This document shows positions 1-64,000 of a stretch of DNA of 64,000 nt, in pieces. Made by a program: the position numbers and the translations under genes. Numbering within the stretch: position 1 is the stretch's first letter; each line of letters opens with the position of its first letter. The notes under the pieces were generated by a model. That model was not told the DNA's origin and did no database searches. It was given only the letters and a program-made list of their open reading frames with translations. The stretch lies in NCBI RefSeq assembly GCF_964204645.1, contig NC_134034.1, positions 3,179,814 through 3,243,813 of the forward strand. Reading direction: 5' to 3'. Source of the DNA: Tubulanus polymorphus (taxonomy: Eukaryota; Animalia; Nemertea).

Positions 1-615
1 CAGTATTCCTGAAGATGACTATTAGGATATAGTCGAAACGTTGAATAAACTACACTAGCTCAAGGAATACAGTATTCCTGAAGATGACTATTAGGATATA
101 GTTGAAACGTTGAATAAACTACACTAGTTCAAGGAATACAGTATTCCTGAAGATGACTATTAGGATATAGTCGAAATGTTGAATAAACTACACTAGCTCA
201 AGGAATACAGTATTCCTGAAGATGACTATTAGGATATAGTCGAAACGTTGAATAAACTACACTAGCTCAAGGAATACAGTATTCCTGAAGATGACTATTA
301 GGATATAGTCGAAACGTTGAATAAACTACACTAGCTCAAGGAATACAGTATTCCTGAAGATGACTATTAGGATATAGTTGAAACGTTGAATAAACTACAC
401 TAGTTCAAGGAATACAGTATTCCTGAAGATGACTATTAGGATATAGTCGAAACGTTGAATAAACTACACTAGCTCAAGGAATACAGTATTCCTGAAGATG
501 ACTATTAGGATATAGTCGAAACGTTGAATAAACTACACTAGTTCAAGGAATACAGTATTCCTGAAGATGACTATTAGGATATAGTCGAAACGTTGAATAA
601 ACTACACTAGCTCAA
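1..615 (+). repeat. 69-bp tandem array (~9 units, truncated by window start); each unit contains a minimal type I hammerhead ribozyme motif of the Penelope-like-element kind
   Basis: Units start at 1, 70, 139 and onward to 553. Unit 1: TATTC (4-8), CTGAAGA (9-15), T, GACTAT-loop-ATAGTC (17-34), GAAA (35-38), CG, TT|, GAATA (43-47). The 3' tail at 616-665 matches the solo copy at 46900-46957. Confidence 0.85.
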
Positions 616-1283
616 AGTAACATTTTCGGACTTTTTTCTTATTCATTGTGGGATTCTCTCTACATCGCGTCAACACGGATATTGTGTTCTATCAATCGTG
701 AACTATGAAAATATCATTTCGGAGGAGGAAATACAAATTTCAAAAATTTCCCTTAACGAGATAAAATCACATTTCGATGGAAGAGGGAACTGTCGATAGG
801 GCAATATACATATGTCCAAACAAATGATTCTTAGGAAGTTCGAATTCTGCAATGAATTCTGTGATCAAAAAAGAACCTCGCGTTTTTCAATCTTTTCATC
901 ATTCAAGCCAGGATTCTCATTCGGTGGATATGAAAAAAATTTGTTTTGCTCATTTTTCCACCGAATTTGTTCCACGGACGGGAATAAAAAAGTTGTATAT
1001 TCATTTGAATTTTCTTCAAATTTCGGAGAAATTTCGGAGAAATTTTCCCGTAAACCAAGCTATTAAAAAAGGCTTAACCTCAAGACGGGGCGATATTTGA
1101 AAGTGTTGCCCGCGCACTGTAGTAATTCGCCATCAGGAGTCAAACCCGTTTGTCAGTCAGCTCAGATAGTTGATTCAGCGGCTTCACGCCTTATCCCACC
1201 GAGCTAAAAACATCACCTCGTAACGCCCTCTACTGGGCTGATAGCACTTTTAGAATACGAAACCTCGATTAACTGTGCGTTAC

Positions 1284-2502
1284 CTTTCATCGTGATGTTA
1301 AATCCATCCAGACCCAGGTTCATCGTCATCAGACACGTGATGTTATGTCTGACTAGGACAACAAATCCAGAAGAGGTTCTCCATTGTTTCGATATCAGAC
1401 AAACTGAAATTTTAAAAATCTGGTTCGAACTTGAATTCAAGGTTTTCTCTTATGCGGAATATATGTACTCTACTTACGTATTAAAAGCGATTCAATTAAT
1501 ATCGTAGCAACTAGTTTGAAGCAAAGTTTACAACGCTGGAAAAAGGGAAATAAATTAAAGCAAAAGGCCATCAATATATCAAATCATTAAAAACAGAAAA
1601 ATTATCAGAAATATAACTGCAAAACAGTGATAACGGGTTTTCTGCATTGCAAGATCCCCCATAGGTAAAAATCCCCCCACTGGTAAAATATCATAAAATT
1701 TTTAATAACCTACAAGTACATTATGAACTTTTGATTGGTCAAACCCCAGTATAGATCACCGTTATTTGGAAATTCTGGGAGCCCTCCTTTATTTCCTTAC
1801 AAAATGACGTCACAAACAAGCATATCTCCGGAGTACCGGTATAGTCCGATTACGTTATTTAATATTACTAGTCCAAATAAGCCCTTTGCCGGTATGCTGT
1901 AGAACTGTTATTTCGCCGGTGTTTTGGTCTAAGAATTCAATTCAATTCTTAATTGACAGTAACCTAATAAGTAATTTTAAGTTTCAAATAGGATGGACAG
2001 TACATTGAGATAATCTGCTGGTTCAGAGAGACCTCTTTAAGTAATGTTAAGTTTAAAATAGGATGCACAGTACATCCATAGAATCTACGCGGAGAAAGAG
2101 ACTATTATATTACTATCAGAGTTTAAAACATTTCGTTTAAAAGCTGTTTCTTGTCGAATCTGATAGAAGATGATTTTTATGTGACGAAATTGAGTAGAAA
2201 ATATGTTAAAATAATAATCAGCAGGAATACAATAGGGTTTCTGCCAAGGCAGCAGGAACCCTAATAATTAACAAAATTACAAGAGAGTTTTCGACGAAAG
2301 TCAGAAAAGCCTAATGAAATAACTGTCGCGAACCACTTACATCTTCACCTCGACTGCCAAAAGCGACTACTAAACACGCCACCCCGATAACAAAAGTGAT
2401 GTAACCAACAATAACTGTATTGACGTCTACAACGGCAGGTACCCTTACCGATGGGTACCACGTGTTCCATGCACCCTCTCTCCACGCGTCGAACCAACCC
2501 AT
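1284..2502 (-). CDS. DUOXA: Dual oxidase maturation factor (DUOXA/moladietz-like), 5' part; exons 2341-2502, 1478-1535, 1284-1403; remaining exons not identified
   Basis: Spliced translation MGWFDAWREGAWNTWYPSVRVPAVVDVNTVIVGYITFVIGVACLVVAFGSRGED-RCKLCFKLVATILIESLLIL-CLISKQW...NLGLDGFNITMKG. Junctions are GT-AG with consistent phases (0,1). The N-terminus and GLxGxNITxKG motif resemble DUOXA proteins. Confidence 0.75.
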
Positions 2503-3032
2503 CGCCGTGAAGCTGAAATTCATCGTTTTAATAGTAAAAATGATGGAGCGCGAAAGTATTGGTATCATTGGGGCTAACATCCGAGAACCGCCAAGTTTCG
2601 TAGGTAATTTCATCGGAAAACTACCTGCTAAAGGCCTAGCGTCCTAGAATTTTAGATTTTTGATATTTTTGACATTTCATATAACTGAGATTAAAAAAAT
2701 GCAACTTATCGTAAGTTTTGTTAAATAGCATCGAGTTTACCTTTAATATTGGTGATCTCCAGCAGCAAGCGCCCAGACTATTGACCAAATTGACGAGTCG
2801 ATAACTTATTGCACTTTAGCTTGCCTTTGATCGAGAAATACATTATAATCTAGGTTCCCAGACGAAAATTCTTCTTTCGATACATGTGTTATCCGCTAGC
2901 GAATTCCTGTGCGAGAAAAAAAAACAATAGACTTTATGATCTACTGAGACATTTTGGGCGAAGAGAAATGTCAACGCGCTCGAGTATAGCGATTACTTTG
3001 ATAAGAAGTGGTCGATGCTTCATTTGTAGTAG

Positions 3033-3090
3033 CTGACCAGTCGATGACTGACCAGTCGATGACTGACCAGTCGATGACTGACCAGTCGAT
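3033..3090. repeat. 15-bp minisatellite (GACTGACCAGTCGAT) x4
   Basis: Directly visible tandem units. Confidence 0.9.
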
Positions 3091-4131
3091 GTACAGCAAA
3101 CTCTGTACAGCGTGAGCCAAATTTCCCATTAGGAAACGACGAAATAGGCAGAAACGTATTATTTCTACAAGAAAATACACGTATTTTCGAATTCATCTTG
3201 TAATTGATAATGACTGAATTTCTTAAGACGAAGGCCTGGATAAAAGTGTTCAATTTTATTTGACTTGCTTTTTCCCTGACTTTTCTTCGACTAATCCCTA
3301 GACAAGCACGTTGTTTCGCCAGACTCGATTTGCCAGGAATCCTTTCAAATAACACTGTAGCCTAATACGTAAGAAATAGAGGGTATTTTTTATCTAGCGA
3401 TCCCAACAAATTTCCCCGAGTTTCCTTTGCTTTTTAGATTTCTTTTTTTACAAAATTCCCTGACTTTTAACCGATTTCCAGGTACTGGAACGGTAGTTCA
3501 GCTACATAACGAGTGAATGGAATAAATATGAATATTTGTTGACATACATCCCGCCACTTTCTGAACCCGTTTAGGGGTTTAGGTTAGGTATGAGCAGATC
3601 TGTGTTGGCGCAATGCCATTCTAATCGCATTCAGCTTGTATCGGACGAAAATTGCAGGCAATGAAGCTTTGTCGCTTTTTGCGTTGAATATCCCACCAGT
3701 TCGGCCTCGTGTCGACTATCGTGCGTCACTCATCTAAAAAGTGAAAACACGTTTACACGTTTATTTGAATAGATGTAAACTAGTTATGACTGGCTCGACT
3801 AAAGGAAGAATGATATGAATGATTCAATATGTCAATCACGTTTTGCAAATACAACTAAATTCTAGTAACGAAGACTACGAAACAAAGAACGATATATTCA
3901 CTTATGAATAGCTATTGTCCGATTTGGAATTCAACGTTAAGAGAACTGGTGTCGATAAACTGCTAAAGTTCACCATCAGCATATGTATGTATGTGTGTAT
4001 ATATTTGTATATTATTTATATTGTATATGTACATGGCAAAATAAATATTATATAATTCATATTATCGATAAGGGTTAACGTAGAATGGACCGGGATTCGA
4101 CAAGCTGTATAATCACTGCCCATTTGGAGAT

Positions 4132-4202
4132 GTTCTATTGGTCTTCTGGTTAGGATGCTTGCTTTCTACCACGAGACCCGGGTTCGATCCCCGGTTAGTG
4201 CG
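4132..4202 (+). pseudogene. tRNA-derived pseudogene or SINE head (Gly/Glu-like)
   Basis: A-box-like TGGTCTTCTGG and a B-box/T-arm CCGGGTTCGATCCCCGG; acceptor and anticodon stems pair poorly. Confidence 0.5.
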
Positions 4203-6585
4203 CGTAATTTCACTGTCAATTCTCTAAGTCGTTTCATAATCGTACAATCGTTAGGGTTATTTAGCTAGTACGTTTTAAATCTGTCTCCCTATCGGGAACT
4301 ATTGTTCCAGCGAACTTCAAGAAACCGATTTATACGTTCGTTTATAACATGGACTCTGAAACGAGAGAGTCTATGTTATAAGCGATAATTTCGGGTTCGT
4401 AATAACCAATAAATCATTACTGTCGTTATGTTCGCGACGCAAATATTAGGTAGCTCAAAATAGTGCATAATATTGTGAGGACAGGAAAAACACGTGTCTT
4501 TGCAGGAACTGGAATATTCAGGAAATTCCTACATCTTCCCGTTCTTGTATTTTCCAGTAGTTTCTTGTATATTCCAGTAATGCAAGTTTATTTCTTTACC
4601 CAGCGTGCTTTTCCCTACATTTTCCAGTTCCTGTAATCAGGTTGAGCCTTCTATAGTATTTTCCAATAATTCCTACGTTTTCATTTCAGGAATATTCCAT
4701 TGCAGTTAGTTTCATGTCGTGCATTTTCAGCGTCACCGACGACTTTACATATACGCATACGTCTCATTTTATGCAGGCCTCTTTTTTCGAATGTAAATTA
4801 CAAACCAGGTTTTTCAGGTTTGAAAAAGCTTTTACGCAACAGTAAACATTTCGTAAATATCAATTCTATTCAAGTTGTCAATTCAAAGTATTCCCACGCA
4901 ATATTCCCTGCGGTACATCACGTACAATGTGAGCGAGCGATAAAACAAAAATGCAAATCAATATCAGCGGAAACATTCGAGGATTATCCATATGCTATAT
5001 AAAAACATCGAGGTATATTCTTTTTACTTGGGGGCAACAGCAGTCTTATAGAAATGTTACTTTCACACTACGTTCGCGTGTGTCCGGAATTCGTTTTAGG
5101 GATCATCGTTTTAGAAAATAACGATATATCCCGAAAACCAAATCAAAGAGCGAAAATCGGGCCAAAAATAAAATGATCACTCTCGCGTCTAGTGTTATAA
5201 TTTATGTTAGGTTTTGTAAAAAAAATAGAAAAACGCCCGCATGAATAAATCTTTCGTGATATCAGCTTTCATTTTTCTTTTTCTGTGCGCCTGGAAATGG
5301 ATGAAAATGCTATGGTGTCGGCAATGAGTCCGGTGATTGGAATTTGTATAGATCGGGGTTCGAAACTGCCAACACATGAGGTTTGATGTACCGTACGCGT
5401 AACATTTTGTTTCGACTGACGCACTCTTTTCTCCTCTTGATAGCGATTCATTAATACGTCTTTAAAAGCATTGCTTATATCAGATCATGAATGTATGTAC
5501 TTGCAAAACTTCCTGATAAATTATTTTTGTTTTTGTTTGCCATTTTCTGGCCATCTAGTAATAGCACGTTTCGATGGGTTGTAAACGTTAAGTCAGGATC
5601 GAATGTTAAATCATGATTTCGGCTTTTCCTTAAACGTTCGTCGTTCTGATTTTCTACCACTGAAATTCACGCCACCTCAAACTGCGGTTGCACTTCCTTC
5701 ATTGGTCTAAAACACCACACAATATTTCTTCCATTTGATATATGTCTATATGTTTAACCAATGGATGCAGGTTTTGCTAAGAGCGAATCTTCTGGTACGA
5801 CCAAGAATAACACATCTGATTGGTTGAATGCATAGACTGGTAGCTGCGTGTCGGCAACCCGTCCGCCCATGGAATCTTGGGCGGAGTGTGATGGACGAAT
5901 ATAGGAAGTGTGGTCGGGGTTCGTGTTGGCAAGAGTCAATCAAACGCTGGCAAGCGAATACGATTATTTTGTGATAGTTTGCTCGCTAGTAGTAGGCAAA
6001 TAACCGCGTGTAACGAAATGATATTTAACTTCGACGATGAAGTGCGAAAAATCGATCCAATCAATCCGGTGGTTTCATGGCCGACGGTGAATCAGTGTTT
6101 TTTTCTAACGAGTTCCTATGCTTCAATAACATTACATTTAGAAAAATGAGTTACGGGTATTTCGAAGAATTACAACCGCGTGACGTCGATTTCATTTTTG
6201 TATACCGACCTGTGCGTGTTGAAGGACGGGGGGGGGGGGTGTTCACACGTGCGAATAAACTCCGTTGACAATTTTTCACATTGAAAACAATATAACCTCT
6301 AGCGGAGTCGAAAAATAAGACTAAAATATTCATTCCTTTGAGCGAGTGAATTATAGTCAAAATTGCAAAGCACAAAAGCGAGGGGATGAAAAGAAACCTG
6401 TGTATAAAAAAACAGGTCAACCCCTCATAGTCGTTAGCACTGAAATGTAAATTGTTTTTTGTATCGGGTTGTTGGTCGTTGCTTTAGTAACGAAACACGC
6501 AGATCGTCAACAGACACCGAACGAAACGGACGTCTTAAATTCTATCATCCATTCTCGAAGTGAAAATCGCTCCCGCTTATTGAAA

Positions 6586-8722
6586 ATGTCGAAGATAAAT
6601 AGCATCGTGGTTGTTGCGGTTATCGTTCTGTTGGGACTTTGTAAAGGTATAGTGTTTATGGAGGCGTCCTCGGGACGGAATTGATTTTCTTTTTCAATTT
6701 TGCCGATCAAAAATCATTGAATCAAATAAAAATTCGATTTTCCAGTGTATCATCGGTTCATTTTTTTTTGCCCGGCAGTCATTTAATTCCGACTCGCAAT
6801 TAATATCTTTATTTCATTTTTTCTGCTCGGAATTAAATGGCGGATCTCAAAAGTTTTAATTGGAGGTCAAAAAAGATAAAATTAAAAAAAGAAATGATTT
6901 AATTTCGTGATAAAAGGCGGGATTCAATGGTCACCAATCGAAAAAAAATATAAAATCTTATTAAGGCTAAACTAAAAATGATAGCGGGTATGTTATGGTT
7001 TTAAATCGTAATGTACAGGGTATATAGATGGCAGGCCGGGTCAACTTTTGAGCAGAAATGGGAAACACGATAACACGGTATCGTTTGTTAGCCAAAAATC
7101 AAATCTTTATTTAATTTCATGATTTACAATTAACGTACGCCTCTTTATGGCATTAAGATATTAGTTATCAGAAATTCGTCCTAAAAGTCATAATCTTTTT
7201 TTCGGAGCCTGCTTCGGTTCGTAATTTAAAGTTCTTAACAGAGGCCGTAGTGAGGACCGGAGAGGGTGAATGGAGATGCAAATAATACAAACTTTACCAC
7301 ACCTAAACGAGACAACGAAGCTAACGAAGCAACCAAGTTCGACTAGTGCGCCATCTAGTGGAGATGAAAGTTATGAGGTCACGCCAAAACCTATCGATCA
7401 AATCTCGTCACGCCTCATTTGAAGAAGCCGAACAAAGTTTTTTAATGCGAGCAAAAATGAGGGTGGTAAAATTATAAGAGATGTTTTTAGTAAATTGGAA
7501 ATTGCATTCATATTCTAGATACAAGAGCGTTACAATGCTACAAATGTCCCAACTTCAGTTCGTGTAAAAGCCCCAGCATAGTTAGCTGTCCAGTCAATGT
7601 TGACGCCTGCGTGGTGAGTATATTCTACTCTTATCGTGATAAAACTACGCAATAAATCGCGAGAGACGAATGAAATATAAGTCCCACGATCACAAGTTCG
7701 AAAGAGATTTTAAAACATCAAAAATATAAAAGTTTATTAAAAGACTCGAATTTTCGGTCTTATACTAAAAACCATTTTCACTCTCGTTTTTAGTATAAGA
7801 CCGAAAATTCGAGTCTTTTAATAAACTTTTATATTTTTGATGTTTTAAATCTTTTTCGAACTTGTGATCGTGGGACTTATATTATATTCTACTCTTATGA
7901 TCTCCGGCACTAATTACCGCCGAGAACCAATTCAACTAACAATTGTCTACTTTCGCATTAGGCCACACAGATATGTACCCTTGTTTCTCATTCAGATTTC
8001 TAAAAGTTATGAAGGACTATTGGGTGATTTATTTAAGCTTGCTGAAAAACAATTGTACATTAAAACATCACTTGTCTTACCTAAGATATGATAATAATGA
8101 CTTATTATTTTTTGGAACGATAGAATTCTCATGACACGAACGAAATGAAGGCTAGTCGTTCTTTACCTGACAATTTTTCAAGATATTAAATGTTACCAAA
8201 AGAACGTGATCATTAATTGTCGCATTCTCAATCAGGGCCAGTAATTTCGATTAGGGGGAACATCCGTGGCCAGCTTTTCTCGGTACTCGACCGCGAACGC
8301 CGACCGCTCAGGAATGAGGCCTTTAACCGGCTTCCACTACCAAGAAAATCTAGAAAAATAGATCGAATTTCTTAGTAACGAGAGATTGATTCTAGAACAC
8401 GGCAGAATTCGGCTTGAATACGAAACAAGGGTATGATTTCTTCACGCGGCCTAACACAGACAAAAAACAATAAATAGTTTGATATAAAGACATAATTTCA
8501 TTTCAGGCCTTTTACTACAAACAGGGATCCACAGAAATAGAAGTTAGAGACTGTTATATAAAGGCTGCCTGTCCAGGTTACATTGCAACATTCAACACCT
8601 TTCCTGCATTCAAAGGCAATTGCTGCGCTACAGACAAGTGTAACAGCGGTTTTGCACTAAAAGCCTCCGGAATCGTCGCGGTCCTCGTAGCGGTATTGTC
8701 GACGGTGTATAACAGATTTTAA
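6586..8722 (+). CDS. Ly6/uPAR (three-finger) family secreted or GPI-anchored protein, 123 aa; exons 6586-6646, 7519-7613, 8507-8722
   Basis: Signal peptide MSKINSIVVVAVIVLLGLCK, then LQCYKC with 10 Cys ending CCATDKCN, then a hydrophobic C-terminal GPI-type signal. Junctions are GT-AG and in frame (372 nt). Confidence 0.9.
7635..7882. mobile_element. Palindromic (fold-back) Penelope-like fragment in intron 2 of the Ly6 gene
   Basis: ~95-bp near-perfect inverted arms (about 7675-7770 and 7787-7883). Flanked by a 16-bp direct repeat TATATTCTACTCTTAT (7619-7634, 7883-7898). Contains a degenerate hammerhead-like TGAAAATGG...ACCGAAA. Confidence 0.6.
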
Positions 8723-9578
8723 ATGCAGAGACGACGTGTGGATGATTCTGCATCAGTTAGCGATTTAGAAGATATAATAATCTGTGAGCAGACGACGAAT
8801 TACATCTAATTTAAACGAAACTTTTCGGGTTCACTAATCTCGCTTTACGTAGATGCTAGGGAAATTGATCGAATGAAAAATTAGGACCTTTGAATTACTA
8901 TTTGACAGATTATAAAAATTGAGAAATTTGATACGAGTTTTATTAGGCATTAGGCCAAGCAAATGGGAATCGCACTGAATCTGGGAGGAGTCCATTAGGC
9001 TAATAATTACCCGAGAATCCACATAAATGTAGATTATAGCTTATTTTAATCAAATGCAAACGTAAACCACAGATATTTCGAACGTGTGGAAATTTTTCTA
9101 AGACTAATATATGCGTTACCAGCAATACGTCACGCCACTTATCACGCCATTAAAAATTAGTTCATTTTCGCTATCGTTTCTTTTAAGTCTTCAAATTCCA
9201 GAAGCAAAACGTCATCGTAGTCACAAATTCATTCGATTCTAATTGAAATGTAGAATAGGAACACACAGACGGGATTCAACCTAACTACAAAGTGCAACCA
9301 TCTATTGTCGGAGTAGCGTTTGTTGGTTCATTAGGCGTATTGCACAGTAGGAGTTCGTGATAACTCTAACAAAACTGATGCCTTGTTTCTTATCTCAAAG
9401 ATTGTTCCGGCCACACGCCTTTTAACCCAGTACATTACTTTTTAAATTATGATCAAGATAACTAGAACAGACCTGGCAGCTATAGAAAATAAACTGATTA
9501 CAATTGTTAATAGCAGCTTACAAAATGGATCGACTGATAAGGAGAAACGAGGGATCGTTTTTAGCATGAAGTTTACAT

Positions 9579-9887
9579 CCTCCCTCGGCAGAGATTCGAA
9601 CCTGATAGCATCGCTACACTAGCTAGACTGGGTGCGCAGGTACACGCGCAGCTTTGCCGCGCGAAAACTTGCGGCACCAATCAGATTGCTCGTTGTATAG
9701 TCGCTGAGGTAAATTTCCCGGAAGAACTATCGATGGGAAAACCTGTGCTGAATATAAAACGGGATATCTGATTGGCTAGTAATAGCATTATCTAAGCTGC
9801 GTATTTATCTGCGCACTCGGTCTAGTGTGGTATGGTTTCGTCCCGTTGCGAGTCTCGATGACATCAGGTTCGAGTCCCAGCCGGGGT
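9579..9887. mobile_element. MITE-like element with inverted ends carrying B-box-like GGTTCGA motifs; related copies near 46510-46670, 51265-51565 and 55125-55185
   Basis: Left end ...GGCAGAGATTCGAACCTGAT is roughly the reverse complement of the right end ATCAGGTTCGAGTCCCAGCC. Internal sequence is shared with 51265-51565. Confidence 0.6.
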
Positions 9888-11163
9888 ATTTAGAGTCTAT
9901 TGCATATGCCTAAGAAGTCTGTATAAGGCTAGACACAATGTATCCACCTTGAATTTAATAAATCACTTATATTATACTTACGTGTGTGGCAGCCAGTCTG
10001 CCATCTTTTGGGTTTTTGTAAAATGTACGACAGGCGCTCCAAAAATAAGGTCCGATAGGACGGACATTTGTTGGACCAATAATGCAAAAAAGGATCTTTG
10101 GAAAATTCCAAGAATGTATATTTATTTTGCATAGCAAGTAGACTGGTAGACATGTTCCAAAAAACTTTAAGAAATGGTCTTTCAGTGCCGATCCTGTTTT
10201 TAGAACAAATTAAAATGCAAGTGGATGCCTCTGATTTATCAAAATTTTAGGGGCATCATGCCCTTTTCCCATGATGTTTGACCAATAGAAAAATGGAGGA
10301 TACGCCACCGAGTCAAGATTGATATAATTCCAAAAATAAATCGCAGAAGAACTCCAACTTACCATACGAAATATTTGGAACGCATTCCGTAACAAAAGCA
10401 AGAGAAAAGTCGAGATTTACTACACGGGACGCAGAGGGAGCAGGGGTTCATTAATCGCCGGTGAATCCCCTAATAGCCTCCGAGTATCTACCCTAGGAGA
10501 ATTCCTGGATCAGCTCCCTTCTAAAGGTTTTCACCATATGGTTAAATCCCACAATTCGGATACTACGAGAAATGAGTCCGAGAAACTTCGTTTTCAGGAA
10601 TTATTTGCACTACAAAATCATTTATCCTTGACAACTGTGCCAGGTTTAGGAAAAATGGCTTCTTTTCTTATATCGGTGCTAGGCGTGGATGACTTCGATT
10701 CTATTAAACCATATCCTTGTATTGCAAATTCAATCAAATCTTATTCTACCAGTAAATATCGAATCCAATTCCTATTTCGAAAGCTTTTTAAATCCGATTC
10801 AATTATATCGCGCATTCAAATGAAACGAAGGAGAAAATTGGCCTGGCCTGAAGTAATTTTTCTTGCCATCTTCGTGTTATAAATAATTGTACATTGTACT
10901 GTGTGAATTACGTGGAGGCATAAAGTGTATTTTGACAGACCGAAACTAATACATTCGCGAAAAGCCAATAAAACAGGCTGACGATTTTTGTTTTTAGCTA
11001 CGTGATCTTGTTTCATGCGCTAGGACCTAATTTGATTCTTGTTCATATTATTTGATACACATGAAACGAAAAAACGAGGGTATGTTTTGCTAGTAGATAA
11101 AGACTCAAATATTTCAGTACATTGCTTACGAGGATTCGACTTTGAATAGAACTGTTACTGTAA

Positions 11164-11559
11164 AAGGGGATAGCTAGAAGATGTACAACATGAAAATGCA
11201 CAACATGGTGCTTGACCAACAAGAATCATACAGAATTAACCACTTTTGGAATATGACAGAAAAGACATGGGTGGAAATTGTGCGGCATTGAAAATGGTGG
11301 AAAAGATCAGTCGGAATTTGGTAGAAAAATCCACTATTGGAAATTAATAGAAAATGCACTCTATAAAAATGTACAACATGGAAATAACATACATGAATTT
11401 GAAAGAAAGATCCAGTGCCAGAATATAGCAGAAAAAGCAAAATGGAAAATGCACAACAGTCAAATGATAGAATTCTATCATTTTCAATGTTGTGCATTTT
11501 CTGATTCTATTAACTAATTATTGTTGTACGTTTTTCATGTTGTACATTTTCAGCCCCAT
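11164..11559. mobile_element. MITE-like element with internal AAAATGYACAAC repeats
   Basis: Inverted ends ATGTACAACATGAAAA ... TTTTCATGTTGTACAT. Confidence 0.45.
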
Positions 11560-11677
11560 TTAGGGGAATACAGAATAAGCACAAGAAATTGATAGAAAAA
11601 GCCTTCCTTTTGAACGTTTCCAGACAATCGGCACAAATTTCCTTACACTTTGATCAAGCTGCATCAGTTAGTTATTA

Positions 11678-12394
11678 TTAATCCATAGCAATCACTTGAA
11701 CCAAATCAAATATTTCCGCGACTCCGCTCTGGACAGTGTTTTCACTCCAAATAATTTCCAAACGTCGGTTCTCTTTCTTGGCCATGTTTTCCAGTATATC
11801 GAGACGTCCAATTGTACGACTAAAACCAAGGATAGCTTTACCTCCGGGACGCAGGTGTTTATGTGCACCTGCCATGAATCGCCCTGCTGCTTCGTACCCA
11901 GCGTCGACCATACTCAAATCAAGCACAGTTAACGTACTGACGACCTCAGCATCGGTAGGTAAATACACGAACGGAAAATTCCAGAAAATCAAATCGAATT
12001 TCTCATCTTCGGAAATACTGTCGAATACATCGGAATATCGTACCTCTCCCGGGACGCTGTAACGGTTGAAGTTGTAACTGGTGTTGTCCAGAGCGTGTTG
12101 ACTTATATCAGTAGCCAAAACATAGCTCAGATTTGCTTTGTTGCGTAGATAGTGCAACACGCTGATACAACCGGTTCCGCATCCTATTTCTAGGAATTTA
12201 GCATCTTTTTGATCTGCTGCCGGTAGATTCTTTACAAATCCCTCGCATCCATCCAGGAACAAAACACCTTCAAAGTTCGTGAATTTATGGTCACAAAATG
12301 TAACCTCAGCCTGTCCCCCGGACTCGGCTAGAATCTGCTGTCGCTTTGATAAACCGTCTTTAACGTATTCAAATACCTTCTTTTGCGCTTCCAT
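11678..12394 (-). CDS. Intronless class I SAM-dependent methyltransferase (HemK/PrmC-like, methyltransferase small domain), 238 aa
   Basis: Motif I FLEIGCGTG, ATDIS, YSDVF, NPPF-like motif DLIFWNFPF, and HLRPGG. Confidence 0.85.
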   Translation of the reverse strand: MEAQKKVFEYVKDGLSKRQQILAESGGQAEVTFCDHKFTNFEGVLFLDGCEGFVKNLPAADQKDAKFLEIGCGTGCISVLHYLRNKANLSYVLATDISQHALDNTSYNFNRYSVPGEVRYSDVFDSISEDEKFDLIFWNFPFVYLPTDAEVVSTLTVLDLSMVDAGYEAAGRFMAGAHKHLRPGGKAILGFSRTIGRLDILENMAKKENRRLEIIWSENTVQSGVAEIFDLVQVIAMD

Positions 12395-12862
12395 TATCGT
12401 AAGCCGCCGCGTTGTAGACCTATGTGCTCCGTGTATCCGAATACAATCAGCCGCGATGCAGAAGACAACATACGTACGGTACGGTGTCGAAGCGCAGCTG
12501 TGTGTTTTACATAAGGAAGGCCTGGTATACTATACACTATAGAGATCATAAAAAATAACTAGTTTCGAGTATGAATAGATCTGTACACGTATAATGCAAT
12601 TCACAATAAAATGTGCGTCAGATGGTACGTTCAGAAAGCAGTCGCGAATCGTTTATGATCCATAGTTGTTAGATATTTAAAAAAAACAAAGTTAGGGCCT
12701 AATTCCATTTTTCTTGTCGCGAAATTTATTCCCGTGCAGTGTGCGAACACCGCGGCTGGTTATCATCAACATCGGGAAATGTGTCACCCTGAAGTCACAC
12801 ATTTTATGTTATCATACGCCTATTCACAACGAGATGTTCGTAATATTTTATATCTCTTACTA

Positions 12863-12925
12863 ATGTCTATTTCAACCTGACTTGAGAGCATTCCGTGTGG
12901 CCTAGCTCGCTCATTTTTGGTAGTA
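12863..12925 (+). mobile_element. Truncated TIR of a TA-target MITE, directly abutting the Polinton left end
   Basis: ATGTCTATTTCAACCTGACTTGAGAGCATTCCG...CATTTTTGGTAGTA matches the TIR of the full copy at 47995-48482 and the partial copy starting at 42471. Confidence 0.85.
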
Positions 12926-12985
12926 AGTAATTGGGAAAGTGGGCTTTCAGATCAGAGGTCGAGAGGTCGAGACACCACTCATCAC
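12926..12985 (+). repeat. Left terminal inverted repeat of the Polinton (60 bp)
   Basis: AGTAATTGGGAAAGTGGGCTTTCAG...GAGACACCACTCATCAC; 52/60 identical to the reverse complement of 30010-30069. Confidence 0.85.
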
Positions 12986-13160
12986 AGCTAGGCTCTAGTG
13001 AGAACGGACGATTGCTCTGTGAAACACATATACAGTGAGGGCGCGTAACAGCAGCTGCGCGTGGATAGATCGATACAGTGAGTCTCTACTGAGAACGGTT
13101 ATTAACGCGTGTGCTATTACTGTAGTAGTACAGTGATTGCGTGTCAACTGTACCCGGATA

Positions 13161-13265
13161 AATAGATGCTGTGAGGCTTGGGTGAGAACGGTTAATAGCG
13201 CGCTTGTTATATACAGGGGGAAGTAATCCCCACTCATTACCACAAGTAATTTTTTTTCCTTATAA
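13161..13265 (+). promoter_or_regulatory. Repeated upstream module (second copy at 13512-13616) ending CACTCATYACCACAAGTAA-T-tract-CCTWATAAATG
   Basis: ~105-bp near-identical direct repeat in front of two unrelated ORFs. Its 3' 35 bp also precedes polB (29954-29988, minus strand). Confidence 0.75.
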
Positions 13266-13481
13266 ATGGAAAGGAATGATGAATACAATAAAAAACTTAT
13301 GTGGGGTTGGAAAAATTTACGGCCTTTAGAAAAGAAAGAAAATCAAATTAAATATAATAAACTAGATTTACAGTTATATTTAGAACAGTTAACAAAGGCA
13401 AAGAAATTTATTGAATTATGGAACAATGATCCAAATAATGAACAATACGTTGAGGAATTTGATATCAAGGAACCGAAATGA
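13266..13481 (+). CDS. Polinton small hypothetical protein, 71 aa
   Basis: ORF starts in TAAATG after the repeated module; element-like codon usage. Confidence 0.7.
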   Translation: MERNDEYNKKLMWGWKNLRPLEKKENQIKYNKLDLQLYLEQLTKAKKFIELWNNDPNNEQYVEEFDIKEPK

Positions 13482-13616
13482 CTTATCTAGACAGTTATAA
13501 TTACTGCTCCTAATAGATGCTGTGAGGCTTGGGTGAGAACGGTTAATAGCGTTTTTGTTATATACAAGGGGAAGTAATCCCCACTCATCACCACAAGTAA
13601 TTTCTTTTCCTAATAA

Positions 13617-13943
13617 ATGGGAGATAGAAAAGCATTCTTAGCAACAATAAATATCAGAATAAAACCAGCAAAAAAACAATTTGAAATAAAAAAGTTAGTT
13701 GATGTTACAAAAGAAATTGAACATAAGATATTGAAATTAGAAAAGATAAAAACTAAATATGGAGAGAAAGTATCAGCTAATTTAAGCTACTGTAATGTTA
13801 GTACATCACGAGAATTTAAAGTGTTTTTACCCGATAAATGGGTTTCATTGAGTACGGAGGAATTGAAAGATTTAGTAGGATTTAAAATAATATATCATGG
13901 GAAAAATGAAGACGGTCATCATGATTTAGAAATTGTTGATTAA
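13617..13943 (+). CDS. Polinton small protein, 108 aa; possible OB-fold ssDNA-binding protein
   Basis: TAAATG start. The KKL...TKYG...FKVFLP pattern resembles small beta-rich proteins of such elements; the function is inferred only. Confidence 0.6.
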   Translation: MGDRKAFLATINIRIKPAKKQFEIKKLVDVTKEIEHKILKLEKIKTKYGEKVSANLSYCNVSTSREFKVFLPDKWVSLSTEELKDLVGFKIIYHGKNEDGHHDLEIVD

Positions 13944-14110
13944 ATTTTTAAAAAAATAAATTAATAAAAATAATGAATATCTAGAATCCGAAATGACTTA
14001 TCTGGACAATTTAATTGCTCCGCATAGATGGTGCCATAAACAGCACCCACACAGTGATAGACAAAAGTAGTGAGATATTCAATTATTTTTTTTGCTTTTT
14101 TTCTAAAATA

Positions 14111-14479
14111 TTAATCCATTTTTTTTATTATCAATTTTGGAATTTCAGAAGTACTTTCATTTTTGATAGCAGTTGGTTCAGAATTACTAATATCATGAAT
14201 TTTATTTGATTTCTTATACCAATTACACCCAATCAAAATGAATACAATTACAAATCCAACTGTAAAATATAGATATTTATCAAATATTCTACTATCAGAA
14301 GGAGTAGAAATAACAATATTTTCACCATTTTTATTAACATTTTTATTACTTATTTTTTCTTTTACAGCTTTTTTATATTCTTGTGATTTAATTCCTAATT
14401 GTCGAGACCATTCAATTTGTTTCTGAGTTCTCGGTTTTTTCTTCACAGTTAATTCCTTCACTTCTTTCACTTCGCTCAT
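14111..14479 (-). CDS. Polinton hypothetical protein with basic N-terminus and one TM helix, 122 aa
   Basis: TAAATG start; hydrophobic segment YLYFTVGFVIVFILIGCNW. Confidence 0.8.
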   Translation of the reverse strand: MSEVKEVKELTVKKKPRTQKQIEWSRQLGIKSQEYKKAVKEKISNKNVNKNGENIVISTPSDSRIFDKYLYFTVGFVIVFILIGCNWYKKSNKIHDISNSEPTAIKNESTSEIPKLIIKKMD

Positions 14480-15017
14480 TTATTATAGAAATATTTTTAC
14501 TTTCAATATTTGAAAATGTTATAACCCCGGTTGATAATAATGTCATAAATCCTCCTAATTGAAACGATAAATATCCAATCCATTTATTTAATTCAGTCAT
14601 AACTAAATAATCATTTTTTAAATCGGAATATAATCTATTTTCATCTTCAATTGGTAGTATATAATTACATAATTTACTATAACCTTTTACTACATTTTCT
14701 GATATCGCGTCATTAATTTTAGCTGTTCTCGCGGCTTCATAAATCTTAAATAATCTAATAATTTCATCTGATTTCATTGTATCTAATTCATTATAAGTTA
14801 AATTTTTACCGACAAAATTTTTACATTTTCCAGATGCTATTAATATTTCTAATTGATGTTTACAATAAAGATAATATTCATAATTATTATTTGTTGTAAC
14901 ATTATTTAAAGCACCATCATCTGGAGTTAATTTTGTTTCTGTTATTCCTAAATCATCTAAAGTTTTTTCAATTGGAACATCACCATTTTTAGATTTTATT
15001 TTCTTTTCACCTCCCAT
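14412..15017 (-). CDS. Polinton hypothetical protein with C-terminal hydrophobic segment, 201 aa
   Basis: TAAATG start; open 201 codons; WIGYLSFQLGGFMTLLSTGVITF. Confidence 0.8.
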   Translation of the reverse strand: MGGEKKIKSKNGDVPIEKTLDDLGITETKLTPDDGALNNVTTNNNYEYYLYCKHQLEILIASGKCKNFVGKNLTYNELDTMKSDEIIRLFKIYEAARTAKINDAISENVVKGYSKLCNYILPIEDENRLYSDLKNDYLVMTELNKWIGYLSFQLGGFMTLLSTGVITFSNIESKNISIINERSERSEGINCEEKTENSETN

Positions 15018-15049
15018 TTATAAAACAAATGAAATTGGTTGTGTTGTTG

Positions 15050-15310
15050 CAACTAGAATTCAACTAGAATGTAACTAGAATTCAACTAGATTAACAAGCT
15101 AGTTGAAATATTGTTGTTTTTGTTTATTTCTTGTTAAATGTAGTTGATTTTTGTTCCAACTACTAACAACTAGAATTCAACTAGAATGTAACTAGAATTA
15201 AACTAGATTAACAAGCTAGTTAAAATATTGTTAAATCTATTTGATTTTTGTTACAACTACTAATAACTAGAATTCAACTAGAATTCAACTAGATTAACAA
15301 ACTAATTGAA
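15050..15310. repeat. Internal non-coding repeat region: three blocks of 11-bp AACTAGAATTC-type units with hairpin spacers
   Basis: Blocks at about 15050, 15168 and 15264. The spacer GTAGTTG-ATTTTTGTTC-CAACTAC is a stem-loop. Confidence 0.85.
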
Positions 15311-15311
15311 T

Positions 15312-15920
15312 TTAAATAAATTCATATTTAAATGGGTGTTGTAATCTAAATAGTAATTTTGATCTTTTAATATTTTTCAACTTATCCATATATTCATTAT
15401 GTAAATCATGTGGAATAATAACATTTTCCTCAAGTGCATTTTTCATTGATTTTCTATCTTTATTGTAGAATAAAACTAGAAATCTTATATTCTCTCTAAA
15501 ATCTTTCACAATTGAATTATATTTCTGATTTAAAACCCATGTTGTTATCCCAAAATGTCTCCCAGAGAAAGCTAAATAGCATAACTCACTTTCTCTAACT
15601 TTTGAATCATGTAGATTAGCACAATCATCTATAATGAATAATGTATTTGATCCTTTATAAATATCAATTGCTATTTTAATACAATTATCTAAATTTTCTT
15701 TAACTGTTTTAGGATCTAATATAATAAATTTATTATTTCTAGTAATGTTTCTATCATAAGTTTGATTAAATTCATATGTTGGACAAAATAATACTATATT
15801 ATCAAAATAGTTTTCATAAATAGCTTCTAATAAATTTAATATAAAATAAGTTTTTCCACAATTTGTTACACCAGAAATTAACATATTATGAGGCTCAAAT
15901 ATGAATAATTCCTTATTCAT
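15312..15920 (-). CDS. A32/FtsK-HerA family DNA packaging ATPase, 202 aa
   Basis: Walker A GVTNCGKT, Walker B LFIIDD, and GRH and LNQKY motifs typical of A32-like ATPases. Confidence 0.92.
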   Translation of the reverse strand: MNKELFIFEPHNMLISGVTNCGKTYFILNLLEAIYENYFDNIVLFCPTYEFNQTYDRNITRNNKFIILDPKTVKENLDNCIKIAIDIYKGSNTLFIIDDCANLHDSKVRESELCYLAFSGRHFGITTWVLNQKYNSIVKDFRENIRFLVLFYNKDRKSMKNALEENVIIPHDLHNEYMDKLKNIKRSKLLFRLQHPFKYEFI

Positions 15921-17048
15921 TTATATATTTTTAATTTTACTTGATAATATCCATTCATTAAATTTATCTGGCCATCCAACCCATTTTACTAAAGAATATT
16001 TTTTTCTTTTAATAGTTTTTGTTTTTAATACTTTTTCAATTTTATATTCTTGTTCTAGATTTTCAGTAGTTAAACTTAATTCTTCTTCGTAAAAGTAGCC
16101 ATCAACTTCTTCACCATCTAAATCTTCTAATTTATAGACATATGGTTTTGTATTTATTACCTTTTTTATTTTATATATTTCTCTAGTAAAATTTCGATCG
16201 TATCCTTTGTCAAATATCTTTTTATACTTAGATATTCTAACATTTTGGCCAACTTTAAATTTAGGTTCACCAAAATCATCTACAAGAAATGCTCCATATA
16301 AATTATTCCAAACAATTTCAGCATTTTCAGATTTTCTAGCATCAATAGGTTTCATTCCAATAGAAGAATGATAAGAATTATTATATCCTTCTATCAATTT
16401 TGGTAAAACATCAATCCATTTAAAAGTATTATTTGCTGTAAAATATTTCCACATTCTTGTTCTTAATGTTCTATTAAATCGTTCAACAACTGCTGCTTTT
16501 TTATCTGATTTTGTTGAAAAATATTTAATATTATGATTATCTAAGAGTTCATGAACAAGTGAATTATCAAACTCTTTTCCATCATCAAATTGTATTTTTT
16601 CTGGATTTAGTTTATCATCCGAAAGAAATTTTCTTAAAACATTTGATGTTTGTACAGCATCTTTTCTATAAAGTGGGAAACTCCATACATAACGACTAAA
16701 AATATCAATTATATTCAATAACCACCAATAATCATCATTATCTTTCTTAACATTTTTCATATCAATTAAATCTCCTTGCCACTGTTGATCTACATAACTA
16801 ACCATAGTTTTACGAGTTTTATATTTTCTAACAATTTTTTTATGTGTTGTGTATGTTGGTTGTTCTAACATAAATTCATTTATATCTTTATATTTAACTA
16901 AATTTTGTGGGATTATCTTATCTAATTTATCTTGTTTTACTTTACACCATATATTTTTAGTAGAAGAATAAGCAACCGAACTCTCAGGGTTGTAATATAA
17001 ATTTCTTAAATATTGTTCTTTAGTATTAGGAGTTTTTTTACCACCCAT
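15921..17048 (-). CDS. Retroviral-like (rve, DDE) integrase with C-terminal chromodomain, 375 aa
   Basis: QWQGDLIDM, IIDIFSRY, QFDDGKEF, VVERFNRTLR, YNNSYHSSIGMKP; chromodomain YKIEKVLK...LVKWVGWPDKFNEWI. Confidence 0.95.
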   Translation of the reverse strand: MGGKKTPNTKEQYLRNLYYNPESSVAYSSTKNIWCKVKQDKLDKIIPQNLVKYKDINEFMLEQPTYTTHKKIVRKYKTRKTMVSYVDQQWQGDLIDMKNVKKDNDDYWWLLNIIDIFSRYVWSFPLYRKDAVQTSNVLRKFLSDDKLNPEKIQFDDGKEFDNSLVHELLDNHNIKYFSTKSDKKAAVVERFNRTLRTRMWKYFTANNTFKWIDVLPKLIEGYNNSYHSSIGMKPIDARKSENAEIVWNNLYGAFLVDDFGEPKFKVGQNVRISKYKKIFDKGYDRNFTREIYKIKKVINTKPYVYKLEDLDGEEVDGYFYEEELSLTTENLEQEYKIEKVLKTKTIKRKKYSLVKWVGWPDKFNEWILSSKIKNI

Positions 17049-17078
17049 TTATATATCCTTAATTTTAACTTTATATTT

Positions 17079-18326
17079 CTAATATTGAATACTATCTAAT
17101 TGTGAATTTACAATATTTAATTGCGCGTCAGATATAATATAAATGTGCATTTTAAAATTTTTGATTCCTTTATTCTTTGTCATGAATAATTGTATTCCAT
17201 CTTTAGTGTTTTGTAGTTTTTTTCCAGAACCATGTAATGAATTATCTTCTGTTGTTCTAAAATCTAACCATAATGCATATTTATTACCGGTATAATAATC
17301 AATTTGATTAATATTACAATTTTCAAATGATTTTACTTTTTCATTCATAAAATGTTTTCTAATTTCTGGCCATTGATCAATCATTCTCATTCCTTGGCAA
17401 AATATTGTATTCGCTATTCCTTCGATAGTTATTTCTACTTTTGTTATTTCAGGATTATAATAATTGTCAACATTTATTGCGCCATTAGTATACGTTCCAA
17501 TGGTAAAAAATATTAATATACCTTTAATAGATCTTCTAGGAAAGTTAATATTCTCATTAATTATTTCATCATTTGCATTAATAGTTACAGTTTTAAATTT
17601 ATCAATATAATCATATAATAATGAAAACCCTTGATTGTATTGAGTTTGAATTATACTTGAAATATTTTCATCAGTTACTGTATCATATTCTAAACATATA
17701 TTCGATAATTTATAACTCATATCTTTAACAACGCTAGATAATACAATTTCATTTACAGGAGCAAATGTTATCTCAAATATAATATCTTCTTGAATTGCGT
17801 ATTTATATAAAGGTGCATTATTATTTATCAATTCAAAGTCTAATGGAATTTTATATTTGCTTCCATAAATCTTTTTAATCAAATTATCTACGCCATTATT
17901 TACTACTGCGTTATTGGCTTCAGATCTTAATTTATTTTGGTTTTCTGATTGAATTCCTTGAAATATCATATTATTTCTATTTTCTTTAGTTAACCATAAA
18001 TCTTTATAATGTGAAAATAAATTATAATCATCTAATGAGAAAACTGTTTCCGGACCAATCTTTATTGTTAATTTTTTAATCAAATATCTTCCAACATTAT
18101 CAACAACATAATTATTATTATTACCGATTACTTTTATATCAGCTGATAAATAAATACTGTTTGGAACATAAAAAGTATTTTGTGTTAATCTAGGAATTCT
18201 AACATATAAAGTTTCATCGGGATTAATATTTGAAGGGTTATGAGTAATTATATGATGTGATCTTTCTGCTTTAATAGCATTAGATATTCTATGATTCTTC
18301 GAAGGACTTATATAACTCCCACTCAT
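17079..18326 (-). CDS. Major capsid protein (double jelly-roll, hexon-like), 415 aa
   Basis: Size, beta-rich pattern, motifs LSNICLEYD and LWLDFRTTEDNSLHGSG, and position among virion genes. Confidence 0.8.
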   Translation of the reverse strand: MSGSYISPSKNHRISNAIKAERSHHIITHNPSNINPDETLYVRIPRLTQNTFYVPNSIYLSADIKVIGNNNNYVVDNVGRYLIKKLTIKIGPETVFSLDDYNLFSHYKDLWLTKENRNNMIFQGIQSENQNKLRSEANNAVVNNGVDNLIKKIYGSKYKIPLDFELINNNAPLYKYAIQEDIIFEITFAPVNEIVLSSVVKDMSYKLSNICLEYDTVTDENISSIIQTQYNQGFSLLYDYIDKFKTVTINANDEIINENINFPRRSIKGILIFFTIGTYTNGAINVDNYYNPEITKVEITIEGIANTIFCQGMRMIDQWPEIRKHFMNEKVKSFENCNINQIDYYTGNKYALWLDFRTTEDNSLHGSGKKLQNTKDGIQLFMTKNKGIKNFKMHIYIISDAQLNIVNSQLDSIQY

Positions 18327-18346
18327 TTATTTAACAAAAAAATTAA

Positions 18347-19786
18347 TTATTTATTTTTTGATATCATATTTACTAAACCAAAAATAATAGCACTTACAAC
18401 TGTAATTAAAAATAAAATAATATGTTCAGCAGCAAAGTTAAGAATATTCCCAGCAGATTTCAATATAAAACCAACAATTGATGCAATAACTCCTGGCAAT
18501 GCTGCAGCAGATTTTTTAGATAGTTCCCATAAATATTTTGCTAATTTCTTTAAACCATCCTTAACTTTATCTTGTACAGAATTATTACCTGGAGGTTTAT
18601 CTGGTTTATTGGGAGTGGGAGTAGGAGTAGATTTCAAAACATTTGATATTGCTAAACCAATTGTTGTAAATACCATAGTTACAGCTGTTAGAATTGAAAG
18701 AATTGTTATTCCTTCTAATTTAAATAATAACTTCATCCTGTCTTTTAATGATATTTCAGAATTTGGTTTAATCAACAAATCTTTAAAAATAACTTTTAAT
18801 CTATTAATATTATAATCATATGATTTTAACAATAATTTAATTTCTTCTTTTTGTAATTCTATGTTATATTCTAAATCATCTTTTTCTTTTTCTAAACGTA
18901 ATTCTTTTTGCCTATATTCTATTTCATCAATTACTTGATGATCTAAATCAGACTTTAATTGTTCTATTTCTTTATTTTTATCAGTTAATTCTTTTTCTAA
19001 AGTTCTAATTTTAAAATCTCTTATACTTTTATTATGTGCAATTTTATCAGATGCAAGTCTTATACTAATAATTTCTCTAATTGCTTTATCAGAAAATATA
19101 TCTAAATCTTCTAATTCTTGATCTGTTGCATCAAGTAATCCATTCGGTAAAAGTTTTTCAATTGGAACTTTATTTGATTTAAGTTTACTATTTTTGGAAG
19201 TTATATTCTGTTCAGAAGTTGTTTCTGTTTCTGATTTCTTTTTGATTATTTCAAATAATTCATTAATTCTTTGTTTAAATACATCTATATTATCATCTAT
19301 TTCTTTTTGTGTAACATCAGTTATTTCATTACTATTACTTATTATTTTAATTCTATCTGGTTTTAATTTTTCTAAAGTTGATTCTGATAATATTTTATTT
19401 TTATTATTTTTATAAGTGATATCAATATAATAATCACCTTTCAAACGATAATAACATTTACCATTATCTAAAAATTTTAATTGATCTGCTAAAAGTCCAA
19501 CGTCTTCATCATTTATGTTAAAATTAGATTTTTCAATTAAATCTTCTAATTTAGGTATTTTGTTTAAATTATCTAAATCTTGTTTTACTAAATCTGGGTC
19601 AAAATTTTCAGGATTTAATTGTGATTCAGCATTTTTAATATAATCAGGCATATTTAAATTATTGTTATATTCTGGTTCATTACCATCATTAAAACTTGTT
19701 TCATCAAAATCAGGTGGTTGTTCATCAGTTATATCAGGTTCATCAAAAGGATCCATTCCAATATCTTCTCCACCTTCTACATCCAT
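18347..19786 (-). CDS. Polinton protein with acidic N-terminus, coiled coil and C-terminal membrane or amphipathic helices, 479 aa
   Basis: Heptad-rich middle region; hydrophobic GITILSILTAVTMVFTTIGLAI and ALPGVIASIVGFIL...IILFLITVVSAIIFGLV. Confidence 0.85.
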   Translation of the reverse strand: MDVEGGEDIGMDPFDEPDITDEQPPDFDETSFNDGNEPEYNNNLNMPDYIKNAESQLNPENFDPDLVKQDLDNLNKIPKLEDLIEKSNFNINDEDVGLLADQLKFLDNGKCYYRLKGDYYIDITYKNNKNKILSESTLEKLKPDRIKIISNSNEITDVTQKEIDDNIDVFKQRINELFEIIKKKSETETTSEQNITSKNSKLKSNKVPIEKLLPNGLLDATDQELEDLDIFSDKAIREIISIRLASDKIAHNKSIRDFKIRTLEKELTDKNKEIEQLKSDLDHQVIDEIEYRQKELRLEKEKDDLEYNIELQKEEIKLLLKSYDYNINRLKVIFKDLLIKPNSEISLKDRMKLLFKLEGITILSILTAVTMVFTTIGLAISNVLKSTPTPTPNKPDKPPGNNSVQDKVKDGLKKLAKYLWELSKKSAAALPGVIASIVGFILKSAGNILNFAAEHIILFLITVVSAIIFGLVNMISKNK

Positions 19787-19802
19787 TTATATAATAAAAA
19801 AA

Positions 19803-21192
19803 TTAAAATTTAAGATATAATATTCCTCCTATAACAATTCCTATACAAGTTATAGCTAATTTAGTATTTTCATGGGATTTATTATCATCATTTAGTTTAA
19901 TTATATCATGTTGAATTTTATCAGTTTTTATATCTTCTGATGTATTGTAATCTTTTATTTTAGAATCATTATTTAATTTAATATTATTAGTTTTAGTTTC
20001 TGTTGATTGAATATGTTTTTTATTTTTTTCACCTTCCATTAATTTTAGAGCAGTAATAATCTTTTTATTTATATCATTCAATCCAAATGAATTATTTATT
20101 GTTGCAGTTTTAATTAGATTATTATAACCAATTATATTTCCCATCTTTAATACTAAATCATTAGAAATAATTAATAGATTAGGGCCTATACAATAATTAA
20201 GTCTTACATGAGATTTATCTAAATAATTTTGATATCTTATAATGTTTTCTGGAATCGATCTATTTTTATCATCATGTATGGAATCTTCAAATAATACTTT
20301 AAATTGTTTTTGTGTATCGAATGATGTATTCAAATTTCCAATTATCGGTGATCTTGTTTCAACTTGCGCACCTAGAATACAAATCAAATAAATTCTAATA
20401 GATTGATTTATTCTTTCTATACCTGATTAAGTAAAACCTTCACTATTTTCTAAAATAAAAAAAAACCCAACCATTATTGTTTTCTTGTTTTAAATGATCA
20501 TAAAATTTCGGCAATTTATTGAAATTTAATGTTTCTAAATCCTTAGTTTCTATTTTACCATAACCTAATTTATTATTATAGATATTATAAAAACTATTAG
20601 ATGGTATGGGAAGTGCACAATATTCTGCAATCTTTTTAGGGCAAGGAAGTGATCTTATTGTTCCAATTTTTGTTCTAAAATCAGAATTATTTATATCTAT
20701 ATTAAATTCATTACAAATCTTATAAAACTTTGATAAATTAATATTATTATCTAATTCTTTGAAATACCTAGATCCTGGTAAAGCGCACTCTAATTCATTT
20801 AATATTATTCTGATTTGAAAGTATGTATGAAATCTAAATAAACTTTGAATTAATTTATATTTAGAATTATTCAAATGATCATTCCAACTAATTCCACATC
20901 CTGTTGTTGCACAATAAACAGCAAAATTTAATTGATTCTGCCAATACTTCATATTAGATTTTAATAACCATTGTTTTTCATCTTTCAATTTTTTAAAATT
21001 AATTAAATATACATGAAATATATTTTCCATCTTTGCATTAAAATTATTAGTTTCAGTAACATAAATTTCTAAATTAGTTAATGAATCTAAAACTTCATTT
21101 CTATATGTAATATCTTTATTAAAATCTATTGCTGGAATATTATATTTAATTGATTTATTATATTGGAAAGCTTTTGGAAAACTATCTACCAT
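19803..21192 (-). pseudogene. Single ~460-codon Polinton gene (C-terminal TM) broken by a frameshift and a stop; appears as ORFs 20443-21192 and 19803-20387
   Basis: Removing one T from the T9 run (20457-20465) gives GWVFFILENSEGFT*SGIERINQSIRIYLICILGAQVETRS, continuous with the downstream ORF. In-frame TAA at 20427-20429. Only the upstream part has a TAAATG start. Confidence 0.8.
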
Positions 21193-21209
21193 TTATATAT
21201 TTAAAAAAA

Positions 21210-21644
21210 TTAATAATTTATTAATTCTTTTAATAATTTATCTTGTTCTTCAACTGTTATATGACCATTTAAACTTATTATATAATCTAGTGTGTTCTTT
21301 AATTTATTAATTTCTTTTATATTAGATTTTATTTTTTCTTTATTACTTTTTATATTTAATTTTGAACTTATACCAGTTAAAACACTTGAACTTAATCCTA
21401 ATACACCAATTGATATAGCTAAAGGTGTTAATGGGCTGAATATTGCTAGAAATGTTATTACAGAACTAATTGTAACCGAACCACTTATAATCAAATAATA
21501 TATAATTTTACTTTTTAAATATTTTTTCTTTTTTATCTTTAAGTCACTTTCAAATTCTTATATTTGTTTTTCTAAATATGTTTTTAATTTAGTTTTATTT
21601 ATATCATGAGGAATAATATCAATACTATCAACTTTATCTTCCAT
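21210..21644 (-). pseudogene. Polinton membrane protein (144 codons) with a premature stop at codon 29
   Basis: TAAATG start at 21644 (MEDKVDSIDI...), TAA at 21558-21560, then the same frame continues into ORF 21210-21494 with two hydrophobic segments. Confidence 0.8.
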
Positions 21645-21663
21645 TTATTTAGAATAAAAATTA

Positions 21664-22086
21664 CTAATTAGTAAATTTATAAGCAACAAATATAACAATA
21701 ACTGTTCCACCTAAAATCCATATTATTTCATATTTCTGTTGTTCTTTACTTGGGGTATAATAATCTGATAATTTAGGTTTGTATAGATGTAATTTTTCTT
21801 TATTTGTTACTGCGTTATATAAACTCATTGCATCATCAACTGATTGAAAATCTCTATGTGAAATCTTCTGATCATATAATTCTTTATTGATGTAATCCAT
21901 ATAGTTTTGTCTCTTTTTTCTATATTCTTCTGCAGCTTTATTGTATTTCTCTAACGCTAAGTTATGTCTTCTTTGTTCTCCTAATGAACTATTTTTATCA
22001 ATATGTTTAAATAAATAACCACCACCAGTAAATGCTAAAGCGTTAACAATTGCCGATCCTATAATAGTTATAATTGCAGAAGCCAT
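21664..22086 (-). CDS. Polinton protein with hydrophobic N- and C-termini, 140 aa
   Basis: TAAATG start; MASAIITIIGSAIVNALAFTGGGYLF ... IIWILGGTVIVIFVAY. Confidence 0.85.
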   Translation of the reverse strand: MASAIITIIGSAIVNALAFTGGGYLFKHIDKNSSLGEQRRHNLALEKYNKAAEEYRKKRQNYMDYINKELYDQKISHRDFQSVDDAMSLYNAVTNKEKLHLYKPKLSDYYTPSKEQQKYEIIWILGGTVIVIFVAYKFTN

Positions 22087-22111
22087 TTATTTAACAAAAA
22101 AAATTACACAT

Positions 22112-22333
22112 TTATATGGGAGGAATATATTTTTGTTTTTCCAAATAATCAATTGTTAAATTAGATAAAGTAACCGCTAATGTTAATTTCAAAATATCAT
22201 TGATATCAAATCTATCAACATTAACATTTCCCATTTTGAATACTTTTTTTAATACCATTGAATAACCAACCGTTCCAACTGATAGTAAGGCACCATTATA
22301 TAATCCAGTTATTATCCACTTATTATCACTCAT
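22112..22333 (-). CDS. Polinton small hydrophobic protein, 73 aa
   Basis: TAAATG start fused to the upstream stop codon. Confidence 0.8.
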   Translation of the reverse strand: MSDNKWIITGLYNGALLSVGTVGYSMVLKKVFKMGNVNVDRFDINDILKLTLAVTLSNLTIDYLEKQKYIPPI

Positions 22334-22693
22334 TTATTTATCAAAAAAATTACTATCTTCAAAATATTTAGTTAACTTATTTATGATTAATTCAACATGT
22401 ATTTTATTACTAGTTTTATGATTATCATATATTTTGGATAATATGTTTTTAATATCATCGATGATAAAATCTTCATCTAATTCATAAAATCTTAAAGATT
22501 CTCTAATTAAATTAGTAATCTTTTCTACATTTAAAGTTTCTTTATCAATTGTTGTTTCATACTCAAATGTTGTTTCATTAGAAAATGCAATATTTTTGAT
22601 ATGTGTTATTACATCATTAATGTTAAATTTCATTTCTTTCTCACGTTTAAAATCAAACCCAAAACATATACTCGGTCCAACAGTTATATTCAT
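22334..22693 (-). CDS. Polinton hypothetical protein, 119 aa
   Basis: TAAATG start; tiles exactly between its neighbours. Confidence 0.75.
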   Translation of the reverse strand: MNITVGPSICFGFDFKREKEMKFNINDVITHIKNIAFSNETTFEYETTIDKETLNVEKITNLIRESLRFYELDEDFIIDDIKNILSKIYDNHKTSNKIHVELIINKLTKYFEDSNFFDK

Positions 22694-22709
22694 TTATATA
22701 GGTGAAAAA

Positions 22710-23507
22710 TTACTCTTTACATCTTATAACTAATTCATAAATTACAGGAAAGTTATTCAAATCAATTAAGTATCCATTATGATTTCTTATTTCTAATTTA
22801 AAATTATTAAATTGAGGAATACAAGGTTTGAAATCACATTCAGCTAAATTATAATTTATTTGCGTTCCAAATTGTTTAACATTCTTCAATGGTAAAATGT
22901 TTAATATACTAGAATTACATGTTGTATCTTTAGTTGCTTCGAATGTTTTTGTAGGATCGATTAAATTGCAATAAATATAAAAGTGTGTAAAAGGTATTAT
23001 ATTTGAGTTACCGTGTTTGTTTCCACCAAATTGATTTGGAGTAATTCCTAATAGTTTAGCTATAGGTTTTTTTACCGTGTAAGTATGTCTTCTTGACATC
23101 AATACACTAGATTTATCAAGTTTAATAAGTTCATCATCAAACTTTATTTTAATTTTATTAGAGCTCTCACTTTTTATGAATTTAATATTAAATTTAGAAT
23201 TACCATTACCTAATCTAATCCGAGCTTTTCTATTAATTTCTTGCTCTAATGTTTCTAAATCATATAATCCTGGTGTAAGCATAAGTTGAATCCATTTTTT
23301 TTCAAGTTTATCAAAAATAAGAAGGCTTCTATGTTCATCAGTTTTATCCGATATATTATAAAAAGAATTACATAAACTTATATTTACTAATTTTAAATCT
23401 ACACAATTCTTAAATTCTCTATCTAATTGTACTAATAAATTATGTGATTTATAATTTGTAAGTCTTCTAGAATCAACAAATATTCTGTATTCTTTTAATT
23501 CTACCAT
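22710..23507 (-). CDS. Minor capsid protein (penton-like single jelly-roll), 265 aa
   Basis: Motifs NSFYNIS, PGLYDLETL, FYIYCNLI, ILNILPL and LEIRNHNGYLIDLNNFPVIYEL follow the Polinton/NCLDV penton pattern. Confidence 0.75.
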   Translation of the reverse strand: MVELKEYRIFVDSRRLTNYKSHNLLVQLDREFKNCVDLKLVNISLCNSFYNISDKTDEHRSLLIFDKLEKKWIQLMLTPGLYDLETLEQEINRKARIRLGNGNSKFNIKFIKSESSNKIKIKFDDELIKLDKSSVLMSRRHTYTVKKPIAKLLGITPNQFGGNKHGNSNIIPFTHFYIYCNLIDPTKTFEATKDTTCNSSILNILPLKNVKQFGTQINYNLAECDFKPCIPQFNNFKLEIRNHNGYLIDLNNFPVIYELVIRCKE

Positions 23508-23575
23508 TATTTATAACATAAAAAAATTACCGCTCATCACTAAAAATTAATTTTAAAAAAATTTTTCCTTTATAA

Positions 23576-24892
23576 ATGGATGAGAAGATAGCATGCGAAA
23601 TTTGTGGTGAACTTCTAAGAAAAAGTAATATGGCTCGACATATGAAAAAACATGATGAAAATTATAAACCCCCTAAAATAAACTGCCCAAAATGTAATAA
23701 ATTATTCTCAAGAAATTATGTTAAAAAACATTCAGAGAAGTGTAGAATTAATGGCGCAACGGCTAATGTTGATAGTAACGAAAGTAATAGTAATTCTGTT
23801 GAAGTTGAACCTGAAATTATTTGGAAAAGACCTTTCTTATTCTATGATAAGGATAATATAAAAGATCATTTCTGTGAGCCATGTCGAATAAAATATAACC
23901 CTGAAAATATAGAAGATTGGGAGAATCATCAATTTCGTAAAGTACATATAGATAAAATTTCTAATAAATTTGAAACTGAATTCAATGAAAGAAAAAATAA
24001 TTTATTAGAAAAAATAAAATATGAGAAAACGTTACCAGATAATGAAGAAACAGTTGAAAAGTTAGAAAAACAATATAATGAATTAACAAGAAAAACATAT
24101 TATTGTAAATATTGTAAATTGATTATTACAACAAGTAATTCAAATCTACATAATAGAACAATAAAACATAAAGAAAACGTAAGAAAATACCAAGAGCTTA
24201 ATGAAGATCTATTACCAAGCTATGATAGAAAAAAATGCCCACAATGTATTTATGAGTACTTAAGACAAGAAGGTCCTGTGATATTTTGTAATGAATGTGG
24301 ATGGCAAAAGAATTTATTGGGTGAAGAAAAAACTAGAGATTTTCTCATAGATCCAAAATTAAATTATCTTGATGAAATTTTTAAAATATTTTCTATAGAA
24401 GATCATACACCAGAATATATGCAATGGCTTGAAAAAATGAAAATAATAGAAAATGAAATTGGTGAAATAACTAAAAAAGATATTATAAAAACAATTATTC
24501 CACCAACATTTAACACAAAACAAAAGAAAATGTATTTATATTTATTATTTAACGATTATTATGAAAAACCTAAATTAACAGAAGAAGATATGAAAAATAT
24601 AAAAAAAATATTCAAACAAATATTAATGTATCATTTGGAAAATAGAATAACAGATTCAATAAATTATGAATTCTTTTTAAATAAGATTGTAAATTATTTA
24701 AACCTAGATATTATAATTCCATTTGACGAATTAACAAACAAAAAGAAACAAAGAGAGCGAGATGAAATGTGGAACAAGATAGAACTTTATTTAAATGAGA
24801 AAAATGGAATGGAAGAAGAACCTGAACAATTAAATGAAAATGAAGAAGCCAATAATGATTTCGAGTTTGATGATATTGATTTTATGTTTTAA
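23576..24892 (+). CDS. Zinc-finger protein with C-terminal VLTF3-like (poxvirus A2 / NCLDV late transcription factor 3) region, 438 aa
   Basis: N-terminal C2H2 and matrin-like fingers; zinc ribbon CPQC-x13-CNECG; C-terminal INYEFFLNKIVNYL...KKQRERDEMWNKI resembling the VLTF3 signature. Confidence 0.65.
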   Translation: MDEKIACEICGELLRKSNMARHMKKHDENYKPPKINCPKCNKLFSRNYVKKHSEKCRINGATANVDSNESNSNSVEVEPEIIWKRPFLFYDKDNIKDHFCEPCRIKYNPENIEDWENHQFRKVHIDKISNKFETEFNERKNNLLEKIKYEKTLPDNEETVEKLEKQYNELTRKTYYCKYCKLIITTSNSNLHNRTIKHKENVRKYQELNEDLLPSYDRKKCPQCIYEYLRQEGPVIFCNECGWQKNLLGEEKTRDFLIDPKLNYLDEIFKIFSIEDHTPEYMQWLEKMKIIENEIGEITKKDIIKTIIPPTFNTKQKKMYLYLLFNDYYEKPKLTEEDMKNIKKIFKQILMYHLENRITDSINYEFFLNKIVNYLNLDIIIPFDELTNKKKQRERDEMWNKIELYLNEKNGMEEEPEQLNENEEANNDFEFDDIDFMF

Positions 24893-27800
24893 TGGCCATA
24901 AGGTAATGTTTTTATTCCATCATCTAAAATATGCCTTTTATCATCAAATGGATTTAAACTAGTTTTTTCAACTTCATTAATGTACATCTCATGATCTTCT
25001 GATCTTAAACAATTCATTTTGTGTTTCATTACAATTGATTTATATAAACACTTTATATAATCTTGAAATTCTATATGTTTATCAACCACATGTTTTGTTA
25101 TTCCTTTTAACTTTTTAGCTTCATGATCTTTTGTTCTGTAACTATACATCTTACTTCTTATCCCAACAAATTCAATCATTTCATCACCTCCTAATTCATC
25201 TTTAAATTTACCAGGAATCTTTTTATTATCATTGCTAAATAGTTCATGATCTTTGGGATAATTGCTAAAATCAAAATGATGTTTTAATGTTTTTAAGTCT
25301 TTTGTTATGTCATTTGTCTTGATTTTTAGTATGTAGGCGTCAGTATTTTTTTGGATTAATGGGAACCCAGAATTGAATGTTCCATCATCTGTTGATAAAT
25401 CATAAACATAATCAGTTGGGTTATATATTTCAAATAAATCTTTAACTTCTTCAGTTAAATCTTTTTCTACATGCCTTAAATTAAAACAATTTGGTTTAGA
25501 TTTAATCAACCCAATATTCATATTGAAGCCTAATGAATTACATAATATATTCAATCCTGATATAGCAACTTTTCCTTTCTGTGCAAAGGTTATCGTTTTA
25601 TCCTTTGTAAATTTTTTAGTGCCATCTGCGGCATAGAATCCAATGAAGAACCATTTTCTTAAATTATTTTTTGCATTTAATACATAATCTGGTACTATCT
25701 TTTCTTTAGTTGAAGTATTACTTTTCACTATTGCATGAATATAGAATTCATCATTATATTTTATAGCAAAATCTTTAGGATTATTTACAAATATTCTATA
25801 AACCGCGGATGATTTCATATGGTCCATGATTCTAAATGATTCTAATAGTGAATAAACTTCTTCGCAAAATTTCTTTATTCTTTCTAATAATTTCAAATCT
25901 TGATTGCATAAATACCAACGATATTGAGTGCGATTAACATAATTATACACACCTGCTGAACCATCACCCATGAAAAATCCTTTGATAAAATATTCTTTTT
26001 CTTCTAATGTTTCGGGTTCTATATTATAAATATTATCAATAATTTCATCAAATGACATATGATTCATTCTTTGGAAAAATCTTTTATGTAATAATTCATC
26101 TCCAATTTTTATATCAGTTGGTTTTATTTCATCACCATTTCGTTTAATTAAACTGTGGTCTTCAGTAACATCTACAAACCCTAATTTAGTTCTAACTCTA
26201 TAGATTTTCTTATTTGTTTTATGTCTAATAATATTCTTTAATTTTTTCCATCCATTTCTTGTCCAAACATCCATTAAACCATTTATTTGTATTAATTCTT
26301 TTTCTTTTTGAAATATAACATTCATTTTGATTAGGAATTATTTCTGAAATTCTTCTCACCAATATTTTATTATTACATTTTAATAATATTGGGGTGTCAG
26401 CTGTTACAGAATCAAAATATAATATTTCTATATGTTTTTCTCCAAAAAGTGGTTGTAAAACATTATAATAAAAATCATACATTAATAATTTTGATACTTC
26501 TAAAACAGTCGAACCAATAAATATAGGTTTATTAAATTTCATTGATGTTCTTTTTAATTTAACTGCTGTTAAATAATCTTCAAATCTTTTATTTCCTAAA
26601 TGTCTAGGACTTGATTGTAAATGTCTTAATCTTTCAGAATTATTTACTAATTCAATATCATTTCTATTTCTAATATTTTCACATGTTTTACCATAAAAAC
26701 TATTGTTCATTAATTTAAAGAAATCTTTTTCAAAATCTGTTTTTGATATGGTTCTCTGTTGAGTATTGAAATCTATATATTTTTCTAACCACTTCGATTG
26801 ATTAAATTCAATATATCTATGTACTTTCTTTAATTTCATTCCTTGTTTTAGATAAAATTTTAACATTCTATAATGAACAATATAATTGTATTTATTATTT
26901 TGAGTAAGTATTAATTTTTCTGTAAAAACATGATCTTTCGGTTTTATTTTCTTCTGGTATTCACTTAAATAACTATCATCTACAGTTAAATGTTCTGGGC
27001 AATAAGGTAAGTTTCTTGTTTTAAACTTTATATTTTCAGGATATTCTAAATCAACTACAAAGAAATAACCAATTGGTGCTTCATCTTTTAAACTAATAAT
27101 TGCGTTTTCCCAATCAGTTTTATCACCATTTTCAACTTCTGTTAATATAAAATTTTTATATGGTTGAGGTTGCATCATTGCCCAACCATATAAATTATTG
27201 GCGTCAATATATAATAATTTATATTCATCATTTGCTTTAAAATACCTATCTCCCATAACACCACTAATTCCACCTCTAATTGATTTTTCAAATAATAAAA
27301 CCATATCTGGTTCTTTTAATAAATCTAATTCTACATTTGTATATTTTAAACCACATTGCCAGGTTAAACCAGGACTAGAGTAGCAATAACAAGGATCAAC
27401 ATTAAAATGATTCAAATTAACTTCTCTAAATTTTTCAAATATGTCAGCTAATATCATAACATCTGATTTTAAATATAAATCAACTAATTCACCATGATTT
27501 TTCATATTAAAATGGTTCCAAATATTTAATGTTCTATCAAAAACTTCGTCTTTCACATACTCCTCTTTTAATTTATCATAAAATTGATCTTTTAATAATT
27601 CTGTTACATTAAAATCATCGTGTGTTTTATAAAATGAGTAAGGAATTGCGCCTTTATATCTCAATAATTTAAAATCTTGGTCATTTGGATAATAATATCG
27701 AGTTATAACAAAATCATTATCAACTAAACTTTTTGATAAATTATCTAATGAACTTGCTAGAAATCTATAAGAATCTAAAAATCTAATGCAACCAAATTGA

Positions 27801-29953
27801 AATGAAATATAATTTTCAGATGTTTTAGCTAATTGTTTAAAATCATATTTTCTTACATTTGCTTCATTCATAGCATTATATTCTTCTATTTCTTGATTAA
27901 TTGCACCCAATTTTCCTGATAATTGTTTTATAAATAGATGGGTATCATATCCTGATAAATTATGAAATAATATTGGTACAAAATTTACTTTTTTAGCTTG
28001 TAAATTGCAATCTTCATGAGCAGCTCCACGATATTTTGAATTTAAATGATTATGATCTCTAACTCTTTTATCAAATGAATAAAAACGTTTTTCACAATAA
28101 CAACAATGAGTTGCATAATTGAAATCAATTTCATCTTCTTTTGTCATAACTATTCGTTTATTTTTGTTTAATAATTTTGCAAAATCACTTTCTAATTCAA
28201 TCATTTTATCACAAAAATCATTAACTACATTTTCACCTCTAAAAGAAATATATTGACTTTCATATAATTCGGGATAATTTGATTTTATATAAATTCCATA
28301 AGCAGCAGCTCTTTGATGAACTTTTTTAATTGTATTTATAATTGGTGGGTCTTGTATTGTGTCTTCATTTAATTCATTTCCTTTATCCATTGATTTTAAT
28401 AATTGCTTTTTGTTATATATTTCTTTTCTATCTTGATCAGTTAATTCTTTATTCAACGATTCAAAATCCCCATAAATTACAAATGGAACAATATTTTTAA
28501 ATTTATGATTAGTAAATTTCAATTTATAATCTTTTTCTGTTGGCATTATTAATTTACAAAAATCTTTATTATCACATAATTCTTTATGTTTTAATAATGT
28601 ATTCTCAGTCATAAATTTAGATAAACATTTTCTACATAGATAAATTTTATTATGATGATCACTTTCTGTTCTAAAGAATAAATCAATTTGTTTTAACCAC
28701 ATATAATGTTCATTTTCATCTTTTTTATAATATAACAAATCTATAGCATTTTCATTATCATAATATTCTGTTAAATATAAAGCTTCCAATGTATAATCTT
28801 TAATATTTTCACCTTTTGTCTTTGGTAATTGCATTAATTCGAATACATTTATTTTTAAATTATTAACTTTTTCTATTTTAGGAATCATTTTTATAGTTAC
28901 TGGATATTGATCAATTTTATATAATGTTTCATATTTCCGGTAATCTGTTATTCTATAAACATGTTCTTCTGTTGGATGTAAGCAACTAATAATTGACCAT
29001 AGAAAACATTTATTATCTTCATTTTGAACATTTATTACTGCTTTTGTTGTAAATGGTAATTTAATATAAGATGATGCTTTAATATCCTTTTCTGTTGTAA
29101 AGTTTGAATCATTTTTAAACATTTTATTACTTTTTGATGTTTTATTCCTTTTTGTATTATAAACATTTAAATCTAAATATATAATTTCATTCAATGTTAA
29201 GCCAGAACCCTCAAAATATCTTTCTTCAATATGACGTTTAAATTCATTTAATATTTTTTCTAACTTCTCTTTTATTTGTGTTTTTGAAATTATTTCTTCA
29301 GAGAGTGTTTGAATATTATAATTCATTTTTTCTTCTGACTTTATAAAACTTACTTTCCCAGAGATACTAATTTTTGGATATTCAACATCTGTTATCAAAT
29401 CTAGTATTTTTTCTATTATTTCATTAAATTTACTATAATCTTCTATTGTTGTACCTTTAAAAAATCTAAATATAATAGCTGCAGGACCAATTTTACTATG
29501 TAATGTTTCTAAGATTTCAATTGTATCTTTTATTTCTAGTGAATCAATATAATTTCTAACATTTTCCATGTAAGGTTTATTTGAAATGGATTTAGTTTTT
29601 GAAGTTGATTCTTTTACTTGTTGTGGTTTATCATCAAAATAATCTATTCCTAAAACATTATTTCTCAAATTTTGATGGTGTTTTTCTGTTTCGAGATGTC
29701 TATTATAATTCCTTTTTGTTATAAATTCATCACAAACTTCACATTTTATTTCATTCACATTCATATTTTCTAATCGTTCTTTTCTTTCATTGGAATTTTC
29801 TGGAGTTTCAAAATCTATTACATTTTTTATATGATTTGCAGTTTTTTCATGTCGTGTTTTATTAGATGTATCGATGTATTTTTTACAATATTGACAATAA
29901 TATTGATTTTTATTGACATTATTGTTTTCTAGTTGGTGTTCATTCTCCCCCAT
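24889..29953 (-). CDS. polB: Protein-primed family B DNA polymerase containing an intein; split by one frameshift into ORFs 26225-29953 and 24889-26325. Repaired precursor ~1687 aa, spliced product ~1332 aa
   Basis: Exo motifs YGDFES, FHNLSGYD and YLKSDV. Endonuclease VII/HNH-like insert CCYC...RDHNH...GAAHEDCN. Pol motifs YIDANNLYGWAM and KLMNNSFYGK; split motif C YFD//TDA; GKFKDE, KMYS, KLKGI. Confidence 0.93.
25345..26410 (-). mobile_element. Intein with LAGLIDADG homing endonuclease (~355 aa) in PolB motif C
   Basis: Block A SVTADTPILL, block B VDVTEDHSL, LAGLIDADG blocks FIKGFFMGDGS and FFIGFYAADGT, block F YVYDLSTDDGTF, block G LIQKN followed by +1 Thr. Excision restores ILYFDTDAY. Confidence 0.92.
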
Positions 29954-30009
29954 TTATTAGGAAAAAAAATTACTTGTGGTGATGAGTGTTAGGAAAAAAA
30001 TTATTTGTG

Positions 30010-30069
30010 GTGATGAGTGGTGTCTCGTCCTCTCGTTCTCTGGCCTGAAAGCCTACTTTTCTAATTACT
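30010..30069 (-). repeat. Right terminal inverted repeat of the Polinton (60 bp)
   Basis: Reverse complement AGTAATTAGAAAAGTAGGCTTTCAG...GAGACACCACTCATCAC. Confidence 0.85.
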
Positions 30070-30804
30070 ACAATTCTAAACTGTTCCTAAGAAATTATAG
30101 AAAGCAACTTTGTGCTTGATTTTATCATACAGTTATTCGAACTTAAATTATTGTTTTTGGAATATTTCAGAAAATAACTGGCTTATTAAATGATTATATC
30201 TTAATCAAGCTGTTATCATAGTTTACTTTGATTGCATTTTGTCTGTTTAAGGGTTGACTGTGAGCATATTATTTTCTTTATTGCATTTCTCTTCTTTTCC
30301 TTTCTCTTTTGTTTTATACAAACTATTCCTTAGCTTCTACAGGCCCCTCCAGGTCTAATTTACTGTATTTTGTATTATGCTCTGTACACTATGCTGTAAA
30401 TTATATTTGAAAAATAAAGTGTTCAAGTGTGATCATTGGAAAATTGATCTACAGCCATGAACATTAAATCATCAAAACAGCGAGTGTGCAAACATAAATT
30501 TAATCCTTAATCCTAGTAATCCTGCCGTGGAAATATCCAGTGTTTTCATGCATGAAACAACCTGAAGCGAATCTCTTTATCACATACTGTGCTGAAAAAA
30601 GTCAACACTTTTCATTCAAAAATTCATTTTTGAGGGTCATTCAAAATATGAGAACTGTTGAATTTTTTTAGACGGCCGGCAGTGAACGTGTAAAAGTTGA
30701 GTGTCTACTCTATGTTGGACCTTATCTTAATCATTGTTGACCCTGTTAATCTGTGATTCCGTTTGTTTTTAGATTCAACGTTAGGCTGATTTTTGAACGC
30801 CGCG

Positions 30805-33072
30805 ATGAGTTCTTCACAACGCCGCGAAGAATCGACCGTCCACCAGGGGGCGAAGCTGTTCGAGTGCGAGTTCTGTGAAAAGAGTTTCAGCTGGAAGTGG
30901 AATCTACGACAACACAGACTCCGCATACACGACCGCGTGCATCGGTTTAAATGCGATCACTGCGGTAAAACATTCTGTGCCAAAGAAGAGTTAAAACATC
31001 ACATGTCTGCCGTTCATTTGAAATTAAAGCCGCACCAGTGCGCCATCTGTGAGAAACGTTACGTAAAAATTACCACTTTGAAAACACATGTCAAGATTGT
31101 GCACGAAGGCGTTCGGGCGTTTCAATGCGAAATCTGCCTCCAGACGTTTGGACAAAAAGGTAGTTTAAAGCAACACATGAACGTTCATAAGGAGGCGAAG
31201 CCGTTCCAGTGCGACATTTGTAAACGGGGGTTCAGTCGGAAAAATGGCCTGCAGTACCATCTAATGACAAACCACGACAGCAGCGTGCGTCCGTTTGAAT
31301 GCGATCACTGCGATGAAACATTCACCAGAATACGAGACTTAAAAAATCACACGTCTTTCGTTCATCTGGAACTAAAACCGCACCAGTGCGCCACCTGTCA
31401 GAAACATTTCGTTAATAAATTGGATCTGAAAAGACACATTGACGCTGTACACAAAGGCATCAGACCGTATGAATGCGAAATCTGTCAGCGGGCATTTAAA
31501 CGAAAATCTCAATTAAATCTACACGTGACGCTCATCCACCAGGGGGCGTCGCCTTACCAGTGCGAGATTTGTCGTAAACCGTTCATTGATCAATTTAATT
31601 TGAAGAGACATGTCAAATTCGTCCATGAAGGCGTTCAACCGTACACGTGTGCAATCTGTCAGCAGACGTTTGGGCAAGAGGTAAGTCTAAACCGGCACGT
31701 GGCAACCTTCCACCAGGGGGCGAAGCCGTACCAGTGCGAGATTTGTGAAGCGCGTTTTGCTCTGCGAAGTAACCTGAAGTACCATATAGAGACCATACAC
31801 GACGGTGTGGGTCCGTTTAAATGTGATCACTGCGATAAAACATTCACCAGAAAGGCAACGCTGAAAGATCATACATCTGCGGTTCATCTGAAAAAGCCGC
31901 ACCAGTGCGCCATGTGTGAGAAACATTTCATAGGAATTACCAGTTTGAAAACACATGTCAAGATTGTGCACGAAGGCGTTCGGGCGTTTCAATGCGAAAT
32001 CTGCCTCCGGAAGTTTGGACGAAAAGGTCATTTAAAGCAACACATGACCATTCATAAGGAGGCGAAGCCGTTCCAGTGCGACATTTGTAAACGGGGGTTC
32101 AGTCAGAAAGGTAGCCTGCGGTACCATTTAAAGACCATGCACGGCGGTGTGGGTCTGTTTAAATGTGATCACTGTGATAAAACATTCACCAGAGAGGCAA
32201 CGCTGAAAGATCATATATCTGCGGTTCATCTGAAATCAACGCCGCACAAGTGCGCCACCTGTCAGGAAAGATTCACAACAAAATCGTCGTTGAAAGTTCA
32301 TTTAGAGAGCGTGCATAAACACAGACCGCGTCGTTGTAAAATCCGTCAGCAGACGTTCAAAACAAAGAATACCGGTACTCCAAATGAGCAGGTGTTAGCA
32401 ATTCATTCCACCAGGGGCGCTAGTCATTCTAGTCTTTCATCGTCATCAGCAACGTTTAATTGTGAAATATGTGAGAAATCATGCGGAACAAAAGACAGTC
32501 TGGCGATACACGTGTCTTCCAAACATCCTAAAGAGGGCGCTGAAAGGAGATTTCGGTGTAAATTCTGTTCGAAAAGTTATTCGCACAAGGCTTCGCTGAA
32601 TCAACATGTGAAAAAAACTCATCATCGGTTTGAAAAAGACTCGGTGACGGCGGAGGAGACAGGTTTAGAAATTGAAGAGGAGACAAACGAGGTAAATACA
32701 GACTCTGAGATGTTCGACACAGATTTAGAGGTAAAATCCGATTCCGAGACTGAGGAGGAGATCGAGGATGTGAAAACTGAGGAGACAAAGACGGTAAATG
32801 CCGTTTGTCAGTCAGATAAGGTGACAAAGGGGGTAAATACAGGTTCTGGAACAGATGAGACAAACGAGGTGAACACCGATTCTAAGAAGGTCGGCACAGA
32901 TTCACTTGTTGAGTCCGATTCCGACACTGAGGAGGGAACAGAATCTGAGGCAGATTTTAAGGAAGAGGAAAATGTGAATCCGATAAAAAAGATGAAATAC
33001 GACAAATCATTCGCGTGGCAACACTACGCAGTGTGTTCTGGGAGAATATGGATTTTTGTAGACGATGAATAA
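30805..33072 (+). CDS. Multi-C2H2 zinc-finger protein with acidic tail, paralog 1
   Basis: About 19-20 CxxC-x12-Hxxx(x)H units in a single coding exon. First ATG is at 30805; the ORF track starts at a TTG. Confidence 0.9.
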   Translation: MSSSQRREESTVHQGAKLFECEFCEKSFSWKWNLRQHRLRIHDRVHRFKCDHCGKTFCAKEELKHHMSAVHLKLKPHQCAICEKRYVKITTLKTHVKIVHEGVRAFQCEICLQTFGQKGSLKQHMNVHKEAKPFQCDICKRGFSRKNGLQYHLMTNHDSSVRPFECDHCDETFTRIRDLKNHTSFVHLELKPHQCATCQKHFVNKLDLKRHIDAVHKGIRPYECEICQRAFKRKSQLNLHVTLIHQGASPYQCEICRKPFIDQFNLKRHVKFVHEGVQPYTCAICQQTFGQEVSLNRHVATFHQGAKPYQCEICEARFALRSNLKYHIETIHDGVGPFKCDHCDKTFTRKATLKDHTSAVHLKKPHQCAMCEKHFIGITSLKTHVKIVHEGVRAFQCEICLRKFGRKGHLKQHMTIHKEAKPFQCDICKRGFSQKGSLRYHLKTMHGGVGLFKCDHCDKTFTREATLKDHISAVHLKSTPHKCATCQERFTTKSSLKVHLESVHKHRPRRCKIRQQTFKTKNTGTPNEQVLAIHSTRGASHSSLSSSSATFNCEICEKSCGTKDSLAIHVSSKHPKEGAERRFRCKFCSKSYSHKASLNQHVKKTHHRFEKDSVTAEETGLEIEEETNEVNTDSEMFDTDLEVKSDSETEEEIEDVKTEETKTVNAVCQSDKVTKGVNTGSGTDETNEVNTDSKKVGTDSLVESDSDTEEGTESEADFKEEENVNPIKKMKYDKSFAWQHYAVCSGRIWIFVDDE

Positions 33073-35654
33073 TAATGAACTTATCAAAGATTGCCACCAG
33101 GCAGCTGCAGTTCCATTGCCAATGACATATCTAATATCTGATGACATCTTGATCACTTTTTGTCTGATGCTTTGCAGAATTTATTGATGATAATTATCTT
33201 CGTTTTTGATAAAGATAACGATGTTGTTAAGGTGTCGTCTGCTGAGAAAGTGTTAATTTTCATTTTAGACAAAGAATAGTAACTCGTCAACTTGTCTAAA
33301 TCGAGATTGCCACCAGGTGGCAGCAGTTTTTTTCGTTGGATTATTCTGATGTTAAGTGGAATCGTTATAGTTAAGGTTGTTATAACGAGGTTCCACGGTA
33401 ATTAGGTTTGATTAGATTTGAAGTTTTTGATAGCTTCGTGATTTTTTCACTGCAAAATCTTTCTTAACAAGTTAATATGTGACATTTTTATCAATTCATC
33501 AATATAGAATCATGTGTCCTATTTTTGAATAATGTAATATAGGCAACATATTCTCTTGTAATGTGTCTGCGTTTACATCTAGCGAATTCATGATTATATA
33601 CAAAAATATATTCATTATCCTTATCAGAAAGCTTCTCTGTATTGATGTGCAGGGCGGATTTAGGGGAGGTTCTCTAAACCCCGTGATCATTATACGTTTA
33701 CAGAAACGTATTAACGAGGTTCAACTGGACTGATGATACAATTCCAGCAACTGAACGCAATGGAACAGGTATCGCAGGCGCGGATCCAGGATTTTTTCCA
33801 TTGTGTGTGGGGGGGGGGGGCGTTTCATAAAGAATATAATGTTAAAACGACCCCTGGAACCCCCCACCCCCTGGATCCGCACTTATACCGTATATCTTGC
33901 TCGTTTCCGTTCCCGCTCCTATCTTTTTCGGTTTTGTTTTTTGATCGCCTCTTCATCTTAAGAATAAATTATTTTATCACGGGGCGGCACAAGTTTGTCA
34001 TGGGAGTTTGATAACTGCGACTTCAAAAAGTTGAACATACCAGCCATCCACTGCGGTAGAACACCACTTGCAATGTCTGATATAACTTGAAAAGATAGTT
34101 TTTCTCGTATATTTGCTGCGCAGGTCTCTGGTAGATGACTTTTCAAGCATGGAAAATTCTTATTCCTTTTCGTTCCTGATTTTATCAATTCCCTGCATAG
34201 GAGTTGATAAACCAGCAACGGAGCGGAAAAAGATATTTCAAAACGTAAAACGGTCTTTACAATGCAAATCATTCGGCTTATACCATCTAGAATAAATATC
34301 CTAAAAGACGGGACGTCGATATCGGAACGTGAGACTATTCTAAACATGGGCTGCGTTTACCGGTTTGTATGTAGAGTGCTCTGGGAAAGAAAACCAGCCC
34401 CCATTTGCTGGGCTTGGTCATCCTCGCTTGCCAGGGTTTGATTGCCTGACACCGAAAGTTCACGCCAACATTAAACCATGGCCGTAAAAACCCTTTATTG
34501 GTCTATTTATTGTCCTATATTTCTGATGGACGGACAGGTTGCCAAGAAATGGGCAAAGTGATAGGCCACAGCTGGTTCAGCATCGGTGGGAAGCGAGGAT
34601 GAACTTGGTGGACATCGCCCTCATTGATTTCCTTGATTCGGCTGAAAAACCATTAAGTGACTCGTTGGTTGTTTACGGACCGCGAAAGAATACGATCGGA
34701 CGGATAAAAGGTTCGAAATAGAACGTGGGCGACACCCCGCCTACCCTCTCCAAGCCGGAGCATGTTCCACCGGGCGTCGAGGTTGAGGATTAGAACTTGC
34801 ATTTCAACACGAAATGTCCAACACTTAAAAAAATGAACTAGAAACCTCCTTTTTGATAAACTCGACCGTCTCTCCCCCATTCGATCGTCGGATGATAAAG
34901 TTTTTACATTCCAAACTTATACAGTCGAGCCCGCTTTTAATCGAATTCAATGCGGGGGCCAAAGCGTTCATCGAGATAGATTCAAAAATTCGTATTTTAG
35001 TCAGTAATTCTATTTATTCCATTGCCGATATCAGGACGTCAGGTATTTAAATCAATCTACTGGGGCCAACTACTGTGCTGCGTTCTTTGAACACATCCGG
35101 TCAACTTTTTCATATTTTATCCTGTATATCTTTTAATATGTTAAATAATTTGTCATCATTTTTCCATTTCTTTGTCTTGTTTAACTTTGTTGACGTATCA
35201 CTAAAATATTTTATTTTAAAATTTATTAGTGCCAATGAAGTATTTGAATTGAATTGTTCATTGGAGTAGACGGCGCTTTGGTCGAAAATAATGAGCCGAA
35301 AATCAAAATAATCCATATGAGTTTAACTGCAGCGTCCCGTGAGAGGACCCGGGCCTGTGACGGGACATGGGTCCTCTCACGGGACAAATGTAGAATTCTT
35401 ACATGAAACGTCGATTCCAATGCTAGCGGTTTCGAGTCCCTTATATATTCTTATGTATTCCGCCTATAACGATTATGAATAAATAAATTCAACTATCGAT
35501 TGTAATTATTACATTTTCCAATTTGATTTCATTTATAAATACATGAGGGCCTACCGAAAAATTCTAATTTACTGCAGGGCCAGGGGGACAATAGGGGATA
35601 TGAATGCACGTTTTTCACGCAGGATTTTACAACGGAACCCGCGATTCAAGTTAC

Positions 35655-36900
35655 CGTCCCGTGAGAGGTCCCGATTCAACACAATGTCCCGTGAGAGGAC
35701 CCGATTTTAAATACTGTCCCGTGAGAGGACCCGATTAAACACACTGTTCCGTGAGAGGACCCGATTTTGAATACTGTCCCGTTAGACGACCCTATTTTAA
35801 ATACTGTCCCGCGAAGGAACCCGATTTTAAATACTGTCCCGTGAGAGGACCCGATTCAACACACTGTCCCGTGAGAGGACCTGGTTTCAAATAATGTCCC
35901 GTGAGAGGACCCGGATCAACTTACTGTTCCGTGAGAGGACCTGGTTTCAAATAATGTCACGTGAGAGGACCCGATTAAACACACTGTTCCGTGAGAGGAC
36001 CCGATTTTGAATACTGTCCCGTTAGACGACCCTATTTTAAATACTGTCCCGTGAAGGAACCCGATTTTAAATACTGTCCCGTGAGAGGACCCGATTCAAC
36101 ACACTGTCCCGTGAGAGGACCTGGTTTCAAATAATGTCCCGTGAGAGGACCCGGATCAACTTACTGTTCCGTGAGAGGACCTGGTTTCAAATAATGTCAC
36201 GTGAGAGGACCCGGTTCAACACACTGTCCCGTGAGAGGACCCGATTTTAAATACTGTCCCGTTAGAGGACCCTATTTTAAATACTGTCCCGTGAGAGGAC
36301 CCGGTTCAACACACTGTCCCGTGAGAGGACCCGAATCAACACACTGTCCCGTGAGAGGACCCTATTTTAAATACTGTCCCGCGAAGGAACCCGATTTTAA
36401 ATACTGTCCCGTGAGAGGACCCGGTTCAACACACTGTCCCGTGAGAGGACCCGATTCAACACACTGTCCCGTAAGTGGACCTTATTTTAAATACTGTCCC
36501 GTGAGAGGACCCGATTCAACATACTGTCCCGTGAGAGGACCCGATTCAACACACTGTCCCGTGAGAGGACCCGAATCAACTTACTGTCCCGTGAGAGGAC
36601 CTGGTTTCAAAGAATGTCACGTGAGAGGACTCGGTTCAACACACTGTCCCGTGAGAGGACCTGGTTTCAAATAATGTCACGTGATAGGGCCCGATTCAAC
36701 ACTCTGTCCCGTGAGAGGACCCGATTCAACACACTGTCCCGTGAGAGGGCCCGCTTTTAAATAATGTCCCGTGAGAGGACCCGATTCAACATACTGTCCC
36801 GTGAGAGGACCCGATTCAACACACTGTCCCGTGAGAGGACCCGAATCAACTTACTGTTCCGTGAGAGGACCTGGTTTCAAAGAATGTCCCGTGAGAGGAC
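35655..36900 (+). repeat. 30-bp tandem array (~41 units), left arm of the foldback element
   Basis: Core TGTCCCGTGAGAGGACCC plus a 12-nt variable part; a 240-bp higher-order duplication is visible. Confidence 0.95.
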
Positions 36901-37799
36901 TAAAATTGTCCACTTTGTCAATGTTGAGTCCCATGCTCATAATGATAATGCATTTTTGCCATATATAAAAATTACAACAAGAAATTATTATTTCAACAAT
37001 ATGCGTACAATGATGGCTGGATGTACGTACTAAAAGCCAAATTGGCTATGTCCCCTTAAAACATAAAACAAATCGTATATATGTGAAATTATGTTCAGTT
37101 ATTTATTTATCAAAATCTGTAAACCATATTACATTCGAAGACTATATTATTCATATTTGAACATAAACAACATACGTTGGAATTCGAAATCAATTTAGCA
37201 TTTTAGATTACTAAATCTTTGTCGCCAAACTAAATTGTTACTTATCATTTAATTATTAATTATTACTTTACACGGTAAAAAAGGTTATCATCAATTCTTT
37301 CATATTTCCCCTTTTACTCTTCAGCAATATTTCCCAATTCCGGATAGATGTATTATAATTTGAACCAAAAATTATCATTTCATATTGGATGACAGAAAAC
37401 GCCCTTGTCTGTTAAGACACAATACAAAAATAATATTTAACACGAAGTAGTACACAGCATAAGACATCGACAACAAACCAGGCAGATAAAACGATCCACT
37501 AATTAACAACAATTTACAATACCATCTCGGCCCCGGCTGGAATCTTTCAACCATCATTCATAACTTCTGAAACATCATTGCAAAGAACTTCTATAGGCTA
37601 TATACTACACACATCTATTAGAAGACTGGACAGCATTTCAACAATTCAAACATCCATGTCACAATCTGGTTCCTATTAAAACCATTACCAAAATTCAGCA
37701 AAGACTAGCAATCCAAAAATTCATCTCTAGCAATCCAAAAATTCATCGCAACAAGAAAACTTATTCCATAGAATACAATCATTACGGGATAACCAATCT

Positions 37800-39200
37800 A
37801 CAACAGCTCCATTTAAGAATCGAAAACTGCTTCACTCTTCAATAATCTGGCAAGAAGTATTTGGACATTAGTCGTTGTACATCTTTTAGTTTTTTGGCCT
37901 CTGTTCTTCTTCCAAGAATATCAGCCTCGTTGTATGTGATATTTCGGTAGGTTGACACCAATAAACAAATGGCCTCTTTAAGCAAAACGTCATTAACATA
38001 CGTTACTGCTGACCTGAAAAATATTTTAATACAATGAATATAACATGGATGAAATTCTTTTAAGAAATTAGCAATAGAAGATGAGAATGAACTTACGTCT
38101 TTCCTTCTTTAAAAACTGAATTCAGCATTTTAGAATGATGTTGTCGGAGGGTCATGTAGCGAGTTGAATATGGTTTCCTGTAATTGAAATGAATTGATTA
38201 TCATTTCGAAATATAGTAAAAAAACTTCACGTCTGATTCATGTATATACTTACGATTTGTCCGCAAAGGTAGGGCTGACGTATGATTTCATTACACTATA
38301 GAGATATGCATGGCCCTTTAAAATATTGAATATTACGATGATCGAAAGAAAGCTCATTTATTTGTACGCATTTCATATTTTCTGTTATCAATGCTTACCC
38401 CATCAGTTAAAAGCCCATAGCCATATCCTTTCAGTTCTTTTTCGGCTCTTTCATGGTCTTTGTTAATCAAGTCCAAATGTCTCCTGAATTCCGGCCTTCT
38501 GAAACCAAAGATTGTATATTATCAACAAAAGTTTGAAAAATTCAACAAACTGGCGAGATTTCTACTAAGGTACAATATTTACCTCTTGTCTTTTATCTCG
38601 GCATTAATTATACGAGAAACGTGATATTCAACCGCGCCAAGCTGCGAAAAGAAAAACATTTGATTCATTGCTTTCTAGTGGAAAATGGCAAGAGTTTCGT
38701 ATGCATTATGTATCGGATTCCATACCTGACTCTTAATGAATCGTTTAGGTACCTATATAAAAAGAATGCAATCACATTGTATAAAAGGATAGCATAGCAA
38801 GGATATAGGCATAGCTTATTTGATCAAAATATTTTTTTAGTTCATCGCTTACCTGAAAACACGTTTCGCATCTATAGTCAATTTTCTCCACAGTATCTTC
38901 GTTCAGACCAATACATTTCGGATGGAACCACCCACTACATTCATCGCATTGCAAATACTTCCCAAAATGCAAATGCAGAAAATTTTGAAAGTGAAGGTAA
39001 GTGAAAGTGAAAGTGAAGGTAAAAGATTTTTTCGACAATGACGACTGAATCTTAAAACAACAGCCTGATCTTATATGATATAATTAAGCTTTACCTTCCA
39101 TCATCTGGTTTCTTGCAAACGCAGTAGATTCCTTTATCGACAACCCGTCTTCTTTTTTTCTGCGGTTCTCAGAGGTAACTGTCACTTTGACGCTATGAAA
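37800..39200 (-). pseudogene. Decayed multi-exon gene with a PHD finger inside the foldback element (boundaries approximate)
   Basis: Exons give IYCVCKKPDDG plus KYLQCDECSGWFHPKCIGL...YRCETC (C4HC3). There is an in-frame TGA upstream of the finger and no canonical AG at the expected acceptor. Further short GT-AG exons follow. Confidence 0.65.
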
Positions 39201-40108
39201 TTCAATTAATTAACCCTTAGCTGACATGAACAAGGCTTCTGATGGCTGTATTATTTTTGCCAAATAGTCAGAAGGGGTGGCATATACTATCAACTTACCG
39301 TCTTCCGTGGGTTAGGCCGCAAGGTTACCCTCTGACACTCTCGACTGACACGCGTCGTCTTGGGATATAGCTCCTTTTTACTAGGGCAACGTAGTGAATA
39401 TCTTGAATATGCCCTAGTAAGATGGGTTCAGCATTTTTACATTCGACAGGATCTATCATATTGATGTTTGACTGCTCTGAACTGGTATATAGTACCATTG
39501 GTCTCCCTTAACAGTCAGCTGTGGCACGGACAACTAAAGCATCGGCCCAGGTGGTTCTTTGTCTCATTTTATTAAGATATAATGGCCATGTCAGATGAGA
39601 CTCCAGAAAGTCGGCCTTATCAGCCCCATCCAGCGAAGCAAACCATAATATGTGTATATAATATTTATTGTAGTCTGTCTTGATATATCAATGGGTTTTT
39701 AATTTACTTACAGCGCAATATCTATTTTCAGAAAGGTATGAAACAGCCATTAATCGTAGCTCATGTGCTGTTATGTCAACGTTTTCTCGCCTCAATAAAC
39801 CATTTTACAGTTGCTAGCCGCCATGCAACAACTTTTGGCTCACGTTTGAAATATCATCGCCCACGTCGTCGTCTTGGTCCTGTCGTTCGCCGGATACCTA
39901 TAAATCAAAATAGAGAAATATTCCACCAGTATTCACTATTTGTCATAAAGATATTTATTCAACAACTTTTGACTCACGTTTGAAATATCATCGCCCACGT
40001 CATCGTCTTGGTCCTGTCGTTCGCCGGACACCTACAAATCAAAATAGAGAAATATTCCACCAATATTCACTATTTGTCATAAAGATACTCATTCAACAAC
40101 TTTTGGCT

Positions 40109-41455
40109 CACGGGACAGTGTGTTGAATCGGGTCCTCTCACGGGACAGTGTGTTGAATCGGGTCCTCTCACGGGACATTATTTGAAACCGGGTCCTCTCA
40201 TGGGACAGCAAGTTGATTCGGGTCCTCTCACGGGACAGTATTAGAAATCGGGTCCTCTCACGGGACAGTGTGTTGAATCGGGCCCTCTCACGGGACATTA
40301 TTTGAAACCGGGCCCTCTCACGGGACAGCAAGTTGATTCGGGTCTTCTCACGGGACAGTATTTAAAATCGGGTCCTCTCACGGGACAGTGTGTTGATACG
40401 GGCCCTCTCGCGGGACATTATTTGAAACCGGGTCCTCTCACGGGACAGTGTGTTGAATCGGGCCCTCTCGCGGGACAGTATTTAAAATCGGGTTCCTTCG
40501 CGGGACAGTATTTAAAATAGGGTCCTCTCACGGGAGAGTGTGTTGAACCGGGTCCTCTAACGGGACAGTATTTAAAATCGGGTCCTCTCACGGGACAGTG
40601 TGTTGAATCGGGTCCTCTCACGGGACATTATTTAAAATCGGGCCCTCTCACGGGACAGTGTGTTGAACCGGGTCCTCTCACGGGACAGCAAGTTGATTCG
40701 GGTCATCTCACGGGACAGTATTTAAAACCGGACCCTCTCACGGGACAGTGTGTTGAATCGGGTCCTCTCACGGGACATTATTTAAAATCGGGCCCTCTCA
40801 CGGGACAGTGTGTTGAATCGGGCCCTCTCACGGGACATTATTTGAAACCGGGGCCTCTCACGGGACAGTATTCAAAATCGGGTCCTCTCACGGGACAGTA
40901 TTCAAAATCGGGCCCTCTCACGGAACAGTGTGTTGAACCGGGTCCTCTCACGGGACAGTGTGTTGAATCGGGCCCTCTCACGGGACATTATTTGAAACTG
41001 GGCCCTCTCACGGGACAGTATTCAAAATCGGGTCCTCTCACGGGACAGTATTTAAGATCGGGCCCTCTCACGGGACAGTGAGTTGAATCGGGCCCTCTCA
41101 CGGGACATTATTTGAAACCGGGCCCTATCACGGGACAGTATTCAAAATCGGATCCTCTCACGGGACAGTATTTAAAATCGGGCCCTCTCACGGAACAGTG
41201 TGTTGAACCGGGTCCTCTCACGGGACAGTATTTAAAATCGGGTCCTCTCACGGGACAGTGTGTTGAATCGGGCCCTCTCACGGGACATTATTTGAAATCG
41301 GGTCCTCTCACGGGACAGTGTGTTGAATCAGGTCCTCTCACGGGACAGTGTGTTGAATCGGGTCCTCTCACGGGACAGTATTTAAAATCGGGTCCTCTCA
41401 CGGGACAGTAAGTTGAATCGGGTCTTCTCACGGGACAGTGTGTTGAATCGGGTCC
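40109..41455 (-). repeat. 30-bp tandem array (~45 units), right arm, inverted relative to the left arm
   Basis: GGGTCCTCTCACGGGACA core every 30 bp. Confidence 0.95.
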
Positions 41456-43810
41456 CTCACTTTGAATTCTCTCTCGAGAGTGATCTAGGGCCATTAAGTT
41501 GCCCCCTCCACTTTTACTTTTGTTTGCAGTGTAACGCTTAACAAACGGTTACTAACACCATTGGCACCAAAATTGTCAAGATACATTCACTTTATTTTCG
41601 ATAGTATGAGTCAGTCTATACACTAAAAATTGAAATTTCGATAGCTGTGGTTCTGTCTTCTCTTGATCCGATCTTCATTATTACATTTAATGTTTCGATT
41701 TGATGATATCATTGATCTGAAATAATAAAATTACGAACAAATTTCGATTATTAACATGTTCTTAACATTATTTTGAGTGTATATAGTAACCAATCGAGTG
41801 CAGTTTCTTTCGACATTTCGTCTACGAAATGCAAAGTTTTCATTTTCCATCGGGACCTGTGACGGGACATCCTTGTCCCGTCACAGGCCCCAGGTCCTCT
41901 CACGGGACATGCTGCATAGCTGCAGTTTAACCTGTTTCAAATAATCGTTCGCGTTGTATAACATGCAGCAAGGAGAAAGGCCTATCACAAACCGCCTCTT
42001 AAAATTCTCCCAACATACCAGAATGCTGGTAATACCAGCGATCAATCGCATCTCGTGATATTTCAACAAAAGAACAATCAAACACCAAAAAAGGCAAGAT
42101 TAAAGGTACCAACTTCATCTTTTAGTTTACACTTACCTCCTTTTTACACACTCGGTAAGTTTTGATGGTCCAAAAGCGCGGTCACTGTTTGGAGAACTTA
42201 GTTGATTAGAGAAAATACGGACCACCTAGTCTTGTAACTAAATAGCCGTTGTTCTGCAAACAGTAGAGGGCGAAAGTGCTCATATAAGCTTAATTTTCCT
42301 CCCTCATTCTGAAGGACGAGGCTTTGAGCGTCTATTTCACCCCTTACTATATCGTCAACTTACCTCAAACTGACTGTTCTGTAATCAGATAGAAGTAAAC
42401 TATGGTTTGTGCATAAATTTGTAATCATAAGTAGCTTTCGACGATCGTAGTAGCTCAAAACATTTGACTAATGTCTATTTCAACCTGACTTGACAGCATT
42501 CCGGGTGGCCTAGCTCGCTCATTTTTGGTTGTCCATACCTCATTAGTGTCTTATTGGGATCAGAAAGCACTGGCAGTCGACCTAAAACATCGTTTTTCAA
42601 TCCATTTGAAACTGAATTGAAGGATCCAAAAAGTCTGCATTGAGAGGGGTTCCTGAGAGAAAAGAGACTCCATGATTTGAAAGTTTATCAATATGTTTCC
42701 ATGCCTACATAGGCATGGCATTGTCCTATTGTTAAACTTTCAAATCATGGAGGCTCTTTTCTGTCATGAACCCTTTTAATGAAGACTTTTTGGATATGCC
42801 TCAAGTCGAGTTGAAATAGCTATATTAGACTGTAACCCTATTGAAACCCTAGACCCAATATGATGATTTAATTGTTACTTAGTTTATGTGTGTACTGTCA
42901 AATAGCGGTAGTAAATACTTTGCGGCATACGGCTAAATATGCACTTTTTTGATTTTTGGCCTTAACTAATTTTAGGCAATGCTGTATTGTTGGCCTAGGC
43001 TAGGCCTGTCCTATACAAGAGTGAAAAGTTGGCCATCACTAAAGGCACGGGCATAACAGGTATATAGGCCTACAATTCATTCTTTAAATGTTCGCTGCCA
43101 TTATGATGATACAGTGCTGCCCCCAATTGCCATTACGAATAAACTCGTAGGTTGGCACCGGGGCTGTATTACATAGCTGGCCTTAGCTCGGAATCGACCA
43201 CTGAGGAGCATTGGTAATGAAGCACAATTTTCCCACATCGCAAGCCAATCGCGTACGGATACCCTGTGTACAGTTGTCTTTGCTCAAGTCGGATCTTTTG
43301 GGTTTGTTAAAATATGTCCGACTTGAGAGTGATATCCGTATTGTTTGTCATATCTAGTCAACCCATGTTATACCAATATCACTGTATAGATATGTTTGTT
43401 TGTTTAGTTTTTTGGCTTTACGTCGTTTTATCATTGGAAAATTTATCTACGGCCATGAACATTTAATTATCAAAACAGCGAGTGTGTAAACATGAATTTA
43501 ATCCTTAATCCTATAAATCCTGCCGTGGAAATATTCAGTGTTTTGAAGCATGAAACAACCCGAAGCAAATCTCTTTACCACATACCGTGCTGAAAAAAGT
43601 CAACACTTTTCATTCATAAATTCATTTTTGAGGGTTATTCAAAGTATGAGAACTGTTGAATTTTTTTTTTTAAGACGGCCGGCAGTGAACGTGTTAAAGT
43701 GGAGTGTCGTCTACTCTATGTTGAAACTTATCTTAATCATTGTTGACCCTGTTAATCTGTGATTCCGTTTGTTTTTAGATTCAACGTTAGGCTGATTTTT
43801 GAATGTCGCG

Positions 43811-45559
43811 ATGAGTTCGTCACAATGCCGCAAAAAACCGACCGTCCACCAGGGGGCGAAGCTGTTTGAGTGCGAGTTCTGTGAAAAGAGTTTCAGTGGG
43901 AAATGGAATCTACGACAACACAAACTCTGCATACACGACCGCGTTCGGGTGTTTCAATGTGAAATCTGCTCCCGGACGTTTGGACGAAAAGGTCATTTAA
44001 AGCGACACATGACCATTCATAAGGACGCGAAGCCGTTCCAGTGCGACATTTGTAAACAGGGGTTCAGTCAGAAAGATAGCCTGCAGTACCATCTAATGAC
44101 AAACCACGACAACAGCGTGCGTCCATTTGAATGCGATCACTGCGATGAAACATTCACCAGAATACGAGACTTAAAAAAACACACGTCTTTCGTTCATCTG
44201 AAACTAAAACCGCACCAGTGCGCCACCTGTCAGAAGCATTTCGTTAATAAATTCGATCTGAAAAGACATATCGACGTTGTACATGAAGGCATCAGACCGT
44301 ATAAATGCGAAATCTGTCAGCGGACGTTTGGGCGAAGAACTCCATTAAATCTGCACATGACGCTCGTCCACCAGGGGGCGACGCCGTACCAGTGCAAGGT
44401 TTGTCGTAAACCGTTCGTTAATCAATCAAATTTGAAGAGACACGTCGAAGTCGTCCACGAAGGCTCTCAACCGTACACGTGTGCAATCTGTCAGCAGACG
44501 TTTGGAAAAGAGGGAAGTCTAAACCGGCACCTGGCAACCATCCACCAGGGGGCGAAGCTGTACCAATGCGAGATTTGTGAAGTGCGTTTTGCTCTGCGCA
44601 GTAACCTGAAGTACCATATAGAGACCATACATGACAGTGTCGGTCGGTTTAAATGTGATCACTGTGATAAAACATTCACCAGAAAGGCAATGCTGAAAGA
44701 TCATACATCTGCGGTTCATCTGATATCAAAGCCGCACAAGTGCGCCATCTGTGAGAAACGTTTCATAGGAATTACCAGTTTGAAAACACATGTCAAGATT
44801 GTGCACGAAGGCGTTCGGGCGTTTCAATGCGAAATCTGCCTCCGGACGTTTGGACAAAGAGGTCATTTAAAGCGACACATGACCATTCATAAGGAGGCGA
44901 AGGCGTTCCAGTGCGACATTTGTAAACGGGGGTTCGGTCAGAAAGATAGCCTGCAGTACCATTTAAAGACCATGCACGGCGGTGTGGGTCCGTTTAAATA
45001 TGATCACTGTGATAAAACATTCACCAGAAAGGCAACGCTGAAAGATCATACATCTGCGGTTCATCTGAAATTCATGCCGCACCAGCACGCCACTAATGAA
45101 AGGAGACTTCGGTGTAAACTCTGTTTGCAAAGTTATTCGTCCAGGGCTTCGCTGAATCAACATGTGAAAAACGTTCATCATCATTTTGAAACAGACGCCG
45201 ACTCTGAGAAGACAACGGAGGGGATGATGACAAACGCCGAGCAGGTCAACACGGATTCAGAAAGTGAGTCGAATTCCGAGACTGAGGTGAACACTCAGGT
45301 GAAGGAAACAAATGAGGTTAACGCAGTTTCTGAGATAGATGAGGAGACAAACGAGGTGAATACCGATTCTAAGAAGGTCGGCACAGATTCACATGATGTG
45401 TCCGATTCCGACACTGAGGAGGGAACAGAATCTGAGGCAGATTTTGAGGAAAAGGAAAGTGCTAATCCGATAAAAAAGATGAAATACAACAAATCATTTG
45501 CGTGGCAACACTATGCAGTGTGTTCTGGGAAAATATGGATATTTTTAGAGGATAATTGA
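43811..45559 (+). CDS. Multi-C2H2 zinc-finger protein with acidic tail, paralog 2
   Basis: High similarity to paralogs 1 and 3; two N-terminal fingers are missing and one finger is degenerate (YDHC). Confidence 0.9.
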   Translation: MSSSQCRKKPTVHQGAKLFECEFCEKSFSGKWNLRQHKLCIHDRVRVFQCEICSRTFGRKGHLKRHMTIHKDAKPFQCDICKQGFSQKDSLQYHLMTNHDNSVRPFECDHCDETFTRIRDLKKHTSFVHLKLKPHQCATCQKHFVNKFDLKRHIDVVHEGIRPYKCEICQRTFGRRTPLNLHMTLVHQGATPYQCKVCRKPFVNQSNLKRHVEVVHEGSQPYTCAICQQTFGKEGSLNRHLATIHQGAKLYQCEICEVRFALRSNLKYHIETIHDSVGRFKCDHCDKTFTRKAMLKDHTSAVHLISKPHKCAICEKRFIGITSLKTHVKIVHEGVRAFQCEICLRTFGQRGHLKRHMTIHKEAKAFQCDICKRGFGQKDSLQYHLKTMHGGVGPFKYDHCDKTFTRKATLKDHTSAVHLKFMPHQHATNERRLRCKLCLQSYSSRASLNQHVKNVHHHFETDADSEKTTEGMMTNAEQVNTDSESESNSETEVNTQVKETNEVNAVSEIDEETNEVNTDSKKVGTDSHDVSDSDTEEGTESEADFEEKESANPIKKMKYNKSFAWQHYAVCSGKIWIFLEDN

Positions 45560-46850
45560 TCATGAATTATCGACACCAGGCAGCAGCAGTTCTATTGCCA
45601 ATGACAAAATTAACCAAATGACATAGAGATAATCTTGATCATGTTTCATGTTTAGCATAACTCAACGATGATAATTATCTTCAGTTTTTGATGAAGATAA
45701 TGGTGTTGTTTAGCGGTGTTGTCTGAGAAAATATAGATTTTCACTCATAGACAATGTATAGCAATTCATCAACTTATCTAAATCTTAGGGGCGGATTTAG
45801 ACCGTGTGGCCCGACACGGTCGGAATTTTAAAGCGCCTTTTTATTTTTTCTCTTATCAAAATTTTCCGTTGTAACCACCTGAGATACACCATAGATATTT
45901 TTCTTAAATATATAACCTATGTTTCTTGACTACATGCCTCTCAGAGATGCTTAGAAAGCTCTAAAACGATAGTAAAATTTCAACAATTTTGCTGATATGC
46001 CTTTCCGCCCTAAATTAAGAATATATGCCCTTTTTATTGGTCGACATGGTCACAACATGCCCCTGGATCCGCCCGTGAATCGAGATAGATTTTTCCGATG
46101 TTTAGTGGAATAATGATGATGATCTGCAATTGGTAGTTGCGTCACCGAATGAGCCAAAACGGCTGAACTTACGGTGGAACCTCGTCACGACAAACATCAG
46201 GGGACCATGAAGTCTGTTCGTTATATCTGGTTACATGAAAATAATTTATATTGTCGCGTTTGGGATGAAATTCTAGTTTTGTAGTATGTAACTGATAAAT
46301 CATTATCTGAGGTTGTCATGTTAGTAAAAACAGGTCAGCATAGGTATCAATCTGCATCAATTGGATTGTCTCGGGTGAAGTCGTGTACGTGTGAAGTGTG
46401 GACACTTAGTTTTTAAAAGTCTGCTGATAAAATGTCTGATGTCAGGTGTTTTTAGTTCATTTTCATTTACAAAATGTCTCGGGTGAAGTTCCGACACACA
46501 TGTGAAGTCTCATCCCTCCTCGGCAGGGAATCGAACCTAATGGCATCGCTACACTCAGCCACTGTACGAAACCCTGTACACTAGACCAGGTATGCAGGTA
46601 CATACACAGCTTAGAAGATGTCATTTTCAGCCAGATCAGAAATCCCGTTTTATCTTAGCCCGGGTTTTCCGATACAACTGATTTTAAGTTACAATTTATA
46701 TTTATATTCACTATTGTTGCTTATGATTACCCGTTGATTTGGTTCCCTTTAATCTATTTTACAGCGTGTAACTGTTTCTACGTTAATTTTCCTTAGTTTG
46801 TATCATCTCTGATTACTTGAATTAGTCTCTATATTTTTTGTTGTATCTCA

Positions 46851-46896
46851 TTATTCCTGAAGATGACTATTAGGATATAGTCGAAACGTTGAATAA
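46851..46896 (+). ncRNA. Solo minimal hammerhead ribozyme in a Penelope-like terminal fragment (about 46680-46957)
   Basis: TTATTC-CTGAAGA-TGACTAT...ATAGTC-GAAA-CGTT-GAATAA; the core is identical to that of the array at 1-615. Confidence 0.75.
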
Positions 46897-47994
46897 ACTA
46901 CTATATCAAAGTTACATTTTCGGAATTTTTCCTTATCATTTTGGGATTCTCTCTACACTGGGTTTTCGATTTTCCGTCTCATAACGTCATGATTTCTCTC
47001 TCATGAGTTCTCCCTAAAATATCAAGAATTCCCTGAACTGTTGTAACTTGATTTCGTCCCTAGATATGAAAATGTTTGTATTGTATATTTGTCTTTTAAA
47101 TTGTGGTATGCCGATTATATATTTGGCACAATAAAGGTCGGATTGAATTTGGAATAAATCGGGACTCGAACTTATGTTCATTTAGTAGACGGCGCTTTGA
47201 TCGAAAATGCTGGCCGAAATAATCAATAACGTGCGGCGCGTTGTTTAACATAGCAAGGAGAAAAGGACTATCACAAACTGGCCCTTTAAATTCTCCTATC
47301 GTACCAGTATGCTGGCAATTCCCAGCGATCAATCGCATCTCGTGTTATTTCGAGACAAAACAAACACCAAGGAGAAGGTTTCAATTTTACAGTACACCGT
47401 CACACGTCGTCACGACGACTGAGCCGAGACTCGGTAAGCAGGTAAGTTGTTTTGATGCCGATGGTCCAAAAAAGCGCTGTCGTTCCGTTACTGCAGTTTG
47501 GGTCACCTTTCCACTGTGTGGTGCTAGTTTAGTTATGGTTAGGTAAGCTGGTAAGGTACATAACCATTAGGGACACCAGGTCCGGGACACCTAACCTGCA
47601 GTCGCTCCGCTTGCCAATTTTAAAAAATTTTCTGGGGAAGGACTTGCCAAACCCCCCAATTTGGATTTGTGCACCCCCTCCATGAAATCCTTTATCCGCC
47701 CACATCGCCAGCCAATCGCGTACAGATACCCAGTGTACAGTAGACTTCGCTCGAGTTGGATCTTTTGGGGCTGTTAAAATGTGTCCAACTTGAGAGTGAT
47801 ATCCGTATTGTTTGTCATATCTAGTCAACCCATGTTATACCAATATCACTGTATAGATATGTTTGTTTGTTTAGTTTTTTGGCTTAACGTCGCTTTATCA
47901 TTGAAAAATTGATCTACGGCCATGAACATTAAATCATCAAAACAGCGCACATAAAACAGCGAGTGTGTAAACATAAATTTAATCCTTAATCCTA

Positions 47995-48482
47995 ATGTTT
48001 ATTTCAACCTGGCTTGAGTGCATCCCGAATGGCCTAGCTCAGGCAGTTTTGGTAGAACATACCTGATAAAAATCTTATTAGGGCCAGAATGCATTGGCAG
48101 CTGACCTAAAATATCGCTTTTTAATCGACTTTTTTAAACTGTATTGAAGGATATCCAAAAAATCTGCATTGAGAGGGGTTCCTGATAGAAAAGAGACTCC
48201 GTGATTTGAAAGTTAAACAATATGTCTCCATGCCTACCAACTGAAGTTTGATACGTAGGCATGGAACATCACAAATCATGGAGTCACTTCTCTTCATTTA
48301 ACCTCTTACAGTGAAGACTTTGTGGATATCCTTCAATACAGTTTCAAATGGATTAAAAAATGATGATTTAGGTCGACTCCCAGTCCTTTCTGGACCTATT
48401 AAGACCTTTATCGGGTATGTACTACCAAAAATGAGCGAGCTAGGCCACCCGGAATGCTCTCAAGTCAGGTTGAAACAGACAT
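47995..48482. mobile_element. MITE with ~80-bp TIRs and TA target duplication
   Basis: ATGTTTATTTCAACCTG...CAGGTTGAAACAGACAT flanked by TA. The empty site CCTAGTAATCC is present in paralog 1 (about 30512-30522). Confidence 0.9.
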
Positions 48483-48804
48483 TAGTAATCCTGCCGTGGA
48501 AATATCCAGTGTTTTGAAGCATGAAACAACCTGAAGCGGATCTCTTTACCACATTACATACTGTGCTGAAAAAAGTCAACACTTTTCATTCATAAATTCA
48601 TTTTTGAGGTTGGAAGGGGTCTCATTACTTAGCGGGTTATTCAAAGTAGGAGAACTGTTGAATTTTTTTAGACGGCCGGCAGTGAACGTGTTAAAGTGGA
48701 GTGTCTACTCTATGTTGGACCTTATCTTAATCATTTTTGACCCCGTTAATGTGCAATTCCGTTTGTTTTTAGATTCGACGTTAGGCTGATTTTTGAACGT
48801 CGCA

Positions 48805-50721
48805 ATGAGTTCGTCACAACACCACGAAGAATCGACCGTCCACCAGGGGGCGAAGCTGTTCGAGTGCGAGTTGTGTGAAAAGAGTTTCAGCAAGAAATGG
48901 AATCTACGACAACACAAACTCCGCATGCACGACCGCGTGCATCGGTTTAAATGCGATCGCTGCGATAAATCATTCTATGCCAAACTACAGTTAGATTATC
49001 ACATGTCCGCCATTCATTTGAAATTAAAGCCGCACCAGTGCGCCATCTGTGAGAAACGTTTCACAGCAATTGACAGTATGAAAGCACATATGAAGATTGT
49101 GCACGAAGGCGTTCGCGCGTTTCAATGTGAAATCTGTCAGCAGACGTTTGGACGAAAAGGTAGTTTAAAGCGACACATGTCAGTTCACCAGGAGGCGAAG
49201 CCGTTCCAGTGCGACATTTGTAAACGTGGGTTCCGTCAGAAAGGTGCCCTGCAGTACCACATAATGGCAAACCACGACTTCAGCGTGCGTCCATTTGAAT
49301 GCGATCACTGCGATAAAACATTCACCAAAATACGAGACTTAAAAGTTCACACGTCTTTCGTTCATCTGAAACTAAAACCGCACCAGTGCGCCACCTGTCA
49401 GAAACATTTTGTTAATAAATTCGAACTGAAAAGTCATATCGACGTCATACACGAAGGCATCAGACGGTATAAATGCGAAATCTGTCAGCAGTCGTTTGGG
49501 CGAAAACCTCAATTAATTCGGCACGTGACGCTCACCCACCATGGGGTGAAGCCGTACCAGTGCAAGGTTTGTCGAAAACCGTTCGTTAATCAATCAAACT
49601 TGAAGAGCCACGTCGAAGTCGTCCATGAAGGCGTTCAACCGTACACGTGTGCAATCTGTCAGCAGACGTTTGGAAAAGAGGGAAGTCTAAACCGGCACCT
49701 GACAACCATCCACCAGGGGGCGAAGCTGTACCAATGCGAGATTTGTGAAGCGCGTTTTGCTTTGAACAGTAACCTGAAGTACCATTTAAAGACCATACAC
49801 GGCGGTGTGGGTTCGTTTAAATGTGATCACTGCGGTGAAACATTTACCAGCAAGGCAGCGCTGAAAGATCATACATCTTCGGTTCATCTGAAAAAGCCGC
49901 ACCAGTGCGCCATCTGTGAGAAACGTTTCATAGCAATTACCAGTTTGAAAAGACATGTCAAGATCGTGCACGAAGGCGTTCGGGCGTTTCAATGCGAAAT
50001 CTGCCTTAGGACGTTTGGACTAAAAGGTCATTTAAAGCGACACATGACCATTCATAAGGAAGCGAAGCCGTTCCAGTGCAAGATTTGTAAACAGGGGTTC
50101 AGTCAGAAAGATAGCCTGCAGTACCATTTAAAGACCATGCACGGCGGTGTGGGTCTGTTTAAATGTGATCACTGTGATAAAACATTCACCAGAAAGGCAA
50201 CGCTGAAAGATCATACATCTGCGGTTCATCTGAAATCAACGCCGCACCAACGGTCCACTGGAAGGAGATTTCGGTGTAAACTCTGTTTGAAGAATTATTT
50301 GTACAAGGCTGCGCTGAATCAACATATGAAAAACGTTCATCATCATTTTGAAACAGACGCCGACTCTGAGAAGACAACGGAGGGGATGATGACAAACGCC
50401 GAGCAGGTCAACACGGATTCAGAAAGTGAGTCCGATTCCGAGACTAAAGTGAACACTCAGGTGAAGGAGACAAATGAGGCTAATACAGTTTCTGAGATAG
50501 ATGATGAGACAAATGAGGCGAATACTGATTCTAAAAAGGTCGGCACGCATTCACATGATGAGTCTGATTCCGACGCGGATGAGGGAACCGAATCTGAGGC
50601 AGACTTTGAGGAAAAGGAAAGTGTGAATCCGATAAAAAAGATGAAATACGACAAATCATTCGCGTGGCAACACTATGCAGTGTGTTCTGGGAGAATATGG
50701 ATATTTTTAGACGATAATTGA
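48805..50721 (+). CDS. Multi-C2H2 zinc-finger protein with acidic tail, paralog 3
   Basis: Tandem C2H2 units; C-terminus shared with paralog 2. Confidence 0.9.
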   Translation: MSSSQHHEESTVHQGAKLFECELCEKSFSKKWNLRQHKLRMHDRVHRFKCDRCDKSFYAKLQLDYHMSAIHLKLKPHQCAICEKRFTAIDSMKAHMKIVHEGVRAFQCEICQQTFGRKGSLKRHMSVHQEAKPFQCDICKRGFRQKGALQYHIMANHDFSVRPFECDHCDKTFTKIRDLKVHTSFVHLKLKPHQCATCQKHFVNKFELKSHIDVIHEGIRRYKCEICQQSFGRKPQLIRHVTLTHHGVKPYQCKVCRKPFVNQSNLKSHVEVVHEGVQPYTCAICQQTFGKEGSLNRHLTTIHQGAKLYQCEICEARFALNSNLKYHLKTIHGGVGSFKCDHCGETFTSKAALKDHTSSVHLKKPHQCAICEKRFIAITSLKRHVKIVHEGVRAFQCEICLRTFGLKGHLKRHMTIHKEAKPFQCKICKQGFSQKDSLQYHLKTMHGGVGLFKCDHCDKTFTRKATLKDHTSAVHLKSTPHQRSTGRRFRCKLCLKNYLYKAALNQHMKNVHHHFETDADSEKTTEGMMTNAEQVNTDSESESDSETKVNTQVKETNEANTVSEIDDETNEANTDSKKVGTHSHDESDSDADEGTESEADFEEKESVNPIKKMKYDKSFAWQHYAVCSGRIWIFLDDN

Positions 50722-51665
50722 TTATGAATAATCGACAGCAGGCAGCAACAGTTCCATTGCCAATGACAAAATTAACCAAATGACATAGAGATAATCTTGA
50801 TCATGTTTTTAACTCAACCATGATAATTATCTTCAGTTTTTGATGAAGATAATGGTGTTGTTTAGCGGTGTTGTCTGAGAAAATATAGATTTTCATTCAT
50901 GAAATAGACAATGTATAGCAATTCATCAACTTATCTAAATGGAGATTGACACCAGGTGGCAGCGGTTCTTTTTTCCGTTAGATTTATCCGATGTTTAGCG
51001 GAATAATGATGATGATCTGCAATTGGTAGTTGCGTCACCGAATCAGCCAAAACGGCTGTAATTACGGTGGAACCTCGTCACGACGAATATCAGGGGACCA
51101 TGAAGTCTGTTCATTATATCTAGTTACATGTATATGAAAATAATTGATATTGTCGCATTTGGGATGAAATTCTAGTTGTGTAATATGTCACTGATAAATC
51201 ATTATCTGAGGCTGATATAACAAGGTTTCACAGTACATGTACTAAGGTTTGAGGACGGCAACATTCTTCCCCCAGCAGGGATTCGAACCTGATGGCATCG
51301 AGATTGCCTCGGTACGAAACCCTGCCACACTAGGCCGAGTGCCCGCAGCTTTAGATGATGTCATTATCAGCCAATCAGATGTCCTGTTAAATTTTAGCCC
51401 GGGTTTTCCCATTTATAGTTCTTTCGTGAAATTTACCTCAGCGATTATACAAAGAGCAATCAGATTGGTGCTGCAAGTTTTCATGCAAGCTGCGCATGTA
51501 GTTGCGCACCCGGTTTAGTGTGACAGGGGCTCGTGCCGTGGTTCGAATTCCTGCTGAGGGAGGATGGTGTCTTCATGTCTTAACTTCATTTCTGAATGGC
51601 AAACATGAAGAGGAAGTTTCAGAACCCCAAGTGTTAAAACATGCAGGAAATTTCGATGCTTTTAA

Positions 51666-51952
51666 CCCTTTCAGTGCGTCTACACCGCAGTGCGGTGTAT
51701 AAATCACTGATGGATTTTGCTGGTACACTGCATTGCGGTGTATTGATTTAATTAGCAATTGATAATTATCTCTCTTGGACAATGGCCGCACCTGTCAAAC
51801 ATAGTGAAATATTAATAACTAACGATACACCGCACCGCAGTGTAGAAGCACTACGTGGTATTTCCGTTATTCAACACACTAGGGTGGAATTTTTAAAAAT
51901 TTTCAAATTATCTTCAGCTCTATAGGGTAATAATTAGTCAGCACTGAAAGGG
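51666..51952. mobile_element. piggyBac-type MITE
   Basis: TTAA|CCCTTTCAGTGC...GCACTGAAAGGG|TTAA; related copies at about 56089-56450 and 61061-61338. Confidence 0.85.
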
Positions 51953-54900
51953 TTAAGATGCTCGAAATTCCTTCAATTTTGAGAAATTTTGTCGGATTTG
52001 TTGTAAAAGAGTAGACTCTGCTTACATTGTTGGAGTTGGGAGCAGGACTTCTTTTTACCCAATTAGGTGGTTACCAAATTTGAAACCGAGCAGCTAGTGT
52101 ATAGAATAAAAATGTTCTTACAAAACCACTGAATTAATGGTTTATGGAAGTGAACAGTACCGATTTAGGAGGAGTCGACTCTAATTGGGATACATATGTT
52201 ACAAGTGATACAGACACTGATCTGTAGGGACCCCCTTATGCAGTTATCAACCAGCTGGGGCTAGTTGGTTAAAAATAACCAGCAGATAAATAGCATGGTA
52301 ACCTTTCATTATCACTATGTCAATTACCCACTGGTTAATTGTAACCAACTTTTTGGCAACCCGGTCCCTGTATGTACACAACCCCTGCAGACGTTCGACA
52401 GACTGTCACCATTTTCCCATTTTCCCAAAACATGTCCGTCCAGGACAATTATCTTTGAAAATGATTGTTGTCGTGTCTGAACCATCAATATACATGGTTC
52501 CCACAGAACAGGGAAATTTGGAAAAACTTGGGAATTTTAAAATAATAATTCCCGGTTTGGATATTTTTGGGAATTTGAAAGATTTTCCTCAAATCAGGGA
52601 AATATTTGGGAAGTTCATTACATTTCACGTATTGCATTCGCCAAAGGGCAACTTTCTTCTGCGATTTCCCTTGAAAATCACCTTTATCAACCAGTCACCG
52701 CTAAAATGTTGACTGTAGTATGACGATATCTGTTCATTACCATTTTGGAAAATTGAAAAATCACTGAAATACTTGGGAAAAACTTGGGAATTTTGAATTC
52801 ATATAACAGTGGGAACCATGAATATAAGACAAAGACATTCACCATTCGTGAAAAATATGTTCGTCCGCACTGCAAGTCAAAAGTCGATCGTCTGCACGGT
52901 TGGGTACTGACAGCAGATTGACAGCTGCATTACGGGGTTTTAACCGTGAATAGAAAAACTGAAAAAGAGAACGCTAGTTTTAAATTGTACCGTGTTCAAG
53001 CATAGATCATGATTTTATTGATTCAATCACAACACATATGTATGGAGTAAGTATAACACCGAGTTGACCACATATAGAGATATATATACACAGGAACTAG
53101 CGACAGCAGCAGCGTCTGATTGCTGGAGCCCCCTGGTGGTGGCGGAGAGATCAAACACTCAGGCTATTATGAAGTTCGCCGCTTTACATCGATCATTTAT
53201 TAATTTAGAACACAGTATAATATTTATACGGCACAATACAGAAAAGTCTGGCGTCAATAGACCTCCCGCAACTTGCCGCTCCCCCCCCATATTGACTAAC
53301 CTACCTTGGACCTTAGGCCCCCGACTCATATCTATGATCCCTCAACCTTTAGTCCCTTAACTATCCCTGGCCGACTCTGTCAACTAAAACATCACCCAGC
53401 CCCAGTGTAAATTATCCTCACTCTAGACTAGCCTTCCCAGCCTTCTTTTTGAAAATACCCCATTACCCAACCCGCTAATCTACCTACCTGCTCACCCTGT
53501 TCCGATTTAACCCTCATTCACCACCCTGACCAACTCGCCCTGATCGGTCCCTTCAATGAACCAATCCTAATGGGGGACTATCAATTATACAATAATGTCA
53601 TAATATTTAAATTGAAGTACCAAGGGCGGATCCAGGCGCCAATTTTGAAGAACATGTCCCGTCCGAAAAGGGCACATTGCTGTCCTAGAGGGGATACATG
53701 TATTAGGGATGCTCCTGCGCTGAAATGCACCATTTTCTCGGTCGGAAAAATGAAAATGGGCACTTCTGATAGCCTCGCACTTAGTCTCACAACTCAGGTC
53801 CCCCTGGATCCGCCCCTGAGTACTCTCATGAGCAGATGAGAATTAGTTTTGGATCGTACTCTAATCCAGGTATAATTCACACCTAGCTTCAACCAGAACC
53901 CATACGTGAGACAGTGGAAATACATCTCAGGGGTTGTGTATATCCCTTATTTTAAAAAAAAGTTTGAAAAATAAAACCTTGTTCACACGCTTGACTATAA
54001 AGGGGGTTAGTAGAAACATAACAAACGCACACACTATTTCGAACGATAAATAAAACTCGAGTCTCATGTCAGCCCCTACTCTGTAGAACAATTAACTAAC
54101 CCTCAGCTGTTCTTCAAAATACATTTGAAAAAATTCACAGGACTACGCATGTTAGAATCCTGAAGCGTGGGGGCTCCCGCAAAAGAGTTCGAGCTACACC
54201 AATTTTTAATTCAAAAACCACAAATGCTATACACTTACAGTTAAAGTCCTTTTCCATTGAATTCCAGTCAAATTGAGCTTTTATTCTCTATTAATTTATT
54301 CTCGGCAAAGAATGTTGGCGTTATAGTGTTGACCAGTGGCGTTATAAAAAGATGGCAGCTTTATAACCATCTTGCTTACCGCCCAAAGCTCACGCCATCG
54401 CAAACCGTTCACTACCCAAGATTTCTAGGGCGGACAGGTTGCTGATCGGCTGATTGGCGTGAGCTTCTGCGGGCAGCAATCAAACCCTGGCAAGTGAAGA
54501 TGCGTTATAACAGACTTTGACTATGACAACATGCACCTACGCGACATAAAGTGATAAAATATTCTTCGCAATTTTTCGCATTCGCCTTAAAACCGGCGTT
54601 AAAAGCACAGATTTTTTAAAAATGCATCATGTCGACTCTGACTAAAGATGAATAAATAAATGGAATGCAGGATTTTGACTAGAAAAACAGGAATCACAAA
54701 CTTCGATGCGGAAACAACTCTGATAGTTTTAATGACCGAGCGCTTCGCGAGCTCGATGAAAATGGTAATCATCTTTGAACACTTATATAACACAATATTT
54801 TGTCATGTACCTTTTTGGCAGATTAATCGGGTCGACACCGTTGTACAGGACACTTTGATTATTTACTTACGGCTAGAGCGAAGACTAGTGATAATGCGGT

Positions 54901-56624
54901 CAGCGCCCCCTGTTAGTAAAAACAACAAACCGGTAACAAATACACACGCATATAGCACTTGGTCAGCGTAGGTATCAATCTGCAGGTTGGATTGTCTCAG
55001 GTGAAGTCGTGGACACTCAGTTTTCAAAATTGTGCTGATAAAATGTCTAATGTCTGGTGTTTTTAGTTCATTTTCATTTACAAAAATGTCTCGGGTGAAG
55101 TTCCGAACACATGTGAAGTCTCATCCTCCCTTCGCAAGGATTGGAACCTGAACCGGTGCGAAACCCTGCCACACTAGACCGGACCGGCCTCAAAACTCAT
55201 TAGTATCCAATGTCAGAGGCGGGATGCAAAGTCCACCGACTGCAGATTGATACCGGCAAAAAGCTTTCATAAAACTAAGCGAGTATTTTTTACAGGGTTA
55301 AACAGCCCCTCGTCTCAAACAACTTGCGACGACGAAGTATGTATAATAATCATTTTTTGAGCGCAATTTGTTTAAGTACCTACAACAAATAGCACATCGA
55401 CACATTCATTTTATCAGAAATTCCTAAAACGAAATCGATATGGGGTTCACTTTTCTGCACGGCATTGGGTCTAACTATGAACTCAATATGATAGGCCCCT
55501 ATTTACTATAATTATTCCCGCTTAGTGAAATGAACACCACCCTATCACAGAAAAATTTCGTAAAGAACTAACTGTACGAAAAACAAATTTTCCTAACTTA
55601 AGTAACCTAGGCTTAAATTTGTCCGTCAAGCAGAATTTCACCGGCCCGGCACGACTAGCATTACGGCATACAAGCCACAAATTCGACTCTAAGAGAACTC
55701 TTTTTTACGGTGACAGAGAAACTCTGAGTTAATCAGGAATAAGTACCGAGTTTACAACTCGAAATGCTGACAGATAAGAAAAAAAAAAACACCACGATCC
55801 AGTTCCACAGAGTGAACGTCAGTTAATTTCCCGATGTTTAAACAACACTAAGGTCATATCTAATAACCGCAAATTGGCGATCTGGATATTCTTCTTAAGT
55901 ACGTTTACACAGAGAACGAATATAACTCCGGTTCTACAAGCGAATGAAGCCGACTCTAGTTACTATAGTTTAACGATATTCCAACAGTGGTTTTCGGCTG
56001 AACGATTCCACACCGATATCACTCGAAAGTAGAGACCCCACTTAATCCCGATATGGTTCGCCGATAATGCGAGTTAAAACCGACTGAACCCTTTCAGTGC
56101 TGACCAAGCAATACCCTAAAGTGCCAGAGATAATCGGAAAATTTGAAAAAATTCAACCCTAGTGCCTTGCATCCGACAGAACAAGCGTACCATTGTAGTG
56201 AATTTACACTTTGGTGCGGTGTATCAAGTCACCAATGCTGGTGCTTATCTTTCAGTAGAACAACTAGATGCTGATAGCATCAAAATACACCATGATGCAG
56301 TGTATCAGCTAAGTCCATCAGTGATTTATACACCGCGCTGAGTGTAGACACACCGAAAGGGTAATATTAACTAATAAATACGTAATTACATCCATGCACT
56401 GCGGTGTACTAGTGAAGTCGATCGCAAATTAATACACCGCACTGAAAGGGTTCATCTGGTCAATCATTCTGGACCGATGAAATCTATTCGGCGAAAAATC
56501 ATAGCTAGAGTAAAACCAGTTTTAATCCGGATGATTGCGGAACCGATAAGATTACGTACCGCGATCGGGATCGAGCGCGGATCTACTATTTCCGTATCCG
56601 TGGATGTTTCCAAAGGGGCGACGA

Positions 56625-61969
<5,345 letters not shown>

Positions 61970-62083
61970 GACCTAACGCAGGGACCTGGACACAGCTGCA
62001 CGTACCGCTAACCACTGACTTAAAAAATAAAACACGGGATTATTTATTTCTTGACATGGAACAACATGTTCACTGCTGACTCA

Positions 62084-62968
62084 GAGACATCTCATGGTTA
62101 CAGTTCTATCATCAAAGCCACTATGAGATATCTTGTGGTTCCAGTTCAGCCATCATTGCCACTATGAGATATCTCGTATTTACAATTCAGCCATCATTGC
62201 CACTATGAGATATCTTGTAGTTCCAGTTCAGCCATCATTGCCACTATGAGATATCTCGTAGTTACAATTCAGCCATCATTGCCACTATGAGATATCTTAT
62301 GATTCCAGTTCAGCCATCATTGCCACTATGAGATATCTTATGATTCCAGTTCAGCCATCATTGCCACTATGAGATATCTTATGATTCCAGTTCAGCCATC
62401 ATTGCCACTATGAGATATCTTATGATTCCAGTTCAGCCATCATTGCCACTATGAGATATCTCGTAGTTACAATTCAGCCATCATTGCCACTAGTATATCT
62501 TGTAATTCCAGTTCAGCCATCATTGCCACTATGAGATATCTTGTAATGCCAGTTCAGCCATCATTGCCACTATGAGATATCTTATGATTCCAGTTCAGCC
62601 ATCATTGCCACTATGAGATATCTTATGATTCCAGTTCAGCCATCATTGCCACTATGAGATATCTCGTAGTTACAATTCAGCCATCATTGCCACTAGTATA
62701 TCTTGTAATTCCAGTTCAGCCATCATTGCCACTATGAGATATCTTGTAATGCCAGTTCAGCCATCATTGCCACTATGATATATCTCGTAGTTCCAATTCA
62801 GCCATCATTGCCACTATGATATATCTCGTAGTTCCAATTCAGCCATCATTGCCACTATGAGATATCTCGTAGTTACAATTCAGCCAACATTGCCACTATG
62901 AGATATCTTGTAGTTCCAGTTCAGGCATCATTGCCACTATGAGATATCCCATAGTTACAAATCAGCCA
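62084..62968. repeat. 41-bp minisatellite (~21 units)
   Basis: CAGCCATCATTGCCACTATGAGATATCTYGTAGTTMCARTT repeated with period 41. Confidence 0.93.
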
Positions 62969-64000
62969 ATGACCCTCAGTTGTATGGGCTTCCGCTATCA
63001 TTCTTCATACTAGCTGAGATCAGAGCGTGGGACACTTCATAGCATTTATGGGAATAGAATGGGGATGTGAGGATATACCAGGAGTCGCTGTAGCCACCAT
63101 GCTTCAATTTCTTCAATAGCCTTACAATGAGACAATGCTATACAATCGCAATCAAGGCTCATTGCACCAAAAGTGAGCAGCCATCAGGAGTCACTAGTAT
63201 GCAGTAGCTGCGGCAATAGAGGATTCGACTTGCTGCAAGTGAGGATCCACCAGGTGTCGCTAGCGTGCAGTAGGGCACCACTACGGAAACATAGGATCCA
63301 CGAAGTGTCGCCACTAGTAGTAACTCTGTTTTCGGCACTTCAATTTCATAAGTATTCCAAATCTAAAATCGATTTAACTTTTATCAATTCACAAAACAGT
63401 GTCACAAATCTATTGTCCATAGATGTGAAAACCAAACAGCGAAAAATAGAAAGGTGAATCTTATATTTATATTAAAAAATCCAGTTGAAATTGAAATGAC
63501 CCTGGATTAGGATTAGGATTTTATTTACACTCCAACCATTTCTATGGTACATGGAGGGAGACTAATACAAAGTATACAATATTTGAAATTAACAGAAAGT
63601 ATGACCTACTGTTAGTCATGCCATCTGGTGGCATAGCCGGTACCTCAATCAAGACTATATTCGGGACATAAATGACATACATCTTCACGAAACAGTGTCA
63701 CAGATGTGTGGTTTGTCTCTAATCCCTGATACGTATGTTTTCAAGCGAGTGGCGAGGTTTTAGTATCACTAACAATAATACACATCAGTACATGACTGGA
63801 CTATACGCCAACACGTTACCATGGTAACAATCCAGCCGCCGCGACAGTCTAGACGATTGTGACGCTGCGCGTTCGTAAAAATATGCACTACCCGGTTCGG
63901 GTACCTGGGAATACACCGGGGCCGGCTCTTCTCTCTACCGCTAATTCTATATCAAATTATTTCCATGAAAAAAATGTCATTCGGATATTCTGGCTGGGCC

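What the first reader, a model, noticed from the sequence alone, without database searches (positions are those of the whole stretch)
25345..26410. Full homing-endonuclease intein in the active site of a Polinton protein-primed polymerase inside an animal genome
Seen: motif C is split as ILYFD|S1182...KN|TDAY by ~355 aa containing all splicing blocks (Ser1, TxxH, block F Asp, terminal Asn, +1 Thr) and two LAGLIDADG helices. Established: inteins are essentially unknown in animal nuclear genes, and this YxD/TD site is the one used by inteins of archaeal and giant-virus (e.g. mimivirus) RNA-primed PolBs. Inference: the intein jumped between polymerase subfamilies, probably during co-infection with a nucleocytovirus. 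That makes it a parasite of a parasite able to home among endogenous Polinton copies and to gate replication by protein splicing. I know of no description of this in animal Polintons but cannot search to confirm.
Basis: partly seen in the sequence, partly recalled or inferred. Interest (0 to 1): 0.93.

Follow-up and report, generated by a model that had tools for sequence, protein, structure and literature searches.

The report
Giant-virus intein invading Polinton polymerases
An intein (a predicted self-splicing protein insert with a DNA-cutting domain), likely acquired from giant viruses, sits in the active site of the polymerase of virus-like Polinton elements in what is likely an animal genome, where copies with and without it coexist, suggesting that it still spreads, although the copy in this window is broken.

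Summary
The intein is real. It occupies 26410-25345 (minus strand), splitting pPolB motif C (YFD|…N|TDA) of a ~17-kb Polinton. Ser1, TxxH, block F Asp, Asn, +1 Thr and both LAGLIDADG acidic residues are present. This copy is not full: it is frameshifted about 30 codons in. It is not a one-off. 11 pPolB clusters carry the whole intein at this site and 11 carry part; the closest is 62% identical. These inteins form one clade (100/99), sister to inteins of giant-virus PolB (95/92), whose exteins are about 20% alike at best. One sits in a pPolB of another class. Raw reads with the same species label show about 100 precise empty-site junctions beside intein-plus copies. A second lineage has intact plus and minus alleles with 95-99% identical exteins. 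Best reading: one ancient capture from a nucleocytovirus, then a homing and loss cycle among Polintons. Splicing, cleavage, the animal host and this copy's junctions are inferred, not shown. Five literature searches pairing intein with Polinton names found no description. Verdict: new variant of a known kind (pol-c intein in a new polymerase class), interest 0.78.

The parts
25345..26410 (-). Intein with LAGLIDADG endonuclease in pPolB motif C; frameshifted about 30 codons in
   Evidence: empty-site joint in reads matches these ends exactly
26324..26410 (-). Intein N-terminal piece (block A, Ser1), in frame with the N-extein
   Evidence: HMM of other inteins E=4e-7
25345..26313 (-). Intein main piece after the break: block B (TEDH), endonuclease, blocks F and G, terminal Asn
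25960..25989 (-). First LAGLIDADG helix (block C), acidic residue kept
25621..25650 (-). Second LAGLIDADG helix (block E), acidic residue kept
26411..29953 (-). pPolB N-extein (1181 aa: zinc fingers, exonuclease, motifs A and B, first Asp of motif C)
   Evidence: PF03175 E=1.7e-18; motifs
24889..25344 (-). pPolB C-extein starting with the +1 Thr
   Evidence: 41-59% identical to C-exteins of relatives
12926..12985 (+). Left terminal inverted repeat arm of the Polinton (60 nt, 87%)
30010..30069 (-). Right terminal inverted repeat arm
15921..17048 (-). rve integrase with chromodomain
   Evidence: PF00665 E=4e-10, PF00385 E=8e-4
15312..15920 (-). A32-type packaging ATPase
   Evidence: PF04665 E=7e-13
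17079..18326 (-). Likely double jelly-roll major capsid protein
   Evidence: no Pfam hit; Atlas feature hits 0.97 to clusters with Capsid_N in 14-24% of members, recognition value low: a lead

Best explanation
A pol-c-type intein with a LAGLIDADG endonuclease sits at the catalytic YxD|TD site of Polinton protein-primed polymerases; it was likely captured once, long ago, from a giant-virus PolB and likely persists by homing among Polinton copies. In unbroken copies it would splice out by the class 1 route (Ser1 ester, transfer to the +1 Thr, Asn cyclisation) and restore the DTD motif; the freed endonuclease would cut the empty allele in sister Polintons and be copied in by repair. Loss, decay and target-site change would leave the mixed plus/minus populations seen. 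The window's copy is a decayed, frameshifted member.
For: Shown: all splicing and endonuclease residues in the window and in 11 of 11 whole pPolB inteins examined. 11 whole and 11 partial intein-bearing clusters among 206 pPolB-like representatives (two of the three searches were aimed at the intein, so this is no frequency). Among the 120 nearest exteins only 4 have it, and the four closest (71-83%) are empty. Careful tree of 56 inteins: pPolB clade 100/99, sister to 14 giant-virus PolB inteins 95/92, nested in a wider PolB clade 99/99; three of the sister proteins map at over 99% to IMG/VR GVMAG contigs. Window intein against giant-virus P0014 42.5%, N-extein 20% (E=0.025); against P0005 45%, exteins no hit. 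Run X6: 45 reads with the exact empty joint and 54 more with other codons there; intein depth 0.51 of extein depth. 9 of 11 listed read differences in the intein fall on third codon positions. Cluster of P0184: 7 plus and 6 minus among 15 listed of 136 members, N-exteins 94.6-99.8% identical.
Against: No splicing or cleavage data. This copy is broken. Apart from P0005 the intein tree matches the extein tree, which fits vertical descent with many losses as well as repeated homing. A quick tree gave only 75 for the pPolB clade, with a long-branched group of four DTDG-type PolB inteins beside it. The direction giant virus to Polinton rests on nesting in a midpoint-drawn tree. The AU test for P0005 (p=0.023) used a group named after the tree was seen. 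The third-position count uses 11 rows out of the 40 shown of 606.
Confidence: 0.7

Rival explanations
1. One ancestral gain, then vertical inheritance with repeated precise loss; the endonuclease no longer homes and the intein is only kept because it must splice.
For: Intein and extein trees agree for the main pPolB class; intein and extein identities to the window are similar (62 and 57% for P0001; 50 and 45% for P0184); only 4 of 120 near exteins carry it.
Against: Endonuclease catalytic residues are kept in all 11 whole pPolB inteins examined over 40-60% divergence and none of them is a mini-intein; plus and minus alleles coexist at 95-99% extein identity; at least 6 changes are forced on the extein tree; P0005 needs a transfer.
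Confidence: 0.18
2. The element is not part of an animal chromosome: the contig is a chimera with a free or contaminating virus, or the host is a non-animal eukaryote.
For: Sharp GC step (22-26% inside, 34-52% outside); no clean target-site duplication; junction reads not examined; organism name coded.
Against: The GC steps fall near the inverted repeats. Flanks hold three tandem multi-C2H2 zinc-finger genes and a C69/secernin-like gene with GT-AG introns. Two studies with one species label hold a diverse family of copies, 85-99% alike. Intein-less pPolBs 57-84% identical to intein-bearing P0008/P0009 are named Mytilus proteins.
Confidence: 0.08
3. The intein passed from Polintons to giant viruses, or reached Polintons from a non-NCLDV (phage or bacterial-type) PolB.
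For: FastTree and the quick tree placed four DTDG-type PolB inteins next to the pPolB group.
Against: In the careful tree that group falls far away on a long branch and the pPolB clade is nested among YGD|TDS PolB inteins; the shared GFPL-type C-terminal signature links pPolB and GVMAG inteins.
Confidence: 0.04

Closest known systems
pol-c allele inteins of mimivirus, other Nucleocytoviricota and archaeal PolB (PMC549080)
   Same: Same motif C site, Ser1/Asn/+1 Thr, LAGLIDADG domain, about 350 aa; nearest relatives are GVMAG PolB inteins (38-43%).
   Different: Host is a protein-primed polymerase of an integrating ~17-kb Polinton, not an RNA-primed PolB; site reads YFD/YMD/ASD/YLD|TD.
Inteins in viral-like DNA polymerases on nuclear scaffolds of Klebsormidium, Tetrabaena and a labyrinthulomycete (PMC10710043, section 8)
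   Same: Inteins entering nuclear DNA inside endogenous viral polymerase genes.
   Different: Those are non-animal hosts and single viral-like genes; here a multicopy mobile element with plus and minus alleles in a likely animal.
Homing endonuclease domains inserted in Polinton pPolBs (PMC11161782)
   Same: Nuclease insertions in pPolB, which that paper suggests came from intein invasions.
   Different: No splicing domain is described in the passage read; here a complete intein architecture at the catalytic site.
Polintons/Mavericks, adintoviruses (PMC8502044)
   Same: pPolB, rve integrase, packaging ATPase, likely capsid, inverted repeats.
   Different: 'Intein' does not occur in that paper's main text; no protease gene or clean target-site duplication found here.

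Membership tests
Class 1 intein | Ser/Cys at position 1, block B TxxH, block F Asp, terminal Asn, +1 Ser/Thr/Cys | tested here: met
Class 1 intein | Match to intein splicing-domain profiles | tested here: met
   window piece E=3.3e-6 but below Pfam cut-off; relative P0184 passes both Pfam and TIGR01445 cut-offs
Class 1 intein | Precise insertion against an empty allele | tested here: met
   empty-site joints in reads; empty relatives read YFD-TDS
Class 1 intein | In frame with both exteins | tested here: not met
   this copy is frameshifted; met in 11 relatives
Class 1 intein | Penultimate His (usual, not universal; recalled) | tested here: not met
   Lys here and in several pPolB and giant-virus relatives; His in others
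Class 1 intein | Hint fold by structure | not tested
   no model was made; sequence match to PDB 2cw7 only
Class 1 intein | Protein splicing activity | not testable with these tools
   needs a bench assay
pol-c intein allele | Insertion at YxD|TD of family B polymerase | tested here: met
   against PMC549080
pol-c intein allele | Groups with other inteins of that site | tested here: met
   named mimivirus or archaeal sequences were not in the tree
LAGLIDADG homing endonuclease | Two LAGLIDADG helices with acidic residues and block D Lys | tested here: met
LAGLIDADG homing endonuclease | Cleaves the empty allele | not testable with these tools
   needs a bench assay
Polinton/Maverick | pPolB, rve integrase, packaging ATPase | tested here: met
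Polinton/Maverick | Major capsid protein | tested here: inconclusive
   Atlas lead only
Polinton/Maverick | Terminal inverted repeats | tested here: met
   60 nt at 87%, short
Polinton/Maverick | 6-bp target-site duplication (recalled) | tested here: inconclusive
   by eye, best candidate 4 of 6
Polinton/Maverick | Adenovirus-type maturation protease | tested here: not met
   no Pfam hit among the element's ORFs of 100 aa or more; shorter or divergent genes not excluded

The most novel reading that the evidence does not exclude
Animal germlines host an active, self-splicing homing intein family: captured from giant viruses by a helper-dependent Polinton, it now drives through endogenous Polinton populations in several invertebrate lineages, has crossed between the two pPolB classes, and selects for escape changes at the polymerase's catalytic motif.
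Probability: 0.45. Interest if true: 0.88.

Novelty: new variant of a known kind. Interest (0 to 1): 0.78.

Why it matters
The survey of eukaryotic inteins lists fungal and protist nuclei, algal plastids and four NCLDV families, and no animal nuclear inteins in the passages read (PMC5784728). An intein family in multicopy Polintons would be a route for protein splicing and homing inside animal nuclei. It is also molecular evidence that Polintons and giant viruses have exchanged DNA, which bears on the open question of whether animal Polintons are virophage-like. Plus and minus alleles in one genome make the homing cycle directly testable at copy level, and show how a homing endonuclease adapts across very distant polymerase targets.

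Tried and rejected
No whole genome is held for this window, so copies could not be counted. Single-protein scans of viral contigs found no close relative. No RNA holder listed: no evidence on expression. Run X5 (marine metagenome) had only 13 small pieces: not used. Five runs with the same species label held next to none of the words: no proof of absence. The idea that the intein donor is the element's present helper was tested through start motifs and not supported. A PDB search with the flanking methyltransferase found nothing at 1e-8. The 266-aa ORF (22710-23510), a possible penton, stayed unassigned (Atlas unreachable). The NCLDV order of the sister group was not determined; L087's gene set looks Imitervirales-like to me (recalled). 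Earlier-finding look-ups for an intein in Polintons returned nothing.

Full report
Observation. The window holds an AT-rich block (22-26% GC against 34-52% outside) bounded by 60-nt inverted arms at 12926-12985 and 30010-30069. It encodes an rve integrase, an A32 ATPase and a PF03175 polymerase and a likely capsid protein (a lead). This is a Polinton. Its pPolB runs 29953 to 24889 on the minus strand in two ORFs. Motif C is split: ILYFD, then an insert from Ser at 26410 to Asn at 25345, then TDAY. The insert has block B TEDH, block F VYD, two LAGLIDADG helices with their acidic residues and the block D Lys. It hits Pfam Intein_splicing (E=3.3e-6, below cut-off), LAGLIDADG_3 and the PI-PkoII intein structure. 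An HMM of 144 inteins from other loci matches the downstream piece at 1e-91 and block A in the upstream frame at 4e-7.

Host context. The flanks carry three tandem multi-C2H2 zinc-finger genes and a gene with GT-AG introns whose first exon weakly matches C69 dipeptidases (E=0.013); I recognise it as secernin-like from memory. An animal host is likely, not proven. No clean target-site duplication is visible, and reads over the junctions were not examined.

Plus and minus copies. Four runs of study P1 hold over half of the stretch's words, all labelled organism A; P1 may be the source of the assembly. Run X6, from another sample and study with the same label, gave 7948 laid reads, most 85-99% alike, so the family is multicopy and diverse. 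In X6, 45 reads (31 start places) skip exactly 25345-26410 and 54 reads (36 starts) do so with other codons for T-D-S; depth in the intein is 0.51 of the exteins (9 and 16 bins). Reads of other copies differ in length at the break, so unbroken copies may exist in the species; I did not examine this further. Of the 11 differences listed inside the main intein piece 9 are at third codon positions, against 6 of 8 in the C-extein (only 40 of 606 rows were shown).

A family, not a one-off. The intein search (226 hits, 120 listed) put a 1693-aa unbroken pPolB first (P0001, 62%), then further pPolBs, then RNA-primed PolBs. Over, 11 of 206 pPolB-like representatives hold the whole intein at this site and 11 a part. 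The 50%-level search added one more fragment at 76% (P0430). Of the 120 nearest exteins 4 have it. In the cluster of P0184 (15 of 136 members listed, contigs of 57 kb to 1 Mb) 7 have an unbroken intein, 6 are empty and 2 are fragments; the last 500 N-extein residues are 94.6-98.8% identical between minus members and P0184. All 6 empty members differ from the plus members at the motif itself (YTD-CDS, YFD-TDA, YGD-TDA against YMD..TDS), which fits either escape from cleavage or co-conversion of flanks (inference). Intein-bearing P0008 and P0009 are 57-84% identical to intein-less proteins named Mytilus, and one intein-bearing fragment comes from a bin named for a lucinid clam symbiont, so bivalve Polintons are likely carriers.

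Origin. In the careful tree of 56 inteins (a chosen subset; fragments, near-duplicates and long-branched P0111 left out) the 10 pPolB inteins are one side of a branch at 100/99, sister to 14 PolB inteins with the same GFPL-type end at 95/92, inside a wider PolB group at 99/99. Three sister proteins match IMG/VR giant-virus MAG contigs at over 99%. Faster trees were weaker: 75 for the clade, with four long-branched DTDG-type inteins beside it. The window intein is 42.5% identical to P0014 while its N-extein reaches 20% (E=0.025); it is 45% identical to P0005, whose exteins give no hit. P0005 is a very distant pPolB (branch 4.4), perhaps the other class of PMC8502044 (not tested), yet its intein is nested (97/91; AU p=0.023 with a group named afterwards). 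For the rest, intein and extein trees agree, while the plus/minus label needs at least 6 changes on the extein tree (38 rows). One old capture, one later cross-class move and continued gain and loss explain this best.

Where could transfer occur? 12 of 15 ORFs of the element start with TAAATG, mostly after a T-run, against 50 of 669 ATGs in the element (P about 1e-11). I recall this as the poxvirus late-promoter motif. An earlier unchecked note (e1-8580207) reports the like in another genome, and PLVs associated with entomopoxviruses are described (PMC11296320, listing and passages). This suggests replication beside a large DNA virus, where an intein could be picked up. But the sister giant-virus loci lack the motif (14 of 158 starts), so the donor was probably not the present helper.

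Mechanism, shown and inferred. Shown: architecture, site, empty alleles, kept catalytic residues, tree discordance. From established intein biology: splicing restores the catalytic DTD, so an unspliced polymerase is inactive, and the endonuclease drives gene conversion of empty alleles. Inferred: that both activities work here, that homing goes on among endogenous copies or during episomal replication, and the direction of transfer. Conditional control of replication by splicing has no support yet.

Literature. Five searches paired 'intein' with polinton (18 papers, 15 listed), adintovirus, maverick and protein-primed, pPolB and Preplasmivir; a sixth with metazoan and endogenous viral gave 0. 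Passages read: PMC11071308 and PMC11161782 only suggest that nuclease insertions in pPolB come from intein invasions; PMC12220804, PMC13768754, PMC5718144 and PMC4104785 mention inteins in other contexts; PMC8502044, PMC11296320 and 10.64898/2026.10.13.758929 have no 'intein' in the main text; PMC5784728 and PMC7765530 list no animal nuclear inteins in the passages shown; PMC549080, two of three parts read, defines the pol-c site; PMC10710043, section 8, reports inteins in viral-like polymerases on algal and protist scaffolds. Other listed papers were seen as listings only. Supplements, subscription journals and Repbase were not seen and could hold a prior note.

Verdict. A real intein of a known allele in a new class of host polymerase and, likely, in animal nuclear DNA; broken here, unbroken and polymorphic in relatives. 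New variant of a known kind, interest 0.78.

Noticed in passing
window 13617-29953, upstream of the element's ORFs: 12 of 15 ORFs begin TAAATG, most after an AGTAATTTTT-like run; resembles poxvirus late promoters (recalled) and suggests a helper virus.
   Followed up: partly
P0006, P0079, P0080, P0082, P0088-P0091, P0098: The same intein family also sits in type II topoisomerases at a D|TD site (and a GD|SA site); six of them form one clade (99) inside the PolB inteins.
   Followed up: partly
P0162-P0280: 37 of 119 near pPolB exteins have Cys instead of Thr after the insertion point (YMD-CDS), possibly escape alleles.
   Followed up: no
P0001 residues 1178-1184: Its flank reads IYGD, the giant-virus form of the site, while its nearest empty relatives read YMD, YLD or YQD; possibly a co-conversion relic.
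   Followed up: no
P0092, P0094, P0102, P0104: Related inteins in PolBs with a DTDG motif, not assigned to a host.
   Followed up: partly
window 23576-24892 +: 438-aa zinc-finger ORF convergent with pPolB whose start region resembles the pPolB N-terminus (inverted match 24072-24118 and 29882-29928; both hit zf-U1).
   Followed up: no
window 13100-13624: A block of about 100 nt with the start motif is repeated (near 13163 and 13513); the first copy precedes a short ORF remnant.
   Followed up: no
window 30790-33072, 43796-45559, 48790-50721: Three tandem paralogous single-ORF C2H2 zinc-finger genes; one begins about 700 nt from the right end of the element.
   Followed up: no
window 11678-12529 -: Intronless HemK-like methyltransferase next to the left end of the element.
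   Followed up: partly
window 56625-61969 -: Secernin-like C69 gene with GT-AG introns, one intron filled by a tandem repeat.
   Followed up: partly
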